Below, piece after piece: positions 1 through 64,000 of a stretch of 64,000 nucleotides of DNA. The stretch's first letter is position 1; every line of letters starts with the position of its first letter. Origin of the DNA: a virus. The DNA is taken from IMG/VR virus record IMGVR_UViG_3300030060_004050, positions 32,001 to 96,000 of that record. The stretch is one strand, 5' to 3'. The notes under the pieces were generated by a model. It worked only from the letters and a program-made list of their open reading frames with translations. It was not told the origin of the DNA and ran no database searches. Made by a program: the position numbers and the translations under genes.

Positions 1-2
1 AC

Positions 3-125
3 CTCTTGGATGTAAGAGTTCTACACAATATCGCAGAAAATTCATACGGAGTAACAATCACATATCAAGTTGTAAACTCCCCACAGGTTGAGGACTTGAC
101 ACTAACGATGGAGAGGTTAAGATGA
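3..125 (+). CDS. gp25: Baseplate wedge protein gp25, C-terminal fragment (5' truncated by window)
   Basis: Open frame LLDVRVLHNIAENSYGVTITYQVVNSPQVEDLTLTMERLR*, with the typical gp25 ..ERLR end; ATGA overlap with gp6. Confidence 0.7.
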   Translation, partial: LLDVRVLHNIAENSYGVTITYQVVNSPQVEDLTLTMERLR

Positions 126-2110
126 GCAAAAAAATAGAAATAAACGATTTAGATTTCTTTGGTATCAAGAACAATCTAAAAACGTACCTAAGCGGACTTG
201 ACGAATTCAAAGATTTTAATTTTGAAGGATCGGGAACGTCTATTCTTCTAGACCTTCTTGCTTACGTCACACACTACCAAGGATTCTATAACAACATGGT
301 TGCTAATGAGATGTTCTTAGACAGTGCAGTAAAAAGAACATCCGTTGTTTCTCATGCAAAATCTTTGGGATATACACCAACATCCTCCACCGCAGCAACC
401 GCCGTTGTTGATGTTACAATTAACAATGCAGATTCAAGCACAACCTACCTCACAAAGAGGACAAAATTTACTGCGGCGAAAGATAGTGTTTCGTATACTT
501 TCTCAAACGTGGACACAGAAGAGTTCGAGGTTTTAAACAGCACACAGAAAATTGCCAGAAACGTTACCATAGTAGAGGGGACATGGAGAAATGCATCTTT
601 TGTGGTTGACAGCAATCTTTCAACTCAGAGGTTTATCATTGCAGATAAAAACATAGACACCTCTCGAATGACTGTCAACATTCAAACCTCCACAACCAAC
701 ACATCAGGTTACGCAGATACCTGGTCTCCAGTTTCAGACATTACGACACTTACTCCTACAAGCAAAGTGTATTTTCTACAGGAGACAGAAGAGGGACAAT
801 ATGAACTCTACTTTGGTGACGGGATTCTAGGAACTGCTCTAGCGGATGGAAATCTCATAACGGTGAACTACCTAGTCACCAATGGAGTTGGAGCAAATGA
901 TATTGGAAGTCAAGATTCTGAAAGTTCAAGATCTTTCAGTTCCAGTCTCTCTGGTGTTGCTGATATTGCCGTAGTTACCTCTTCTAACGGAGGTTCGGGT
1001 AAAGAGACTCTTGCTTCAATTAAATTTAATGCGCCCAAGTCATTCCAATCTCAAAATAGAAACGTCACAACAAACGATTACAAGAGTTACATAGAGACAA
1101 ACTACACTAATGCTAGTGATGTTTTTGTTTGGGGTGGTGAAGACAACACTCCTCCGGAGTTTGGTAAAGTGTTTGTCGCTGTAAAACCGTCAAACTCCAC
1201 CGTCTTAAACAACGAAGAAAAGATCAGTTTACAAAACCTTATCAAAGGTCAAAACATAGTCAGCGTGATACCCGATGTTGTTGATCCGGATTACACATAC
1301 CTTAAGATTAACACTAAGGTTTATTTTGATGCAGACAAAACAACAAAAAGTGCAAGTGATATCAGAAGCGAAGTTATTAACGGAATTGTTGCATTTAAAC
1401 TTTTGTCTCTCGAAAAATTCTCTAGAAACTTACGATACTCTAAGTTTGTCAAAGATATAGATGACACTGATCAGTCAATCATCAGTAACGAAACTTCAAT
1501 CATCTTAGAAAAGAGAATAACCCCGTCCATTGGACAGGAGAGTTCGTACACAATTAAATTTGAAAATCCAATTTACCACCCCGTTGATGGATATCAGCCG
1601 GTTGTAAACACATCTGAATTTACATATACCAAAACAGATGGATCTACATGTGAGGCACATATCGACGACGATGGTAGTGGTAAACTAAGACTTTACGAAT
1701 TAGTGGGTGGAGTTAGAACTTACATCTTGACTGATATCGGAGACGTTAACTACGCAACCGGAACTCTGTCGATTGAAAAATTAAACCCGACTTCAATTTC
1801 AGATGGAATTCTAAAGATAACTGTCGAACCAGAGAACAGAGATATTTTGGCTGAAAGAAGTTCAATTCTATTGATTGACACCGGAGACTCCACTGCAATA
1901 ACAGTGAACGTAGAGGCATACAAACCATACGGAACTAACATTTCATCTGGAAGTGTTCAGATTGCTTCAACCGAAACAACCACGACTACAACAAGTAGTA
2001 CAAGCAGTAGCAGCAGTTCTTCATCTTCGAGCAGCAGCAGTAGTAGTAGCAGTGGTGGAGGTGGTTCATCACCAGGCGGTGGAGGTGGTGGATACGGTGG
2101 AGGTTATTGA
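122..2110 (+). CDS. gp6: Baseplate wedge subunit gp6
   Basis: DLDFFGIKNNLKTYL..FKDFNFEGSG..LLDLLAY..NMVANEMFLDSA; SQNRNVTTNDY; VWGGEDNTPPEFGKVF; Ser/Gly-rich tail. Confidence 0.95.
   Translation: MSKKIEINDLDFFGIKNNLKTYLSGLDEFKDFNFEGSGTSILLDLLAYVTHYQGFYNNMVANEMFLDSAVKRTSVVSHAKSLGYTPTSSTAATAVVDVTINNADSSTTYLTKRTKFTAAKDSVSYTFSNVDTEEFEVLNSTQKIARNVTIVEGTWRNASFVVDSNLSTQRFIIADKNIDTSRMTVNIQTSTTNTSGYADTWSPVSDITTLTPTSKVYFLQETEEGQYELYFGDGILGTALADGNLITVNYLVTNGVGANDIGSQDSESSRSFSSSLSGVADIAVVTSSNGGSGKETLASIKFNAPKSFQSQNRNVTTNDYKSYIETNYTNASDVFVWGGEDNTPPEFGKVFVAVKPSNSTVLNNEEKISLQNLIKGQNIVSVIPDVVDPDYTYLKINTKVYFDADKTTKSASDIRSEVINGIVAFKLLSLEKFSRNLRYSKFVKDIDDTDQSIISNETSIILEKRITPSIGQESSYTIKFENPIYHPVDGYQPVVNTSEFTYTKTDGSTCEAHIDDDGSGKLRLYELVGGVRTYILTDIGDVNYATGTLSIEKLNPTSISDGILKITVEPENRDILAERSSILLIDTGDSTAITVNVEAYKPYGTNISSGSVQIASTETTTTTTSSTSSSSSSSSSSSSSSSSSGGGGSSPGGGGGGYGGGY
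1976..2107 (+). repeat. Low-complexity Thr/Ser/Gly-coding tract (AGT/AGC and GGT/GGA runs) at gp6 C-terminus
   Basis: Encodes ETTTTTTSSTSSSSSSSSSSSSSSSSGGGGSSPGGGGGGYGGGY. Confidence 0.85.
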
Positions 2111-2113
2111 TAA

Positions 2114-4306
2114 ATGCCTTTATTAATATTTGAATCCAGTGGTGGACAAGGACAGGATCTCCCGACGCAGATTGTATCTTTATTAACTCCCGCCGATGAA
2201 GGAATTGAAAATCCTATATCATCAATTATTTCAGAGTATCTCCCTGCATTTGTTCGGGACAATCACTCTGGGTTTGTTAATTTTGTAGAGGCATACTACG
2301 AGTGGTTGGAGAAAAAAGCAAATCCCTATGGGACCTCCGCTACGCTCATGGATACCATGGACATCGATAGAACTCTGGATACGTTTATTGATTACTTCAA
2401 GGAAACATATCTACATGACTTTCCAAAAACATTTGCTGAATCAATCTCTGGGAACAAGGTAAACCAGAAAAATATTCTCAAGAACATTAATGATTTCTAT
2501 AAGGCAAAAGGCACTGAAAAGTCATATCAACTTTTATTCAGAATTCTACACGACAGTGATGTTTCGTTTTATTATCCGAAGCAAGATCTCCTTAGAGTTT
2601 CCGATGGTAAATGGGTAGAAAAGAAATCTATCAAAATTACCAGTCAAAACGGAACACAAAATTTTGACATGAAAAATCGTCTTGTGCAGCAGGTCGATTC
2701 AAGATTAAACGGAGCAGTTACTGCCTACGCAAACGTCGATAACGTTTATCAATATGATGTAAACCAGTATAAAATTACCGAGTTATTTCTCACCGACATT
2801 AACGGAGTATTTAATCAAGGTTCTAAACTAAAGTGTACGTTAAGTGACGGAACAGAACTTACCGAAGATATTTTCGGTGTCCCCACAGTTCCCATCACCA
2901 TCTCGAATGGTGGTGCTGGTTATAAAGTCGGAGACTCTGTAGAAATTGATACGACATCAACAGACTACGTTTCCGGTTCTGGTGCAGTAGGATCTGTCAC
3001 CAGAGTTTCTAACACAGGGATTATTCAAACAGCACAGATTGACAACTTCGGAGTTAACTATGCCTCATCAAATGCAGAAAACACTCTGCCTGTTGTATTC
3101 AAATCTGGATCGGGGTTTGGTGCCACTGGATATGTTGATCTGGATGCACTCTGCACATATCCAGGCTATTACGCTAATAATGACGGTAAGGTAAGTTCCA
3201 ACAAAAGAATAAGAGACAATGATCTTTACCAAGAATACTCTTATGTTCTAAAAACAGAAATCTCTCTAGACGCATATAAAGAGCAAATTAAAAAACTTGT
3301 TCACCCCGCAGGCACTAAACTGTTCGGGAACATTTCTATCCTAGACACGGTTACCTCCACTTCACCTTATAGCACACAACTACAACAAAAAACAAAGTCA
3401 GTTGTCGGTAGGTACGCACCATACACGTTTGAAACTCACGATAACTTAAGAGGTGCAACTGGATCTGGAGGTTCCGTAGATTTATATCCAAAGGGATTTA
3501 ATCCCGGTGCAACATCACCCAACCACTGTTTAGCAAATACCGGCGGAAGAATCGGAATTCAATCTACCGGGGATGGTGGTTTTACTATTGGATCTTTTAG
3601 ACAAGGAGAAGGTTTCACTGCTGCTAGTGGTGCGACTGGTGTGATCTTTGGTTGGCATAGAAATAGTGCAACTGGTGGCGCTTTGCTTTTGTACACTGCT
3701 GCCACAGGAGGAACCCTTGGATTTACTTCCGGAGAAACTATCACAGCAACTGGTGGGATGACTGCCTCTGTTACAAGCGTTCAACTTGGAAACGGGACGG
3801 TGTATGAGTTTGATTCTCATGTTCATGTAACAGGCGGAGCAGCACTGACAGCAGGAGCGACTGCGTATGGTGCAACTGCATACTGGGACGTTCAGAGTTC
3901 TCCTATCGTAGCATCAGGAACCACTGAAGTTATAACTGTTCAAAAATTTACAACCACTTCAGGATATACAGCAGGATATGACTTTACCATAGGTAATGTT
4001 GTAACACAAGGTTCTCAAGCAAATGGAAACCTCAGTAGAGGAATTGTCAAAGATTGGATTCCAGGCGCATCTGGTTCTTCCAGCAATACTTTAAAAATAC
4101 AGTTAACCTCTGGTAATAATTTTTCAGCAGGCACAATAAACGAGATAGATAATAGGACAGGAAGTATTTCCGTGTCGTATACTGTAAGTGGATCGATGAC
4201 AGAGGAAACCACCTTTAGAAATAAAGTAAAACATCTAAAGATGGATGACTTCTTAACACTCGCTCCAACATGGCAATACCACAGCGATCATGGATATACA
4301 ATCTAG
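2114..4306 (+). CDS. gp7: Baseplate wedge initiator gp7-like
   Basis: LPAFVRDNHSGFVNFVEAYYEWLE; FYKAKGTEKSYQLLFRIL; IRDNDLYQEYSYVLK..KKLVHPAGTKLFG; lies between gp6 and gp8. Confidence 0.85.
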   Translation: MPLLIFESSGGQGQDLPTQIVSLLTPADEGIENPISSIISEYLPAFVRDNHSGFVNFVEAYYEWLEKKANPYGTSATLMDTMDIDRTLDTFIDYFKETYLHDFPKTFAESISGNKVNQKNILKNINDFYKAKGTEKSYQLLFRILHDSDVSFYYPKQDLLRVSDGKWVEKKSIKITSQNGTQNFDMKNRLVQQVDSRLNGAVTAYANVDNVYQYDVNQYKITELFLTDINGVFNQGSKLKCTLSDGTELTEDIFGVPTVPITISNGGAGYKVGDSVEIDTTSTDYVSGSGAVGSVTRVSNTGIIQTAQIDNFGVNYASSNAENTLPVVFKSGSGFGATGYVDLDALCTYPGYYANNDGKVSSNKRIRDNDLYQEYSYVLKTEISLDAYKEQIKKLVHPAGTKLFGNISILDTVTSTSPYSTQLQQKTKSVVGRYAPYTFETHDNLRGATGSGGSVDLYPKGFNPGATSPNHCLANTGGRIGIQSTGDGGFTIGSFRQGEGFTAASGATGVIFGWHRNSATGGALLLYTAATGGTLGFTSGETITATGGMTASVTSVQLGNGTVYEFDSHVHVTGGAALTAGATAYGATAYWDVQSSPIVASGTTEVITVQKFTTTSGYTAGYDFTIGNVVTQGSQANGNLSRGIVKDWIPGASGSSSNTLKIQLTSGNNFSAGTINEIDNRTGSISVSYTVSGSMTEETTFRNKVKHLKMDDFLTLAPTWQYHSDHGYTI

Positions 4307-4316
4307 GAGATAATAA

Positions 4317-6647
4317 ATGGCATCTGATGCGATGACAAAATCATTCACTCTAACATTTGCAGAAGATCTAGCAAATGAATTTGAAAACGACAACACCAAT
4401 CAATACTTTTTGTATTTTGGTAAGGTTGATTCGTGGGAAAATTTACCATACTCTAGTGCAAGTGCGTCTACTCCTGCTAGTAACGTTGACTCTGTTGATA
4501 GAGCAAACTATGCGAAAAGAGACGCTGTTGCAGCAAAGAGAATTTCCTCCAGAAACATATACAGATTGGTTCCAAGAAATGACTGGACTAGTGGTACAAC
4601 ATACGATGAGTATGATCACACCGCAGAAATGCTGAGTAGCACGACAGTAAAAACATTCTTTGTATACACATCAACGGGAAACATTTACCTTTGCTTAGAC
4701 AACAACAATAGTGGAACATCAACATACGAACCCGATCATACTATTACTTCGCAGGTTTCATATACCGATGGTTATGTTTGGTTGTTCATGGGTAAAGTTC
4801 TTGAAGATGCCAGAGATTTCATTACCGAGTCTTACATTCCCGTTGAGTTTGCACTGGACAACTCGGAAAACTACTTAAACCAGTGGAATGCTCAACAAGC
4901 ATCTGTCGATGGTGCTGTCACAAAAATTAAAGTACAGACTCCGGGAGGCGGATTTACCGCCGCTGCTTGGGTAAGATCTTCTGCGAGTGCAGCAAGCAGC
5001 GAGGAAACAGACACCGAAGTAAGTCAGATCTCTGGAGTTGGTGCTACCACAATTTCAATTGCTGCTACCGATAGCAACATAGATGATTACTATAACAGTT
5101 ACGCAATTTATATAACAAGTGGTCCTGGCGTTGGACAGAGAAGAGTCATAACAGACTACGACGGAGCAAACAGAACAGTTTCATTTGCTGTCCCTCTAAT
5201 TACTGAGGTAAAACCTTCGGTTGGTGGTGTGCAGGGAAGTAAGTATAAAATCATACCGAACCTTGTAATCAATGGTGATGGTGTTTCTGCTGAAGCAGTC
5301 CCCACCCTGAACGCACAGTTTGAAATTACAGGAGTAAATGTAATTAACTCTGGCTATGATTATACGATAGGCGAAGTGGATGTGTATCCAAAGTCTGTCT
5401 CTGGTGGAGTAATTGGTTCAGACAATATTGCTGGACCTACCTTCTCCGTGGTTATCCCTCCCGTTGGAGGACACGCCGACGATATACTCAAAAGTCTTGG
5501 TGCAAACAAGGTAATGATCAGATCCGTAGTTAAGGGAACAGACACAAACTTCAAAACTGCACAAGATTATAGACAAATCACTTTGGTTAAAAATCCGACT
5601 CTTCTTGGTGGAACCAATGATGGTAAAGTGGCAGGATCTGAGATTGTAAGAAGAAAACAACTTAGAGTTGCAAAACCATACTTCATGACAAACAGTTTCA
5701 ACGACTCATCATTCGTCGCAGGAAACTCGGTGATGGGTGAAAATACAAGAGCAACTGGTAAAATTGAAGCATGGATTAGTGACGCAGATGGTTCTGTTGG
5801 TACACTTGAACTCACAAACATTCAAGGTAATTTTGATATTGAAGATCCAACTTCAACTCTTACCAGAATAGTTTTCCCATCTACCGCATCGGGTAACACA
5901 GGAGACTTTACGGTTGGTAATGTTGTAAAGCAAACTACCAGCGGTGTAATTGCAGAGGGGAAAGTGATAAATTGGGTTGCTCCTACAGATGGTCCATACG
6001 AACTTGTAATTAGAGTCACATCAAATTCTTTTTCTGCATCCACTATTGATCTTTCAAATGGTATTCTTGAATATAACTCAACAGGAACTGCGTTGACTGG
6101 TGTTGACTGGCTAGGAAGCACCGTCGTAGAAAGAAAAATGGGAGAACTACTAAAACACTTCTCTTCCATAGACGGAACAACTTTTGAATTTAAGACTTTC
6201 CCGACAACAAATGGATTCCAAAATGTAGCAAGGGCCAATAAACTCACAGATGTTCAGGACGAGGATACACTAGAAAGATCGTACAGACTTACTACCGATC
6301 TGATATTAGAAGATAGTGGTGCAGCGTTTGATGCGAACTCATTTGCAAAAGATGATACATTCTATCAAGTAAATTACGATGCAACTGGTATCACTGGTAA
6401 CATCGTAACCGGAAAAATTGTAGACTGGACTGCTTCGAGTGGATCAACCGGAGTTCTACATCTCAACGATGTGCGGGGATCCTTCTCCGCTGGAGGTATT
6501 TCTGGATCCACAAATCACTCAATTACTACAATTACTCAACCAGAATTAAAAATAGGCTCTGGAGAAGTCTTATACATAGAGAATATAAGACCTGTTACTA
6601 GAGGCATCGAGCAAGATGAAGAAATCAGGATCATAATTGGATTTTAG
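4317..6647 (+). CDS. gp8: Baseplate wedge subunit gp8 (extended)
   Basis: YFLYFGKVDSW; VPRNDWTSGTTYDEY; IYLCLDNN; TDGYVWLFM; PVGGHADDIL..LGANKVMI; GSGEVLYIENIRPVTR..EEIRIIIGF. Confidence 0.9.
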   Translation: MASDAMTKSFTLTFAEDLANEFENDNTNQYFLYFGKVDSWENLPYSSASASTPASNVDSVDRANYAKRDAVAAKRISSRNIYRLVPRNDWTSGTTYDEYDHTAEMLSSTTVKTFFVYTSTGNIYLCLDNNNSGTSTYEPDHTITSQVSYTDGYVWLFMGKVLEDARDFITESYIPVEFALDNSENYLNQWNAQQASVDGAVTKIKVQTPGGGFTAAAWVRSSASAASSEETDTEVSQISGVGATTISIAATDSNIDDYYNSYAIYITSGPGVGQRRVITDYDGANRTVSFAVPLITEVKPSVGGVQGSKYKIIPNLVINGDGVSAEAVPTLNAQFEITGVNVINSGYDYTIGEVDVYPKSVSGGVIGSDNIAGPTFSVVIPPVGGHADDILKSLGANKVMIRSVVKGTDTNFKTAQDYRQITLVKNPTLLGGTNDGKVAGSEIVRRKQLRVAKPYFMTNSFNDSSFVAGNSVMGENTRATGKIEAWISDADGSVGTLELTNIQGNFDIEDPTSTLTRIVFPSTASGNTGDFTVGNVVKQTTSGVIAEGKVINWVAPTDGPYELVIRVTSNSFSASTIDLSNGILEYNSTGTALTGVDWLGSTVVERKMGELLKHFSSIDGTTFEFKTFPTTNGFQNVARANKLTDVQDEDTLERSYRLTTDLILEDSGAAFDANSFAKDDTFYQVNYDATGITGNIVTGKIVDWTASSGSTGVLHLNDVRGSFSAGGISGSTNHSITTITQPELKIGSGEVLYIENIRPVTRGIEQDEEIRIIIGF

Positions 6648-6659
6648 GAGTAACGCTTA

Positions 6660-9600
6660 ATGGTTTACAGTTCAACACTTTTTAATACCGATCCTTATTG
6701 GGACGATTATAACGAAGATAAGAAATTTCTTCGTATGCTGTTTAAACCCGGAAGAGCAGTTCAGGGTAGGGAATTAACTCAACTTCAAACTATTGTCCAA
6801 GATCAAATCAAAAGATTTGGAGATCATATCTTCAAAAATGGCTCTAGAGTTCTTGGTGGGGAACTTACTAACCAAGACGTTGTATTTCTTCGAGTGCAAA
6901 CCACAGAGCAATCTACCTTTAATGATCTTGATGTTTCTGCTCTAATCGGAACCGACATCACAACAAATACACCAGTTGGAACCGATACAAGAAGAGCAAA
7001 GGTTCTTCACGGTATAACTGGATCTACATCCGACAACGACAATTACTATATTCTTATGGTTCAATATGTCGATGGTGGTGGTGGTGCTGGTTCTCAATTC
7101 AACCCAGGCGACTACATCAAGGGAACCACAGGAACAAGCACATACATTGCTAGAGTTGGACTCACCTCTGGTGCAGCAGCAACAGATGCAGCAATAGTAA
7201 ACGGCATTACAGGAACTGCTAAACTTACAACTACGCAAAATGGCATTTTCTTTGTCGATGGTAGTTTTGTAAAGAGCGATACTCAATCAGTCTCTCCCTT
7301 TTCTATGACTGGTGCAAGAGGGTTCATCCGTGACTTCGGGAATCCTACCAGCAGAGTTGGTTTTAATATTGAAAAGACCATTGTAGAACACACCGAGGAT
7401 TATACTCTGAGAGATCCAGCGTCTGGTTCTTTCAACTACAACGCTCCTGGCGCAGATCGATACAAAGTTGATCTTAAACTGGACTTTAAAAACTTTGTAA
7501 ACGACTCCTCTTATGGTGTAAGTGGATTTGGTGATCCCAACTTCATCGACATGGTTAGATTTGTAGATGGTAAAATTAAAGTAACCAACGAGTTTAACCA
7601 GTACTCAGAGATTGAGAAAAATCTTGCCAGGAGAACATACGACGAGTCGGGTTCTTATACTACCAAACCATTTGAAATTGACATCAGAGAATCACTAACA
7701 ACACTAGGTGGACCTTACACATCCAGTGAAGGTGGTGGTGAAACTCTTGCTGCTGTTGGACTACAACCAGGCAAGGCATACGTCTTTGGTTATGAGTTTG
7801 AAACCCAAGGAACACAATATGTTCTTGTTGATAAGGCAAGAACTACGCAAACCTTAACCTCCCAACCAGTAAACGATGCACTCTATGGACAATTCATAAA
7901 GGTATCACCAAAGGCAAACATGTCACTCACTGGTGGTTTTGGAGAACTTCTCTCCACCAACTATCCTCTTGTCCAACTTAAGGATGGTGGTGGTGTAACT
8001 GGTGATGCTAGAGTCAGACAGATTATTCCAAACAACGATTTTGGATCTGCTGGTATGACAGCGATTGCTCAGACTTACAACATGTATCTTTTTGATATCA
8101 ACCTAAATGGCATTACTGCTTTTGGTAATGTCACCACCGTAGGGGAAACCAGTCTTGGAGCAGGAAGTCTCACCGCAGGATTTGTAATCGGATCTGGCGG
8201 AACTGCTGGAACCAGTGGTGGTACAGGTGGAACTATTCTTTTCCAACCCGGATTTAACTCATCCCTGTTCCCACTTCCAATCGGTAACTCTGTCAACGGA
8301 GTTTCAGATCTAACTTATAGAATCTATAAGGGATTCACCTTCTCGACATCTGATGCAACAACAGTTACCACAGTTTCGTCTGGTAGCGATGCAATGACTT
8401 TTGTGGGAACAACAGACTCAACAGACAACGACTCATATTTCCCAACAGACAAAAGATCTTTCTATACCTTAATCTGCGACGATGGTGGTGAGAACTCAAA
8501 GGGTAGATCTGGTGAAAGAGTTTTGACTGATACCATTCAGTTTAAACCGGCATCAGATAAAAAGTCGATTGAAATCGGTCACGCAAGCACCTCATCAAAG
8601 CAACTTGCGCCTGGTAACTATACCCTTATCTCAACAGTAGATGTTGCTGCTCCCTTCTTGTTTAGGAAAAAGACGGCAGCAACTGGAAGCACTTCATACT
8701 CAGTAAACAATGGTTCATCTGTAAGTCTCTCCGGTACTACAGGATCTTACTATGTTCCACTTGATCATCACGATATTATTGATGTCACCAGTGTCGTAGA
8801 CAACAACAACACAGTCTCTAACGCAGTAGGATTAGCAGCATCGGACGTAAAGGGTGCATTCTTGCTAGACAGTGGACAAAGAGACAACTACTACGATTTC
8901 GGTAGGTTGTACCTAAAACCAGACTTGGGTGTGGATGCCATTACTGGAGACATTAACCTAACAGTTAACTATACCAAATTTACACATGGAGCAGGAGAAG
9001 GTCCGTTTGTTGTAGACTCATACACACATGCCACTTCTGGGTTCACTTTTGATAACATTCCAATCTATGTGAGTCCTAAGACTGGTAAGAGTTTCTCTCT
9101 TAGAAACTGCGTTGACTTCCGAGGAACAAAACAATCTGATGGTACAATCAAACCTGACGGTCTAAGTATTAAGAGTTCTTCTGACTTTAGAGCAGACTAC
9201 ACACATCACCTCTCTAGAATTGATAAGATTGTTCTTACCAAAGAAAGAAAGTTTGATGTCATTAAGGGTATTCCTGCACTTAATCCAGTAACTCCTCCAG
9301 ATCGTCCTGATGCGATGACTTTGTATGTCATTACAGTTCCTGCATACACATACGACATCGACGACATTACCACCAAGTATGTTGAAAACAGAAGATACAC
9401 CATGAGAGACATTGGTGGTATCGAAAAGAGAGTTGAGCGGCTAGAATACTTTACAACTCTTTCTCTTCTGGAACAGCAAACAGAAAGCACATATTTTGCA
9501 GACAACGATGGTAATGATATCTTCAAGAACGGAATCTTGGTAGACGCATTCCGAGGACACTCTGTTGGAGATGTTCTAAACGGAGACTATGATTGTTCAA

Positions 9601-11897
9601 TCGATTTCGAGAATGGACATTTACGACCTCCATTCGTTGCAAAGAATGTAAAACTAGAGAACAGTTCGAACTCGGGTATTACAATTTCACCAGACGGAAT
9701 TGTAACTCTTGATTACTCAATCAACCCGCAGTTTATCTGGCAACCTTTTGCCAGTGACTGGGTAAAGGCAAATCCATTCAACGTTCCAAACTTCATGGGA
9801 CACATAGAGTTTGATGATCCGTTTGATAATTGGTGGGACGAAAACTACAAACCAACCGTCAAGATCAACACACAAGGCGAAAATGATCGTTGGAAAGTTA
9901 AGAATGAAAACACCTCTTACGGATTTGGTACACAGTGGAACGACTGGGAGGTAATCTGGTCGGGAAGAAACATCACTGAGAGTGATCTCTACGCAAACGA
10001 GGGTAGAAACTTCCTGAACAACATCACCACTGCGGATCTCAACAAGGACATCGAAGAAAGAACGGCAGTTGCAAATGATGCTTCCATTCGATCCACAGAG
10101 ACAACAAAGGTAAATCAGTCGAGAGTTGGAATTCGTGTTAGGAAACTTCCTCAAAGATTGGAAAAATTAGTCAACGATAGAATTGTAGATGCTAGTGTTG
10201 TTCCATATATGAGATCTAAGACTGTAACCTTCAATGCGTATGGATTAAAACCAAACACAACTTTTTATCCATACTTTGATGGTGACGAGGTTTCAAGTCA
10301 TTGTGGTCCTAGTGGTGGTGATTCGGGTGGTGCGATTACCTCCGGTTCTAGTGGTGAAATTGAAAATGCTTTCTTCTCCATTCCGCTTGGAACTTTCAAG
10401 TCTGGTGAGAAACTGTTTAGACTTACCGACAGTCCATCGAACACTCTTTCCGAAACTACAACCGCCGCAGATGCAATCTACTATTCAGCGGGTGTGGTTG
10501 ACTCAAGAGATGGAACTTTAGTTTCCACAAGACCTATTACTTCTAGAAGACAAGTTGTAAACGATGACTCTATTGTTCGGGATTCGTTCGATAGAGATAT
10601 CTACTACGATAGCATTTCAAACAACCTTTGGATTGATCCTCTTGCACAGACGTTCACCGTAAACGCCAGTGATCATGAAGAGGGTGTCTTCCTACACAGC
10701 GTTGACCTGTTCTTCCAAAGAAGATCAGAGAACGTTCCAATTACACTTGAGGTAAGACCCACACTGAATGGTTATCCTCACTTGTCCAAGGTTCTTCCAT
10801 TGTCTAGCGTTTCGCTCATTCCCGAAACCAGCGAGGTACGAGAAGACTTCCCAGAGGCAGGAACATACACCAGATTCAAGTTTACCAGTCCTCTTTTCTT
10901 AACACCAGGCGAATACGCACTATGCTTAAGAACCAGTAGTCAAGATTATAACTTGTTCAAGTCAACAATTGGACAGAACGATCTAAACAGCGGTGCTTAT
11001 ATTTCCGATCAACCTGCAAGCGGATCTCTATATGTTCCACAGAACACAGGAATTGCTACTAGCACTCCATCGGAAAATCTAATGTATAGGATCAACACTT
11101 GTAACTTTGATCTCTCTGGTAGCATTTCAACTGCAATACCATCCTCTGAATTTACAAGCGAAGGTTTAACTAACTCTGTTGTTGACACACTCAAGATTGT
11201 ATCTGGTGAACATACTCCAAGAAATACAACTCTAGGAGCAAGAGTAACACTCGGGACTGTTTTGTCAAACACCGACATTATTGCAAACGAGAATATTTAC
11301 TTAGAAAGTCCTGCGACTCTAGCATCAACTTCAGACTTCTCTTTGACTTCAACTCTAACATCAACCAACAACGATGTTTCTCCGGTAATTGACTTGAGAA
11401 GATTGGATCTTGTTTCAATACACAATGATGTAAACAACAGCACCGACACCTCTACCAACGGCGAACTTAATGCGAATTCCAATTCGTCAGACAGTTCTCT
11501 TTATGGACCAGGGACAGACAATCCTAATTCCACTGCTGGTGCAGCGGGACGGTACATCACAAGAAGAGTTACATTGGAGGACGGATTCGAATCCAAGAAC
11601 TTTAAGGTGATCATGTCTGTTAACAAACCAGCAGAGGCAAGTGTTCAGGTGTTTGTCAAACCTCTTGGAGTGGACGATGCAACTCCGTTCGAGGAAGTTG
11701 CATTCACACAGATGACCGCCGACTCGACAATTTCAAACTCGGGTAGTGATTATGACTTCGACGATGTTACATTCTCTTTGTCTACAAACTTTACCAACCC
11801 AGTGAAAACTTTTGCTGTTAAAATCTGCCTATACAGTTCATCCTCTACTAAAGTTCCTTTGGTAAGAGATCTCAGAGTGATCGCACTACAAGGATAA
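6660..11897 (+). CDS. Large virion structural protein, VrlC/DUF4815-like
   Basis: DPYWDDYNEDKKFLRMLFKPGRAVQGRELTQLQT; NYNAPGADRYK; LARRTYDESGSY; RRYTMRDIG; DPLAQTF. Confidence 0.85.
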   Translation: MVYSSTLFNTDPYWDDYNEDKKFLRMLFKPGRAVQGRELTQLQTIVQDQIKRFGDHIFKNGSRVLGGELTNQDVVFLRVQTTEQSTFNDLDVSALIGTDITTNTPVGTDTRRAKVLHGITGSTSDNDNYYILMVQYVDGGGGAGSQFNPGDYIKGTTGTSTYIARVGLTSGAAATDAAIVNGITGTAKLTTTQNGIFFVDGSFVKSDTQSVSPFSMTGARGFIRDFGNPTSRVGFNIEKTIVEHTEDYTLRDPASGSFNYNAPGADRYKVDLKLDFKNFVNDSSYGVSGFGDPNFIDMVRFVDGKIKVTNEFNQYSEIEKNLARRTYDESGSYTTKPFEIDIRESLTTLGGPYTSSEGGGETLAAVGLQPGKAYVFGYEFETQGTQYVLVDKARTTQTLTSQPVNDALYGQFIKVSPKANMSLTGGFGELLSTNYPLVQLKDGGGVTGDARVRQIIPNNDFGSAGMTAIAQTYNMYLFDINLNGITAFGNVTTVGETSLGAGSLTAGFVIGSGGTAGTSGGTGGTILFQPGFNSSLFPLPIGNSVNGVSDLTYRIYKGFTFSTSDATTVTTVSSGSDAMTFVGTTDSTDNDSYFPTDKRSFYTLICDDGGENSKGRSGERVLTDTIQFKPASDKKSIEIGHASTSSKQLAPGNYTLISTVDVAAPFLFRKKTAATGSTSYSVNNGSSVSLSGTTGSYYVPLDHHDIIDVTSVVDNNNTVSNAVGLAASDVKGAFLLDSGQRDNYYDFGRLYLKPDLGVDAITGDINLTVNYTKFTHGAGEGPFVVDSYTHATSGFTFDNIPIYVSPKTGKSFSLRNCVDFRGTKQSDGTIKPDGLSIKSSSDFRADYTHHLSRIDKIVLTKERKFDVIKGIPALNPVTPPDRPDAMTLYVITVPAYTYDIDDITTKYVENRRYTMRDIGGIEKRVERLEYFTTLSLLEQQTESTYFADNDGNDIFKNGILVDAFRGHSVGDVLNGDYDCSIDFENGHLRPPFVAKNVKLENSSNSGITISPDGIVTLDYSINPQFIWQPFASDWVKANPFNVPNFMGHIEFDDPFDNWWDENYKPTVKINTQGENDRWKVKNENTSYGFGTQWNDWEVIWSGRNITESDLYANEGRNFLNNITTADLNKDIEERTAVANDASIRSTETTKVNQSRVGIRVRKLPQRLEKLVNDRIVDASVVPYMRSKTVTFNAYGLKPNTTFYPYFDGDEVSSHCGPSGGDSGGAITSGSSGEIENAFFSIPLGTFKSGEKLFRLTDSPSNTLSETTTAADAIYYSAGVVDSRDGTLVSTRPITSRRQVVNDDSIVRDSFDRDIYYDSISNNLWIDPLAQTFTVNASDHEEGVFLHSVDLFFQRRSENVPITLEVRPTLNGYPHLSKVLPLSSVSLIPETSEVREDFPEAGTYTRFKFTSPLFLTPGEYALCLRTSSQDYNLFKSTIGQNDLNSGAYISDQPASGSLYVPQNTGIATSTPSENLMYRINTCNFDLSGSISTAIPSSEFTSEGLTNSVVDTLKIVSGEHTPRNTTLGARVTLGTVLSNTDIIANENIYLESPATLASTSDFSLTSTLTSTNNDVSPVIDLRRLDLVSIHNDVNNSTDTSTNGELNANSNSSDSSLYGPGTDNPNSTAGAAGRYITRRVTLEDGFESKNFKVIMSVNKPAEASVQVFVKPLGVDDATPFEEVAFTQMTADSTISNSGSDYDFDDVTFSLSTNFTNPVKTFAVKICLYSSSSTKVPLVRDLRVIALQG

Positions 11898-11901
11898 TGC
11901 A

Positions 11902-12129
11902 ATGGGTGAACTGATAGAAATAGAAGGAAGAGAAGACGTAGCAAGAGATATTAACTCAAAGGCTCTTTTAAAAACCAATCTTCGTGAAAAAGAAGCATGG
12001 TTAAGAAAAAAAGAAAGAGATAATAAAATTATAAGCAACGAAAATGAAATAAATAAAGTAAAAGAGGAACTTAGTGAAATGAAAAATACACTAAATCAAA
12101 TTCTCAAAATTGTAAGGAAGAGTAACTAA
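11902..12129 (+). CDS. Small coiled-coil hypothetical protein (as commonly found after VrlC-like genes)
   Basis: RDINSKALLKTN..LSEMKNTLNQIL; tight coupling to neighbours. Confidence 0.6.
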   Translation: MGELIEIEGREDVARDINSKALLKTNLREKEAWLRKKERDNKIISNENEINKVKEELSEMKNTLNQILKIVRKSN

Positions 12130-13538
12130 TGGGCGTTGAAGATAAAGATTACAACATACCAGAACTCGTTCTCGGAGATACGTTCTTTGAGTGGTTGAAG
12201 GTAACAAACGATTCAATTATCACCAAACTAAACAGCATTGGAACATACAATGCTACAGGTGGTGATGGTGTCAACGTCACCACTTCTTCCGCAGGATTGT
12301 CCGAGGTTTCTCTTGCAGATACCATTCCCAATGGTGTTACTTTTTCTGGTAACGTAATCTTTAATGGTGCAGTTACTACAGTAAACTCCACTGAAATTAC
12401 AGTAGACGACTTCAACCTTGTTCTGGGTGCAACTGGATCTGGTAAGTCGGACGCATACATTGGTGCAAGCGGCGGTGGTGGTATCATACTCATGAGAGCA
12501 GACGGTCCAACTGCTTCTTTCTTGTGGAGGGGAATGACAACTGGTAGTGCCAGTTTAACTTTCAATGCACTTGGTGTTGGTAGTTCGGGTGCATGGACTT
12601 GCTCTGAGTACCTAAACCTTACTGGTGGTGTAGGACTGAAATCCAACGACAGCACTCTAAGATTTAAGTCTGGTGTTAACGCAACAGGTGCGGGTATGAT
12701 GTTAAAAAGCATCGGTACTGCTGGTGGACCTCATATGGCAGGAGACGTTGTGTACTCCTCCGAGTCTATGCAACTGAGTCACATGGGAACAGGAAGTGTT
12801 TCTAATACAGGTGGTGTCTTCTTTGACGAAGACGGAATGGTTAGAATTTATAATGGCGTAAACAAGAGAAAGTTTACACATGCAAGTCACGGATTTACTT
12901 TTGGACAATCGGTAAGACTAAATGGTTTTACTTGTGCTTTAGCACATGCAAACACTGAAGCAGATGCAGAAGTGTTTGGTGTTGTCTCTGAAGTTCTAAA
13001 CAGTGATGAATTTGTTGTAACCATGCAGGGTGAAGTTCACGGAGACTTTGGTGTTGCACTTGGTAGTGCAGGTGCCACCGTTCAACCCGGAGTGGTTTAC
13101 TTCTTAGGAGGAACCGCAGGAAACAGTGGTGAAATTTCCTCCTCGGAAATTACAACCGCTGGTAAGATTAGAAAACCAATGTTGATTGGTATAGGAGCAA
13201 CTGCTGGTTATGTGTTGCAGTATGTTGGTGCAAAGATTGCTCCAGAAGTAGATACTGTTGCTCCGGTAATGAGAAGACTAACCTTAGATAAGGACGGGGT
13301 TAAACAGTCCGGATCTAGCAGCATAACTTGTGCAAAAATTGCAACTGGACAATACTCACTTACTCATGGATTTGGAAGTGCAAACTATTCAGTAAGCGTT
13401 GCAGGAAATACAACAGGAGCAGTAATCGGAACCCTCCTAGATAAACAATCAAACGGTTGCACCATTGGTGTCTTCGGACATGCTGGTTCAGCAGTTGATT
13501 GTGCGGCAGAAATTATACTAGCAAAGGATGTATCATAA
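12129..13538 (+). CDS. Tail fibre/whisker-like virion protein
   Basis: DTFFEWLKVTN start, VTTVNSTEITVDD fibre-type motif, Gly/Thr-rich; structural cluster. Confidence 0.6.
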   Translation: MGVEDKDYNIPELVLGDTFFEWLKVTNDSIITKLNSIGTYNATGGDGVNVTTSSAGLSEVSLADTIPNGVTFSGNVIFNGAVTTVNSTEITVDDFNLVLGATGSGKSDAYIGASGGGGIILMRADGPTASFLWRGMTTGSASLTFNALGVGSSGAWTCSEYLNLTGGVGLKSNDSTLRFKSGVNATGAGMMLKSIGTAGGPHMAGDVVYSSESMQLSHMGTGSVSNTGGVFFDEDGMVRIYNGVNKRKFTHASHGFTFGQSVRLNGFTCALAHANTEADAEVFGVVSEVLNSDEFVVTMQGEVHGDFGVALGSAGATVQPGVVYFLGGTAGNSGEISSSEITTAGKIRKPMLIGIGATAGYVLQYVGAKIAPEVDTVAPVMRRLTLDKDGVKQSGSSSITCAKIATGQYSLTHGFGSANYSVSVAGNTTGAVIGTLLDKQSNGCTIGVFGHAGSAVDCAAEIILAKDVS

Positions 13539-13872
13539 TATGGCTCAGAGTGCAAGACAAATAACTGGTGCAGGTCCAAGAAATGCTTTCATCATGCATG
13601 GTAACAGCAGCAACGCTGGTTGCACTGTTGATCAGGTTCTTGGTGTAGATATTTCTGCTGCGAGAACTGCTGCTGGTAAATATACAATTACCCACAACAT
13701 GGGTAAGACCGGATATTGTGCAGTCTTTACCGCAGATGATAATGGTGCGGATGGTATACCTCTAATCATAAGGTTGTTCGGAAGATCTGGTAACACATGT
13801 GATCTTAGAGTAGAAGACGATGCGGGTTCCCTCACTGATCCAGACTTTGTACACGGTGTCTTTTACGACTGA
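13528..13872 (+). CDS. Small virion-associated protein resembling the C-terminal domain of 12129..13538
   Basis: AGKYTITHNMGKTGY vs TGQYSLTHGFGSANY; overlaps upstream gene. Confidence 0.5.
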   Translation: MYHNMAQSARQITGAGPRNAFIMHGNSSNAGCTVDQVLGVDISAARTAAGKYTITHNMGKTGYCAVFTADDNGADGIPLIIRLFGRSGNTCDLRVEDDAGSLTDPDFVHGVFYD

Positions 13873-13884
13873 TTGGAGAAATAA

Positions 13885-15891
13885 ATGGCAAACTCAGCAT
13901 TCACACTTACAAGTTCAGTCGGCACAGATGGTAAATCTATGCGGGCTACTAAATTCCAAACATCACACGGATTTTCTGCTGGTAGCGTTATCCGGTATGT
14001 TCAACAAACAGATGGTGTTACTGGAAACTTTGCACTCGCACAGGCAGATGGTGGTGTAACTGCTGAGGCCGTTGGTATTGTTGAAAGCGTTGATGCAGCA
14101 GGAAACGAATTCACTGTAGTGTATGGTGGTGAAATTAACACCGCAAACTTTGCATCCGTAAACTCAACTCTAGGTGTAACTGGTTCGGATGTTTGGTTCC
14201 TAGATCCAGATGTTCTTGGTGGACTTACAGATACTGCTCCAACAAACAGCGGTGATGTTGTTAAACCAATTCTCACACTGGTAAGCGGATCTCTAGACGA
14301 TAGAGGTCTTGTAACCAACTATGTTGGTACGCAAATTGGTGGTGAGAATACTGTAAGTCTTGATTCAGTTCACCCAGTTGGTGAAATTATTGCGTTCGCA
14401 GGAAACACTTCGGATGTACCGGATGGTTGGCAACTTTGCGACGGTAGCACTCTTTCAGTTGAAGGTGACTATGCAGAGTATTTTGCAAGAGTTGGAACCA
14501 AGTATGGTTACAACATTGAACTTGAAATCGTAGATCGCGGACACACAGGTTTTATTGGCAAAACTGGTTCCCAAGAAATTTCCTCAACAGCAATTCCAAG
14601 TTTCTGTTTAGGGTTTACCGCAAGTGCAGGAACAACTGCTCAGGTGTTGTTGAACCCAGACACACTGACTGGAATCACCGGAGGCGAAACTGTTGGTGAC
14701 AACACTGGATTCCCCTCTGGTTTAGTTTATTCAAACTCTACTTTTGTTTCTCTGCAACACGACAGCGGTGGTGCCACTTACACTGTAAACAGTGCCACCG
14801 TTAAACTAGTAAAAACCCCAGACTTAAGATCTAGAACTCTTATTGGTGCAACATCGGATTACTTTGGTGTTACTGGTGACAGAAGATCCACTGGTATGGA
14901 TGGATTTACTGCTGGACAAATCGGTGGTGCGGAGGATGCAGTAACTGTTGAGATTGCTGATACTGGAAGTGGAACTCATGTCTACAGTGCCCAAGCATCT
15001 GGTGAAGCGTCACTTCGACAACCATTCATGGCAGCACACTATATTATTCGAACAAAGAACACTGCAAAGGCAGCACTTGTTGATGGTTTAAATGTTGCTC
15101 TTGCTGATGCAGGACTTACCGATCACGAAACAACAAATGTAAATGATGGTGACTTTACAGTCTACGATGGAACGGATAGTAAGTTTAAAGAACTCAAGAT
15201 TCTTGACTCTTATCCAAACGATCAAACAAACTTTGAAGCATCATTCCGAATCAACTCGTCGAACGGTTACATTTCCGTTGGACACAATGGTGGGGACTAT
15301 CCTCTTCATGTTAAGAACGCCGCTAATGCGGAAATTCGTGTTGAAGATACTACAAATAGTAGAACTTTAAGTATGAAGGCAAGAGATGGTGTAACCGAAC
15401 TTGAGGCATCTAGCGGAAGCGTTTTAGATATCATAGGAAGTGGTACGATTGGTATTAGAGATGGTGGGGACAATACTAGACTTTTCAAAGATACAGTTAC
15501 TGTAGATGGTACTCTTGGAGTTACCAATGGTATCGAAGCAAGAACCGGAAATATTTTCGCAAAAGATGGTCAAATATACTCAGAGGTTGATAACAGATCA
15601 GTGAGTTCATCCTTTACCCCTGATGCCTCGAACGGAAACATATTTAATGCAACAGTGAGTGCAACATCTTTGACGTTGAATAATATGACAAATGAAGCAG
15701 CAGGTGCAGCATACAGTATTGTTTTGAATAACTCGGGTTCTGCAAATTGCACACTAACTTTTGGTAATCAGTATAAATTTGCAAATGGAATTAAACCTAA
15801 TATAATAAGAGGAAACTCCACGTTAGTAATTTCTGTCATTTGCAATCAGTCGAACAATTTCTTATGTACATGGGCAGAGGACTTCTCATAA
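13885..15891 (+). CDS. Tail fibre protein with phage tail-collar domain
   Basis: HPVGEIIAFAGNTSDVPDGWQLCDGS..YFARVGTKYG; TPDLRSRTLIG; QPFMAAHYIIR (collar motifs). Confidence 0.75.
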   Translation: MANSAFTLTSSVGTDGKSMRATKFQTSHGFSAGSVIRYVQQTDGVTGNFALAQADGGVTAEAVGIVESVDAAGNEFTVVYGGEINTANFASVNSTLGVTGSDVWFLDPDVLGGLTDTAPTNSGDVVKPILTLVSGSLDDRGLVTNYVGTQIGGENTVSLDSVHPVGEIIAFAGNTSDVPDGWQLCDGSTLSVEGDYAEYFARVGTKYGYNIELEIVDRGHTGFIGKTGSQEISSTAIPSFCLGFTASAGTTAQVLLNPDTLTGITGGETVGDNTGFPSGLVYSNSTFVSLQHDSGGATYTVNSATVKLVKTPDLRSRTLIGATSDYFGVTGDRRSTGMDGFTAGQIGGAEDAVTVEIADTGSGTHVYSAQASGEASLRQPFMAAHYIIRTKNTAKAALVDGLNVALADAGLTDHETTNVNDGDFTVYDGTDSKFKELKILDSYPNDQTNFEASFRINSSNGYISVGHNGGDYPLHVKNAANAEIRVEDTTNSRTLSMKARDGVTELEASSGSVLDIIGSGTIGIRDGGDNTRLFKDTVTVDGTLGVTNGIEARTGNIFAKDGQIYSEVDNRSVSSSFTPDASNGNIFNATVSATSLTLNNMTNEAAGAAYSIVLNNSGSANCTLTFGNQYKFANGIKPNIIRGNSTLVISVICNQSNNFLCTWAEDFS

Positions 15892-15892
15892 A

Positions 15893-17773
15893 ATGATCGG
15901 TGGATTAGGAACACATGTCAAGTCTCCATACGGCTGGAAATGTGAGACAACTGGTGAACCTGAAGTATACTACTGGCAGGGACCTGTTTTCTATTACAAC
16001 CCCACATATGATTATGTGAATAATTCATTTGTTCTAAACTATGCCGTTTCGATTGATGAAAACAAAAGCAACAAACTTTATAAACTAACCTTTAACCACA
16101 CCACCAGAGAGGTGAGTAGAGAATTGGTTTGGGATGGTGCTTCTACTTTTATATCGAATAATAGTAATTATAGTAAGACTTTTGGAAACCTCGAATTTAT
16201 ATCAAGAGATACCTTCTTGATTACTGAAGAGTATAGTCCAGCAGATCCTAATCATGCACTTGCAAACACCTATCGAAAAGCAATCATCTGGGCAAACAAA
16301 ATAGAGGATGATGGTACAGTTACTCCTAAAGTTTGGAGTCGAGTTGTATTTCAAGATAATGTAACGGAAAATGCCAGTGAATCTGCAAACCAGTTTGATT
16401 ATCCCGGATCGATTATGGGCGTATCCAGCATATCTCCACTGTCCAATTTGTATGATTCCTATAGCAAATATAAAAATATTGTTATCATGACTGCCCCTGG
16501 CGACTACGGAAAGCCATGGTTTGCATCTACAAACAATGATCATGCTAAAAAGTTTTTAAGACTCGATGCAGATGGTGAAGATATTACCAACAACGAATAT
16601 CTTGCAAACTCCGGAGCATGGAATGGTGTTAGAGCAGCAGGAACTCCAGGCGATTTTAAACTCATAGGAGAGATTCCGTTCCAGAACACATCAAACGAAA
16701 GTGGACATGGAATTAATGAAGGTTTTATGACAATAGCGTCAGACGACTCTGTAATTTACGGAAACGTTCAGGGTTATAAAGACAACAGTTCAGGTGAGTG
16801 TTTTGAGCAAGGAAGAGGCACAGGATACTGGTCGCAAAATCCGGGAGCAACAGGAATTTATTGGAACAGATGTGCTGGATCATATCAAGGTCCACCCGAT
16901 TTTGATAACATAACAACAGACAGACTTTATTATCATGACATCGGACTTGTTGAAGATCTTAATTCTTCACTAACAGAAATTCAATCTTCCAACGCAGGAA
17001 ACCACTCTGCTTGTAAACTAGACAGAGGACTCACATATGATTATGAAAATGGAATTAGATGGCGATTTAATATTAGTAATGACACCAAGTATGGAACAAA
17101 CGGGAACGGTGACAAGGAAGAGCAAGCAGAAACGGGTTATGGAAGATACTACGAGTACTGGAATAACAAGACATTTGCTGATGGAGCATGTACAGATTGG
17201 TTTGCTGAAACAAAATGGGGACAAGAATATGGCAGAGATGTGATCCTCATGCATGTTGCAAGAAATCAATCCGGACCAATTTTTGCTCCAGATGATGGGT
17301 GGGGAAATTCGTTTGTGACAAACCGAGAAGGCATTCTCGTAATGAAAAGAGATGAAAACAGCAACAATTTGGTTCTGTTAGATCAGGATCAATTGAACTC
17401 CGGTGACTTTACCGACATTAATGGTTATGAAAAACTTGCGTATAAGTTTGACAACACTTGGGGAACTATATACAACTCTCCTTGCTGCGAAGACTCTAGT
17501 GGAGTTTGTTTTGATCTGCCTAGTAACCCCACTTTGGTGATGACAGATTGTTCCAACAAACCTACTTTTATTTGGCCTAATCCAAACGGACCTTATGTTG
17601 GTGGGTATTATGACTGGGCAAACTGGAGTGAATCCTCTGTTCAGGAATCATATGGACTCGCAGACAACGGAGATATCCCTACTCTTCGAGGATCTCTCCA
17701 ACCATGGTTACCTCAACCCTTCTACAGTGCAAGTTCAGGCGGACTTTCCTTTAGACCTAACTGGAAGATATGA
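15893..17773 (+). CDS. Hypothetical 626-aa protein (Trp/Tyr/Asn/Gly-rich), possibly virion-associated
   Basis: Long ORF coupled to the fibre gene; no recognisable motif. Confidence 0.55.
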   Translation: MIGGLGTHVKSPYGWKCETTGEPEVYYWQGPVFYYNPTYDYVNNSFVLNYAVSIDENKSNKLYKLTFNHTTREVSRELVWDGASTFISNNSNYSKTFGNLEFISRDTFLITEEYSPADPNHALANTYRKAIIWANKIEDDGTVTPKVWSRVVFQDNVTENASESANQFDYPGSIMGVSSISPLSNLYDSYSKYKNIVIMTAPGDYGKPWFASTNNDHAKKFLRLDADGEDITNNEYLANSGAWNGVRAAGTPGDFKLIGEIPFQNTSNESGHGINEGFMTIASDDSVIYGNVQGYKDNSSGECFEQGRGTGYWSQNPGATGIYWNRCAGSYQGPPDFDNITTDRLYYHDIGLVEDLNSSLTEIQSSNAGNHSACKLDRGLTYDYENGIRWRFNISNDTKYGTNGNGDKEEQAETGYGRYYEYWNNKTFADGACTDWFAETKWGQEYGRDVILMHVARNQSGPIFAPDDGWGNSFVTNREGILVMKRDENSNNLVLLDQDQLNSGDFTDINGYEKLAYKFDNTWGTIYNSPCCEDSSGVCFDLPSNPTLVMTDCSNKPTFIWPNPNGPYVGGYYDWANWSESSVQESYGLADNGDIPTLRGSLQPWLPQPFYSASSGGLSFRPNWKI

Positions 17774-18042
17774 ATTATTTGTACCATAAAAATGATGTCG
17801 TTGAAATAAACAATAGAAAGTTCAACGTAGAAGTTTTAAAAACCTTTGATCCAGATTTTGAAGAACCGCCTACTGGGTGGGTTCGATCATATCAACAGGG
17901 TAGAAGACATCTATTAACCAACGGAAGAAATCAAGTTGGTTGTGATTTTCCATGGAACCAAGGAGACAAATACATCAAATCTGTTCCTGAACTAATACTT
18001 GTCGAGAGACAAATCGCCTTAGATAATGAATCTAATAATTGA
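17770..18042 (+). CDS. Hypothetical protein
   Basis: 90-aa ORF, ATGA overlap with upstream gene. Confidence 0.5.
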   Translation: MNYLYHKNDVVEINNRKFNVEVLKTFDPDFEEPPTGWVRSYQQGRRHLLTNGRNQVGCDFPWNQGDKYIKSVPELILVERQIALDNESNN

Positions 18043-18058
18043 TGTGAGGCATTAGTTA

Positions 18059-18066
18059 CATACATA
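18059..18066 (+). promoter_or_regulatory. Putative T4-type late promoter variant (CATACATA) upstream of gp13
   Basis: Intergenic; same CATACATATA recurs before gp19. Confidence 0.5.
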
Positions 18067-18087
18067 TAAAGGAAAAGGAGCGTCAAA

Positions 18088-18831
18088 ATGGCTAAACCGT
18101 CTTCACGATCAACACTAAAAGAATACGCTTTGCGACGACTAGGTGCGCCAGTAATTGATATTAATGTAGATGATGCTCAACTGGAAGATAGAATTGATGA
18201 TGCACTTCAGTTTTTCGCAGAGTATCATTTCGATGGTGTAGAGAAAACATATCTCAAGCACGAAATTACACAAACAGACATCGATAATGAATACATCACT
18301 GTTGATGACAGCGTTATCTCCGTAACTAAACTGTTTCAGTTCAGCGAAGGAACCGTAAATCTGTTTGATGTTCGATATCAAATGGCACTAAATGACTTTT
18401 ACGGACTTAGGAACCCCAACCAGTCAATGGTTCAGTATGATATTACAAAACGACATCTCTCGTTGATTCAGGATATTCTTTCTCCTGAAAAAATGATTAG
18501 GTTTAGTAGAGTCACTAACCAACTAAAGGTGGACATGGATTGGAGCGAAGAGGTGGTTGTCGGTGACTTCTTAGTTGCTGAAGCATACGCCGTTCTTGAT
18601 CCGGACACATACCCCGAGATCTACAACGACAGACTCTTGAAGAGATACGTCACTGAACTGTTCAGAAGGCAGTGGGGTGAAAATCTTTCCAAGTTTGAAG
18701 GTATTCAACTTCCAGGCGGAGTTACCTTCAACGGCAGAGAGATTATGCAAACTGCACAAACCGAAATCGATAAGATCGAGGAGAACGTCCAACTAATGTA
18801 TGAACTCCCTCCCGACATGATGGTGGGATAA
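18088..18831 (+). CDS. gp13: Neck protein gp13
   Basis: LKEYALRRLGAPVIDINVDDAQLEDRIDDALQFFAEYHFDG; QWGENLSKFEGIQLPGGVTFNG. Confidence 0.95.
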   Translation: MAKPSSRSTLKEYALRRLGAPVIDINVDDAQLEDRIDDALQFFAEYHFDGVEKTYLKHEITQTDIDNEYITVDDSVISVTKLFQFSEGTVNLFDVRYQMALNDFYGLRNPNQSMVQYDITKRHLSLIQDILSPEKMIRFSRVTNQLKVDMDWSEEVVVGDFLVAEAYAVLDPDTYPEIYNDRLLKRYVTELFRRQWGENLSKFEGIQLPGGVTFNGREIMQTAQTEIDKIEENVQLMYELPPDMMVG

Positions 18832-18834
18832 TAA

Positions 18835-19770
18835 ATGGCTACAAACAAGTTCTTTAGACATCAGGTTAAGTCAGAGCAAAATCTTGCTGAGGATCTTACA
18901 ATCGAAGCAATTCGAATGTATGGTCATGATGTCATTTACATTCCAAGAACACTTGTAAATAAAGACTTCTTGTTTGGTGAGGATACCATTTCAAAATTTG
19001 AGCAGGGTTTAAACATAGAGATGTATATTTCCAGCATCGATGGGTTTGAAGGAGAGGGTGACTTTGCATCAAAGTTTGGTATTCAGATTAGAGATACCGT
19101 AGAGTTTATCGTATCAAAGAAAGTATTTGAAAAAAATCTATCGCACGAAACAACAATAAACAGACCTAGAGAAGGAGATTTGATTTATCTTCCGTTATCT
19201 AAAGGACTGTTTGAAATTAAATTTGTAGAACATGAAAATCCATTCTACCAAATGGGTAAACTATATACGTTTAAACTTTCGTGTGAATTGTTCGACTATA
19301 GTCAAGAGGACTTCGATACAGGATTCTCCGATGTGGATAGAGTCGAAGGAGTCGCAGAAGACGTTGCGTTTAACATTTACCTAACAGGCGGTGCTACTAC
19401 TAACTACAGCGTTGGTGAACTTGTATATCAGGGATCTACTTTCGGAACAGAGGGTTCCAGTGCAGACTGGTATGCAACCGTACTTGAATGGGCAACAGCA
19501 GGAACTGCCGGACCTTCTGGTGCAGGGTACAACCTTCTCACCGTATCAGGTCCCTCTGGTGCAAGTGGATTCGTTGTTGGTGTTGGTGATACAGCAGGTG
19601 TTAGTGGATCTGTATCTAACGCATTCTATAAAGCAGGAACAACCGCAGACACAGCAATCAGAACAGTTACGATTGCAAGAGAGTTTGACGAGTCTGATGA
19701 TTTTGAACTTGAAGCAGACTCAATCTTTGACTTTACCGATAAGGATCCTTTCTCGGAGGGTAATATCTAA
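18835..19770 (+). CDS. gp14: Neck protein gp14
   Basis: EQNLAEDLTIEAIRMYGHDVIYIPR; RPREGDLIY; FEIKFVEHENPFYQMGK; DFTDKDPF. Confidence 0.95.
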   Translation: MATNKFFRHQVKSEQNLAEDLTIEAIRMYGHDVIYIPRTLVNKDFLFGEDTISKFEQGLNIEMYISSIDGFEGEGDFASKFGIQIRDTVEFIVSKKVFEKNLSHETTINRPREGDLIYLPLSKGLFEIKFVEHENPFYQMGKLYTFKLSCELFDYSQEDFDTGFSDVDRVEGVAEDVAFNIYLTGGATTNYSVGELVYQGSTFGTEGSSADWYATVLEWATAGTAGPSGAGYNLLTVSGPSGASGFVVGVGDTAGVSGSVSNAFYKAGTTADTAIRTVTIAREFDESDDFELEADSIFDFTDKDPFSEGNI

Positions 19771-20594
19771 TGTTTACTACATTTTACCACAACTCCGTTA
19801 GAAATTTGGTTGTTGCGTTCGGATCTCTGTTTAACGATATAGAGGTAGACAGAAAGAATGCAGATGGAACTACCAAAGAAAGAGTCAAGGTTCCAATCGC
19901 ATATGGTCCTAAAGAAAAGTTTCTGCGAAGAATAACAGAACCAAGTTCTATAAGTGACGACATAAAGACACAAATTACTTTACCTAGACTTGGTTTTGAA
20001 ATTACTGGCATGGATTACGATCCTACTCGTAAAAGAAACACAATGAACAGATACCATGTTACGTCTGGTGTTACTGCTGGACAAAACCTATCTTACGATT
20101 ACTCCGAAGTTCCATACAACTTTACCTTTCAGTTGTCTGCAATGGTTAGGCACATGGACGATGGTTTACAGATAACCGAGCAAATTCTTCCATACTTCAC
20201 TCCAGAGTTTAACGTATCTTTGAACTTCAACTCTCTACACACCAAAGTAGACGTTCCAATTATTCTACAATCCTCTACGATTGTGGAAGACTATGAGGGA
20301 GATTTCGATTCGAGACGATCAATTCAGTTTGACTTTACGTTCTTGGCAAAATCATATGTGTATGGACCTGTAAAGACATCGAAGATCATCAGAGAGGTGG
20401 ATATCAAATTCTTGGACACAGAGGACTTCACAACTACAGGTGGCGTCTCTGGTGCAACTGCTGCGTTGTCTAGAGTCATAACCACAGTAACTGGTCCATC
20501 TGGTTCGTCCTCTGGTATAAATAATTACTCATCCGAAAACACCACGTTTGTACAGGGTGCATCAATGGATGTTGCTGGTGTAACATATGCATAA
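19770..20594 (+). CDS. gp15: Tail sheath stabilizer/terminator gp15
   Basis: FYHNSVRNLVVAFGSLFNDI; KVPIAYGPKEKFL; LPRLGFE; EQILPYFTPEF. Confidence 0.95.
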   Translation: MFTTFYHNSVRNLVVAFGSLFNDIEVDRKNADGTTKERVKVPIAYGPKEKFLRRITEPSSISDDIKTQITLPRLGFEITGMDYDPTRKRNTMNRYHVTSGVTAGQNLSYDYSEVPYNFTFQLSAMVRHMDDGLQITEQILPYFTPEFNVSLNFNSLHTKVDVPIILQSSTIVEDYEGDFDSRRSIQFDFTFLAKSYVYGPVKTSKIIREVDIKFLDTEDFTTTGGVSGATAALSRVITTVTGPSGSSSGINNYSSENTTFVQGASMDVAGVTYA

Positions 20595-20606
20595 TTGAGG
20601 TGATAT

Positions 20607-22713
<2,107 letters not shown>

Positions 22714-22730
22714 ATGAAATACTCGATTAG

Positions 22731-22738
22731 TATACATA
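22731..22738 (+). promoter_or_regulatory. Putative late promoter variant (TATACATA) upstream of gp18
   Basis: Intergenic; one mismatch to T4 TATAAATA. Confidence 0.55.
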
Positions 22739-22793
22739 AATCAGAACATAATAATTCCTACTATGAATTAAGTAAGACTCAAGGAGAATTCAC

Positions 22794-24797
22794 ATGGCAT
22801 TTAGAGTAAGTCCCGGCGTATCCGTAACAGAGAAGGATTTCACTAATGTAATCCCTGCTGTTTCGACAACCAGAGGCGCCGCTGTAATTAACTCGGATTT
22901 TGGACCAGAAGAACAAAGAGTTCTCGTAGCAAACGAACCTGAACTTGTATCTCTCTTCGGAAAACCAAACGTAAACAACTATAGAAACTGGCTAAACGTT
23001 GCAAACTACCTCAGTTATGGTGGTTCGTGTCTCGTAGCAAGAGCAACCACTACCGACTCGATGAACTCCGGATTCGGTGGATCTGGTAAGCACATTAAGA
23101 ACGATGATGAATACAACACCGGATTTAGTGCAGGTGGTGCTGTATATGGGACTGGAGTTGCTGCCGGTAGTGTATTCTATGGTAAGTTCCCCGGTGATCT
23201 TGGTAACTCGCTAAGAGTTGCGGTTGTTGCTGGAGTTGCATCACAAGCAGGTGGTGGAACCGCACCAAACGGTATCAGAGCAAACTCTGCAACTGTTGCT
23301 GGTAGACACATGGGACTTTCTGGTTCCGCAGTCGCAACTGAAATTCTTGCAAGGACTGGTGGTACTGGTGGACAGACTGCTGCCATTGTAGGCGACACTC
23401 TTAAGATTGGAAACATCACCACTAAATTCACCGTCACTGGTGTTACTCACGGTTCTGCTGGTAGTACAATCTCGTTTACACCTGCACTCAGTGACGCTAC
23501 TGTTGCACTTGGAACCACTGCTGAGTGGGAATTCAAGTATGCTAATTTCGTTGAGCGTCCTTACACCACATCTAGCCTAGAATTTGTAGGTGGTACTGGT
23601 GATCAATTTACCGTTCTAGTCGTCGATGAAGATGGTAAGTTTAACGGAACCAAGGATGAAGTTCTTGAAGTGTTCAACGGAGTTTCTCTCGCTAACGATG
23701 CTAAGGATGGAGATGGAAACTCTAACTTCTATGTTGACATCATCAACAAGAACTCCAAGTACATCAAAGCAGGAAACCAACTTCTAGGTGTAACTGGTGG
23801 ATCTGGTGCAAACACAACCGTAGATAACGGTGCTGGTGGTGGAACTACCTTCGGTAACGTCATCCGACGATATGACTCTGGAGTTTCTGGTGCTTATGGT
23901 GCCACCTCCAGCGATACTCAACTTCTCACCGCATACAACTTGTACTCTGATCCAGACACAGTAGATGTTTCACTGATCCTTAGTGGTGCTGCAAGTGCAT
24001 CCCTCGCAGGAAGCATCGTCGATATTGCTGATGCAAGAAAAGACTGCGTTGCATTCATCTCTCCAGAAGAGGACGACTGTGTTGATGTCGATAACCTAAG
24101 CACTGGTGTTTCTAACGTCAAGGACTTTAGAAATACACAATTCAACAAGTCTAGTTCCTACGCATTCATGGATAGTGGTTGGAAGTATCAGTATGATCGA
24201 CACAACGACACTCTTCGTTGGGTTCCACTAAACGGTGACATGGCAGGACTCTGTGCTAGAACAGATAATGTCAACGATCCTTGGTTCTCTCCTGCTGGTT
24301 TCAACCGTGGACAGGTTCGTGGTGTAGTTAAACTTGCCATTAACCCAACACCAGAAGCACAGAGAGATGATCTCTACATCGATCAAATTAACCCTGTCGT
24401 TTCTTTCCCCGGAGAGGGAACAATCCTCTTCGGTGACAAGACTCTTCAGTCCAAGGGAAGTGCGTTTGATAGAATCAATGTTCGAAGACTCTTCATCGTC
24501 ATGGAGAAAGCAATCTCCACTGCTGCGAAGTTCCAACTCTTTGAACAGAACGATGCATTTACTCGATCACAGTTCAAGAACCTCATTGAGCCATTCTTGA
24601 GAGATATTCAGGGACGAAGAGGTATTACCGACTTTAAGGTTGTTTGTGACGACACCAACAACACATCTGAAGTCGTCGATGGTAATAGATTCGTTGCAGA
24701 CATCTTCGTCAAACCAACTCGTTCGATCAACTTCATCCAACTTAACTTCGTTGCTGCTCGATCTGGAGTAGATTTCAACGAAATCGCAGGTACTTGA
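22794..24797 (+). CDS. gp18: Tail sheath protein gp18
   Basis: FRVSPGVSVTEKD; PWFSPAGFNRG; LFGDKT; AFDRINVRRLF; PTRSINFIQLNFVA. Confidence 0.97.
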   Translation: MAFRVSPGVSVTEKDFTNVIPAVSTTRGAAVINSDFGPEEQRVLVANEPELVSLFGKPNVNNYRNWLNVANYLSYGGSCLVARATTTDSMNSGFGGSGKHIKNDDEYNTGFSAGGAVYGTGVAAGSVFYGKFPGDLGNSLRVAVVAGVASQAGGGTAPNGIRANSATVAGRHMGLSGSAVATEILARTGGTGGQTAAIVGDTLKIGNITTKFTVTGVTHGSAGSTISFTPALSDATVALGTTAEWEFKYANFVERPYTTSSLEFVGGTGDQFTVLVVDEDGKFNGTKDEVLEVFNGVSLANDAKDGDGNSNFYVDIINKNSKYIKAGNQLLGVTGGSGANTTVDNGAGGGTTFGNVIRRYDSGVSGAYGATSSDTQLLTAYNLYSDPDTVDVSLILSGAASASLAGSIVDIADARKDCVAFISPEEDDCVDVDNLSTGVSNVKDFRNTQFNKSSSYAFMDSGWKYQYDRHNDTLRWVPLNGDMAGLCARTDNVNDPWFSPAGFNRGQVRGVVKLAINPTPEAQRDDLYIDQINPVVSFPGEGTILFGDKTLQSKGSAFDRINVRRLFIVMEKAISTAAKFQLFEQNDAFTRSQFKNLIEPFLRDIQGRRGITDFKVVCDDTNNTSEVVDGNRFVADIFVKPTRSINFIQLNFVAARSGVDFNEIAGT

Positions 24798-24807
24798 TCA
24801 AAGTAGG

Positions 24808-24815
24808 CATACATA
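24808..24815 (+). promoter_or_regulatory. Putative late promoter variant (CATACATA) upstream of gp19
   Basis: Intergenic; identical to motif before gp13. Confidence 0.5.
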
Positions 24816-24832
24816 TAGAGAAGGAAACTTAA

Positions 24833-25423
24833 ATGAACATTAATACTTTTAAGAACAATCTAAAGCAAGGTGGAGTTCGACCGAATCTCTTCAGAGTTAA
24901 CGGTCAAATCGGTCCAGAAGGGACAGACGATTCAGTTAGTTTTCTATGTAGATCTGCTGCACTACCAGCGTCAAATATGAGTACTATTCTTGTTCCTTTC
25001 CGTGGTAGACAGTTAAAACTACCCGGAAACAGAACTTTTGATGATTGGACAATCACAATCATCAGTGACAGCGAGTTCAATCTTCGCACTAAGTTTGAGC
25101 GTTGGTTCGAAGCAATCAATTCTACAATCGGAAACGTTGCAGAGCAAGCACACGACCTAAGTCAGGGAAGTTTCCTTGCTGGTGGTCTTTTCCCAACATG
25201 GAGCGTGGATCAACTAGATCGACAAAATAATCCAATCAAGACATACTCATTCTTCCACTGTTTCCCAACAGTGATTGGTGATATGGCACTTGATTCTGAT
25301 GCAAGTGATACTCTCTCTGAGTTCACAGTGACACTAAGTTACTCCTACTTCTTAGCGAGTGACGCACCTGATGCCAATCTCATCGAATCCGTCGATCTCG
25401 GCGCTGTCGGTGAAATCGGTTAA
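24833..25423 (+). CDS. gp19: Tail tube protein gp19
   Basis: GGVRPNLFRV; VPFRGRQLKLPGNRTFDDWTITI; FPTVIGDMALD..EFTVTL. Confidence 0.95.
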   Translation: MNINTFKNNLKQGGVRPNLFRVNGQIGPEGTDDSVSFLCRSAALPASNMSTILVPFRGRQLKLPGNRTFDDWTITIISDSEFNLRTKFERWFEAINSTIGNVAEQAHDLSQGSFLAGGLFPTWSVDQLDRQNNPIKTYSFFHCFPTVIGDMALDSDASDTLSEFTVTLSYSYFLASDAPDANLIESVDLGAVGEIG

Positions 25424-25447
25424 TCAGATACAAAATGAGGATTTATA

Positions 25448-26959
25448 ATGCCAGAATTATTCGGATTTAGTTTCGGGAGAAAGAAGAATCCTGACGTACC
25501 AGTAAATGATGTAGAGTCTTTCGTCCCAAGAGATAGAGAAGATGGTGCTACAACAGTAGTATCAGGCGGTTTCTATGGATCGTATCTAGATCTCGAAGGT
25601 GATCAAAAATCAGATAGCGGATTTATCAACCACTATAGAACCATGATTCTTCAACCAGAGGTTGAGATTGCGGTTCAAGATATTGTCAACGAAAGTATTG
25701 TGTTTGATGATTACAGAACTCCTGTAAAATTAAATCTAGATCACTACGATCAAAGCAAAACAATCAAAAGTAAAGTCCAAGAAGAGTTCAAGGAAATTCT
25801 ATCTCTCCTTGATTTTAATAATAAAGGTATTGACATGTACAGGAAGTGGTTTGTTGATGGCAGACTATACTTCCACAAGGTGGTTGACGAAAAGAACACC
25901 AAAAAGGGGATCGTTGAATTACGACCTATTGATCCCACTCGAATTAAAAAGATTCGTGAGGTTAAAAAAGAAAAAGACAATAAGGGTGTAGAAGTAGTTA
26001 AAGAGACAAACGAATTCTACATGTACGACATGTCAGAAAAGACTTCTAAGTATCAACCACAGTTCGTACAAAAGGGAATCAAAGTATCTCCCGATGCAAT
26101 CTGCTACGTCACCTCCGGGTTGTTTGATTCTACTAAGAAAAAGGTAATCGGTTATCTACACAAAGCCATTCGTCCTCTGAATCAATTAAGAATGATCGAG
26201 GACTCCGTTGTCATCTATAGAATCTCCCGTGCGCCAGAAAGAAGAGTGTTCTATGTTGACGTTGGTAACCTACCCAAGAACAAAGCAGAGCAGTATCTAA
26301 AAGGTCTAATGAACCAGTATCGAAACAAACTTGTTTACGATGCAAACACTGGTGAAATTAAAGACGACAAGAAGCATATGAATATGCTTGAGGATTACTG
26401 GTTGCCACGAAGAGAGGGTGGTAGAGGAACAGAGATCTCCACACTTGATGGTGGACAAAACCTCGGTGAAATGGAAGACGTTCAGTACTTCCAGAAGAAA
26501 TTGTTCCGATCTCTCGGTATCCCTACCAGTAGACTAGAAGCCGAAAACGGTTTTAACATGGGACGAAGTGCTGAGATCACCAGAGACGAAGTTCGTTTTT
26601 CCAAGTACATCGAACGACTAAGACATCGCTTCAGTGATCTATTCATGGATCTTCTTAAGACTCAACTCATTCTGAAAGGCGTTATTACTGCTGATGACTG
26701 GAAGCATATCAGTCAAGACGGGTACATCGAATACGCCACTGACTCTTACTTCTCTGAACTAAAAGAATCAGAAATTCTTAAAGAAAGAATGGATGTGTTA
26801 AGAGAGGTCAATGAATACATAGGTAAGTATTACTCCATGGAGTGGATTCGTAAAAACATCCTTAAGTTCAACGAGGATGAAATTAAGGAAATGGATGCTC
26901 AGATGTCCAGCGAAAAAGAAGGCGGACTTTACTCAGAGGGGGATGAAGGAGAACTCTAA
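25448..26959 (+). CDS. gp20: Portal protein gp20
   Basis: WFVDGRLYFHK; YLHKAIRPLNQLRMIEDSVVIYRISRAPERRVFYVDVGNLPK; EDYWLPRREGGRGTEI. Confidence 0.97.
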   Translation: MPELFGFSFGRKKNPDVPVNDVESFVPRDREDGATTVVSGGFYGSYLDLEGDQKSDSGFINHYRTMILQPEVEIAVQDIVNESIVFDDYRTPVKLNLDHYDQSKTIKSKVQEEFKEILSLLDFNNKGIDMYRKWFVDGRLYFHKVVDEKNTKKGIVELRPIDPTRIKKIREVKKEKDNKGVEVVKETNEFYMYDMSEKTSKYQPQFVQKGIKVSPDAICYVTSGLFDSTKKKVIGYLHKAIRPLNQLRMIEDSVVIYRISRAPERRVFYVDVGNLPKNKAEQYLKGLMNQYRNKLVYDANTGEIKDDKKHMNMLEDYWLPRREGGRGTEISTLDGGQNLGEMEDVQYFQKKLFRSLGIPTSRLEAENGFNMGRSAEITRDEVRFSKYIERLRHRFSDLFMDLLKTQLILKGVITADDWKHISQDGYIEYATDSYFSELKESEILKERMDVLREVNEYIGKYYSMEWIRKNILKFNEDEIKEMDAQMSSEKEGGLYSEGDEGEL

Positions 26960-28050
26960 TGTCAAACACACATGATCTAGTAAACAGTGCTTTAAATAAA
27001 AATCTACAAGAATTTAGACAGCATTTCTCTAAAGTGTTGGCAGAAAGATCTGTTGATTTTTTAGGTGCTAGATCTACAAATCTATCTAAAGAATTGGTTA
27101 CCGAGTGTGAGTGTGGTTGCGATGCTCCCATAGATGAGGTAAAAACCTTACATCAAGACACCCATAAGATTAAAAAGACAAGAAATGGGTATCAGTTGTT
27201 TATCTATAGTCCAAGCACTGGTAAGTTTATCGCACAAGGACCTCCACACAAAACAAAAAGAGCAGCAGAAAAAGACGCAAGGAAGTTTCTAGAAAGTCTA
27301 GACGAAGAAAAGGCAACTTCAAGGAATATTGTCAAGGGACTCTCTGATGCTGATGGACCGTTTACCGTTGTAGCAATCAAAAACAACAAGGTAATTAAAC
27401 AAGAAGGCACCAAGATGAAAAACATGCTTCCTGCTATCGTTAAAGAGATGCGGAAAGATGTTGGTCGTGGGGTTACAATTTCCATCGAGGACAGAAAGGG
27501 AACTATTCGTAGTACCTTTAAGGAACAAAAAATCAATGAGGCAGTAAAAAGCGTTGATCAAAAAATTGCCATTAACGTATATAACAAACTAAAAAAAGGT
27601 GATAAAGTAAGAGTAAATTTTGGTAACGTAATGTCCATGAACTCAAAACCAATCGAATTAGTTGTAACAAGTCCTCATAGAATTGTAGGTAAATCAAAAG
27701 TCGGTAGAATTATTCTCAAGAACCCAAAGAATATGGGGGGTGTAAAGTACACACTATACAACCGGGGTGGAAAAGTTTCACTCGCTCAGGGAGATATGGG
27801 AACAGTTCTTAAAGATATTCAGATTATCAAAGAATCAAACCTCTATTCTATCGCAGAATCGGCAAGAACCAAAATGCCGGTTGATATAGATATAGATGGA
27901 AATATCGTTCACGTTACACCAGATGTATCAGAGCGAATAGTAGACTTACACGATGAATTGAATGAATCGAATCAAAAAGACATGATCAAACTTTTAGAGT
28001 CTGATACGAGTTCATTCTTAAAACTAGTTAAATTCACTCAGGAGAGGTAA
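26959..28050 (+). CDS. Prohead core-associated protein (gp67-like position), multi-module
   Basis: Immediately after portal; segments separated by ..LDEE, ..INEA, ..IKES motifs. Confidence 0.5.
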   Translation: MSNTHDLVNSALNKNLQEFRQHFSKVLAERSVDFLGARSTNLSKELVTECECGCDAPIDEVKTLHQDTHKIKKTRNGYQLFIYSPSTGKFIAQGPPHKTKRAAEKDARKFLESLDEEKATSRNIVKGLSDADGPFTVVAIKNNKVIKQEGTKMKNMLPAIVKEMRKDVGRGVTISIEDRKGTIRSTFKEQKINEAVKSVDQKIAINVYNKLKKGDKVRVNFGNVMSMNSKPIELVVTSPHRIVGKSKVGRIILKNPKNMGGVKYTLYNRGGKVSLAQGDMGTVLKDIQIIKESNLYSIAESARTKMPVDIDIDGNIVHVTPDVSERIVDLHDELNESNQKDMIKLLESDTSSFLKLVKFTQER

Positions 28051-28051
28051 A

Positions 28052-28480
28052 ATGGACCAAAGAGTAAACAATATTTTAAACCAAATTCTTAATGGTAATC
28101 TAGTAGAGACTAAGGATGAACTCCAGTCTGTTCTTTTCTCAAAAGCAAACATGTTCATTGAGGGTAAAAAGAAGAGCAACCTATACGGTGAGTTAGATCC
28201 AGTTGGTAAAGAAGACGACGACGTTGACAACGACGGAGATGTCGATTCATCCGACAAGTATCTAAAGAAGCGCCGTAAGGCTATTGGTAAGTCAATGAAG
28301 AATGAGCAAAGAAGACCTGTTGGAGAACCTAGACCGGGAAGTCCTTATGGTAAGCAAGATCCATACTCCGGAATGGATCCGCGAAAACGTCGAGAGATTG
28401 GTAAGAAAAGACCTTCCGCTGCTGTAAACTTTGCAAGAGCATCAGAACTATCTGGTGGTATGCCATCATCAATGGGTTGA
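28052..28480 (+). CDS. Prohead core protein (gp68-like position)
   Basis: LDPVGKEDDDVDNDGDVDSSDKYLKKRRKAI, a motif typical of marine T4-like head proteins. Confidence 0.55.
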   Translation: MDQRVNNILNQILNGNLVETKDELQSVLFSKANMFIEGKKKSNLYGELDPVGKEDDDVDNDGDVDSSDKYLKKRRKAIGKSMKNEQRRPVGEPRPGSPYGKQDPYSGMDPRKRREIGKKRPSAAVNFARASELSGGMPSSMG

Positions 28481-28485
28481 AGTAA

Positions 28486-28881
28486 ATGAATCTATACGAA
28501 AAGTACAATCTACTAGAGCAAGGTATGCCCCCACAACTCGCAGCAATGATGGGTGGAGGTCCGGGAGGTCCGGGAGGTCCGGGAGGTCCACAGGGCCCCC
28601 CTCCTAGTATTGCAGATAAACTTTTTGATAGAGTTAGAGCATACCCAAAAATTGATTTATTCATTCAAAAGTTGCAACAAGCAGGAGTTTCAGACTCTCG
28701 TATTCTAGATGAGATCTATGAAAAATTTAAACCAGAGTTTGTTTATTTTGCTAAAGAAATAATTCAACAGGAAAACAAACCCAAACCACCTGCTGGACCT
28801 GGAGGTCCCGGTGGTATGCCTGGTATGCCTGGTATGCCTCCAATGCCTGCTGGTGAACCCATGGGTGCAGGAGGAGAATAA
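28486..28881 (+). CDS. Pro/Gly/Met-rich hypothetical protein, possible internal head protein
   Basis: MNLYEKYNLLEQ start; GPGGPGGPGGPQ and GMPGMPGMPP tracts. Confidence 0.65.
   Translation: MNLYEKYNLLEQGMPPQLAAMMGGGPGGPGGPGGPQGPPPSIADKLFDRVRAYPKIDLFIQKLQQAGVSDSRILDEIYEKFKPEFVYFAKEIIQQENKPKPPAGPGGPGGMPGMPGMPPMPAGEPMGAGGE
28555..28590 (+). repeat. 9-bp tandem repeat GGAGGTCC(G/A) x4
   Basis: Read directly; encodes (GGP)4. Confidence 0.9.
28813..28839 (+). repeat. 9-bp tandem repeat GGTATGCCT x3
   Basis: Read directly; encodes (GMP)3. Confidence 0.9.
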
Positions 28882-28885
28882 TCAA

Positions 28886-29530
28886 ATGAAACTAATTACA
28901 GAAACAACTGAAGACATTAAACTCATCAAAGAAAATGTAGAGGGTGGTAATCCAAACTATTACATTAGTGGTGTGTTTATGCAAGCCGAACAAAAGAACC
29001 GAAACGGGAGAATCTATCCCAAAGATGTTCTCATGAACGAAATTAAAAAGTATAATCAAGACTTTGTTTCGGGAAAGAGAGCATTTGGTGAACTTGGACA
29101 TCCGGACGGTCCAACCGTAAACCTAGAAAGAGTATCCCACCTTATTACAGATTTACATGAAAATGGCGATGATGTGATGGGTAAAGCAAAAATCATGGAC
29201 ACCCCCATGGGTAAGATTGTAAAGAATCTTCTTGATGAAGGCGCTCAACTTGGAGTTTCCTCCCGAGGAATGGGTAGTTTAGAAGAAAAAGGTGGTAAGA
29301 AAATCGTAGGTAAAGATTTTATGCTTGCTGCCGTTGATATTGTCGCAGATCCATCTGCACCAAATGCATTCGTCGATGGAATCATGGAAGGTAAAGAGTG
29401 GATTTGGGACAATGGTATGATCAAAGAGTCTACCATTGCTGGATATAAGAACATAATCAATAAAGCAAGTCAAAGAACAGAAGACGATATCGCAACTTTC
29501 TGTTTTGCCGACTTTTTGTCCAAATTATAA
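28886..29530 (+). CDS. gp21: Prohead core protease gp21 (start revised to ATG 28886)
   Basis: MKLITE; GVFMQAEQKNRNGRIYP; GELGHPDGPTVNLERVSH; LGVSSRGMGSL; DIVADPSAPNAFV; GGAG SD upstream. Confidence 0.96.
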   Translation: MKLITETTEDIKLIKENVEGGNPNYYISGVFMQAEQKNRNGRIYPKDVLMNEIKKYNQDFVSGKRAFGELGHPDGPTVNLERVSHLITDLHENGDDVMGKAKIMDTPMGKIVKNLLDEGAQLGVSSRGMGSLEEKGGKKIVGKDFMLAAVDIVADPSAPNAFVDGIMEGKEWIWDNGMIKESTIAGYKNIINKASQRTEDDIATFCFADFLSKL

Positions 29531-29535
29531 AAAAG

Positions 29536-29543
29536 TATAAATA
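29536..29543 (+). promoter_or_regulatory. T4-type late promoter TATAAATA upstream of gp22
   Basis: Exact consensus, intergenic. Confidence 0.8.
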
Positions 29544-29577
29544 AACCTATAAGTACCAAAACTAAGGAGAATCTCCA

Positions 29578-30936
29578 ATGAACAGTGTAATTAACAGCGC
29601 CCGAAACCTTATGGAGCGGGCACAGCAAGAATCGGCAAAACGATCAGACGGTAGAGTTGATTTAGTAATCTCTGAACTCAACTCTATGGGCGTTTCTGAT
29701 CAGTACATCGGCGGTGTTTTAGAAAGACTTTCAGTCTTCGACAACGAGTCCGACCTCGCAGAAGCAATCGACAGAGAACTTTACAAGGCAGCACAGTTCG
29801 CTCTTATGGAAGACGACGAAGAGGATGCTACTGGTAAGGGTTCTGAGGATGCTTCCGGTAAAGGTGCTGTCTTTGCTCGTCCCGTTGCAAAGCAGGACGC
29901 AGCAAGCACCCTAAAGGGTAAAAAGAAGAAGAAGATGGAAATGGCTCATGAGGGTTACCATGAAGATGCTCACGCTTCCATGGAAGATCCTGATGACGAA
30001 AAGAAGAGAATCAAGATGATGGCCGCGTACATGAAAGAGTACGGTGGTGGTATGAAGGAAATGCACCACGGTAAGAAGAAGATGAACGCTGGTTACCATA
30101 AAGAGATGGCTCATGGTGGTAAAAAGAAGATGAACGCAGGTCACATGATGAATGCTGGACACAGCATGAAGATGGAGCATCTCGACGCTCTGTTCTCCGG
30201 CGAAGATCTAACCCCAGAGTTCAAGGCAAAGACTGCTGCAATCTTTGAAGCAGCAGTTAACGCTAGAGTTGAAGAAGTTCAAGCAGAACTAGTTCGTCAG
30301 TCAAGAGACGTATTCGTAGAGGAAGTCACTTCTGCAAAGGCAGATATGGCAGAAAAACTAGACGATTACATGAACTATGTTGTCTCTGAGTGGATGAGCG
30401 AAAACGAACTCGCCATTGATTCTGGTATTCAGACTGAAGTTACTGAGTCATTCATGACTGGTCTTCGTGATCTCTTTGAGAGTCACTACATCGAAGTTCC
30501 TGAAAGCAAGGTTGATTTGGTTGATGCACTTACCAGCAAGGTAGATGCTCTTACTGAAAAACTCAACGAGAGCATTCATGAAAACGTTCAACTAAGCAAC
30601 GCAAAGACTGTATCAAACTGTGATGCACTCTTTGAAGCCGCTTGTCACGGACTAGCAGCAACCGAAGTTGAAAAGTTTAAGTCCCTCGCAAGAGGTATTG
30701 AATATCGAACCGAGGATGAGTTTGCTACCAAACTAGCAACCATCAAGGAAAGTTACTTTAACAGTTCAGCAAGAGGCGTTTCCGGACTTCTCACTGAAAC
30801 AGTTGAAGACTACACTCTACCCTCGAACGCAGTCGCCTCTACTCCTATCGTAGAGAATCTAGATCCAAGAATGTCTGCGTACTTCAACAGCGTTGGTAGA
30901 CTCGCTGATCACGAACGCCAGAACTCACAGTCGTAA
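29578..30936 (+). CDS. gp22: Prohead scaffold gp22 with N-terminal extension
   Basis: LFSGEDLTPEFKAKTAAIFEAAV; LDDYMNYVVSEWMSENELAIDSGIQTEVTESFMTGLRDLFESHYIEVPESK. Confidence 0.93.
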   Translation: MNSVINSARNLMERAQQESAKRSDGRVDLVISELNSMGVSDQYIGGVLERLSVFDNESDLAEAIDRELYKAAQFALMEDDEEDATGKGSEDASGKGAVFARPVAKQDAASTLKGKKKKKMEMAHEGYHEDAHASMEDPDDEKKRIKMMAAYMKEYGGGMKEMHHGKKKMNAGYHKEMAHGGKKKMNAGHMMNAGHSMKMEHLDALFSGEDLTPEFKAKTAAIFEAAVNARVEEVQAELVRQSRDVFVEEVTSAKADMAEKLDDYMNYVVSEWMSENELAIDSGIQTEVTESFMTGLRDLFESHYIEVPESKVDLVDALTSKVDALTEKLNESIHENVQLSNAKTVSNCDALFEAACHGLAATEVEKFKSLARGIEYRTEDEFATKLATIKESYFNSSARGVSGLLTETVEDYTLPSNAVASTPIVENLDPRMSAYFNSVGRLADHERQNSQS

Positions 30937-31008
30937 ATTTTAAAATTACTATATAAAAAGAACTCATAAACAGGTCTTTAACAACAGACAAACAAGGAGA
31001 ATCATCAA

Positions 31009-32496
31009 ATGAGTAATCTCGAAACCGCAGCCCAGTTCTTGGGTGAGAAATGGAAGCCCATCATTGAGCATCCAAGTCTTCCCGCCATTAAGGACTCATA
31101 TAGAAAGAACGTCACAACCGTTCTTCTTGAGAACCAAGAGAAGGCACTTCAAGAGCAGGCTAACAACATTGTAGGTGGCGGTATGTCGCCTGTCGTAGGT
31201 AGTGAAGGTGAGATTAAGGGTTTCGATCCTATTCTTATCTCGCTCGTTCGTCGTGCTATGCCTAACCTAATGGCATACGATATCTGTGGTGTTCAGCCAA
31301 TGACTGGACCTACTGGACTTATCTTCGCACTTCGTGCTAAGTTTGCCACACAGGATGGTACTGAAGCCCTCTTCAACGAACCTGACTTTACCTTCTCCGG
31401 TTCTACCAGTGCAACTGGTGGTACTGGTATCACTCACGGTGCTTCCGGTACTGATGGTGATCCAATTGGTCAAGCAGCATTCCGAGATGGTGCTAGTGCT
31501 GATGGTAACGCCAACTCTTACTCCGGTGCTACCGTACAGGGTGGTCTTTCTACTTCTGTCGGTGAAGTCCTTGGTGCATCTGGTAACTTCGTATTCCCAG
31601 AGATGGCATTCAGCATCGAGCGAACCTCGGTTGAAGCCAAGACTCGCGCCCTCAAGGCAGAGTACACCACTGAACTCGCACAGGACCTCAAGGCTGTTCA
31701 CGGACTAGACGCTGAGACTGAACTTGCTAACATCCTTAGCACCGAAGTCCTTGCTGAAATCAACCGTGAAGTCATCCGTACCATCTACCGAATTGCTAAA
31801 CTTGGTGCCCAGCAGAGTGATCTCTACTTTGGACCAGGTGGTACTACAACTGCTGGTGCCCTCAAGGCAGCAACTGGTGGTGGTGCAACCGCTATCGCAA
31901 CTGCTGGACTCGGTGGTATCTACGACCTCGACAAGGACTCTGACGGACGTTGGAGTGCTGAGAGATTCCGTGGACTCCAGTTCCAGTTAGAGCGTGAAGC
32001 CAACCAGATCGCTAAGGATACTCGTCGTGGTAAGGGTAACTTCGTCATCGTCACTGCTGACGTTGCTTCCGCCCTCGCTATGAGTGGTTTCCTTCAGATC
32101 TCCGGTGCTGCTGGACTCGAAGGTGAAGTTGATGACACTGGTAACACCTTTGTCGGTACTCTCAACGGTAAACTCAAGGTTTACATCGATCCATACTCTG
32201 CTGGTACTAACTACGCATGTGTGGGTTACAGAGGTACTTCACCTTATGACGCTGGACTGTTCTACTGTCCATACGTCCCACTCCAGATGGTTCGCGCCGT
32301 TGGTGAGAACGACTTCCAGCCTCGTATCGGGTTCAAGACTCGTTACGGAATGGTAATGAACCCATTCGCTGGTGGTACTAACGCCTACGCTGATCTCGAA
32401 CCTTCGAGCGATGCCGCACTTCGAAAGAACCAGTACTTCCGTATCTTCCGTATTGACGGACTCCACGGTGGACAGGTAATCTCGCCAGGTATCTGA
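31009..32496 (+). CDS. gp23: Major capsid protein gp23
   Basis: FDPILISLVRRAMPNLMAYDICGVQPMTGPTGLIFA; RALKAEYTTELAQDLKAVHGLDAETEL; YCPYVPLQM; FQPRIGFKTRYG. Confidence 0.98.
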   Translation: MSNLETAAQFLGEKWKPIIEHPSLPAIKDSYRKNVTTVLLENQEKALQEQANNIVGGGMSPVVGSEGEIKGFDPILISLVRRAMPNLMAYDICGVQPMTGPTGLIFALRAKFATQDGTEALFNEPDFTFSGSTSATGGTGITHGASGTDGDPIGQAAFRDGASADGNANSYSGATVQGGLSTSVGEVLGASGNFVFPEMAFSIERTSVEAKTRALKAEYTTELAQDLKAVHGLDAETELANILSTEVLAEINREVIRTIYRIAKLGAQQSDLYFGPGGTTTAGALKAATGGGATAIATAGLGGIYDLDKDSDGRWSAERFRGLQFQLEREANQIAKDTRRGKGNFVIVTADVASALAMSGFLQISGAAGLEGEVDDTGNTFVGTLNGKLKVYIDPYSAGTNYACVGYRGTSPYDAGLFYCPYVPLQMVRAVGENDFQPRIGFKTRYGMVMNPFAGGTNAYADLEPSSDAALRKNQYFRIFRIDGLHGGQVISPGI

Positions 32497-32513
32497 TAAA
32501 CTAGGATGAATGA

Positions 32514-32541
32514 GGGGGAGTCCTTCGGGACTCCCCCCTTT
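32514..32541 (+). terminator. Rho-independent terminator with cUUCGg tetraloop after gp23
   Basis: GGGGGAGTCC-TTCG-GGACTCCCCC then CTTT. Confidence 0.85.
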
Positions 32542-32573
32542 CCTGGCTTATAAAAAAAAGAAAGGATACTAAG

Positions 32574-33113
32574 ATGCATAGATTTCAACCCGGAGACGAC
32601 AACCCAGTTCTAAACGATAAACTTCTTCGTGAAGCGTTTGAAGCAGGTCGTCTTGACGCTCTAAATGAGCAAATGGGAGGCGGTGGTAATCAATTTGCTG
32701 CTGGAGGTATGCCGACGCCTGGTGCTGCTAGACAATTAGGATCTAGAGCAATGGCTGATGCAATGTACGGAACCGACTCTGATATTCAAAACTACACTGG
32801 TTACGGACCAGGTCCAATGGAAAGAGGAGAACGACCATTCGGTGGTAGAATGGGATCTGCAAGTGGAAAAGGCCCGGTGGATATGCAGGCAGGTAAAATT
32901 CCACCCGGACCAGGAACTCGCCCCGGTGGTGTTTACGATCCACAGGACGGTACTCCCCCACAGGAAGTAGTTCCAGAGTGTCCATTCCCAATGCCAAAGG
33001 GATCCGATTATAAGTGGGTTAACGGTCAATGGATGGTAATAGGACCTAATGGATATCCATACTACTACTACGCTTATCCGCCAGGGCGATGGATGCCTGT
33101 AATGGCTATGTGA
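32574..33113 (+). CDS. Gly/Pro/Met-rich hypothetical protein
   Basis: 179-aa ORF after capsid terminator; aromatic C-terminal WMVIG..YPPGRW. Confidence 0.7.
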   Translation: MHRFQPGDDNPVLNDKLLREAFEAGRLDALNEQMGGGGNQFAAGGMPTPGAARQLGSRAMADAMYGTDSDIQNYTGYGPGPMERGERPFGGRMGSASGKGPVDMQAGKIPPGPGTRPGGVYDPQDGTPPQEVVPECPFPMPKGSDYKWVNGQWMVIGPNGYPYYYYAYPPGRWMPVMAM

Positions 33114-33139
33114 TGAACCTCACATTAAAACAAATAAAG

Positions 33140-33168
33140 AAGCACTCCTCTCGGGGAGTGCTTTTTTT
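33140..33168 (+). terminator. Rho-independent terminator
   Basis: AAGCACTCCT-CTCG-GGGAGTGCTT followed by a T run. Confidence 0.85.
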
Positions 33169-33175
33169 ATAAATA
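33168..33175 (+). promoter_or_regulatory. Late promoter TATAAATA upstream of gp3
   Basis: Exact consensus overlapping the terminator T-tail. Confidence 0.8.
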
Positions 33176-33191
33176 GAGTAGGAGAATACAC

Positions 33192-33728
33192 ATGACAACT
33201 GATCTTCCAGGTCTGTCTTCTAAAGTTTCACAAGACATCACGGCAAGGCAACCTTCAAACACAAACTATATTCAGAACACAGGGTTCTTCTTTAGCATTC
33301 AAAGACTCCCCTCTGTTCAATTCTTTTGTCAGGAAGTAAATCTACCAGCAGTCAACTTTGGTGAGATCATTCAACCCACTCGGTTTATTAATGTAAAGCA
33401 TCCCGCAACTAAACTAAGTTTTGATAATCTAGAAGTCACCTTTGTAGTAGACGAAGATATGAAAAACTGGAGGGAAGTCTTTGATTGGTTAAAAACCATC
33501 GTACCCATCGAAGATACCGTCGAACAGATTCCAGCAGACGATCACTTCTGTGACGCGACTCTAACGCTCCTGAACAGTGCAATGAACGAGAACTTAAGAG
33601 TTACATTCAAGAACTGCTTTCCCACTGCACTAACTGGACTTCAGTTCATTACCACACCAGGCGAGACTGAACCTCAAACGGCAACTATGACCTTGACATT
33701 TGATACATATGAAATAGAAAAGGTATGA
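33192..33728 (+). CDS. gp3: Tail completion / tube terminator gp3
   Basis: NYIQNTGFFFSIQRLPSVQFFCQEVNLP; LEVTFVVDEDMKNW; FKNCFPTALTGLQF. Confidence 0.85.
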   Translation: MTTDLPGLSSKVSQDITARQPSNTNYIQNTGFFFSIQRLPSVQFFCQEVNLPAVNFGEIIQPTRFINVKHPATKLSFDNLEVTFVVDEDMKNWREVFDWLKTIVPIEDTVEQIPADDHFCDATLTLLNSAMNENLRVTFKNCFPTALTGLQFITTPGETEPQTATMTLTFDTYEIEKV

Positions 33729-33732
33729 TTAA

Positions 33733-34284
33733 ATGAACCTATACGAAAAATACAATTGGTTATTTAATGAATCTTCTAAACCCATTCCGGGTTTGATAAA
33801 AAGATACTATGATCAATACCAAGATGGAACCCCCGTTCCCGATGGATTTGTATATGATTGGAATAGAGATCAGAGTGTAAAAGTTCCATCTCAAGAAGAA
33901 GAGGAAGATGGGGGTGATGTGGAGGTTCCGAACATTCCATACGGAGAATGGCTTGCTGAGAAACCGTTTGATTATAACAGAGACGGAGTAGTAGATGAAA
34001 ACGATTATAAAATCTGGTCATTGAATCAATATGGATACAGTATAATTGATCTTGTTTTAATGTTCCCAGACTGGTTCCCAAATGTAATCTACTATGATCC
34101 ATCTATGGGTAGAGATGTTTTCCCGGTGCAAACTCCCAATGGAATTCAAATAGTAATGGCTCCATTTAATAATAACGAAGCAGGGTATTATGTAATAGGA
34201 CAGGATGGGTCCTTAATTCCACTTGAAGAGTACTTTGCTCCATTCCAATATGAGTTAGATGTAGAAGAGGCAGGACAACCATGA
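33733..34284 (+). CDS. Hypothetical protein with EF-hand/dockerin-like loop, possible internal head protein
   Basis: MNLYEKYNWLFNE start shared with 28486; DYNRDGVVDEND loop. Confidence 0.65.
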   Translation: MNLYEKYNWLFNESSKPIPGLIKRYYDQYQDGTPVPDGFVYDWNRDQSVKVPSQEEEEDGGDVEVPNIPYGEWLAEKPFDYNRDGVVDENDYKIWSLNQYGYSIIDLVLMFPDWFPNVIYYDPSMGRDVFPVQTPNGIQIVMAPFNNNEAGYYVIGQDGSLIPLEEYFAPFQYELDVEEAGQP

Positions 34285-34631
34285 CAGAATACGAAGATTT
34301 CGATTTTGGATTCACTACAGTAGACGCCGATGATGTCGAGGGTGGTGAAGATAGAGTTACTGAAACACAGATCGCTAACGAAGTGGCGTCTGAGGTTTCC
34401 GATTCTATTTTAAGTAGAATGGAAGAACTTGAAGGTAAGATTGAAGATATTCGTGATTGTGTGCAAACAAGTCAACAAACGAAAAACAAAATGGAAGAGG
34501 TTGAAAATCTCGTTCTTCCCCTCTTGTATAATCTTTTAAAGAACCCAGAACGAGAATACATCTGTTGGCCTAACAGAACAGAAGTAATCCAAAAACAGAT
34601 TGACAAAATTTTGTCGGTAACTAGAGAATAG
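34281..34631 (+). CDS. Conserved T4-like phage hypothetical protein
   Basis: DFDFGFT start; LVLPLLYNLLKNPEREYICWPNR. Confidence 0.7.
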   Translation: MTEYEDFDFGFTTVDADDVEGGEDRVTETQIANEVASEVSDSILSRMEELEGKIEDIRDCVQTSQQTKNKMEEVENLVLPLLYNLLKNPEREYICWPNRTEVIQKQIDKILSVTRE

Positions 34632-34633
34632 AC

Positions 34634-35062
34634 ATGTCAGAATTTAAACAGTATCTAAGAGAATCATTACGGTTACACGAAGCAATTGGTATTCCGGGCC
34701 CCGGTGTAATAGCACCCATGATCCTACCGCTCATCAAACCAGATGGAGGACAGGAGGCAGAACCAGAAGTGCCTCAGAATGATCCACCTGTAGAAGTAAT
34801 GCCTTGGTGGCAAGATCCAGGCGCAAAAGACGGTAGACCACATCTACCGACAGATTTTCCAGAGGACGGAGAAGGAACTTGGGTTATAGGTGAAGGTTTT
34901 GGATACTATATGTACACATTCACCATGAATGGTAGAACATATACAATATACTTCGATCCTGTCACACAAACTTGGTCCACATATCCGCCTGGAAGAAAAC
35001 CTCAATTCGACTTCGATCCTCCACTACAAACATTCCCCCCAGATCCAACAGATATCGTTTGA
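34634..35062 (+). CDS. Pro-rich hypothetical protein, possible internal head protein
   Basis: MSEFKQYLRESLRLHEA start; WVIG..YPPGR. Confidence 0.65.
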   Translation: MSEFKQYLRESLRLHEAIGIPGPGVIAPMILPLIKPDGGQEAEPEVPQNDPPVEVMPWWQDPGAKDGRPHLPTDFPEDGEGTWVIGEGFGYYMYTFTMNGRTYTIYFDPVTQTWSTYPPGRKPQFDFDPPLQTFPPDPTDIV

Positions 35063-35086
35063 CTTCTGATTTATTTGTGATATACT
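35059..35086 (+). promoter_or_regulatory. Sigma70-type promoter TTGACT-N16-TATACT (extended -10) before uvsY
   Basis: Read directly; ATG 6 nt after the -10. Confidence 0.8.
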
Positions 35087-35092
35087 TTATGC

Positions 35093-35527
35093 ATGGATAT
35101 TAGAGACATACAAAAACTAGTGGCAGAAGATATGCCTATCGACGATACCGAACTGGATATCGAGTCGATGAACATTCCCCAACTCCACAGCAAGTATCTC
35201 AACATTTACATGGATGAGAAACTTGTTCTACAAAAACTCAACAGCGACTACTATAGGCTGAAGAAGGTAAAGTGGGAATACTATACAGGCAAACTCGATC
35301 AAGAACAACTCGATGATTATGGTTGGGAACCTTTTCAACTAAAGATTCTCAAACAGGACATCGATCTGTATATGGATTCCGACGAGGATCTACAAAAAAT
35401 CCTAAACAGAGTTGCATATCAGAAGGAAAAGGTAAACTACCTAGATTCCGTTCTGAAGTCTATCAACAACAGGCAGTGGAACATCAAGGGTGCTATTGAA
35501 TGGAGAAAGTTCATCAATGGACAGTGA
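35093..35527 (+). CDS. uvsY: Recombination mediator UvsY
   Basis: IDDTELDIESMNIPQLHSKYLNIY; WEYYTGK; YLDSVLKSINNRQWNIKGAIEWRKF. Confidence 0.9.
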   Translation: MDIRDIQKLVAEDMPIDDTELDIESMNIPQLHSKYLNIYMDEKLVLQKLNSDYYRLKKVKWEYYTGKLDQEQLDDYGWEPFQLKILKQDIDLYMDSDEDLQKILNRVAYQKEKVNYLDSVLKSINNRQWNIKGAIEWRKFINGQ

Positions 35528-35996
35528 GGTTGCAGAGTTCATAGAAAACGATGCAATGAATCGTATCTACCTGAGACATGCCTATCAATACGCACAGTCT
35601 TACAGTAATCACCCAACTAATCAACTTGGAGCAGTGCTTACACAACCCTCCGTAGGAGTCGTAGGATGGGGCGTGAACGTCTTCGTCGGGACAAATCCAG
35701 ATATAGAGGGTGGTTGGGAGTTACCAGAGAAAAACGTGATTTATAAGTGTGCTTGTAGAGGAATATGCACTGCTGAACTGATTTTATACTGTCCTCAATT
35801 CACATCTGATCAGGGTGCTAGAGCCATTATACAGTCCGGTGTACAAGCAGTGGTGGTACACGATACAGTATGTTCTCTGGAAAACAATGTCGGTGTTCAG
35901 ATGGTAAGAGACGCAGGACTACTTGTCAAATCTTGGAACGGTGAAATCGGTAATAATATATCCGTTCGAATAAATGGAGACACTCTTTCCCCCTAA
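35517..35996 (+). CDS. dCMP deaminase-like protein lacking Zn/catalytic motifs (start revised to ATG 35517)
   Basis: Fold cues QLGAVL, NVIYK, LILYCP, ARAIIQSGVQAVV; no HxE or CxxC. Confidence 0.6.
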   Translation: MDSEVAEFIENDAMNRIYLRHAYQYAQSYSNHPTNQLGAVLTQPSVGVVGWGVNVFVGTNPDIEGGWELPEKNVIYKCACRGICTAELILYCPQFTSDQGARAIIQSGVQAVVVHDTVCSLENNVGVQMVRDAGLLVKSWNGEIGNNISVRINGDTLSP

Positions 35997-35999
35997 ATA
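35992..35999 (+). promoter_or_regulatory. Putative late promoter variant CCTAAATA before uvsW
   Basis: Same motif at 57649; uvsW is late-transcribed in T4. Confidence 0.5.
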
Positions 36000-36004
36000 G
36001 AGGG

Positions 36005-37516
36005 ATGAGTGAACTTATTATTACAAACATCGATTCTGTGAATATTCATGTAGAATGTGACAAAAGCACCGCGAAGGAACTTTCGGATTTTTTCACGTTC
36101 AAAGTTCCGGGTCATGAGTACATGCCTGCTTTTCGTAACAAACTGTGGGATGGACAGATCAAACTATACAACATATACAAGCAAACCATATACAAAGGTT
36201 TGTATGATTATGTCATCAAGTTTGCTAGGGATCGAAAGTATAAAGTAGTCGAACCCGAACCAATCACAGTTCGTAAGTCGATTCAACCAGAACACATTCA
36301 AAAATTTATAGACGAACACCTAAAGCCATTTGCTGGTGGTGAATCTATTACTGCACACCAACACCAAATCGAAGCAGTCACCCACGCAATAAATCATGAT
36401 CGATGTCTTCTTCTTTCCCCAACGGGATCTGGTAAGAGCCTTATCATCTATGCACTCGTTCGATACTACTTAGATCGCATTGCACCAGATAAAAAGATTC
36501 TTATCATTGTACCCACAACATCGTTGGTACGACAGATGCTTTCTGATTTTACCGAATACTCATCCGATGATAAATGGAAAGCAGAAAACAACTGCCACTG
36601 TGTGTTTGCAGGGAAGGATAAGATCTCGAAGAAGCGAGTGATCATCTCTACATGGCAAAGCATATACAAGTTAGGAACTGACTACTTCGATAATTTTGAG
36701 GCAGTTTTTGGTGATGAGTGTCACTTGTTTAAATCCAAGTCTCTTACCACCCTAATGACTAAACTTCTCAAGTGTCCATATCGTATTGGAACTACAGGCA
36801 CTCTTGATGATTCTCTCACACACAAACTTGTAATTGAAGGATTGTTTGGTAGAGTACAACATGTGACTACCACTAAGAAACTCATGAACAAGGATCTTCT
36901 ATCTAAATTGAAGATCGACTGCCTATTGTTAAACTACCCAGAGAAGGTGCGTCTCGAAAACAAGAGAATGAAGTATCAGGACGAGATCGACTGGATTGTA
37001 ACAAACGAAGATCGAAACAAGTTCATAACCGATCTTGCAGTAAATCTAAAAGGTAACTCGCTTGTTCTTTTCCAGTACGTTGAGAAGCACGGTAAACCAC
37101 TACACGAAATGATTAAACAAAAAGCGGGGAACGATAGGGATGTGTTCTTCGTGTTTGGTGGTACGGACGTTGAACTGCGAGAGAAGATTAGAAAAATTAC
37201 AGAGACAAAAGATAATGCAATTATTGTTGCATCCTATGGAACATTTTCCACAGGGATCTCTATCAGAAGACTACATAACATTATCTTTGCCTCACCATCT
37301 AAAAGTAGAATCAGAATTTTGCAAAGTATAGGTAGACAGTTGCGTAAGTCAGAACACAAGGACACAGCAAAACTATACGACATCGCGGATGATATTCATT
37401 GGAAGTCATACAAAAACCATACTCTAAACCACTTCGAGAGAAGAGTTAAAATTTATGAGTCTGAAGGATTTGACTACAAGAAAATATCCCTACATATACA
37501 AGGGAACAAAAAATGA
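36005..37516 (+). CDS. uvsW: SF2 helicase UvsW
   Basis: FTFKVPG..WDGQIKL; SPTGSGKS; GDECHLFK; GTTGT; YGTFSTGISI; LQSIGRQLR. Confidence 0.96.
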   Translation: MSELIITNIDSVNIHVECDKSTAKELSDFFTFKVPGHEYMPAFRNKLWDGQIKLYNIYKQTIYKGLYDYVIKFARDRKYKVVEPEPITVRKSIQPEHIQKFIDEHLKPFAGGESITAHQHQIEAVTHAINHDRCLLLSPTGSGKSLIIYALVRYYLDRIAPDKKILIIVPTTSLVRQMLSDFTEYSSDDKWKAENNCHCVFAGKDKISKKRVIISTWQSIYKLGTDYFDNFEAVFGDECHLFKSKSLTTLMTKLLKCPYRIGTTGTLDDSLTHKLVIEGLFGRVQHVTTTKKLMNKDLLSKLKIDCLLLNYPEKVRLENKRMKYQDEIDWIVTNEDRNKFITDLAVNLKGNSLVLFQYVEKHGKPLHEMIKQKAGNDRDVFFVFGGTDVELREKIRKITETKDNAIIVASYGTFSTGISIRRLHNIIFASPSKSRIRILQSIGRQLRKSEHKDTAKLYDIADDIHWKSYKNHTLNHFERRVKIYESEGFDYKKISLHIQGNKK

Positions 37517-38094
37517 ATGATAAAAGTTTGTATCGTATCATTAACCTCGACAGCGGCGATAATTTAATCGCTCAGGTTTCTGAGGTAAAAGAAAGTGGAA
37601 TCACCCTGTATCGTCCTTTCCAAATGAAAGTGATTACAATGCTGGACGAGGAAGGTCCAATGTCGATTCAATTTAGAAAAGAGGCATTAATTTTCCGAAA
37701 CTGGTTAGAATTTTCCACAGATCAAAAGGTAACCATTCCTAGAAGCAAAGTGATTGCCATGACTCAACCAAACAATATGGTAAGCACCCTGTATGATCAA
37801 GAAAAGGAAAAAGAAGACAATCCCAAGTTCATGCAGGAACTTATTGAAAAAATGAAAAAGCATAACCTCGAAGAAGAACTCGAAGAGGTCTTGGATGAAG
37901 TCGAAGAAGAATTTGATCTAGATCAGGATGAACTTGATTCGATTGCGGAAATTTCTGTAGAGATCGATCCGGATGATATCAGAGACATCGTACATAAAAT
38001 AATAGAGGACGCTAAATCTGATAGGTCCTCTGACGACGATGATTCAATTGATGATACCAACTATGATCAAGATAAGGATATGTATGGTTGGTAA
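37513..38094 (+). CDS. Conserved hypothetical protein upstream of gp55 (Sm-like N-domain, acidic tail)
   Basis: IINLDSGDNLIA..LYRPF..NWL; acidic C-terminus; usual uvsW-gp55 position. Confidence 0.65.
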   Translation: MNDKSLYRIINLDSGDNLIAQVSEVKESGITLYRPFQMKVITMLDEEGPMSIQFRKEALIFRNWLEFSTDQKVTIPRSKVIAMTQPNNMVSTLYDQEKEKEDNPKFMQELIEKMKKHNLEEELEEVLDEVEEEFDLDQDELDSIAEISVEIDPDDIRDIVHKIIEDAKSDRSSDDDDSIDDTNYDQDKDMYGW

Positions 38095-38126
38095 TATATT
38101 ATATCCTTTTGATTCCAGACAAAGAA

Positions 38127-38154
38127 ATTATAACCCCGAAAAAAAAGTTGTCAA
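38127..38154 (-). promoter_or_regulatory. Antisense sigma70-type promoter TTGACA-N16-TATAAT
   Basis: + strand ATTATA (38127-32) and TGTCAA (38149-54) read as a perfect consensus on the - strand. Confidence 0.65.
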
Positions 38155-38162
38155 GAAATAAT

Positions 38163-38190
38163 TTGACAAATGTGAAAAAAAGAGTATACT
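38163..38190 (+). promoter_or_regulatory. Sigma70-type promoter TTGACA-N16-TATACT before gp55
   Basis: Read directly; ATG 6 nt after the -10. Confidence 0.8.
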
Positions 38191-38196
38191 TATATC

Positions 38197-38796
38197 ATGA
38201 GTAAAGAAAAAGATACATCAAGTCATTATGTGAACAACAAAGAGTTCTTCGAAGCCATGAAAGAGTGGAAGAAGGTAGTTCACGAATGCGAAGAAGCAGA
38301 CGAACCGAAACCACCAGTCACAGATTATATTGGTGAGTGTTTCTTGAAGATTGCTGAACACCTTTCATATCGACCTAACTTTATCAACTATGCATACCGA
38401 GAAGAAATGGTAGGCGATGGTATTGAAAACTGCTTGATGTATGCCAGTAATTTTGATCCTGAAAAGTCAGACAATCCCTTCTCATACTTTACTCAAATTA
38501 TCTACTACGCCTTTCTTCGACGAATACAGAAAGAGAAGAAACAGGATTATGTAAAGTATAGGTGTTTCGAAATTATGGATCAAAACGGTGTCATTCCCGA
38601 GGACTTCAAAAAGCAAATACAAGAGAGGTTTGATTCAGCACAGAATCCATACGCAAGTATGATGAAGTTAACAGAAAAAGACATAGAGAACTTTACTCCC
38701 AAGAAAAAGAAGAAAAGAAAACAGACAAAGAATGAGTCGAACAATTTGGATTCAATATTAGAAGAGGATAAGTCTGGTGAAGATAGCAGTAATTAA
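38197..38796 (+). CDS. gp55: Late-transcription sigma factor gp55
   Basis: HYVNNKEFFEAM; YIGECFLKIAEHLSYRPNFINY..EEMVGDGIENC; NPFSYFTQIIYYAFLRRIQKEKKQ. Confidence 0.96.
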   Translation: MSKEKDTSSHYVNNKEFFEAMKEWKKVVHECEEADEPKPPVTDYIGECFLKIAEHLSYRPNFINYAYREEMVGDGIENCLMYASNFDPEKSDNPFSYFTQIIYYAFLRRIQKEKKQDYVKYRCFEIMDQNGVIPEDFKKQIQERFDSAQNPYASMMKLTEKDIENFTPKKKKKRKQTKNESNNLDSILEEDKSGEDSSN

Positions 38797-39829
38797 TGAT
38801 ACGCACTTTGGTGCTAGAGGTGATTCACAATTATTTTTCGATCACTTTATGAAGTTTTTTGATGATGTGTTTTTTCCGTACCTCAAAGAAAACAAAATCA
38901 AGACAGTAATTCATGCAGGTGATCTTATGGATCGCCGAAAGTATGTTAACTTTAGTATTCTTAATCAAGTCAGAACCAGATTCATGGATAGACTTCATGC
39001 TGATGGTATTGATCTGCATTGTATCCTAGGCAACCATGATGTATACTACAGAAATACAAACGAGATTAATTCCATCCGTGAATTGTTTGAGGGTGATCTG
39101 AAACTATATGAAAAGCCAGAGGTGGTAAACTTCGACGGACTAGATGTTGCATTCTTACCTTGGGTAAACAAGGAGAATGTAGACGAAAGCATTGAGTTTA
39201 TCAAGACTGCTGCTGCACCTATTCTGTTCGGACACTTAGAACTTGAAGGATACGAAGTTATTCGCGGGGTAAACTTTAATGGAGGAGGAACTGATCCCGG
39301 ACTGTTCAGTAGATATGAAAAGGTTTTTTCGGGACATTTTCATTGTCGTCAAGAAAAGGGAAATGTTTACTACATGGGAACACAGTATCAGATCACGTTT
39401 GGTGATTTGAACGAGACGAAGGGATTCCATGTATTCGATACAGATACCCGAGACATAAAGTTTATTGAAAATCCATACAAGATGTTCCACACTCTCAAGT
39501 ATGACGACGCCGATGGACCGATTGATGCAGACAATCTAACAGGTCTAGAATATTTGAAGAACTCGTATGTCAAACTGTTTGTTGAAAATAAAAAGCACCC
39601 ATACGCCTTTGATAGATTTATGGACAAGTTGTATGACATAGGCGTCTCAAAGATAACTGTAGTGGAAGATATCGAACAATCTGACTGGACTAAGGAAGAA
39701 ATACTTGACATGGCTCAAGATACTGTTACTATTATCAATAACGAAATAGATTGTATCGAAGAGGTACAAGATAAAAACAGAATGAAACGCCTTATCAAAG
39801 ACTTGTACATGGAAAGTTTATCCCTATGA
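38777..39829 (+). CDS. gp47: Recombination endonuclease subunit gp47 (Mre11/SbcD-like)
   Basis: INDTHFGAR; GDLMDRRK; GNHDVYY; GHLE; SGHFH. Confidence 0.96.
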   Translation: MKIAVINDTHFGARGDSQLFFDHFMKFFDDVFFPYLKENKIKTVIHAGDLMDRRKYVNFSILNQVRTRFMDRLHADGIDLHCILGNHDVYYRNTNEINSIRELFEGDLKLYEKPEVVNFDGLDVAFLPWVNKENVDESIEFIKTAAAPILFGHLELEGYEVIRGVNFNGGGTDPGLFSRYEKVFSGHFHCRQEKGNVYYMGTQYQITFGDLNETKGFHVFDTDTRDIKFIENPYKMFHTLKYDDADGPIDADNLTGLEYLKNSYVKLFVENKKHPYAFDRFMDKLYDIGVSKITVVEDIEQSDWTKEEILDMAQDTVTIINNEIDCIEEVQDKNRMKRLIKDLYMESLSL

Positions 39830-40383
39830 ATATTTTTGTTGTAAACAAATCACCCGAAGAATCTGCTAAATCTCTGTGTGACAAGCACATCGTAAAAATG
39901 GTTCTAGAATCTGCACAGATGATTTCTACGGCGCATCGTGTTCTAGATGGATGGCCTTGTGAACGAAGAAATCCGAACGGAAGACTTGTTAAGGATTGGA
40001 TGTTGGACGATGAACGAGAGGATCTAATCTATAGAGGACACCAACCAAACCATCCGTGTACAATCTGGACAAGACAAACCACAGCAAACTATGACTGGCA
40101 TTGTGAACATGCAATGGAACTTTCAAGAGAGTATACTCGTCGCTATGACAAGGTACACAAGGTTACACCTATTCTAGAGTACCTATCTAAAAACCAACCC
40201 GAAAACCTTCCCGTAGGATCACTTACACCATTTGCACAAGCAATGCCTGAGATCTACAAAGATCCAGAAAATGCTGTTATTGCATATCGCAACTACTACA
40301 TCAATACAAAGGCAAGGTTTGCAAAATGGAAGATGGGAAACATTCCAATATGGTTCAAGGAGTCATGTATTGATAACGTTTGA
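39826..40383 (+). CDS. Pyrimidine-dimer DNA glycosylase/DenV-superfamily protein
   Basis: MNIF..DKHIVKMVLESAQMISTAHR; HQPNHPCTIW; FAQAMP; AYRNYY. Confidence 0.75.
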   Translation: MNIFVVNKSPEESAKSLCDKHIVKMVLESAQMISTAHRVLDGWPCERRNPNGRLVKDWMLDDEREDLIYRGHQPNHPCTIWTRQTTANYDWHCEHAMELSREYTRRYDKVHKVTPILEYLSKNQPENLPVGSLTPFAQAMPEIYKDPENAVIAYRNYYINTKARFAKWKMGNIPIWFKESCIDNV

Positions 40384-42082
40384 AACATTGAGTTGGAAGA
40401 ACTTTCTTTCAACAGGAAATCATAAAACAACTATTGATTTCACTAGACATAATAATACCTTGATCTCAGGAGAAAACGGTGCGGGTAAGTCAACTATGCT
40501 TGACGCACTTACTTTCTCTTTGTTTGGTAAATCGTTTCGTGGTATCAATATACCTCAACTTGTAAACTCCATCAACGAGAAAGAGTGTGAGGTAGAGATT
40601 AACTTTAAATTAGGATCCGATGACTATAAGGTGTTTAGAAGTCTAAAACCAAAGAAGTTTGAAATCTACAAAAATGGTGACTTGCTAGATCAAGATGCAA
40701 AAGCAAAAGACTACCAGAAGATTTTAGAAGAGCAGATTCTAAAAATGTCTTATAAGTCTTTTTGTCAAGTTGTTATTCTTGGTTCATCGAACTATGTTCC
40801 GTTCATGCAACTTAGTGCCTCCGACAGAAGACTCGTTGTTGAAAATCTTCTCGACATCGATGTGTTCTCCGTTATGAATACTCTTGTTCGAGCCAGACTG
40901 CAAATGACTAAAGAGTATGTGAAAGACATTGATACTAAGATTGAGATTACGAAAAACAAAGTAGATGACAAACAAAAACTAATCGAAACCCTAGAAAAGA
41001 AATCTAGTGACTCGGTGGAGGAGTATCAAAAAGAAATTGAACAGTCTAGAGACGCTGTAGAGGCACTAAATGTAGAAATCAAAGAACTCAGAAATGAAAT
41101 CTGCAAGATGATCCAGACTGTAAAAGATAGAGACTCTGAACCTAAGTCATTAATTAAAATGGAGTCTCTGGAGTCTCAACTAAAAACAAAGATAAAGACG
41201 ATTACTAAAAATGCAAAGTTTTACGAAGAAAACGATACATGTCCTACCTGTAAGCAAAACATCCAAGAACACCATAAGAAAAATGTGTGGGACGAAATGC
41301 AAAAGGAAAAAGAGGAAATTGAAACTGCTATCTCAGAACTGGGTGAGAAAATTGAAAGCAGCGAGAAAAGGTTAACAGAAATTAATCTTGTTCTGGAAAA
41401 AATCAGAGGACTAGAGGGAAACATATCCACCAAAGAAAGCGAGATAAGTGCCTCTAATCAATACATCGATAAGATGCAACGAAGCATCGAGTCTGTAAGT
41501 GTAGAAGGAACAGAGATCCAAGAAGCAAAGGATCAACTCAGTCAGTTTATCGGTGAAGGTAAAGGTCATGTAGAAAAAAGAAAAGATCTCATCGAAGATC
41601 GACATTACCTAGACATCGCATCAGTTCTTCTAAAAGACAGTGGGATTAAGTCTAAGATCATTAAGCACTACTTACCAATCATGAACAAACTGATTAATAA
41701 GTATCTAACGGATATGGACTTCTTCTGTCAGTTTAATCTAGACGAGAACTTTAACGAGACAATCAAGAGTCGCCATCGTGATGAGTTTTCCTACCACAGT
41801 TTCAGTGAAGGTGAACGATTGCGTATCGACCTGTCTTTGCTTCTTGCATGGCGAGAGATTGCACGACTGAAGAACAGCGTAAATTGCAACTTACTGATTC
41901 TTGATGAAGTGTTTGATTCAAGTCTTGACTCTGTTGGCACAGAGGAGTTTCTAAAACTATTGACATCATTTGGTAACCGTGCTAATATATTTGTAATCAG
42001 TCACAAGTCTGATACAATGACGGACAAGTTTCAGAATCACATCGTGTTTGAAAAGAAGAACAATTTTAGTAGGATAAAGTAA
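40370..42082 (+). CDS. gp46: Recombination ATPase gp46 (SMC/Rad50-like; TTG start at 40370)
   Basis: WKNFLSTGN; GENGAGKST; CPTCKQ hook; FSEGERLRIDL; LILDEVFDSSLD; AGGAG SD. Confidence 0.96.
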   Translation: MITFETLSWKNFLSTGNHKTTIDFTRHNNTLISGENGAGKSTMLDALTFSLFGKSFRGINIPQLVNSINEKECEVEINFKLGSDDYKVFRSLKPKKFEIYKNGDLLDQDAKAKDYQKILEEQILKMSYKSFCQVVILGSSNYVPFMQLSASDRRLVVENLLDIDVFSVMNTLVRARLQMTKEYVKDIDTKIEITKNKVDDKQKLIETLEKKSSDSVEEYQKEIEQSRDAVEALNVEIKELRNEICKMIQTVKDRDSEPKSLIKMESLESQLKTKIKTITKNAKFYEENDTCPTCKQNIQEHHKKNVWDEMQKEKEEIETAISELGEKIESSEKRLTEINLVLEKIRGLEGNISTKESEISASNQYIDKMQRSIESVSVEGTEIQEAKDQLSQFIGEGKGHVEKRKDLIEDRHYLDIASVLLKDSGIKSKIIKHYLPIMNKLINKYLTDMDFFCQFNLDENFNETIKSRHRDEFSYHSFSEGERLRIDLSLLLAWREIARLKNSVNCNLLILDEVFDSSLDSVGTEEFLKLLTSFGNRANIFVISHKSDTMTDKFQNHIVFEKKNNFSRIK

Positions 42083-42489
42083 TGTGTTTGTTTGATAATG
42101 ACACAAAAGAAGAAACAAAAGAATGCACTAAGTGTAAGCGAGAATTACCAAAGTCAAACTTCGGGCCTTCTAGTGGTGGAGTTTACTTACGAGGTGAGTG
42201 CAGAGAGTGCGCCCGTAAGGCAACAAAACTTGTTAAAGAACTAAGAGAGAAACAGAGCAAACCAAAAGAAACATATACTTGTCCCATATGTGAAAAAAAT
42301 ATAACAGAGATACAAGGTAATTCATGGTGCTTGGATCATGATCACAAAACAAAAAAATTCAGAGGTTGGTTATGTCATAAGTGTAATCGAGCCTTGGGAA
42401 ACTTTGACGATGATATTGAATTGCTTAAAAAAGCGATAGAGTACATAAAGAAAGATCGCAATGACGACACAAATCAAACCTTATTATGA
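42082..42489 (+). CDS. Endonuclease VII-family (putative free-standing homing) endonuclease
   Basis: CTKC..CREC; CPIC; LDHDH..FRGWLCHKCNRALG. Confidence 0.85.
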   Translation: MCLFDNDTKEETKECTKCKRELPKSNFGPSSGGVYLRGECRECARKATKLVKELREKQSKPKETYTCPICEKNITEIQGNSWCLDHDHKTKKFRGWLCHKCNRALGNFDDDIELLKKAIEYIKKDRNDDTNQTLL

Positions 42490-44056
42490 GCGAAACGAAC
42501 ATGTGATAAACTCACATGTAAACTGTAATTTCGAAGACTTGCTTGAGATGACTCCCGACGAGTTTCGTGAGTGGGTAGTTGAAATGCGTAAGGTGGTTAA
42601 GGATGCATGGGACACCCATGGTTGTCCTCCACGCACAGGAAAAGATGAAGAAGAAATCGTTGATGCTTTCAATAAGATTGCAGAGTATCCTGTTCATCAA
42701 TTTACACATACCGATGAACTGTCGGATGTAGAAAACGATGTAATCATCAACAAGTCTCGTATGGCAGTTGAAGTTGATCAGTGGTTCTCTAATATGTTCA
42801 AGACAAGAATTAACTACACGGAGAAGGACAACGGGTATTCAATTTATGATTTGGTTGCAGACGACAATCGCCTTGATCAAGTGGTAAAAGGTGCAATGCG
42901 ACACCTTCGCCGAGATTCTTTTTACACACATGCCTTGTCTGCGATAAAGCATGATAGTAAGTATGCTATTGTAGATGTGTCTTCTGGTGAAGAGTGGATG
43001 CAAGTGTTTTTTGATAATCCTAAAATCTTCAAAGGACATGACTTTCTTCTCGAACAAATTAAAATTAGAGAAGGCGTAAACTCCGGTTACTTTCAACTAG
43101 AGCAAGATGATGTTCTACAACTTACCAGAGAACAAGTAGAAAAATTTAAAGATAAGATGTCATACCGTCATCATTCTACATTTGACATTGATAATATGCC
43201 AGATGATAAAGTATATGCCATTAGAATTTACAAGACGGGAAGAAAAGTTTTTCCAGCAGGATTCAAGTCTTTTCGTATTGGATATATTCAACCTGCTGTA
43301 AACTTCCCACCAATGACTGCTAAATACTTGTATGAAAGATTTACAGATGACATTAAAAATCAAGAACGTATTGTCATCTATGATCCGTCAAGTGGTTGGG
43401 GCGGTCGTATACTTGGTGCTATGGGTGTTCGGGATGATCGTAGGATTCATTATGTGGGGACTGATCCTAATCCTGATAATCTTATTAATGATGGGACTTA
43501 TAGTAAGTATGAGTCTCTTGCCGATTTTTATAATACCAAGACATATCGCGGAAACCCATTCTTTTCAGAAACGAATACTTTCGACGTATTCCAAGAGGGT
43601 TCGGAAGTAATTCATCTAAACAAAGACTTTCAAAAATACAAGGGAAGTCTTGACTTGGTATTTACTTCACCCCCATACTTTAATAGAGAAGCGTACTCAG
43701 AGGACGACAACCAATCCTACAAGAAGTTTAATTCCTACGAGTCTTGGAGACATGGATTCCTACGTCCAACTCTAGAAACTTGCGTCGAATATTTGCGAGA
43801 AGAAAGATACCTTCTTTGGAATATTGCAGACCTTCTGGTTAGTGGTGACTATCTTCCTCTTGAAAAAGATAGCAGAGATATTCTAGAATCATTGGGTATG
43901 GAATATAAATATACTTTGAAGATGGCATTAGAGGGTATGCCTGGAAAGAACAGAATTGGTGAAGACGGAAAACCAACATGTAAAAATTTCTGTCAGGTTG
44001 ATGGTAAGTACCTAAAGTATGAACCAGTATTTGTATTCTGGAAACCCAAACAATGA
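42461..44056 (+). CDS. Amino-type (N4C/N6A) DNA methyltransferase-like protein
   Basis: YDPSSGWGGR SAM motif; FTSPPYF catalytic motif. Confidence 0.75.
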   Translation: MTTQIKPYYERNEHVINSHVNCNFEDLLEMTPDEFREWVVEMRKVVKDAWDTHGCPPRTGKDEEEIVDAFNKIAEYPVHQFTHTDELSDVENDVIINKSRMAVEVDQWFSNMFKTRINYTEKDNGYSIYDLVADDNRLDQVVKGAMRHLRRDSFYTHALSAIKHDSKYAIVDVSSGEEWMQVFFDNPKIFKGHDFLLEQIKIREGVNSGYFQLEQDDVLQLTREQVEKFKDKMSYRHHSTFDIDNMPDDKVYAIRIYKTGRKVFPAGFKSFRIGYIQPAVNFPPMTAKYLYERFTDDIKNQERIVIYDPSSGWGGRILGAMGVRDDRRIHYVGTDPNPDNLINDGTYSKYESLADFYNTKTYRGNPFFSETNTFDVFQEGSEVIHLNKDFQKYKGSLDLVFTSPPYFNREAYSEDDNQSYKKFNSYESWRHGFLRPTLETCVEYLREERYLLWNIADLLVSGDYLPLEKDSRDILESLGMEYKYTLKMALEGMPGKNRIGEDGKPTCKNFCQVDGKYLKYEPVFVFWKPKQ

Positions 44057-44955
44057 ATTGTTTAATTACAGGTGGAGCAGGACATATAGGATCTCACCTC
44101 GCCCTTAGATTGCACGAAGAGGGACATGAGGTTGACATCATCGATAACCTATCGGTAGGAAACCGTGATGCAATAAAAGATCTAGAAAATCTGGGATGGA
44201 AGGGCGAGTTTACTAAAGCAAGTATCAATGATCCTCAAATGGTGGCATATGCACTTCAATTAAAGAAGTATGATGTGTGTTTTCATTTAGCAGGTTACAC
44301 TGTCCCACAGGACTCTGTTGAAAAACCAGTGGTTTATTATGAAAACAACTTGTCCCCGTTTACTCAGTTTCTATCCTCTCTCATATTCCATGGTGTTAAT
44401 AGGGTAGTCTTGTGTAGAACTGAAAATACCTACACTCCTTGTGAAACATCTGCCAGAACAGTAGAGCAAATTATTTACGATGTATGTAAGGTAACTCCTA
44501 ACATAAACTACTCATCTTTTAGATTACCAGAGGTAGTTGGAAATAATATTGATGGTAAGATTGGAGACTATGGGTTTGGTAAAAAAAATAAACTCATTTG
44601 CAATTGTATGTCCGCATCTGCAAACATTATTCCGCAGGTGGTGGTGGACAATGGAGCCGATTCACACAAATTAATTCATGTGGATGATGTGGTTGAAGAA
44701 CTAATTAAGTCCTTAAGCGACACGAAGAATCAAATTCATCATGTAAACCCAGCCATAATTACAACTGCCAGAAGTATAGTTGAATCGTGTATAAAGGTAA
44801 CTGCCGGTAAATACCCTGTCATCGAGAAAAAGTATGATCAGGATCAAGTTGATACCGTCGATATTAAAGTAAATAAAAGTGCCTCTATAACTTGCCTAGA
44901 TACAATTACAAAATCAATTTGGAATTGGATCAAAAGAGTTAAAAAGATTCCTTGA
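44053..44955 (+). CDS. GalE-like NAD-dependent epimerase homologue, catalytic residues apparently lost
   Basis: TGGAGHIGSHL, HLAG, YYENN, IHVDD; no YxxxK. Confidence 0.7.
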   Translation: MNCLITGGAGHIGSHLALRLHEEGHEVDIIDNLSVGNRDAIKDLENLGWKGEFTKASINDPQMVAYALQLKKYDVCFHLAGYTVPQDSVEKPVVYYENNLSPFTQFLSSLIFHGVNRVVLCRTENTYTPCETSARTVEQIIYDVCKVTPNINYSSFRLPEVVGNNIDGKIGDYGFGKKNKLICNCMSASANIIPQVVVDNGADSHKLIHVDDVVEELIKSLSDTKNQIHHVNPAIITTARSIVESCIKVTAGKYPVIEKKYDQDQVDTVDIKVNKSASITCLDTITKSIWNWIKRVKKIP

Positions 44956-44979
44956 CTTCCTCAATATTTGTGTTATACT
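44952..44979 (+). promoter_or_regulatory. Sigma70-type promoter TTGACT-N16-TATACT (TGTG extended -10)
   Basis: Read directly; ATG at 44986, 6 nt after the -10. Confidence 0.8.
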
Positions 44980-44985
44980 ATTTAC

Positions 44986-45465
44986 ATGTCTAAGAAGAAA
45001 ACCAAGAAGACGGAACGAAAGTGGACTAGCGGGATTAACCCAAAGTCCAGTATGTCATATGAAAAATACATAAGGTCCGCCTTTCAGATGATCGATCCAA
45101 GGCGATTGACAATCCGAGAGTACAAACTGGCAGATAAAGAAGAGTATCCTGCATTTCAAAGAGGCAAAGATCTTCGCATCGTAGTGTTCTGGGATAATAA
45201 ACCTGCAATTGATACTAATGGTAGAAAGTATGAATTCATTATTGAAAATGCTTTCTGGAGGCAGTCAAACAAAAACAAAGAAGATCGTGAATATATGCGT
45301 GATCACGCAAACATTCATGTGAAGACGTTCCATGATGCTGTGCAACAGGGTAAGGAAACTGCCGCAGCAAAGAGAGCAAAGAAGAAAACAAAGAAAACAA
45401 CAAGGAAGACTCGGAGCAAAATTGGATCTACCCAAAAAGCATTCGAGGACGCAAAGAAAAAATGA
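44986..45465 (+). CDS. Basic hypothetical protein (start revised to ATG 44986)
   Basis: Lys-rich termini; upstream TTG start falls inside the promoter. Confidence 0.65.
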   Translation: MSKKKTKKTERKWTSGINPKSSMSYEKYIRSAFQMIDPRRLTIREYKLADKEEYPAFQRGKDLRIVVFWDNKPAIDTNGRKYEFIIENAFWRQSNKNKEDREYMRDHANIHVKTFHDAVQQGKETAAAKRAKKKTKKTTRKTRSKIGSTQKAFEDAKKK

Positions 45466-46313
45466 TTCTCATAGACAACAACCAATTAATCATTGCAAAT
45501 GTTTTTGCATCAATGAAACATCACAACATCGAAGATGAAAGCATTCTTCGACATCTTGTGGTAAACACTTATAGATTTTACAATAGCAAGTTCAAGGATA
45601 AGTATGGTGACATTGTAATCTGTCATGATTCTGCACACTGCTGGCGTAAAGACTTTTTTCCACTGTATAAGGCAAACAGAAAAGCAACAAAGGAAAAGTC
45701 AAAGCACGATTGGGATAAAATCTTTAACACCATGACAGAAATTCGTGGAGAGATTGAAGAGAACTTCCCTTGGAAGAATATTTCTGTTCCAAAGACAGAG
45801 GCAGATGATGTCATTGCATGTATCGCAAAGAACTCATCTCCCATGGAGCCAGTTTTGATTGTTTCTGCTGACAAAGACTTTCAACAACTACAGAAATATT
45901 CTAATGTGGAACAGTGGAGTCCGATGAAGCAAGACTTTTTGGTTTGCAATAATCCCGAAGACTTTCTTGTTTCTCATATTATTTCAGGTGATTCGTCAGA
46001 CGGAGTTCCAAATATTTTGTCGGACGATGATACCTTTATCGTAGAAGGTAAGCGTCAGCGTCCTTGTGGTAAAAAGAAGGTGCAAATCTTCAAGGATCGT
46101 TACTTGAATGAGAACACAATAGACGATGATGTAAAGAAAAATTGGGATAGAAATACAAAAATGATTGACTTCGATTCTATTCCAGAAGAAGTAGAAAAGG
46201 AAATCATGGAAGAATTTAATAAGGAACATGTTCGAGAAACCAAAAATATTTTCCCGTATCTCGTTGAACACAAGTTGATTCAACTTCTAGAGTCTGTGGA
46301 AGAATTGTACTGA
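45462..46313 (+). CDS. rnh: T4-type RNase H / 5'-3' exonuclease
   Basis: LIDNNQ; WRKDFFPLYKANRK; EADDVIA; SADKDFQQL; GDSSDGVPNILS. Confidence 0.93.
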   Translation: MILIDNNQLIIANVFASMKHHNIEDESILRHLVVNTYRFYNSKFKDKYGDIVICHDSAHCWRKDFFPLYKANRKATKEKSKHDWDKIFNTMTEIRGEIEENFPWKNISVPKTEADDVIACIAKNSSPMEPVLIVSADKDFQQLQKYSNVEQWSPMKQDFLVCNNPEDFLVSHIISGDSSDGVPNILSDDDTFIVEGKRQRPCGKKKVQIFKDRYLNENTIDDDVKKNWDRNTKMIDFDSIPEEVEKEIMEEFNKEHVRETKNIFPYLVEHKLIQLLESVEELY

Positions 46314-46316
46314 GCA

Positions 46317-46508
46317 ATGGCTAAGAACAAAAGAAAGAATCGGGGTAAGAAGCAAGGCGAGTCCTTACATTATGAAGACTACTATGATCTTCGAAAGACT
46401 ACAAAAAGACCTACAAAACATAGAAGAGTAAAGGATAAGAAATATCTTAAAGATATGATGCGGGGAGATATTGACATTGAATCGTATCACGACTATAATG
46501 GTAATTGA
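46317..46508 (+). CDS. Small basic hypothetical protein
   Basis: 63-aa ORF filling the rnh-gp45 gap. Confidence 0.5.
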   Translation: MAKNKRKNRGKKQGESLHYEDYYDLRKTTKRPTKHRRVKDKKYLKDMMRGDIDIESYHDYNGN

Positions 46509-46525
46509 ACACGGAGATCTAAATC

Positions 46526-47227
46526 ATGGAAACTACAATGACATCAACTAAAATTTCAAACGAAACTCTAGAAGTATTAAAGAACTTCTCATCAATCAAC
46601 TCAAATATTCTCGTTAAGGAGGGAAATGTACTGACTACCATTTCCCCCGTCAAGAATGTAATGGCAGAAGCAACTGTCCCCGAAACTTTCGATCAGGAGT
46701 TTGGTATCTGGGATCTTAACAAGTTCCTTGGAACCATTTCCCTTTTCGATAGTCCTGAGTTTATGTTTGAGGATAAGTTTGTAACGATCAGTTCGAGCAA
46801 AAACAATTCGTCTGTTCGATACTACTACTCAGAACCTTCTCTTCTTACCACGGTAAACAAGAAGATTAATATGCCCGAACCAGTTGTCACTTGTTCGATT
46901 ACCCAAAAGGTATTCAATGACATCCTTAAGGCATCTTCCGTTCTTCAGGTTAGCGACATTGCAATTCAGTCTGACTCCGACGAACTGCAAATTGTCGCAC
47001 TGGATAAGAAGGATAAGAGCAGCAACAGTTACTCCATCAAGATTGCAGACATGCCTATTGGTGGACCTACTTTTGCTTTCTACTTCAAGGCAGAAAACCT
47101 GAAGATGCTTCCGGGTGATTATGATGTAAACATCACGGAGAAGGTTGTGAGTGAGTTCACCAACACAAACCGAAGTCTTAAGTATTGGGTAGCACTGGAA
47201 TCTGACTCATACTACCAGGCACCATGA
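46526..47227 (+). CDS. gp45: Sliding clamp gp45
   Basis: TLEVLKNFSSINSNI; TISPVKNVMAEA; FGIWDLNKFL; ENLKMLPGDY; YWVALE. Confidence 0.95.
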   Translation: METTMTSTKISNETLEVLKNFSSINSNILVKEGNVLTTISPVKNVMAEATVPETFDQEFGIWDLNKFLGTISLFDSPEFMFEDKFVTISSSKNNSSVRYYYSEPSLLTTVNKKINMPEPVVTCSITQKVFNDILKASSVLQVSDIAIQSDSDELQIVALDKKDKSSNSYSIKIADMPIGGPTFAFYFKAENLKMLPGDYDVNITEKVVSEFTNTNRSLKYWVALESDSYYQAP

Positions 47228-48129
47228 ACACTTTAGTAACAGGTGGAAGTGGACTTGTTGGATCTTGTGTCGGAGGAACGCATAAACCGCGTTCTTCCGA
47301 TCTTGATCTATTAAATTATGATCAGGTATACCAATACATTAAAGATCACAACATAAAAAGAATAGTTCACTGTGCTGCTAGGGTGGGTGGTGTAAAAGAA
47401 AATACAGAAAAACCAGCAGACTTCTTCTATGACAATATGCAGATGACACTGAACGTAATTCATGCTGCTAAAGAATGTAATGTTGAAAAAGTTATTTGTA
47501 TGCTATCTACATGCATCTTTCCATATCAGGTAGAATATCCATTGACAACCGAACAGATTCATCTTGGAGAACCCCACCCGTCAAATTATGGGTATGGTTT
47601 TGCTAAGAGAATGACTGAAGTAAACGCTAGAGCATATAGAGAACAGTATGGAATGAATATAGTTACTGTTGTTCCGTGTAATGTATATGGCATAGGTGAC
47701 AATTTTAACTTGGATAGTTCTCATGTTATTCCGGGATTGATTCATAAGTATTATCTTGCATCAAGAGATGATACTGATGTTACAATCTGGGGAGGTGGAC
47801 AAGCAAAAAGAGAATTTATATACAATAAGGATCTGGGTAAAATTGTAGACTGGGTTGTTGACAACTATGATGATGAAGAGCCTCTTATAATTTCACCCGA
47901 TGAAGAAATTAGCATCGCTAGTCTTTCTAATGAAATTGCATCAATTTTTAGTTTCTTCAATACAATCTTTTTTGATAATTCGATGCCTGACGGAATGCTA
48001 AGAAAACCATCAGATAATAGCAAACTCAAAGAGTTGCTCCCTGATTTTTCTTATACATCTTTAGGAGAAGGACTTCAAGAAACCATAGATTGGTTTGTGG
48101 AAAATTACGATAAAGGTATTAGATTATGA
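47224..48129 (+). CDS. GDP-L-fucose/colitose synthase (Fcl/ColC-family epimerase-reductase)
   Basis: TGGSGLVG; HCAARVGGV; LSTCIFP; GEPHPSNYGYGFAKR; PCNVYGIGDNF..SHVIPGLI; REFIY; DGMLRK. Confidence 0.9.
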   Translation: MNTLVTGGSGLVGSCVGGTHKPRSSDLDLLNYDQVYQYIKDHNIKRIVHCAARVGGVKENTEKPADFFYDNMQMTLNVIHAAKECNVEKVICMLSTCIFPYQVEYPLTTEQIHLGEPHPSNYGYGFAKRMTEVNARAYREQYGMNIVTVVPCNVYGIGDNFNLDSSHVIPGLIHKYYLASRDDTDVTIWGGGQAKREFIYNKDLGKIVDWVVDNYDDEEPLIISPDEEISIASLSNEIASIFSFFNTIFFDNSMPDGMLRKPSDNSKLKELLPDFSYTSLGEGLQETIDWFVENYDKGIRL

Positions 48130-49295
48130 AAACCATGAAAAAATGGAAGTTGATGGATGATGCCATCACACAAGAACAAAGAGAAAAACTTGCAGCCTTC
48201 TGCTTAAAGAGCGACAGGTTTTCTCAGGGACAGGAAGTACGAAAATTTGAAGAACAGTGGAGCAAGTGGCAGGGTTGTAAATACTCTGTATTTTGCAATT
48301 CCGGTTCCTCTGCAAACTTCTTGATGGTGCAAGCAGCAAAAGAACTTTGGGCCCCGCACCCCGGAGCAACTTGGGTTTCTCAGGCATGTACATGGGCAAC
48401 TACAGTTTCTCCTATAATGATGTCGGGTGACAATTTGCAACTTTGTGATGTGAGTCTTCCCTCTCTTGGACCTGATAAAAAGAATCTTGAAAAGATTTTC
48501 CATGATGGTTGTTTTAATGGAGACTGTCCACGTTATCTTTTCCTCGCACACCTTCTAGGATTCTCTGCGATTGATAATGAAATTCTTCAAATGTGTGACT
48601 ACTATGGAGTAACTCTATTGGAAGATTGTTGCGAATCTCATGGTGCAACATACAGAGGGAGAAAGATTGGAAACTTTGGTGATATGTCCTCCTTCTCATT
48701 CTATTACGGTCATCATATGACAACGATTGAAGGCGGAATGGTTTGCACTAACCATAAAGATCTGTATGAAAAACTATTGCTCCTCCGCTCACATGGACTC
48801 ATGAGAGAACTACCAGAGGACTCAAAAGAAGAATATAAAGATCATGTGGTGGATGATAACTTTACTTTTATGTTGCCTGGTTTCAACATGAGATCCACCG
48901 ACTTCAATGCTATTCTAGGTCAAATGCAACTAGAAGATCTCGACAAACACAATGACATTCGAACAGAAAACTTCGATGTGTTTGCCAATAAATTAGACAG
49001 TGAAAAGTATTACACCGATTTTAGAACAGAAGGAAACTGTAGTTTTTGTTTCCCTGTTATTTGTAAAGATGGTGGATCGAAAAAACTAAGAGAAGTTCTA
49101 GAGAAAGAGGGTGTCGAAACTCGACCTGTTATTGCGGGTAACCTACACAGACATCCGTTCATGAAGAAAGTAAATCAGTTTAGATATGATGATAACGCAG
49201 AGATCGTTCATAAGAATGGTTTCTACATTGGTAACAACCACTCCGTGCAGACAGGAGATGTAGAGTGGTTGGTAGATTTATTGAATAGGAGTTGA
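48126..49295 (+). CDS. PLP/PMP-dependent DegT-family enzyme, ColD/E1-type 3-dehydratase
   Basis: NSGSSAN; EDCCESHGA; SFSFYYGHHMTTIEGG with His at the Schiff-base Lys position; LRSHG. Confidence 0.8.
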   Translation: MKTMKKWKLMDDAITQEQREKLAAFCLKSDRFSQGQEVRKFEEQWSKWQGCKYSVFCNSGSSANFLMVQAAKELWAPHPGATWVSQACTWATTVSPIMMSGDNLQLCDVSLPSLGPDKKNLEKIFHDGCFNGDCPRYLFLAHLLGFSAIDNEILQMCDYYGVTLLEDCCESHGATYRGRKIGNFGDMSSFSFYYGHHMTTIEGGMVCTNHKDLYEKLLLLRSHGLMRELPEDSKEEYKDHVVDDNFTFMLPGFNMRSTDFNAILGQMQLEDLDKHNDIRTENFDVFANKLDSEKYYTDFRTEGNCSFCFPVICKDGGSKKLREVLEKEGVETRPVIAGNLHRHPFMKKVNQFRYDDNAEIVHKNGFYIGNNHSVQTGDVEWLVDLLNRS

Positions 49296-49296
49296 T

Positions 49297-50295
49297 GTGA
49301 AAAAAGCATTAATAACCGGAATTAGTGGACAAGATGGATCTTATCTTGCAGAATTTTTGCTGGGTAAAGATTATGAAGTTCATGGAATTATTAGAAGAAA
49401 CTCAGTTGCAGAAAATCAAACGGCAAGACTCAAGAACGTATTTGACGATGATCACCTTCATCTCCATTATGGAGACGTTGAAGATTTATCTTGTCTTATT
49501 GAATTGTTGCAGAAGGTACAACCAGAGGAAGTGTATAACCTAGCAGCACAGTCTCATGTTAGAATTAGTTTTGATGTTCCTTTGTATACTGCTGCTGCAA
49601 CTGGACTCGGTAGTCTTAAGGTAATCGAGGCATGTAGATTGGTTTGTCCAGATGCTAGAATTTATCAAGCGTCTTCGTCTGAGATGTTCGGAAATAGTAT
49701 CGATGATGACGGGTTTCAAAGAGAGTCAACACCTCTATCTCCGGTGAGTCCATATGGATGTTCAAAAGTTTTTGCCTATAACATTGCGAGAAACTATAGA
49801 AACTCATATGACATGTTTATCTCAAACGGTATTCTGTTTAATCATGAATCGCCTAGAAGAGGATCTAACTTTGTAACAAGCAAAGTAGTGAAGGGTGCAT
49901 GTGCAATTAAGATGGGTGAACAAGAAAATCTAAAACTAGGAAACTTAGATGCAACTAGAGATTGGGGACATGCAAAAGATTATGTCGAGGCAATGTGGAT
50001 GATACTTCAACACAGTGTACCCGACGATTTTGTTTGTGCGACCGGAGTATCGCATAGTGTTCGTGATCTATGCGAATATACCTTTAAAGTTCTTGACATG
50101 GACTATAAACAGTATATAATTACAGATGAAAAGTACCTTCGTCCAGAAGAACTAGAGGATCTAAAAGGAGACTCGTCTAAACTTAGATCACAAGTAGGAT
50201 GGAAACCGAGGTACTCTTTTGAATTGATGATCAATGAAATGATTGAGCATGAACTTTGGAATGAATATCAAGTGAGTTTGGAGGACATTATATGA
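49297..50295 (+). CDS. gmd: GDP-mannose 4,6-dehydratase
   Basis: ALITGISGQDGSYLAEFLL; YNLAAQSHVRISF; YQASSSEMFG; SPYGCSK; FNHESPRRG..FVTSK; GNLDATRDWGHAKDYV. Confidence 0.96.
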   Translation: MKKALITGISGQDGSYLAEFLLGKDYEVHGIIRRNSVAENQTARLKNVFDDDHLHLHYGDVEDLSCLIELLQKVQPEEVYNLAAQSHVRISFDVPLYTAAATGLGSLKVIEACRLVCPDARIYQASSSEMFGNSIDDDGFQRESTPLSPVSPYGCSKVFAYNIARNYRNSYDMFISNGILFNHESPRRGSNFVTSKVVKGACAIKMGEQENLKLGNLDATRDWGHAKDYVEAMWMILQHSVPDDFVCATGVSHSVRDLCEYTFKVLDMDYKQYIITDEKYLRPEELEDLKGDSSKLRSQVGWKPRYSFELMINEMIEHELWNEYQVSLEDII

Positions 50296-51245
50296 CGGTT
50301 GCTGAAGCAACAAAAGATTTTTTGTGGGTGGAGAAGTATCGCCCTAACACTATTGCAGACTGTATTCTCCCGAAAGATATCAAAGATACCTTTCAGGCTA
50401 TTGTTGATTCTGGTGAACTTCAAAACCTTCTCCTATCAGGTGGAGCAGGATGTGGTAAAACCACGATTGCAAAAGCACTTTGTAATGAGATGGGTTCAGA
50501 CTGGATTATCATTAACTGTTCGGAAGATGGTAACATTGATACCCTTCGAACGAAGATTAGAAACTTTGCAAGCAGCGTTTCAATCGGTGGTGGTAACAAG
50601 GTAGTAATCCTAGATGAGTTTGATTATGCTAATGCACAGAGTATGCAACCTGCTCTTCGTGGGTTCATCGAGGAATTTGCTAATAATTGCCGTTTTATTC
50701 TGACTTGTAACTTCAAGAACAGGATTATTGAACCTCTTCATTCTAGATGTACCAATATAGAGTTTCGTATTCCCAATGCAGAGAAACCTGCAATGGCAGC
50801 AGGATTCTTGGATAGGATTGAATACATTCTCAACCAAGAGGGAATTGAATATGAGCAGCGAGTTCTAGCAGAACTTGTGATGCGACACTTTCCCGACTTC
50901 CGCAGAGTAATCAACGAACTTCAAAGATACTCTGTTGCAGGGACAATTGACATTGGTATACTTTCTAGAGTTGGTAGTGTAAAAATCAACGAACTCATGG
51001 ATGCGATGAAGATGAAGAAGTTTACTGACGTTCGTAAGTGGGTTGTTGAAAACCTTGATAACGATCAGACTAGAATCTTCAGAAAGATCTATGATGGTTT
51101 GTATGAAACTATGGAACCACAAAGTATCCCGAGAGCAATTCTTGTTCTTGCCGATTATCAGTATAAGTCTGCATTCGTAGCAGATCAAGAGATTAACCTT
51201 ACAGCATGTTTAACAGAACTAATGATGGAGTGTGAATTCAAATGA
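50292..51245 (+). CDS. gp44: Clamp loader large subunit gp44
   Basis: LWVEKYRP; GGAGCGKTT; VVILDEFD; ALRGFIEEF..NCRFILTCN; IIEPLHSRC; FPDFRR. Confidence 0.96.
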   Translation: MTVAEATKDFLWVEKYRPNTIADCILPKDIKDTFQAIVDSGELQNLLLSGGAGCGKTTIAKALCNEMGSDWIIINCSEDGNIDTLRTKIRNFASSVSIGGGNKVVILDEFDYANAQSMQPALRGFIEEFANNCRFILTCNFKNRIIEPLHSRCTNIEFRIPNAEKPAMAAGFLDRIEYILNQEGIEYEQRVLAELVMRHFPDFRRVINELQRYSVAGTIDIGILSRVGSVKINELMDAMKMKKFTDVRKWVVENLDNDQTRIFRKIYDGLYETMEPQSIPRAILVLADYQYKSAFVADQEINLTACLTELMMECEFK

Positions 51246-51541
51246 AGGGATTTAAACCACATGGAGATAAAGTAGTCATCGAACTCTGCGAAAAGAAGAA
51301 GGAGTATGAAAACATTATCTACGAAGACAAGAAGAATATTCCTTGGATAAAGGGTAGAGTTTTATCAATTGGTGCAGGGACAAAGGATGAAAGCGGTAAA
51401 GTTTACCCTGCTGAATTTGAAGTGGATGACTATGTTGTTTTTGATAAAACCAAAGGCGTGGATACATACGAGGGTTTAGCAATCGTAGACATACGATCTG
51501 TCGTCATGGTTGTAGATAAAGATACAGAGATATCAGGATGA
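51242..51541 (+). CDS. GroES/Cpn10-like co-chaperonin
   Basis: FKPHGDKVVIE; KGRVLSIGAG; EFEVDDYVVF. Confidence 0.7.
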   Translation: MKGFKPHGDKVVIELCEKKKEYENIIYEDKKNIPWIKGRVLSIGAGTKDESGKVYPAEFEVDDYVVFDKTKGVDTYEGLAIVDIRSVVMVVDKDTEISG

Positions 51542-51921
51542 AACTGGGAGACTATCTAAAGGCGATCAACAAGAGCAAAGAAGCACTCATGGACTCTGAT
51601 GATGAGTTCATCGAGAGGGACTATGTGCCATTTGTCGTAAACAGATGTCTTTCGTTTTTTCCCGACACGATAATCCAAACCAACGAAGTAAATTTAAGAT
51701 CCTCCATGGATAAGAAAATGCAGTTTGATTTTCTAAGAGGAACCATCCGAAAGGGTAATAGATATAGTCCTTGGATGAAGGAAAATTTACCCAAGGATAT
51801 TGAAGTGGTGAAGGAGTACTTTAACTACAGCAATAAAAAAGCCAAAGAAGCACTTGAGATACTCACTCCAGAAGACCTTGAGAACATCAAAAATAAACTC
51901 TCAAAGGGCGGAAAAATATAA
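51538..51921 (+). CDS. gp62: Clamp loader small subunit gp62
   Basis: YVPFVVNRCLSFFPDT; MQFDF; VKEYFNYSNKKAKEALEIL. Confidence 0.92.
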   Translation: MKLGDYLKAINKSKEALMDSDDEFIERDYVPFVVNRCLSFFPDTIIQTNEVNLRSSMDKKMQFDFLRGTIRKGNRYSPWMKENLPKDIEVVKEYFNYSNKKAKEALEILTPEDLENIKNKLSKGGKI

Positions 51922-51924
51922 ATA
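51917..51924 (+). promoter_or_regulatory. Late promoter TATAAATA upstream of regA
   Basis: Exact consensus. Confidence 0.6.
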
Positions 51925-51958
51925 GTATAAACGTTATGCCATTTATATAAGAAGGAAC

Positions 51959-52372
51959 GTGAGCATGGAAAGACAAAAAATATCAGTAGATGATTTAATC
52001 GAGGTTGAACTGTACGAAGACGATGACTTTCTTAAAATCAAAGAAACATTGACTCGAATAGGGATATCATCACGCAAAGAAAAAAAGTTATATCAATCTT
52101 GCCATATCTTACATAAGAGAGGTAAGTATTATATTGTCCACTTCAAAGAACTTTTTTCTCTGGATGGACTACCTTCAAATCTAACCGAAGAAGATATCGC
52201 AAGAAGGAACACCATTGTAAATCTATTAGATGAATGGGAACTCTGTGAAACTGTCGATCCGGAAAAGACAAAAGATCCAGTCCTAAACATAAAACAATTA
52301 AAGATTTTGTCCCACAAAGAAAAACAAGACTGGGAATTGTGTCCTAAATATCATATAGGAAAGAAGAAGTAA
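51959..52372 (+). CDS. regA: Translational repressor RegA (start GTG 51959 or ATG 51965)
   Basis: DDFLKIKETLTRIGISSRK..LYQSCHILHKRGKYYIVHFKELF; PKYHIG. Confidence 0.96.
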   Translation: MSMERQKISVDDLIEVELYEDDDFLKIKETLTRIGISSRKEKKLYQSCHILHKRGKYYIVHFKELFSLDGLPSNLTEEDIARRNTIVNLLDEWELCETVDPEKTKDPVLNIKQLKILSHKEKQDWELCPKYHIGKKK

Positions 52373-52388
52373 CAGGGGTTTTTATATA

Positions 52389-53075
52389 ATGAAAATTGAT
52401 ATTCGTGATGTGACTTGTCGCTGGATTAACCTAGACAGCGACACAGAAAATGCTAAAGAAATGGAAACCCAATTTAAAGAACTTGGGTTCGACAACCACA
52501 AAAGATTTTCTGCCAGAGTAGTAGATGCACCAGAGGGTACTCCGTACAATCTCAGGCATTATGTCGGTTGTGCCCAGTCCCATATTGATGTGTTAACAGA
52601 AGAGTTTGATAGCGGACACCTCCTAGTATTGGAGGATGATGTTGTTACAACCCCATGGTATAAAGATACAATAGAAGTTCCCGATGACACGGATGCTGTG
52701 TATCTTGGTGTTTCGCATGGAAATCAAAATTACCTCGCACAAGATATATCAGAGCCGGGTGGAGAATGGTTAGCAAGAATACAGGGAGTATTTGCAACTC
52801 ACGCCATTCTTTACTTGACAAACAAATACAAGCAAGCAACAATCGACATCGCAAAAGAATACGCATACAATCGTAGCACTCCGTTTGACGTTGGTTGTGC
52901 AGAAATACAAAAATCGTTTAACGTTGTAACACCACACCTTCCTTTCTTTTATCAATCCGATGATCGAAGAAATGAAAACAACTGGGGTGATATAACGTCT
53001 CAACCATTAAGAATGATGGCTTATGGATCAGGACCACTAGGACCGGGATACGGTAGAGGACCACAAGGAGGTTAA
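52389..53075 (+). CDS. GT25-like glycosyltransferase (copy 1)
   Basis: WINLD; FSA; GCAQSH; LVLEDD; YLG; THAILY. Confidence 0.65.
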   Translation: MKIDIRDVTCRWINLDSDTENAKEMETQFKELGFDNHKRFSARVVDAPEGTPYNLRHYVGCAQSHIDVLTEEFDSGHLLVLEDDVVTTPWYKDTIEVPDDTDAVYLGVSHGNQNYLAQDISEPGGEWLARIQGVFATHAILYLTNKYKQATIDIAKEYAYNRSTPFDVGCAEIQKSFNVVTPHLPFFYQSDDRRNENNWGDITSQPLRMMAYGSGPLGPGYGRGPQGG

Positions 53076-53076
53076 T

Positions 53077-53958
53077 ATGTTATGTTTTCCAAGATTAGGT
53101 GATTACGGTTACTTAGGTAACGCAATGTTCCAGTACTCTGCTCTACTCGGTATTGCAGATAAACATGGATACACCCCCGTTTATGATTATGAAAAAACAG
53201 GGACAATGGTTACCCTTCATGATCATTTTAAGATTACAAAGGCAGAGCAACTTGAACAATGGAAGCAAGTTCACGGAATGAAGAGAGTTTGGAAAGAACC
53301 TCACTTTAATTTTTCCGAATATGCATTTATGGACAAACCTCCGCTATCAAGCGAAAGAAAAAAGAAACTTGGTATTGTTGACGAGTCTCCTCCTATCGTT
53401 CGAGAAGACACAGGACTAAATGGATACTTCCAGTCAGAGAAGTATTTCAATCACATTGAAGATACAATTCGATCCGAGTTTACCTTTAGTGATGAGGTGC
53501 GGGAACAATGTGAAGAAACAATCAAACCCATTAGAGAGAAGGACAAGATTGTAGTGTCCTTACATGTTCGATTAGGAGACTACAAGATGCTCGAACATGT
53601 CTATGTCCCTCTGGTAAAAACTGATTATTATCAAAAGGCAATCGCTTACCTATCAAATGAATTTGGTGAGGACAACCTACACTTTATTGTTTTCTCAGAT
53701 GAACCTCAAATTTGCAAGCAGATTTTTCAAGGAGAGAATATTGCTTACGCTGAAGGTGGATCTCAGACTCAAGATATGTGCCTGATGTCAATGTGTGATC
53801 ACAACATCATCGCTAACAGTTCATTCAGTTGGTGGGGTGCATGGTTAAACAACAACAAGGACAAGAAGGTAATTGCTCCACACGGTTGGTTCCAACCAAA
53901 TGAAAAAGATCCAAAGAACACTAAGGATCTATACTGTGAAGATTGGATTATTCTGTGA
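53077..53958 (+). CDS. GT11 alpha-1,2-fucosyl/colitosyltransferase
   Basis: GYLGNAMFQY; GYFQSEKYF; SLHVRLGDY; VFSD; DMCLMSMCDHNIIANSSFSWWGAWL. Confidence 0.9.
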   Translation: MLCFPRLGDYGYLGNAMFQYSALLGIADKHGYTPVYDYEKTGTMVTLHDHFKITKAEQLEQWKQVHGMKRVWKEPHFNFSEYAFMDKPPLSSERKKKLGIVDESPPIVREDTGLNGYFQSEKYFNHIEDTIRSEFTFSDEVREQCEETIKPIREKDKIVVSLHVRLGDYKMLEHVYVPLVKTDYYQKAIAYLSNEFGEDNLHFIVFSDEPQICKQIFQGENIAYAEGGSQTQDMCLMSMCDHNIIANSSFSWWGAWLNNNKDKKVIAPHGWFQPNEKDPKNTKDLYCEDWIIL

Positions 53959-55565
53959 AAAACATACTCTCATTTTATGGTGGACATGATGCATCTGTTA
54001 CGTTTGTTGATAAGCAAGACAGGGTAAGAGTTATCGAAGTAGAGCGATATGTTAAGCAACGCTACGCTGCTTTCTCTTCATATCAAAACAAAAGATCTTT
54101 TGGTATTAGTGATGCGAAGAGATTAGATTTTCTAAATTACTTGTATGACTCTGTTTTCGATCCGGAAAAGATCGACACTATTTTATACATGGGTTTGTCT
54201 GAAGATGATGCAAATCTAATTAAAAAGTTTTTTCCTAATGCAGAGTTTAAACACATGAATCATCATCGTTCACATGCCTATTGTGGACATTACCAGTCGG
54301 GTTTTGAAAAGAGTATTATATTTTCAGTAGATGGTGGTGGTGTGGATCATGGACAGACGGTAACCACAAAAGTATTTTTAGGCAACGGAAACGACATCGA
54401 GGAACTTGAAGATTGTAAAATTGATTTCGGAACCGCCTACATGTCAGTTGGTAAATATATTTCTGAAATCAAAAAAAAGCAAGACGACTCCCTTGCCTGG
54501 GCAGGAAAAATCATGGGACTTTGTGCCTATGGTGAAGTAAGAGAAGAATGGGTAGAACCCATGACAAGGTTCTATAAAACAATATCAGAAAAAACACATG
54601 AAAATATTGCATCTTCTGATCAAAGTTTCGGATCTGAAATCATTCAAGAACTGTTTCCAGACACAGTTCTAACTCAAGACTGTCTAAAGGGTAAAGACAG
54701 TTATGATCTTGCTGCAACCAGTCAACATGTGTTTGAAGAACTTTTGTTCGAGTGGATGGAACCATATGTTAACGAATACAGAAGAGATGTTGTTTTAGTT
54801 GGTGGGTGTGCATTAAACGTTCTATACAATCAGAGATTCTCTGAGTATATGTTTGAAAAGAACATGAATAAACTGTACGTTCCACCAAACCCCAATGACT
54901 GTGGATTGTCTCTCGGATTTTTCCTAGAGGAGTGTCCTGAGTTAAGAGGTAAAGATTTCGTGTACGAAGGAATTGAACTCCTAGACAGAGACGATCTACA
55001 AAAGCATGTTTCTGAAAGAAACGCGAAAGAAGTCAATACATCAGATATTGTTGACATTATCAAACGAGGAGAAATTGTTGGTTTGGTATATGGTGACTCT
55101 GAGATCGGACCTAGAGCATTAGGAAACAGAAGTATTATCTGTGATCCCTCTTTCGAAAACATGAAGGACATCTTGAACAAGAAAGTAAAGTTTAGAGAGT
55201 GGTACAGACCTTTTGCCCCTGTTTCAATGCTACACCACTCCAACACATACTTCCACAAGGTGTTCGAATCAAACTACATGAGTTTTGCACCAAAGGTTAA
55301 AGAAGAGTATCAGGAAAAACTTCGTGCCATTACTCATGTTGATGAAACCTCTAGACTACAAACTGTTTGTAAAGTCGGAGGACACCGAGGGTTCATGGAC
55401 ATTCTAGAGGAGTTGAATCGTAGAGAAGAGATCCCTGTCATTCTAAACACATCTTTTAATATCAGAGGGTATCCGATCCTCACAACGATAGAGGACGCAC
55501 TTCATGTTCTGGATAATACTGAATTGGATCATGTTGTGGTAGAGGGTTACTTGTTTTCAAAATGA
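53955..55565 (+). CDS. NodU/CmcH-family carbamoyltransferase (probable GTG start 53955)
   Basis: HHRSHA; DGGG; GKIMGLCAYG; GGCALN; GPRALGNRSI; KFREWYRPFAP; HVDETSRLQTV; LNTSFN. Confidence 0.92.
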   Translation: MKNILSFYGGHDASVTFVDKQDRVRVIEVERYVKQRYAAFSSYQNKRSFGISDAKRLDFLNYLYDSVFDPEKIDTILYMGLSEDDANLIKKFFPNAEFKHMNHHRSHAYCGHYQSGFEKSIIFSVDGGGVDHGQTVTTKVFLGNGNDIEELEDCKIDFGTAYMSVGKYISEIKKKQDDSLAWAGKIMGLCAYGEVREEWVEPMTRFYKTISEKTHENIASSDQSFGSEIIQELFPDTVLTQDCLKGKDSYDLAATSQHVFEELLFEWMEPYVNEYRRDVVLVGGCALNVLYNQRFSEYMFEKNMNKLYVPPNPNDCGLSLGFFLEECPELRGKDFVYEGIELLDRDDLQKHVSERNAKEVNTSDIVDIIKRGEIVGLVYGDSEIGPRALGNRSIICDPSFENMKDILNKKVKFREWYRPFAPVSMLHHSNTYFHKVFESNYMSFAPKVKEEYQEKLRAITHVDETSRLQTVCKVGGHRGFMDILEELNRREEIPVILNTSFNIRGYPILTTIEDALHVLDNTELDHVVVEGYLFSK

Positions 55566-56389
55566 AAGTTGCTGAAGAAAAACTAAAATTATTCGTAGTG
55601 GGTGTCGATCCTTGCTGGACAGATCCAAAACAAATATACCAAACAACAAACTCAAAGTGGACTCTTGATGAATCTGGTGTCAAGATTTTTGTTGATCATA
55701 TGTTGGTAGAGGGCTTGTCCTGTCCAGACGAAAACAAATATGCTTGGATATACGAACCAGCATCTGTCATACCAGACTTCGTTGATCACATAAAAAGTAG
55801 TGTGCATCTGTATGCTAAAACATATAATAAACTGTTTACCCACAACAGACAGATTGCAAACCTACACGATAATTTTGTTCTTGTAGATCCCGGTTTTCCT
55901 AGTTGGATTGATTCACCAAAGATACACAAGAAGTCCAAAGTAGCGTCTATGATTACCTCCACGAAAAACTTTACACCGGGACACCGACATAGAATACATT
56001 GGGCGAATAAACTTCATGGACAGTTGGATCTATATGGAAGAGGACATAACGAAATTGAGTCAAAGGAAGACGGACTAAATGACTACATGTTCTCGGTTAG
56101 TCTGGAAAATGATGATACCGTATACACCGAAAAACTCTTAGATTGTTTTCTAACAGGCACTGTACCCATTTATTGGGGAAGCGATGATGTTAAAAATATT
56201 TTTAATAACGACGGAATCATATGGATTGACAGCAACTTTAGCGTAGATTCCTTGACAGAGGAACTATATAATTCTAAGAAAGAAGCAATACAAGAGAACT
56301 TTGAAATTGCAAAACAGGTAAACAAAGGCATCCCGGAAATGGTAGACTTTTTCGTTGATGATTATATTTTAGGAGATATAAATGAGTGA
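55562..56389 (+). CDS. GT10-like (alpha-1,3-fucosyltransferase-type) glycosyltransferase
   Basis: DLYGRG; YMFSVSLEN..YTEKLLDCFLTGTVPIYWG. Confidence 0.7.
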   Translation: MKVAEEKLKLFVVGVDPCWTDPKQIYQTTNSKWTLDESGVKIFVDHMLVEGLSCPDENKYAWIYEPASVIPDFVDHIKSSVHLYAKTYNKLFTHNRQIANLHDNFVLVDPGFPSWIDSPKIHKKSKVASMITSTKNFTPGHRHRIHWANKLHGQLDLYGRGHNEIESKEDGLNDYMFSVSLENDDTVYTEKLLDCFLTGTVPIYWGSDDVKNIFNNDGIIWIDSNFSVDSLTEELYNSKKEAIQENFEIAKQVNKGIPEMVDFFVDDYILGDINE

Positions 56390-57641
56390 TATTCCAGAAC
56401 TAGGATTGTGCATGATTGTCAAAAACGAAGAGCATGTTATTGAAAGATGCTTGGAGTCTATTCACAAATATATTGGATACTGGGTAATTTGTGACACAGG
56501 ATCTACAGACAAAACAAAAGAAGTCATCGAGTCATTTTTCGAAAAGAAGGGAATCCCCGGTGAGGTAGTTGACATTCCTTGGGAGGGATTCGGTGCATCT
56601 CGAACGAAGGCACTTGAATGTGCTAAGGGAAAAATGAAGTATGCATGGATGATTGACGCAGACGATAGCGTCGAGGGAACTCCAAAACTACCCAACCTTA
56701 GCAATCCTGTTGATGGTTACTCCTTGAAAATTAAAAGAGGTGACTTTACATGGTGGAGAAATCATATTTTCAGACTAGAAAGTAACTGGAGATATGAGGG
56801 TGTTCTTCACGAATATGCAACATGTGATGCAGGCGCTGCTATGGTTTGTCTACCAATGAATGGAAATTACCATATCGAAGCAAGAACAGAGGGTGGTAGA
56901 AACGTCGATGTGACATCTCAAGAAAAGTATCTCAAAGATGCTGAAGTGATTATGGATGCACTTACAAACGAAAAGTCTCCACACTATGAACCAGAAAACA
57001 GTCGGTATATCTTTTACCTTGCTCAAAGTTACTTCGATGCTGGTGAATATGAACTCGCAAAGGAGTGGTATATTCAAAGAGCAAAGGCAGGAGGATGGGA
57101 AGAAGAAGTATTCTATGCGATGTATCGTGTAGGTATTTGTAACGTTCTTCTTGAACGTCCATGGCAAGAAATTCAAGATGCTTTTATGCAAGCATGGTCA
57201 TATCGTCCTTGTAGAATTGAACCTCTGTGGCAGATTTCAAGACTCTATAGGCAGAACGGAAACCCAAGACTAGCATATCTGTTTGCAAACCAAGGACTGG
57301 GTGTTCCCTTCCCCGAACAAGATATTCTTTTCCTTGCTCACGACATTTGGGACTGGCAAATTCTAGACGAAGTTGCAGCAACCGCATACTATGTTCATGA
57401 ATTTGAAAAGGGACTTGCTGCATCTAATATGCTGCTGAAGAATCCCAACTTCCCCAAAGAGCATCACGAAAGAACTCTAACAAATATCAAACTATATCAA
57501 GAAGCACTAGCAAACAAGCAAAAAGCAATACAAGAGAGAGAAGAGCGTCTGAAAGGACACTCTGACTATGGTGCTACTTCAAAGAAAAGACCTGAAAGAA
57601 AGAAGTCATTTAAGAAGAGAAAGAAACAAAAGGCAAGGTAA
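56382..57641 (+). CDS. GT2 glycosyltransferase with C-terminal TPR repeats
   Basis: LCMIVKNEEHVIERCLES; DTGSTDKT; IDADD; GVLHE; TPR-like RYIFYLAQSYFDAGEYELAKEWY. Confidence 0.85.
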   Translation: MSDIPELGLCMIVKNEEHVIERCLESIHKYIGYWVICDTGSTDKTKEVIESFFEKKGIPGEVVDIPWEGFGASRTKALECAKGKMKYAWMIDADDSVEGTPKLPNLSNPVDGYSLKIKRGDFTWWRNHIFRLESNWRYEGVLHEYATCDAGAAMVCLPMNGNYHIEARTEGGRNVDVTSQEKYLKDAEVIMDALTNEKSPHYEPENSRYIFYLAQSYFDAGEYELAKEWYIQRAKAGGWEEEVFYAMYRVGICNVLLERPWQEIQDAFMQAWSYRPCRIEPLWQISRLYRQNGNPRLAYLFANQGLGVPFPEQDILFLAHDIWDWQILDEVAATAYYVHEFEKGLAASNMLLKNPNFPKEHHERTLTNIKLYQEALANKQKAIQEREERLKGHSDYGATSKKRPERKKSFKKRKKQKAR

Positions 57642-57648
57642 TAATTTT

Positions 57649-57656
57649 CCTAAATA
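57649..57656 (+). promoter_or_regulatory. Putative late promoter variant CCTAAATA preceding the fibre island
   Basis: Intergenic, followed by AGGAG SD and ATG 57672. Confidence 0.55.
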
Positions 57657-57671
57657 CAATAGGAGAAACAT

Positions 57672-58136
57672 ATGGCAGCAGGCGAATATGACATTTTAGC
57701 AGAGCAAGGTACGACCTTCAAGTTATCTTTAACCTATAAAGACTCATCGGATGCGGTGATTGATCTGGAAGGACAAACGGGTAATATGCAAGTGCGTAGA
57801 TCCGTTAGTGACAATCAGGCACTACTGTTCCTTTCTGGTCCTACGGGATCACATGTTGCACCGGGAATCCGAGGATCGTTGACAGGTGGTGGATCCACTG
57901 GAGAATTTACCACCGGAACTACTCAAGGACAAACCGGAACTGGCGGTGTTATGCTTAACACCAGTTCTACTGGTGGAACAGGGACAACTGGTGGAATCTA
58001 TATTCAAATTGATTCATCTACAATGGCAAACGTACCTGCTGGTAACCACATTTATGATTTAGAATTGGTTTCGGGTTCATCTGTAACTAGAATTCTACAG
58101 GGTAGATTCGAGGTAACTGCGGAAGTCACTAGATGA
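57672..58136 (+). CDS. Virion structural adaptor-like protein
   Basis: [36 protein letters not shown], a type often preceding fibre genes; Gly/Thr insert. Confidence 0.6.
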
Positions 58137-60343
58137 GTTTCAAGATTGTAGTAAACGATAACAACGAACCAAACAAAGTCGTAGTAAACAACGACATTGT
58201 TACTGTTATCGCTCAATCCATAGAAGAAGATTCCACTAGTGTCTTCATTAATTCTCCGTCTGGGGTAGGACCTGGTGGAGATAAAGGTGATCCGGGAGCA
58301 ACAGGAACCACAGGTTCTACAGGTCCAACAGGCGCTCAGGGAACTACTGGAACCACAGGGACTACAGGAACCACTGGTGCAACTGGTGCAACTGGTTCAC
58401 AGGGTGTTCAGGGTATTCAAGGAACTACTGGAACCACTGGAACCACAGGGGCAACTGGCGCTACTGGTTCACAAGGTGTTCAGGGTATTCAAGGAACCAC
58501 TGGGACTACCGGAACTACAGGCACGACAGGTGCAACAGGCGCGACAGGTGCAGATGGAAGTCAAGGTGTACAAGGAACAACTGGCACTACGGGTTCCACA
58601 GGAACCATAGGAAGGGTAGGAATTTGCGGTGGTTCTTCGTTCGACAATAATGAATCTCTTCTGTTCTTCTCTACAACCGATGGTTTAACATTAACATCAT
58701 CTCAAAGTGGGACGGTAACTAAAGTCTTGTTTGATGGTGATGGACTTCTTGGTGCTGGTATGCAGGAAGCATTGTATACCTACGGTTTGACTAGTGGTGA
58801 ATTGAATGCAGTTTCTCCGTCAAGCAATGGTGAATTGCTATTCAACGAAACCAACAACCAATTAGGAATTTTTAAATTTGACAACAGCGGCAGGGATTTC
58901 AGAACACAACTTTCTTCTGCTATAAACAATAATGCCACTGGTAGAGTTGTCTTGAGATTCGATGATGGTATTCAAGCCAGATCATTTGAATTTGACGGAA
59001 CTGATTCCGATGCTGTGTATAACGGAACGTTTTTCAGAATTCCAGTTACTCAAATTAACGGCGGAACAGCAGGTAGCGGTAAAATAGTTGGGGTTGAAAT
59101 TGAACTAGACAACCAGACTATGGGACCTGGTACAGCATTCCGTCTTCCCGGTGGAGGAGAAACTTTCACCAGCGTTGTCACAATGCTTAATGGATTTACT
59201 GGTGGTATCACGCTCAATCACGGAGCAGGAATTACCACTGCTGGTGCATCTGCCACTGGTATAACAATAGGGATTGATCCCTCCTCCACAATAAAGGTTG
59301 CAGGAATTTCATGCGATGGTGGTGCTACGTTTGGTAATAATGTTAGATTCACCTCCGGCAATCACCTCGATATGGGAGAATCTACAATCCGAGGAGGAGG
59401 TAGTGCTGGTAATGCGTTGATGGGACTTGACCTCAATGAAACCCGACACTCCTTACAATTTGGTGAAATTGATACCGAACGCAACTCTACTATTCTTTTT
59501 ATAAATGATCTTAATAAAGAGTATACTTTTTCCGCAGATAGTGGTTGCACGGTAGACATCAATGGAAAACTTGAAGTGAGTGGACTGGTTGAGGCCACTG
59601 CTGGTATCGCTTCCGGTAAGGGAATAACATTTGCAAATGATTCGGATATAATTTTTAATGGTGCATCATCTTCTTCGATCATTCAAAACGGCAACACCGT
59701 AGTGTTGTTTGATGATGCTAATGGACTTGTTAGATTTCCTGTTTTTGCAGTTGATATCGAGCAAAGACTCTCGCATGAGGGAGATAGTGACACATACTTA
59801 GACTTCACTACTAACAATTTAAAGATTCTTACAGGCGGAAATACCGCATTCAATGCTAACGCCACAGGCACAAATATTGGTGGAGTATCATTCGGAGTCA
59901 CCGCCGGCGGAGTGACATTTGGTGGTCCAATAACATTCCCCGATGGAACAACACAATCTACCGCCGCAGATAAACAAGAAACTGTTGCACACTTTACTTT
60001 AACTTCATCCAGCGGACTTACCTCCGGTTCTAGAATTCATAACTTACACTTTGTTCCTTTCAATGCAACAGCAAAACAGATAGGCATAAAAACTTGCGTC
60101 ACTGGTGGAATCACCGCATCAATTCTTGCTGCTAACTTTGCATCTCCATTTGGTGCAACCCAAGCATCAGGAACAAGAACAATCGCAACACTAAACGCAG
60201 CAACCGCATCCTTTGGTGCAACAGGAACAACGATGTCCTCGGCAGCAATTACCGGAGGTTCCTTCTTGTACCTTAAGATCGACGGAATATCTTTCCCAGG
60301 CATTACTGGTGTTCAAGCATTCTTGACGTATGAGAGGTCATAA
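58133..60343 (+). CDS. Collagen-like fibre protein
   Basis: 38 Gly-X-Y triplets; fibre-like C-terminal region ([12 protein letters not shown]). Confidence 0.8.
58277..58618 (+). repeat. Collagen-like (Gly-X-Y)38 tract with recurring [24 protein letters not shown] units
   Basis: Read directly from translation and DNA. Confidence 0.9.
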
Positions 60344-61515
60344 TGGCACTAACTGATGTATTCATTTCACCCGCTGGTGCTGGAGATAACTCTGGTAGTT
60401 CTGTTGCAAACGCTCTCCCTGCGATTAGCAGTGGTGATTGGTCAACGAACATCGAAGGACTCGACCGAGCAAACAAGAGATTTGTGTTTCTTACTGGAAC
60501 TTATGATGTTACAACCAAGTTGACATTCAGTGGTTCTGCTCCATCAGCAACCCAACCAAATCAATGGATCGGTGCAGACTCAAGTGGAAATCCTCTTCGA
60601 CCAAAGTTTGATGAATCAGGTCTTCGACTGGTCACGACAGACTATCCTAAATTTGTGTGTAGTACGAATGTCGCAATGGTTGATACAGAAGAAAACACAT
60701 ACTACAAGTGCTTATCGTTTGAAAACACAAGCACATCGTACTCCCTAACTTCTATTATTGAAACCACAACTACCGATGTTGACCAACAAATGTGGTTTGG
60801 TTGTGAATTTAAAACAGAGTATTCCCGTGCCAGTAGTACGCTTGTTGTCATGACTGTTACCACCGCCGCTTTTTCAGATTGTGTATTTGAAGTAGGGGGT
60901 GGTGGAGGTTTTTCTCAGTTCGACTGCGTGGTAGAAGCGACTAGTAACAATACATTTGACAATTGTAGGATTATTGGTCCATTCTCCCCAGCGGACCCCC
61001 AACTCGTTGGTTCCGCTGGAGATCAAGTTGGATTGAGAATAACTGCACTTACAACGAAGGTGAGAAACTGTGTGATTACGAGAGTGAATGGAACTGCGGT
61101 TGAACTTGAATTCTCAAACACTAAGACAGAAATTGATGTTGCTCATTGTACCATTTGTGATGCGAATGATGGAATCGTCACCAGCAGTGCCGCTTCCGCA
61201 CTCCCCGGAAAAGGTTCGTTAGAGGGAAACATTGTATTTGGTTGCAGTTCTAATGGGATAGAGACGAACGCGGATGACTCCCGACAATCTGGCGCACAGA
61301 TATTAGCAATGGGTTCTAATGGTAGTAATTTTGATTCCAACATGGACTCATACGAAGACATGATTGATGTAATTGCAATTACGACTGGTGACTTTTTTGA
61401 TTACAACAACCAAGACTTCAGAATCAAGAGAGATTCTCCTTTGTATAAATTTTACGGAACTAGAAACTTTGGTGCGATTCAAAACGAGGACTTTGAAATA
61501 GGATCGGTAGGATAA
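60343..61515 (+). CDS. Putative right-handed beta-helix (pectin-lyase-like) virion protein
   Basis: Repeating F(S/D)xCxF/I, NCVI, HCTI, GNIV stacks; coupled to the fibre gene. Confidence 0.55.
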   Translation: MALTDVFISPAGAGDNSGSSVANALPAISSGDWSTNIEGLDRANKRFVFLTGTYDVTTKLTFSGSAPSATQPNQWIGADSSGNPLRPKFDESGLRLVTTDYPKFVCSTNVAMVDTEENTYYKCLSFENTSTSYSLTSIIETTTTDVDQQMWFGCEFKTEYSRASSTLVVMTVTTAAFSDCVFEVGGGGGFSQFDCVVEATSNNTFDNCRIIGPFSPADPQLVGSAGDQVGLRITALTTKVRNCVITRVNGTAVELEFSNTKTEIDVAHCTICDANDGIVTSSAASALPGKGSLEGNIVFGCSSNGIETNADDSRQSGAQILAMGSNGSNFDSNMDSYEDMIDVIAITTGDFFDYNNQDFRIKRDSPLYKFYGTRNFGAIQNEDFEIGSVG

Positions 61516-61519
61516 AAAA

Positions 61520-62017
61520 ATGAAATATGAAGTAAACATACCAGCGGGAGTTTCGGGAGACTACAAAATAGTTGAAGGACTCGACACCATCTTACAACAA
61601 AACATCAATGGTGAGTGGTTAACTATAATGGCAGATAGTGAACTGGAGGCGCACCAAGCAAAAGAATTCTTAGATGCTGCCACTGGAGATGTTTTACTTG
61701 CTGGACTTGGAATCGGAATGGTTCTTCAACCACTAATCGATAACGACAATGTTACCAGTATCACCGTAGTAGAAAAATTTCAAGAAGTTATTGATTTGGT
61801 GTGGACACATACACCATCGTCGAGTAAGATTACTCTAGTAAATGATGACATATACACATGGACTCCTGACAAAAATTACGATGTTGCTTGGTTTGATTCT
61901 TTCATAAATCCCATAGACGGATTAGACAACTTGGGAGAATATAAGACTCAAATGCAAAATAAATATGAGAACATCGTTGGTTCTGGTTTCTTCTGGCCAT
62001 CTCATCAAGGTTGGTAA
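61520..62017 (+). CDS. Class I SAM-dependent methyltransferase (spermidine-synthase-like)
   Basis: GDVLLAGLGIGMV; ITVVEKFQEVIDLV; DDIYTW; YDVAWFD. Confidence 0.8.
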   Translation: MKYEVNIPAGVSGDYKIVEGLDTILQQNINGEWLTIMADSELEAHQAKEFLDAATGDVLLAGLGIGMVLQPLIDNDNVTSITVVEKFQEVIDLVWTHTPSSSKITLVNDDIYTWTPDKNYDVAWFDSFINPIDGLDNLGEYKTQMQNKYENIVGSGFFWPSHQGW

Positions 62018-62038
62018 ACAAAAGGAAAACTTTACATT

Positions 62039-62698
62039 ATGAAAATTGATATTCGTGAAATGAGAACCAAGTGGATCAATCTCGACAAAGATACCACTAA
62101 AGCCGAACAAATGATAACTCTACTAGACAGTCATGGGTTTACTTCCCATGACCGTTTTAATGCAATGTGTGAAGACGAAGAGTTCGGAATTACAAGAGAT
62201 AACTGTCAATGGTTCGGAACTCATATGTGTGGACTGTCTCATAGAAAACTTTTACAAGACACAATTATAGCAGATGGAAAACCTATCTTTGTTTTAGAAG
62301 ACGACGTTGAAGTAGAGATGGATAAAATTAAATATGAGATTGAAGTTCCCGATGATGCCGATGCTGTCTATCTAGGAACTTCTCAGGGCGATTGTAACTA
62401 CTCTGCCATAAGTGTAAACGAAGATATAGCAAGGGTAGAGAGAATATTTGCCACACATGCAATCATTCATTTCAACCCAGAATACTCCAAAGCAGTAGCA
62501 AAAATAACTGAGGATGCAGTCAAAGGTGATGGACCTTTTGATGTTGGTATAGCGTATGGTGTACAAAAAGACTTCAACGTATACGCAGTAAAAACTCCAT
62601 ACTTTTATCAAGCAGATTCAAAGAATACCGTGAACAAATACGAGTACATAACTCGAATCCCACTACTTTTAAATGATGAGGAATCTAACTTACTATGA
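62039..62698 (+). CDS. GT25-like glycosyltransferase (copy 2, paralogue of 52389)
   Basis: MKIDIR; WINLD; CGLSH; VLEDD; EVPDDADAVYLG; FATHAII. Confidence 0.65.
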   Translation: MKIDIREMRTKWINLDKDTTKAEQMITLLDSHGFTSHDRFNAMCEDEEFGITRDNCQWFGTHMCGLSHRKLLQDTIIADGKPIFVLEDDVEVEMDKIKYEIEVPDDADAVYLGTSQGDCNYSAISVNEDIARVERIFATHAIIHFNPEYSKAVAKITEDAVKGDGPFDVGIAYGVQKDFNVYAVKTPYFYQADSKNTVNKYEYITRIPLLLNDEESNLL

Positions 62699-63201
62699 CG
62701 CAACTTTCTTTTTATAAAATTTATGATGATGTTATATCACCAAAACATGCCACCAGTCAATCAGCATGTTTTGATATCCACGCATACATTAAAGACGACA
62801 TTCCTGTTACGGTGTATGGCATGGAAAATTTAAAAGGTTCTGTCAACCCAACCGATGGTGTCTTTGAACTTTTACCGGGAGACAGAGCATTGATTCCAAC
62901 GGGATTGATCTTTAATATACCTGATGATTGTTCTGTTAGAATACATACTAGATCTAGCGTTTCTTTGAAAAAGGGTTTGATTAATCCCAATGGAGAGGGT
63001 ATAATTGATGCAGACTACTACCACGAATCTTTTGTTATTTTGTATAACTCAAGTGGTTGTGTCGCTATAATTGAAAATGGAGATAGGATCGCCCAAGGCG
63101 AACTAGTAAAACTAGAGTCGTATCCTCTAGTAGAAACCACAAAAGAACCAGAACAAACCACCACCCGTGTAGGCGGATTCGGATCCACAGGAGTTAAATG
63201 A
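62695..63201 (+). CDS. dut: Trimeric dUTPase
   Basis: ACFDI; LIPTGL; HTRSS; GIIDADY; GDRIAQG; RVGGFGSTG. Confidence 0.93.
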   Translation: MTQLSFYKIYDDVISPKHATSQSACFDIHAYIKDDIPVTVYGMENLKGSVNPTDGVFELLPGDRALIPTGLIFNIPDDCSVRIHTRSSVSLKKGLINPNGEGIIDADYYHESFVILYNSSGCVAIIENGDRIAQGELVKLESYPLVETTKEPEQTTTRVGGFGSTGVK

Positions 63202-63518
63202 TGAACAGAGAAGAACTATTGAACCACCATGCAGACATTTGTAAAGAGGCACTAGAAATCATGAAGAAGAAAAATCATGATTATGCAGGGGAAGGCGGCG
63301 AGTCTCCTTTTGCCAACTTTACTCGCTCGGAGGACATGGGTATCTGTACAACCGAACAAGGATTTCTCGTTCGTCTCTGTGACAAACTTTCTCGTCTTTC
63401 TACGTTTGCCAGTGCCGGTGAACTAAAGGTAGACAACGAAGGTTATCACGATGCCATTCTTGATATCATTAACTACTGTATTCTGTTTGATGGTTATGTA
63501 AGTTCTAAGGATAATTAA
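63198..63518 (+). CDS. Nucleotide-modification-associated domain 1 (DUF1599-like) protein
   Basis: KKNHDYAG..PFANF; GFLVRLCDKLSRL; DAILDIINY. Confidence 0.7.
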   Translation: MMNREELLNHHADICKEALEIMKKKNHDYAGEGGESPFANFTRSEDMGICTTEQGFLVRLCDKLSRLSTFASAGELKVDNEGYHDAILDIINYCILFDGYVSSKDN

Positions 63519-63519
63519 T

Positions 63520-63547
63520 TTGACTTTACCCTAAGTTGTGGTATACT
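63520..63547 (+). promoter_or_regulatory. Sigma70-type promoter TTGACT-N16-TATACT (TGTG extended -10)
   Basis: Read directly; ATG at 63554, 6 nt after the -10. Confidence 0.8.
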
Positions 63548-63553
63548 CTGTAT

Positions 63554-63982
63554 ATGAAAACGACAGTGTTTACCGTACTTCTCGCCATGGTTGCTTCTCT
63601 CGAAGATATGAGTAGCAACTCTCTTCATGTAGATCTGTTAGCAGCCGTGTGCGAGGTAGAGTCAAACTGCGATCCTAGTGCAGTAGGAGATAACGGCAAC
63701 GCTATCGGCGCATATCAAATTTGGTATGACTACTGGTACGATGCCGTTACTTTTAAAAATAACGACAACCTTAAACTCTCGGATGGTTACGAAAGTTGCT
63801 ACGATAAAGATTATTCTGAGAGAGTGGTGCTTGCATATTGGGGAAGGTATGCTACAATTAAGCGTATTGGAAGAACACCCACAGACGAAGATCGAGCAAG
63901 GATCCATAACGGAGGCCCGAATGGATACAAGAAAGACTCCACATTAAAGTATTGGAGAAAGATACAAAATGCAAGTAGATAG
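63554..63982 (+). CDS. Lysozyme-like (i-type/destabilase or SLT) muramidase with hydrophobic N-terminus (start revised)
   Basis: LLAAVCEVES..AVGDNGNAIGAYQIWYDYWYDA; ARIHNGGPNG. Confidence 0.7.
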   Translation: MKTTVFTVLLAMVASLEDMSSNSLHVDLLAAVCEVESNCDPSAVGDNGNAIGAYQIWYDYWYDAVTFKNNDNLKLSDGYESCYDKDYSERVVLAYWGRYATIKRIGRTPTDEDRARIHNGGPNGYKKDSTLKYWRKIQNASR

Positions 63983-64000
63983 GTTCTATACGAACATTGC

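Follow-up and report, generated by a model that had tools for sequence, protein, structure and literature searches.

A gene cassette predicted to make GDP-L-colitose lies between the sliding clamp and clamp loader genes of a marine T4-like phage

The 64-kb stretch of DNA analyzed here (the window) belongs to a 118.5-kb contig of an uncultured marine T4-like phage. Three of its genes, referred to as fcl-like, colD and gmd, are inserted between the genes for the sliding clamp (gp45) and the clamp loader (gp44) (Table 1). An earlier note, made from the sequence alone, had described three coupled genes at positions 47224-50295, and open reading frames are found exactly there, all on the plus strand and translationally coupled. 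The Pfam and NCBIfam matches agree with that description (Epimerase and GDP-L-fucose synthase for fcl-like; DegT_DnrJ_EryC1 for colD; GDP_Man_Dehyd and TIGR01472 gmd for gmd). ATGA overlaps are present at the gp45/fcl-like, fcl-like/colD (4 nt) and gmd/gp44 junctions, and a 1-nt gap separates colD from gmd, which starts with GTG and is preceded by an AGGAG sequence 6 nt upstream. Only two perfect sigma-70 consensus sites occur in the window, both of them conserved in a relative, L002; the one just upstream of gp45 is likely the early promoter of a gp45-fcl-colD-gmd unit. When compared with L002, the three cassette genes exhibit dN/dS values of 0.03-0.06, similar to that of gp45 (0.07), indicating that they are functional genes and not chance reading frames.

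Table 1. Features of the cassette, its flanking genes and the downstream glycosyltransferase island (window coordinates).
Feature	Position	Strand	Evidence or remark
Perfect sigma-70 consensus promoter, TTGACA-17-TATAAT	46471..46499	+	12/12 match; just upstream of gp45
gp45 sliding clamp	46526..47227	+	PF09116, 49 bits; stop codon overlaps fcl-like start
Fcl/FX-family GDP-4-keto-6-deoxyhexose epimerase/reductase (predicted)	47224..48129	+	301 aa; NF047922, 229 bits
ColD-type PMP-dependent GDP-4-keto-6-deoxy-D-mannose 3-dehydratase, DegT family (predicted)	48126..49295	+	389 aa; PF01041, 200 bits
Short-form Gmd, GDP-mannose 4,6-dehydratase (predicted)	49297..50295	+	332 aa; PF16363, 393 bits
Second perfect sigma-70 consensus promoter	50093..50120	+	inside 3' part of gmd, upstream of gp44
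gp44 clamp loader	50292..51245	+	PF21328 and AAA
GT25-like glycosyltransferase, weak match	52389..53075	+	phrog_24091, phrog_2835 'glucosyltransferase'; PF01755 sub-threshold
GT11-family protein (alpha-1,2-fucosyl/colitosyl-transferase family)	53077..53958	+	PF01531, 84 bits
Carbamoyltransferase, NodU/CmcH type	53943..55565	+	PF16861, 189 bits; PF02543, 80 bits
GT10-like protein (alpha-1,3-fucosyltransferase family)	55562..56389	+	PF00852, 33.7 bits (cutoff 23.9)
GT2 glycosyltransferase, helical-repeat C-terminal half	56382..57641	+	PF00535, 54 bits
Collagen-like tail-fibre protein	58133..60343	+	PF01391 and tail-fibre PHROGs
GT25-like paralogue	62039-62698		

The DegT-family enzyme encoded by colD carries the motif SFYYGHHMTTIEGG (G195-H196-H197). 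Its first histidine, H196, aligns with His188 of E. coli ColD, the residue that is mutated in PDB entries 3b8x (H188N), 2r0t (H188K) and 3gr9 (S187N/H188K), and is invariant in the 161 aligned homologues (82 viral and 79 cellular). The earlier note had pointed to a histidine in place of the Schiff-base lysine of aminotransferases and had quoted the E. coli ColD motif, both correctly. Gly195 occupies the position of ColD Ser187, whereas aminotransferases, perosamine synthase among them, have an asparagine there. The absence of a [2Fe-2S] cysteine motif sets ColD apart from the E1 and SpnQ enzymes, and the phage protein contains no cysteine in the stretch that aligns with the Cys-rich Fe-S segment of E1. 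Among PDB sequence matches, ColD (2gms) scores 192 bits as compared to 114 for E1 and 86 for perosamine synthase, and a Foldseek search with the AF2 model of the enzyme (pLDDT 86) returned ColD structures at ranks 1-10 (TM 0.85-0.88). The sequence and fold rankings, the His-for-Lys replacement and the missing Fe-S motif support its assignment as a 3-dehydratase of the ColD type, as proposed earlier; the E1/RfbH identity was rejected because the Fe-S motif is absent and the score is lower. The enzyme's phylogenetic relation to ColD, which the note had suggested examining, is two-sided: by score it is far closer to ColD than to E1 or the aminotransferases, but it is placed within a 50-row, all-viral clade, on the opposite side of the midpoint root from the 35-row cellular branch that contains E. 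coli ColD. Its identity to that characterized enzyme is 32%. Relatives in metagenomes are 50-84% identical. Recent capture of colD from a sequenced host was considered and rejected, as the best match among species-representative genomes is 42% identical and viral contigs reach 84%.

The neighboring reductase retains the equivalents of Ser107, Tyr136 and Lys140, the catalytic triad of this SDR family, and of Cys109 and His179, the epimerization pair; all five are kept in all 42 members of its clade. Its best PDB sequence match is human FX (254 bits, 40% identity; E. coli Fcl scores 156 bits), and its AF2 model (pLDDT 94.3) has a TM score of 0.96 to human GDP-fucose synthase (4b8z). Identity to E. 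coli Fcl and E. coli ColC is 31% and 29.5%, respectively, and in the reductase tree the protein belongs to an FX-like clade of its own, outside the E. coli ColC clade and distinguished by a 9-residue deletion affecting helix alphaA and strand beta2 of the Rossmann fold. A colD-like gene directly adjoins the reductase gene in 37 of the 42 clade members. Viewed from the other side, the reductase gene lies immediately upstream of colD at 28 of the 50 loci in the window's ColD clade, even where gmd is missing. Because the gene adjoins colD and its catalytic residues are conserved, we infer that the reductase is the functional partner of ColD and fills the role of ColC. The note's equation of the Fcl homologue with ColC is therefore upheld for the family and the catalytic set but not for descent, as the protein lies outside the ColC clade; judged by its sequence, it is not a ColC orthologue but may have a ColC-like function. 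This FX-like, colD-linked, non-ColC clade is a candidate case of colitose synthase activity having arisen independently.

Gmd matches PF16363 over its entire length (positions 1-332 of 332) and contains the equivalents of Ser/Thr133, Glu135, Tyr157 and Lys161. Its score against TIGR01472, 409.5 bits, is 5.5 bits short of the equivalog cutoff of 415, and a blastn search of gmd against E. coli genomes returned short fragments only. The gene is absent at the gp45/gp44 site in the closest relatives (L086-L090). It adjoins colD in the window and in L002, and at 13 of the 50 clade loci it is located near colD, or it lies elsewhere on the contig; gmd is a recent and variable addition to a core in which the pairing of reductase and colD is conserved. 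What had been called a complete pathway is complete only from GDP-mannose onward, as no ManC (PF00483) was found in the 118.5-kb contig, and gmd is itself variable. No GT1-family gene (PF00534) was found in the contig either. Since it is estimated to be 66% complete, the absence of ManC and GT1 from the phage is unproven.

The genomic context of colD was surveyed through IMG/VR loci. ColD relatives are present in at least 563 IMG/VR contigs, with the catalytic histidine in all 82 viral copies examined, and the same trio with a GHH motif occurs in the cultured cyanophages ACG-2014f (gp223-225) and S-CAM7 (gp232-230). The cassette is real, but the rarity stressed in the note does not extend to the gene set: the trio is not peculiar to one phage. 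Its occurrence in cultured cyanophages and several hundred viral contigs points to a gene set that has been under-described but is not unique. The cyanophage colD genes are annotated only as an aminotransferase or, as in one S-CAM7 record that already labels the gene a 3-dehydrase, as 'CDP-4-keto-6-deoxy-D-glucose-3-dehydrase'. Genes filed as 'aminotransferase' or 'nucleotide-sugar epimerase' conceal the capacity in auxiliary-gene surveys, and the literature that was searched contains no paper connecting colitose synthesis with a virus. Assignment of the phage studied here to the cyanophages is not supported: its contig contains no psbA, and its major capsid protein shares no more than 55% identity with those of cyanophages, Methylophilales phages and Pelagibacter phages, from which it is approximately equidistant.

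Glycosyltransferase genes follow the cassette, with the GT11 and GT10-like genes located 2-6 kb downstream, beside the gene for a collagen-like fibre. The GT11 protein shares 32.5% identity with an E. coli O55 protein that we take to be the colitosyltransferase WbgN. Its donor motif is HVRLGD instead of HxRRxD, as a leucine replaces the second arginine; the closest relatives share this change, and most other phage GT11 copies contain HxRRGD. A GT11 gene, a GT10-like gene or both co-occur with colD at 25 of the 50 loci of the window's clade. These two proteins are likely candidates for users of a GDP-colitose or GDP-fucose donor, and the carbamoyltransferase is likely a glycan-tailoring enzyme. 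The fibre contains 41 G-X-Y triplets, 24 of which have threonine at position Y, and is a possible glycan acceptor.

Taking the established identities, linkage and promoter position of the genes together with the purifying selection on them and the catalytic residues and folds of their products, we consider it probable that the cassette makes GDP-L-colitose from host GDP-mannose; GDP-fucose may be a co-product. The substrates and the product stereochemistry that we infer are as follows. Gmd would act first, oxidizing and dehydrating GDP-D-mannose from the host so that GDP-4-keto-6-deoxy-D-mannose is formed. With PMP as its cofactor and His196 as an acid/base instead of a Schiff-base lysine, the ColD-type enzyme would then strip this intermediate of its C3 hydroxyl, leaving GDP-4-keto-3,6-dideoxy-D-mannose, and the cofactor would be recharged from glutamate. 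Finally, the FX/Fcl-type enzyme would epimerize C5 and reduce C4 with NADPH, yielding GDP-L-colitose, and may turn part of the Gmd product into GDP-L-fucose. The donor or donors would probably be consumed by the phage GT11 and GT10-like transferases, and the final acceptor could be either the Thr-rich collagen-like fibre or a glycan of the host envelope. The note's central proposal is supported as a 3,6-dideoxyhexose route from GDP-mannose, with colitose as the likeliest product and fucose possible alongside it.

It is unlikely, if conceivable, that the cassette makes another 3,6-dideoxy sugar, with either its ColD-like and Gmd-like enzymes working on a different NDP-sugar (e.g. GDP-D-glycero-D-manno-heptose, used in C. 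jejuni HS:5) or its reductase producing a configuration that is not L-xylo. In C. jejuni, C3-dehydratases sharing 62-67% identity with ColD act on GDP-heptose and not on GDP-hexose (PMC10440746), so membership in the ColD family does not by itself fix the sugar. At 32% identity, the phage enzyme is more distant from E. coli ColD and occupies a separate major branch, on the far side of the root, an observation that counts against the colitose reading; in addition, the reductase forms its own clade, and the dehydratases linked to a third viral ColD clade share only 30-34% identity with Gmd, which shows that the family works with other dehydratases. Against a different sugar stand the full-length PF16363 match of Gmd (393 bits), its TIGR01472 score and canonical catalytic residues, and the fact that no heptose-activation gene (NTP_transferase) was found in the contig. 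Moreover, an Fcl-like stereochemical course on a 3-deoxy substrate yields colitose, which is established chemistry. The C. jejuni route also differs in that it uses a separate cupin epimerase and reductase rather than a bifunctional Fcl-type enzyme (PMC10440746).

A second alternative, which we regard as improbable, is that Gmd and an FX-type Fcl serve in essence to make GDP-L-fucose, and that the DegT enzyme has a minor, regulatory or unrelated role. The nearest relatives of the reductase are bona fide GDP-fucose synthases, so it could prefer the fucose route. The GT11 and GT10-like proteins encoded downstream are members of fucosyltransferase families, and Gmd and Fcl accompanied by fucosyltransferases are documented in T4-like cyanophages (PMC9602691). 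However, purifying selection acts on colD (dN/dS 0.03) no less strongly than on its neighbors, the reductase-colD pair is conserved where gmd is dispensable, and the reductase clade is distinct from that of cyanophage Fcl genes without colD. That the DegT enzyme is instead an aminotransferase making an amino sugar such as GDP-perosamine, as its family membership and database records naming some homologues 'aminotransferase' might suggest, is highly improbable and was rejected in view of the histidine in 161/161 homologues, the preceding glycine and the ranking of the PDB matches; conversion of ColD into an aminotransferase reportedly required both S187N and H188K (cf. the title of PDB entry 3gr9).

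The predicted colitose route has the same enzyme set and order of chemistry as the pathway of E. coli O55/O111, Salmonella O35, Y. pseudotuberculosis O:6 and V. cholerae O139 (Gmd, ColD/WbdK, ColC and WbgN). In both, ColD has histidine for lysine and lacks an Fe-S cluster; an Fcl-family gene overlaps colD from directly upstream, as in E. coli O55 (colC-colD order), and a WbgN-related GT11 transferase is encoded nearby. However, the phage cassette resides in the replication operon of a lytic-type T4-like phage, its ColD and FX-like reductase, with the N-terminal deletion, are divergent as described above, and manB/manC, wzx and wzy were not found in the phage, the contig having been checked for the ManC family only. 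The CDP-3,6-dideoxyhexose pathway likewise employs a PMP-dependent 3-dehydratase with histidine in place of lysine, but its E1 enzyme contains the Cys-rich Fe-S segment and needs the E3 reductase, whereas the phage protein is Cys-free there.

Closer in setting are the Gmd-Fcl(-DegT)-glycosyltransferase clusters of T4-like cyanophages (S-SCSM1, P-SSM2, S-SRM01; ACG-2014f, S-CAM7), which are also phage-borne, start from GDP-mannose and include fucosyltransferase-family enzymes (PMC9602691). They differ in that their colD is 40-42% identical to that of the window and belongs to a different viral clade, the ACG-2014f and S-CAM7 reductases group with canonical Fcl, and the gene order, gmd-fcl-colD, is set in a late 'LPS' island, in contrast to the fcl-colD-gmd order located between gp45 and gp44. 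As S-CAM7 and ACG-2014f are cultured, the colitose idea is directly testable in them, which would also bear on whether the 'LPS genes' of phages alter the surface of the host or the virion itself. If the predicted chemistry is right, the synthesis of 3,6-dideoxyhexoses is a common capacity among marine phages and extends beyond a trait of bacterial O-antigens.

Chlorovirus PBCV-1, with its GMD and GMER, and giant viruses with sugar pathways glycosylate their own capsids or fibrils. The phage resembles them in encoding both nucleotide-sugar enzymes and transferases whose product may decorate virion proteins, but those viruses infect eukaryotes and make fucose, rhamnose or amino sugars, and we know of no 3-dehydratase in their pathways. 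A tentative and somewhat doubtful extension is that a large group of marine T4-like phages, most of them uncultured, make GDP-colitose early in infection, alone or together with GDP-fucose, and O-glycosylate the Thr-rich fibre through their own GT11, GT10, GT2 and GT25-like enzymes. Virions would then bear a 3,6-dideoxyhexose that, to date, is known only in the surface glycans of bacteria. Such a system would be the counterpart, among viruses of bacteria, of the self-glycosylation seen in chloroviruses and mimivirus and of collagen glycosylation of the BclA type.

The earlier note had read three adjoining genes of the window as a phage-encoded route from GDP-mannose to GDP-L-colitose; the positions that it gave for them match our ORF calls exactly, and family scans concur with their identification as an Fcl-like reductase, a DegT-family enzyme and Gmd. 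ATGA overlaps occur at the gp45/fcl-like, fcl-like/colD and gmd/gp44 junctions, and colD is separated by a 1-nt gap from gmd, which has a GTG start codon with AGGAG ahead of it.

Positions of the sugar cassette and of associated features in the window
Feature	Position	Strand	Evidence or remark
531-aa protein, overlapping a 300-aa GalE-like SDR	42461-44955		C-terminal part weakly resembling DNA methylases (PF01555, 20.7 bits, under the cut-off; phrog_12517)
Perfect TTGACA-N16/17-TATAAT, site 1	46471-46499	+	Just ahead of gp45
Fcl-family SDR (reductase)	47224-48129	+	NF047922, 229 bits
Reductase deletion site	47224-47330		Residues 14-25
DegT-family enzyme (ColD-like)	48126-49295	+	DegT family model, 200 bits
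Gmd	49297-50295	+	PF16363, 393 bits, full length; TIGR01472, 409.5 bits (cut-off 415)
Perfect TTGACA-N16/17-TATAAT, site 2	50093-50120	+	Within the 3' end of the gmd coding sequence, ahead of gp44
Cpn10/GroES-like gene	51242-51541		PF00166, 39.6 bits; between clamp-loader genes gp44 and gp62
GT11 gene	53077-53958		PF01531, 84 bits
154-aa protein (phrog_1084)	57672-58136		Gly/Ser/Thr-rich stretch; GT2 gene on one side, collagen-like fibre on the other

By sequence and predicted fold, the DegT-family enzyme is of the ColD type. Searched against solved structures, it scores 192 bits with E. coli ColD (E 1e-55; 32% identity only), 114 bits with the Fe-S 3-dehydratase E1 and 86 bits with GDP-perosamine synthase. 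The positions mutated in the ColD chains 3b8x (H188N), 2r0t (H188K) and 3gr9 (S187N/H188K) align with Gly195 and His196 of the phage protein, and the earlier diagnosis of ColD from a His in place of the Schiff-base Lys is upheld, as His196 occupies the position of ColD His188. Across 82 viral and 79 cellular homologues, every aligned row that spans the site has this His, and the residue before it is Gly, Ala or Ser. A fold search with the AlphaFold model of the enzyme (pLDDT 86) returned only ColD chains at ranks 1-10 (TM 0.85-0.88), followed by E1 and then by aminotransferases. The Cys-rich segment that follows the catalytic His in E1 is its Fe-S ligand motif; because the aligned stretch of the phage enzyme contains no cysteines, a mechanism dependent on E3, the partner of E1, is unlikely. 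In ColD, the His serves as the acid/base, an aminomannoseen intermediate is hydrolysed and glutamate regenerates PMP (PMC8987622).

The reductase departs from the E. coli precedent. It is 31% identical to E. coli Fcl and 29.5% identical to the GDP-L-colitose synthase ColC, and its closest solved structure is the human GDP-fucose synthase FX (40% identity, 254 bits, compared with 156 bits for E. coli Fcl), onto which its AlphaFold model (pLDDT 94.3) superimposes with a TM score of 0.96 and an rmsd of 1.4 Å. A tree of 124 Fcl-family proteins from colD loci, together with references, resolves three groups: a ColC clade containing E. coli ColC and 19 cellular genes that adjoin colD; an Fcl clade containing E. 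coli Fcl, the Fcl proteins of phages S-SCSM1, P-SSM2 and S-SRM01, and genes of ACG-2014f and S-CAM7; and a clade of 42 that includes the window's gene, 37 of which directly adjoin a colD-like gene. Since it falls in this third clade, is about equidistant from Fcl and ColC and lies nearest to FX, the reductase is not a ColC orthologue. The equivalents of Ser107, Cys109, Tyr136, Lys140 and His179 are retained in all 42 clade members, and a ColC role fits these catalytic residues and the linkage to colD. If the 3-deoxy substrate is processed with the stereochemistry of Fcl, L-colitose results. Members of the window's sub-lineage have in common a deletion of 9 residues, by which helix αA and strand β2 of the Rossmann fold are lost and the glycine-rich loop is retained; confidence in the AlphaFold model is nonetheless very high (pLDDT 94), and the loss could affect binding of the NADPH 2'-phosphate.

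The colitose reading is thus largely right, in that the trio is real and contains a ColD-type enzyme, but its reductase stands outside the ColC clade. We consider GDP-L-colitose the likely product of the cassette, and GDP-fucose is a possible co-product because the reductase is close to true fucose synthases.

The supply of precursor varies among the relatives. The gmd product is a short-form Gmd with intact catalytic residues, and its gene occurs at this site only in the window and in a close relative, L002; in the nearest other relatives (L086-L090, 82-83% ColD identity) it is absent, and the reductase and colD genes are followed directly by gp44. Two more distant relatives encode, elsewhere on the contig, a Gmd that shares 69-73% identity with that of the window, and none was found in two others, whose contigs are 40-46% complete. 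Given this variable presence, the conserved core is the reductase-colD pair, and phages that lack gmd would rely on host GDP-4-keto-6-deoxymannose. No ManC-type gene was found in the source IMG/VR virus contig (linear, 118.5 kb, estimated completeness 66%), of which the window spans bases 32001-96000, so GDP-mannose would have to be supplied by the host.

The cassette is embedded in T4-like gene order, as judged by family scans. Upstream lie, in order, gp55 (late sigma factor), gp47, gp46, endonuclease VII, the 531-aa protein, the GalE-like SDR, RNase H and gp45; downstream follow gp44, the Cpn10-like gene, gp62 and RegA. The pair upstream of RNase H recurs in L002 and L086-L089. The cassette's GC content (0.38-0.39) is the same as that of the neighbouring genes, and in comparison with L002 (84-88% identical) the dN/dS ratios are 0.06 (fcl-like), 0.03 (colD) and 0.045 (gmd), alongside 0.07 for gp45; purifying selection on all three cassette genes is evidently strong. 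No cultured phage has a major capsid protein more than 55% identical to this one, which is about equally distant from those of cyanophages, the Methylophilales phage Melnitz and the Pelagibacter phage Mosig; no psbA was detected across the same 118.5 kb. The two perfect sigma-70 consensus sites are the only ones in the 64-kb window, bracket the cassette and are both kept in L002. By chance, the 19.5-kb region scanned should hold about 0.007 such sites. Relatives without gmd have no perfect site at the gp44-proximal position. Because a perfect consensus match lies ahead of gp45, transcription of the cassette is probably early, together with that of the replisome genes and before late fibre synthesis.

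The colD gene appears to be an old phage possession. In a midpoint-rooted FastTree phylogeny of 161 sequences (82 viral, 79 cellular), the window's ColD belongs to a 50-row clade composed exclusively of viral contigs (support 100), and E. coli ColD lies across the root among the 35 rows of a cellular branch. A search of 185,579 species-representative genomes gave 42% identity for its best hit, whereas the matches listed for metagenome proteins and IMG/VR contigs go up to 60-84%; colD has therefore long diversified within phages, and the same figures rule out recent capture from a sequenced host. Two further viral clades comprise 20 rows, including Synechococcus phage ACG-2014f, and 11 rows (L136, L143-L145, L148, L156, L160-L165). 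In the latter, the linked partner of the ColD-like gene is not Gmd but a 4,6-dehydratase with only 30-34% identity to it, along with two distinct Fcl/SDR-like genes, and the dideoxy sugar of these phages may be a different one.

ColD-like relatives occur in at least 563 IMG/VR contigs, and in the cultured Synechococcus phages ACG-2014f (gp223-225) and S-CAM7 (gp232-230), glycosyltransferases follow gmd, an fcl-like gene and a DegT gene with the GHH motif. One S-CAM7 record labels the DegT gene a 'putative CDP-4-keto-6-deoxy-D-glucose-3-dehydrase', beside a 'GDP-L-fucose synthetase'. Cyanophage Gmd and Fcl with fucosyltransferases are already published (PMC9602691); a full-text literature search covering few subscription journals returned no paper on virus-encoded colitose synthesis. 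Both the pathway and the type of carrier are already known, and what is added to the earlier note is the large virus-only ColD clade, the FX-like reductase clade linked to colD and distinct from ColC, and the modular gain of gmd along with an internal promoter. In Synechococcus phage S-SRM01 (L170, 3310-5408), Gmd and Fcl are immediately followed by a SIS-domain protein and an NDP-sugar synthase, an arrangement that points to a branch for heptose or some other activated sugar.

Beyond RegA lies a transferase island that encodes two GT25-like enzymes, a GT11 protein, a carbamoyltransferase, a GT10-like protein, a GT2 protein with a helical-repeat tail and a methyltransferase. GT11 and GT10 are families that use GDP-L-fucose-type donors, and the two members encoded here are candidate users of the cassette's product. 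The GT11 protein shares 32.5% identity with the product of an E. coli O55 gene annotated as an alpha-1,2-fucosyltransferase, which we take to be the colitosyltransferase WbgN. In the window's ColD clade, 25 of 50 loci have GT11 or GT10-like genes in their flanks and 26 have T4 replication markers. The GalE-like SDR could be a source of UDP-galactose for the GT25-like enzymes. Island genes flank a tail fibre of the collagen-like type, in which 24 of the 41 G-X-Y triplets have Thr at Y and which is a possible glycan acceptor. Alternatively, the island may remodel the host envelope rather than glycosylate the fibre; cyanophage 'LPS genes' are usually interpreted in terms of such remodelling (PMC9602691). 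The GT11 donor motif is HVRLGD in the window, L087, L088 and L090 and HIRLGD in L126, compared with HxRRGD in WbgN and most other phage copies, a change that may alter the donor or the phosphate contacts. The phrog_1084 protein co-occurs with the transferase island in L088, L091-L094, L101, L106 and L125.

Follow-up and report, generated by a model that had tools for sequence, protein, structure and literature searches.

A candidate system for glycosylation of tail-fibre proteins encoded by a T4-like phage

Results

Gene content of the island

Eleven ORFs fill positions 52389-62698 of the window, the 64,000-nucleotide stretch of DNA analysed here, and all lie co-directionally and tightly packed on the + strand, with every gene inventoried in an earlier note on this DNA found at its claimed boundaries. 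The window belongs to a 118.5-kb contig with a completeness of 66%. The source phage is T4-like, marine and uncultured. The glycosyltransferase (GT) block lies inside the early/middle replication operon (gp45-gp44-gp62-regA). After the island come a dCTP-deaminase/dUTPase-like gene (dcd) and a DUF1599 gene ('nucleotide modification associated'). Among related T4-like contigs the regA-to-dcd slot is a hot spot of variable content.

The phage also encodes a GDP-colitose/fucose pathway, on the + strand 2-5 kb upstream of the island. It comprises an Fcl/ColC-like GDP-sugar epimerase-reductase (47224..48129; Pfam Epimerase 2e-45; NCBIfam GDP-L-fucose synthase 228.8 bits, below the 500-bit cut-off), a ColD-type GDP-4-keto-6-deoxymannose 3-dehydratase (48126..49295; top solved match E. 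coli ColD/WbdK, 2gms, 1e-55) that carries a His-His motif at the site of the aminotransferase Schiff-base Lys, and a GDP-mannose 4,6-dehydratase (49297..50295; Pfam GDP_Man_Dehyd 1.8e-117; TIGR01472 409.5 bits against a cut-off of 415).

The island itself opens with a weakly supported GT25-like glycosyltransferase, GT25a (52389..53075; PHROG 24091 1e-36, PHROG 2835 9.5e-10, Pfam GT25 E 0.019), followed by a GT11 enzyme of the alpha-1,2-fucosyltransferase family (53077..53958; Pfam PF01531 1.3e-23), a NodU/CmcH-type O-carbamoyltransferase (53943..55565; Pfam Carbam_trans_N 3e-22 and Carbam_trans_C 8e-56; PHROG 1601 1e-112) and a GT10-like fucosyltransferase (55562..56389; Pfam PF00852 3.6e-8, 33.7 bits against a cut-off of 23.9). 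At its far end lie a small SAM-methyltransferase-like protein (61520..62017; PHROG 15480 2e-14, with weak matches to Pfam RrnaAD and Maf_flag10_N), whose gene in relatives again closes the late island ahead of dcd, and GT25b, a paralogue of GT25a (62039..62698; PHROG 24091 1.4e-32; Pfam GT25 2.9e-4, below cut-off). The Pfam GT25 matches of both paralogues are sub-threshold and span only ~35 residues; their Atlas neighbours carry the name GT25, with PF01755 on 30-41% of members, and GT25a structurally resembles a GT2/GT25 fusion cluster from Nucleocytoviricota. The identities first proposed for GT11, GT10, GT2, the carbamoyltransferase and collagen stand above Pfam cut-offs, and those of the GT25-like pair, the beta-helix protein and the methyltransferase are weaker. 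None of the GTs has a membrane segment, and polytopic membrane proteins of Wzx, Wzy or ligase type are absent from the 118.5-kb contig.

A GT-A enzyme with helical repeats

The candidate priming enzyme, GT2-TPR (56382..57641; Pfam GT2 2.2e-14), has the architecture of the GT-A + TPR-like protein glycosyltransferases of the SgtA/GmaR/SunS class. Its nearest solved relatives by PDB sequence match are GmaR (5.7e-12) and SunS/ThuS, and its D92-A93-D94 motif is invariant. Pfam detects the C-terminal TPR region only as a sub-threshold ANAPC3 match, and the AlphaFold (AF2) model (pLDDT 91.5) contains ten paired helices across residues 179-397, with a full-length Foldseek match to SunS/ThuS (1e-16) and further matches to consensus TPRs. 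Because the protein scores 36.7 bits against the 350-bit cut-off of the NCBIfam SunS equivalog, it falls outside that family. Sequence and modelled fold together support its membership in the class of GT-A+TPR enzymes that glycosylate proteins or peptides, as had been proposed from the sequence alone. Listeria GmaR, the closest solved enzyme by sequence, and SunS/ThuS, the closest by fold, likewise join a GT-A domain to helical repeats and glycosylate either Ser/Thr residues of flagellin or a Cys within the Gly-rich loop of a peptide, whereas the phage locus gives no hint of flagellin or bacteriocin substrates.

A late structural module

Directly after GT2-TPR comes the gene for a 154-aa Ig-like fibre-anchor protein of the T5 p132 / BppU-N type (57672..58136), which the earlier note had called an adaptor. 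Foldseek matches it to tail-tip chains of T5 and DT57C (4e-6 to 1.5e-5) and, in BFVD, to minor tail and BppU_N proteins. A short homologue is encoded within the baseplate/fibre module of S-SCSM2R, a cultured cyanophage. The protein carries a Gly/Thr/Ser-rich insertion and is our candidate for the conserved acceptor. A second candidate acceptor, a 736-aa collagen-like tail fibre (58133..60343; Pfam Collagen 1e-16; PHROG tail-fibre families), has at residues 49-165 an unbroken run of 39 G-X-Y triplets in which Thr fills 50% of the X/Y positions. The fibre ranks first and the anchor second in G-x-T density on the 118.5-kb contig. The third member of the module is a right-handed parallel beta-helix protein, tailspike- or depolymerase-like (60343..61515; Pfam Beta_helix 1e-5, 25.7 bits, just below the 25.9-bit cut-off); its ESM Atlas structural neighbours, the beta-helices of pectinesterase, NosD and chondroitinase-B, confirm the fold, and its gene is syntenic with the fibre in relatives.

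A T4-type late-promoter-like motif, CCTAAATA, lies on the + strand at 57649..57656, 16 nt ahead of the anchor gene. Within the window, 3 copies were found against 1.84 expected, which is no significant enrichment. Among distinct related loci, TAAATA occurs 10-40 nt upstream of the orthologous 154-aa gene start in 31 of 42, and upstream of the anchor start in none of the 41 loci with a short or intermediate form. This pattern of motif conservation supports a late promoter shared by the structural trio, so that the late motif claimed earlier holds for the anchor gene; no conserved late motif of the GT block's own was found across related loci. A copy of CCTAAATA ahead of GT25a, the first GT, was rejected as a late promoter, since it is produced by the Pro-Lys-Tyr codons of RegA.

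Conservation among related phages

GT2-TPR and the long form of the 154-aa anchor are the only two proteins encoded throughout ~40 related phage contigs; their genes are usually adjacent and never more than 14.5 kb apart. In sister phages without GT2-TPR, the slot is empty or holds an anchor homologue that does not have the Gly/Thr/Ser-rich insertion, and the median number of anchor G-x-T motifs is 6 with GT2-TPR against 2 without it. The composition of the insertion varies, one GT2-TPR-associated subgroup being far less Gly/Thr-rich. Because the pairing falls within one clade of the anchor tree, the co-occurrence may go back to one acquisition that was then retained.

The collagen fibre accompanies GT2-TPR in only part of the relatives: in several, no collagen gene lies near that of the enzyme, and one contig of 136 kb is entirely free of collagen genes. 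Thr-rich collagen is not specific to these phages either, being no commoner beside GT2-TPR (median Thr fraction 0.29) than in phages without the enzyme (0.36). The expected co-occurrence of the GT set with Thr-rich collagen was therefore not borne out, and the partner that GT2-TPR always has is the anchor, not the fibre. GT11, GT10, GT25 and the carbamoyltransferase vary in presence across relatives; wherever they occur, the genes of the variable GTs share one orientation, are placed after regA and before GT2-TPR, and have overlapping stop and start codons.

Bacterial relatives and collagen-like genes

Outside the phage clade, a collagen-like ORF lies within 6 kb of the GT2-TPR homologue in 35 of the 80 loci with the best bacterial homologues, and a same-strand collagen-like ORF within 700 nt in 23 of them, against a background of 0 to ~5 collagen loci per ~5-Mb genome. 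In distant viral loci, collagen ORFs were found within 4 kb of GT2 in 10 of 69. These counts support a strong link between the GT2-TPR family and collagen-like genes in bacteria.

The arrangement at those 35 loci is that of the C. difficile SgtA-BclA3 system and of Bacillus BclA-type systems, which glycosylate collagen-like proteins of the exosporium and in which a GT-A+TPR gene directly adjoins a collagen-like gene. In C. difficile, sgtA lies directly upstream of bclA3, and SgtA, itself a GT-A+TPR enzyme, has been shown experimentally to add O-GlcNAc to Thr of the collagen GPT repeats, so that Thr at Y of G-X-Y receives the initiating O-linked sugar (PMC7157674). Our likening of the phage enzyme to SgtA concerns architecture and gene arrangement, the identity of only 24-31% being that of its bacterial homologues. 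The system described here differs from SgtA-BclA3 in residing in a T4-like phage, in having an Ig-like fibre anchor and not a collagen protein as its conserved neighbour, and in its four additional GTs, its carbamoyl- and methyltransferases and its nucleotide-sugar pathway.

Discussion

The best reading of this locus is phage-encoded O-glycosylation of tail-fibre proteins, a proposal that we regard as evenly balanced between right and wrong. Membership of the key enzyme in a protein-glycosylating family, encoded next to late tail-fibre genes, makes it probable that the phage coats its own tail fibres with sugars. The analysis itself shows the gene identities, how the priming enzyme is built and folded, the fold of the anchor, the conserved synteny and the late motif; the enzymatic steps and the acceptors are predictions from these. 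During early/middle infection, Gmd, ColD and the ColC/Fcl-like enzyme would make GDP-L-colitose and/or GDP-L-fucose, and the soluble cytoplasmic glycosyltransferases would be expressed as well. GT2-TPR would bind the late-made tail-fibre-module proteins through its TPR domain and place the first sugar on Thr/Ser within Gly-x-Thr-rich segments, most likely in the insertion of the anchor as the conserved acceptor, and here probably also in the 39-triplet collagen stalk of the fibre. The GT25-like, GT11 and GT10 enzymes may then extend and cap the glycan, and the carbamoyl- and methyltransferases may decorate it. The virion-glycosylation reading of the earlier note gains from the protein-GT class, the bacterial collagen link, the GDP-sugar pathway, the late promoter and the anchor fold; it loses the collagen co-occurrence and a late motif for the GT block. 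If true, the proposal would overturn the common interpretation of such genes as agents of host-surface remodelling.

That usual view is the main rival, which we consider unlikely: the GTs and tailoring enzymes would alter the host's LPS, O-antigen, capsule or one of its surface proteins, for example against superinfection, and adjacency to the fibre would merely reflect shared accumulation in a hypervariable host-recognition region. The hypervariable regions of pelagimyophages and cyanomyophages likewise hold GT10, GT11, GT25, GT2 and sugar epimerases among tail-fibre genes, and the published accounts read these genes as serving host O-chain or cell-wall modification, or DNA glucosylation, with neither a description of GT2-TPR as a protein GT nor a fixed pairing with an Ig-like anchor (PMC7029224; PMC12801897). 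Host-surface modification is the standard published reading of GT clusters in marine myophages. GT10, GT11, GT25 and colitose are typical of LPS/O-antigen synthesis, and both the early/middle operon setting and the variable slot fit this rival. However, the best-conserved GT belongs to a protein/peptide-glycosylating class, throughout a deep clade it is never parted from the anchor gene, its bacterial relatives are tied to collagen-like protein genes and not to O-antigen clusters, and flippase, polymerase, ligase and initiating transferase are all absent from the 66%-complete contig.

A split of function is similarly doubtful. GT2-TPR, perhaps with the late-encoded methyltransferase and GT25b, would put a simple glycan on the virion, and GT25a, GT11, the carbamoyltransferase, GT10 and colitose would act on host glycans. 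Universal conservation is indeed limited to GT2-TPR and the anchor, the late motif sits between the two gene sets, and for SgtA, too, no extending GT could be identified (PMC7157674). Against the split, the fixed placement, orientation and overlapping codons of the variable GTs suggest one pathway.

Glycosylation of modified phage-DNA bases against restriction is very improbable: glucosylation of hmC is classical in T4-like phages and the dcd-like and DUF1599 genes lie downstream, but no thymidylate-synthase-family hydroxymethylase was found on the contig, the GT families differ from those known for DNA, and dcd and DUF1599 are kept also in sister phages with an empty slot.

Glycosylation of the phage's own tail fibres, the reading we prefer, has viral parallels. 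Work by Freeman et al. in 2023 reportedly describes virion glycosylation in mycobacteriophages, with phage GTs thought to modify the phage's own structural proteins; the acceptors there are the C-termini of capsid and tail-tube subunits in siphophages of Actinobacteria. Here, by comparison, the predicted acceptors are tail-fibre-module proteins of a marine myovirus, with a GT-A+TPR primer and its own GDP-deoxysugar pathway. Giant viruses (Mimivirus, chlorovirus; fibrils and capsid) similarly combine virus-encoded sugar-nucleotide synthesis, several GTs and methyl-type tailoring, whereas the present system has a bacterial host, a T4-like virion and a far smaller gene set. No giant-virus homologue of the acceptor was found; homologues of GT2-TPR itself, at 30-35% identity, occur in giant-virus MAGs at four loci.

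Results

The glycosyltransferase island (window 52389-62698, + strand, eleven co-directional ORFs) lies in a 118.5-kb IMG/VR contig of a marine T4-like myovirus with a CheckV completeness of 66%, whose scaffold protein shares ~40% identity with its counterparts in Pelagibacter phage Mosig and in cyanomyophages. Megablast with the island returned no close cultured relative, and tblastn with the collagen-like fibre and the 154-aa protein encoded before it gave no cultured-phage matches, the collagen region probably being hidden by low-complexity masking. Region 46.5-64 kb forms a single, densely packed, co-directional gene array that begins with gp45, an Fcl/ColC-like reductase, a ColD-type dehydratase, Gmd, gp44, a Cpn10 homologue, gp62 and RegA. 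The glycosyltransferase (GT) block after RegA comprises GT25-like a, GT11, an O-carbamoyltransferase, GT10 and the GT-A plus TPR-like enzyme GT2-TPR (56382..57641, +). Beyond a 30-nt gap containing CCTAAATA come the 154-aa protein, here called the anchor (57672..58136, +), the 736-aa collagen-like fibre (58133..60343, +) and a 390-aa beta-helix protein, and the array closes with a 165-aa methyltransferase-like protein, GT25-like b, dcd, DUF1599 and lysozyme.

The gene boundaries given in the earlier note proved exact, and the GT11, GT10, GT2, carbamoyltransferase and collagen identities it had assigned all scored above curated Pfam thresholds, while its beta-helix protein, borderline in Pfam, was confirmed by Atlas neighbours. 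The GT25 assignment stood in part: the two genes reached 15.2 and 21.2 bits against Pfam PF01755 (cut-off 24, ~35 residues covered) and so missed the threshold, whereas PHROG and Atlas neighbours agree with it. The Atlas neighbours point to a distant GT25 kinship, and we use the label 'GT25-like' tentatively. Neither the anchor nor GT25-like a had a Pfam match above threshold. The Cpn10/GroES homologue (window 51242-51541; Pfam 5.4e-10) separates the two clamp-loader genes, gp44 and gp62, and is kept in the closest related contigs, L003-L006. At window 42461-44056 a 531-aa ORF has a weak C-terminal match of N6/N4 DNA-methylase type (Pfam 4e-4); a GalE-like epimerase (44053-44955) follows it directly, and homologues of the ORF occur downstream of DUF1599 in a sister subclade.

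The three-gene GDP-colitose/fucose cassette (window 47224-50295) sits between gp45 and gp44. Its DegT-family enzyme is a ColD-type 3-dehydratase, with ColD/WbdK as the top PDB match (1e-55) and a His-His pair, aligned with the ColD His-His motif, in place of the Schiff-base Lys. Gmd scored 409.5 bits against a cut-off of 415, and the Fcl-like reductase reached 228.8 bits where the cut-off is 500; the product may thus be GDP-fucose, GDP-colitose or both. Relatives carry differing subsets of the cassette, L003 being without Gmd and L004 and L005 without ColD, and in others (L007, L010) it is placed after dcd.

GT2-TPR is a 419-aa protein with a Pfam GT2 match (2.2e-14) and a DxD motif, D92-A93-D94, that is invariant across 31 homologues. 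Our AlphaFold (AF2) model, built from 31 homologues (pLDDT 91.5), revealed a GT-A domain (alpha/beta, residues 7-166) and, C-terminal to it, ten paired helices (residues 179-397, pLDDT > 90); in Pfam, the C-terminus yielded only a sub-threshold ANAPC3 match. By sequence, the nearest solved relatives are Listeria GmaR (5.7e-12), a flagellin O-GlcNAc transferase, and SunS and ThuS, which are peptide S-glycosyltransferases. Foldseek matched the model to SunS/ThuS over the full length (1e-16) and next to consensus TPR proteins and the OGT TPR domain. The sole NCBIfam match was to SunS (TIGR04195) at 36.7 bits against an equivalog cut-off of 350, which indicates a common architecture and not membership of that family. 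These sequence relatives and the modelled fold uphold the earlier claim that a GT2-TPR architecture marks protein or peptide glycosylation.

The GT2-TPR gene is directly upstream of the anchor and fibre genes, a placement kept in relatives. Many related T4-like contigs encode a homologue (44-82% identity), and in all of them the gene falls between regA and dcd, in a slot of highly variable content where GT11, GT10, GT25, carbamoyltransferase, sugar-pathway genes, fibre and beta-helix are gained, lost or reordered, and where GT2-TPR and the 154-aa gene are the constant members. Several relatives (contigs L009, L012, L086 and others) run from GT2-TPR through the 154-aa gene to dcd without a fibre, and one 136-kb, 75%-complete relative contig that has GT2-TPR contains no collagen-like gene. 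Every long-form (133-155 aa) anchor homologue with enough flanking DNA to be counted has GT2-TPR upstream on the same strand, usually adjacent, with two seeming exceptions in which the enzyme lies 13-14.5 kb upstream; the short-form (109-116 aa) homologues of other phages were without GT2-TPR in 39 of 39 cases. Within the sister subclade, regA is followed directly by dcd at L271:3605-4521, leaving the slot empty, and L288:817-1215 and L298:1217-1606 hold a 128-131-aa anchor-family gene without GT2-TPR and without the Gly/Thr/Ser-rich insertion described below. The GT2-TPR-associated forms occupy one side of a single branch of the anchor tree, so their co-occurrence with the enzyme in phages could stem from one acquisition that was then retained, and it does not constitute independent evidence; independent origins of the pairing were rejected on the basis of this single clade. 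A profile search of the surroundings of distant GT2-TPR homologues turned up no anchor homologue.

At L096:981-8819, in one relative, an RCC1-repeat protein, a sulfotransferase, an FkbM methyltransferase, a PfkB kinase and an epimerase are encoded between GT2-TPR and the anchor gene, a content that suggests alternative tailoring, sulfation included. L135:2760-3637 carries a tandem pair of anchor-family genes, one with a 35-residue N-terminal extension rich in Ser/Thr/Pro.

The AF2 model of the anchor is an Ig-like sandwich (pLDDT 74). Its best solved Foldseek matches are tail-tip chains of T5 and DT57C (~140 aa, 4e-6 to 1.5e-5, TM 0.5-0.59), followed by the 80alpha and Douge baseplates, and among predicted viral structures (BFVD) it resembled minor tail proteins and BppU_N, with values as low as 1.9e-10. 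The 140-aa, Ig-like T5 protein p132 forms a side-fibre-anchoring collar (PMC10038345). Cultured-phage matches were found only for the short, insertion-less anchor homologue, which in cyanophages is located in the baseplate/fibre module (e.g. S-SCSM2R ORF108); many phages that lack GT2-TPR encode this short form immediately before a collagen-like fibre. Given the predicted p132/BppU-N-like fold, the placement of the short homologues in the baseplate/fibre module and their position before collagen fibres, the original name 'adaptor' appears reasonable.

GT2-TPR-associated anchors carry an extra insertion of 20-45 residues that is Gly/Thr/Ser-rich and poorly ordered in the model, and they have a median of six G-x-T motifs each versus two in other anchors. 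Across the ORFs of the 118.5-kb contig, G-x-T density is highest in the fibre and the anchor, the two genes after GT2-TPR. The N-x-S/T sequon is frequent in the insertion yet not conserved, and we do not propose its N-glycosylation.

The expectation that this GT set would co-occur with Thr-rich collagen failed as a specific signal. Median Thr fraction of the collagen repeats is 0.29 beside GT2-TPR versus 0.36 in phages without it, and Thr-rich collagen was accordingly rejected as a marker of GT2-TPR phages; Thr is the commonest X/Y residue of phage collagen repeats generally, and some fibres beside GT2-TPR are Lys/Glu-rich. A collagen association is present among cellular homologues: in the 80 best (24-31% identity, nearly all Bacillota), 35 have a collagen-like (G-X-Y) ORF within 6 kb, and in 23 of the 80 such an ORF lies on the same strand within 700 nt. 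Five of these genomes gave a background of 0 to ~5 collagen loci per ~5 Mb, so that a random 12-kb window would be expected to hold one ~1% of the time. The arrangement is that of sgtA and bclA3 in C. difficile, where SgtA, a GT-A plus TPR enzyme encoded directly upstream of bclA3, has been shown experimentally to put the initiating O-GlcNAc on Thr of collagen GPT repeats (PMC7157674).

The window is strongly depleted in TAAATA (26 copies versus 47 expected; 100 of 100 shuffles had at least 26), a depletion consistent with selection against stray late promoters, and the coding strand holds 19 of the 26. Of 42 distinct related loci, 31 have the hexamer 10-40 nt ahead of the anchor start, regardless of the upstream gene, and it never precedes short or intermediate anchor forms. 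This placement argues for a late promoter of T4 type ahead of the structural cassette, which in this phage would include the methyltransferase-like gene and GT25-like b. The reading of CCTAAATA as a late motif is supported before the anchor, where TAAATA is conserved; within the window as a whole, CCTAAATA is not significant as a specific late motif. Its copy before GT25-like a was rejected as a promoter of the GT block, because it is formed by conserved RegA Pro-Lys-Tyr codons and the motif vanishes by synonymous change in distant relatives. The GT block is hence probably transcribed as part of the early/middle replication unit. Some structural genes are preceded by CATACATATA-like motifs (e.g. 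window 18043-18087 and 24798-24832).

Discussion

We consider it likely that GT2-TPR modifies one of the adjacent late proteins. A cassette for O-glycosylation of virion proteins is the best-supported mechanism overall, and as a full scheme we give it an even chance of being correct. An SgtA/GmaR-like enzyme would prime late tail-fibre-module proteins at G-x-T-rich segments, with the Ig-like anchor as the conserved acceptor and the collagen stalk as an additional acceptor in this phage, and the glycan would be elaborated by the other GTs, the carbamoyl- and methyltransferases and the GDP-colitose/fucose pathway. The phage GTs are genetically linked to structural genes, as would be expected of a phage virion glycosylation system. 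Set beside SgtA-BclA3, mycobacteriophage virion glycosylation and giant-virus glycosylation, the island would be a variant of these known systems rather than a separate category. Our literature search found no published proposal of tail-fibre protein glycosylation in marine T4-like phages; similar clusters in pelagimyophages and cyanomyophages have been read as host O-chain/cell-wall modification or DNA glucosylation (PMC7029224, PMC12801897).

The main rivals are remodelling of the host surface and a split of functions among the island enzymes. Early/middle timing of the GT block suits enzymes needed before late substrates, and it fits host remodelling equally well. Modification of O-antigen or LPS is disfavoured in that no GT has a hydrophobic 19-residue window of at least 1.6 and that the 118.5-kb contig holds no credible polytopic membrane ORF of flippase, polymerase or ligase type and no initiating phosphoglycosyltransferase, although these negatives are weak because the contig is 66% complete and host components could substitute. 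Glycosylation of phage DNA bases by the GTs is disfavoured by the lack in the contig of a ThyA-family hydroxymethylase to supply a glycosylatable base, again a weak negative given the incomplete contig.

A broader reading of virion-protein glycosylation, which we hold to be less likely than not, extends it to an entire clade of abundant marine T4-like phages, which would build carbamoylated, methylated deoxyhexose/dideoxyhexose O-glycans on the tail-fibre apparatus via a virus-encoded SgtA-like priming enzyme. If it were true, the 'LPS genes' that have long been reported from host-recognition regions in marine myophages would serve largely virion glycosylation and not host remodelling, and virion glycosylation, known from mycobacteriophages and giant viruses, would take in T4-like phages as well. 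Clusters that glycosylate the phage's own receptor-binding apparatus would change the view of host range and phage-phage competition, and with it that of grazing, stickiness and decay of very abundant ocean viruses. The GT2-TPR/anchor pair makes the question directly testable, and a cultured host is not required.

Among more distant viral GT2 loci, 10 of 69 have collagen-like ORFs, in some cases enormous ones, no more than 4 kb away. In the viral contigs L034-L037 and L039, distant GmaR/SunS-type GT2 homologues adjoin collagen-like ORFs of giant size (up to 2814 aa) that consist almost wholly of G-X-Y repeats and are Thr/Gln/Val-rich. GT2-TPR homologues with 30-35% identity are also present in giant-virus MAGs (GVMAG contigs L016, L017, L020 and L022).
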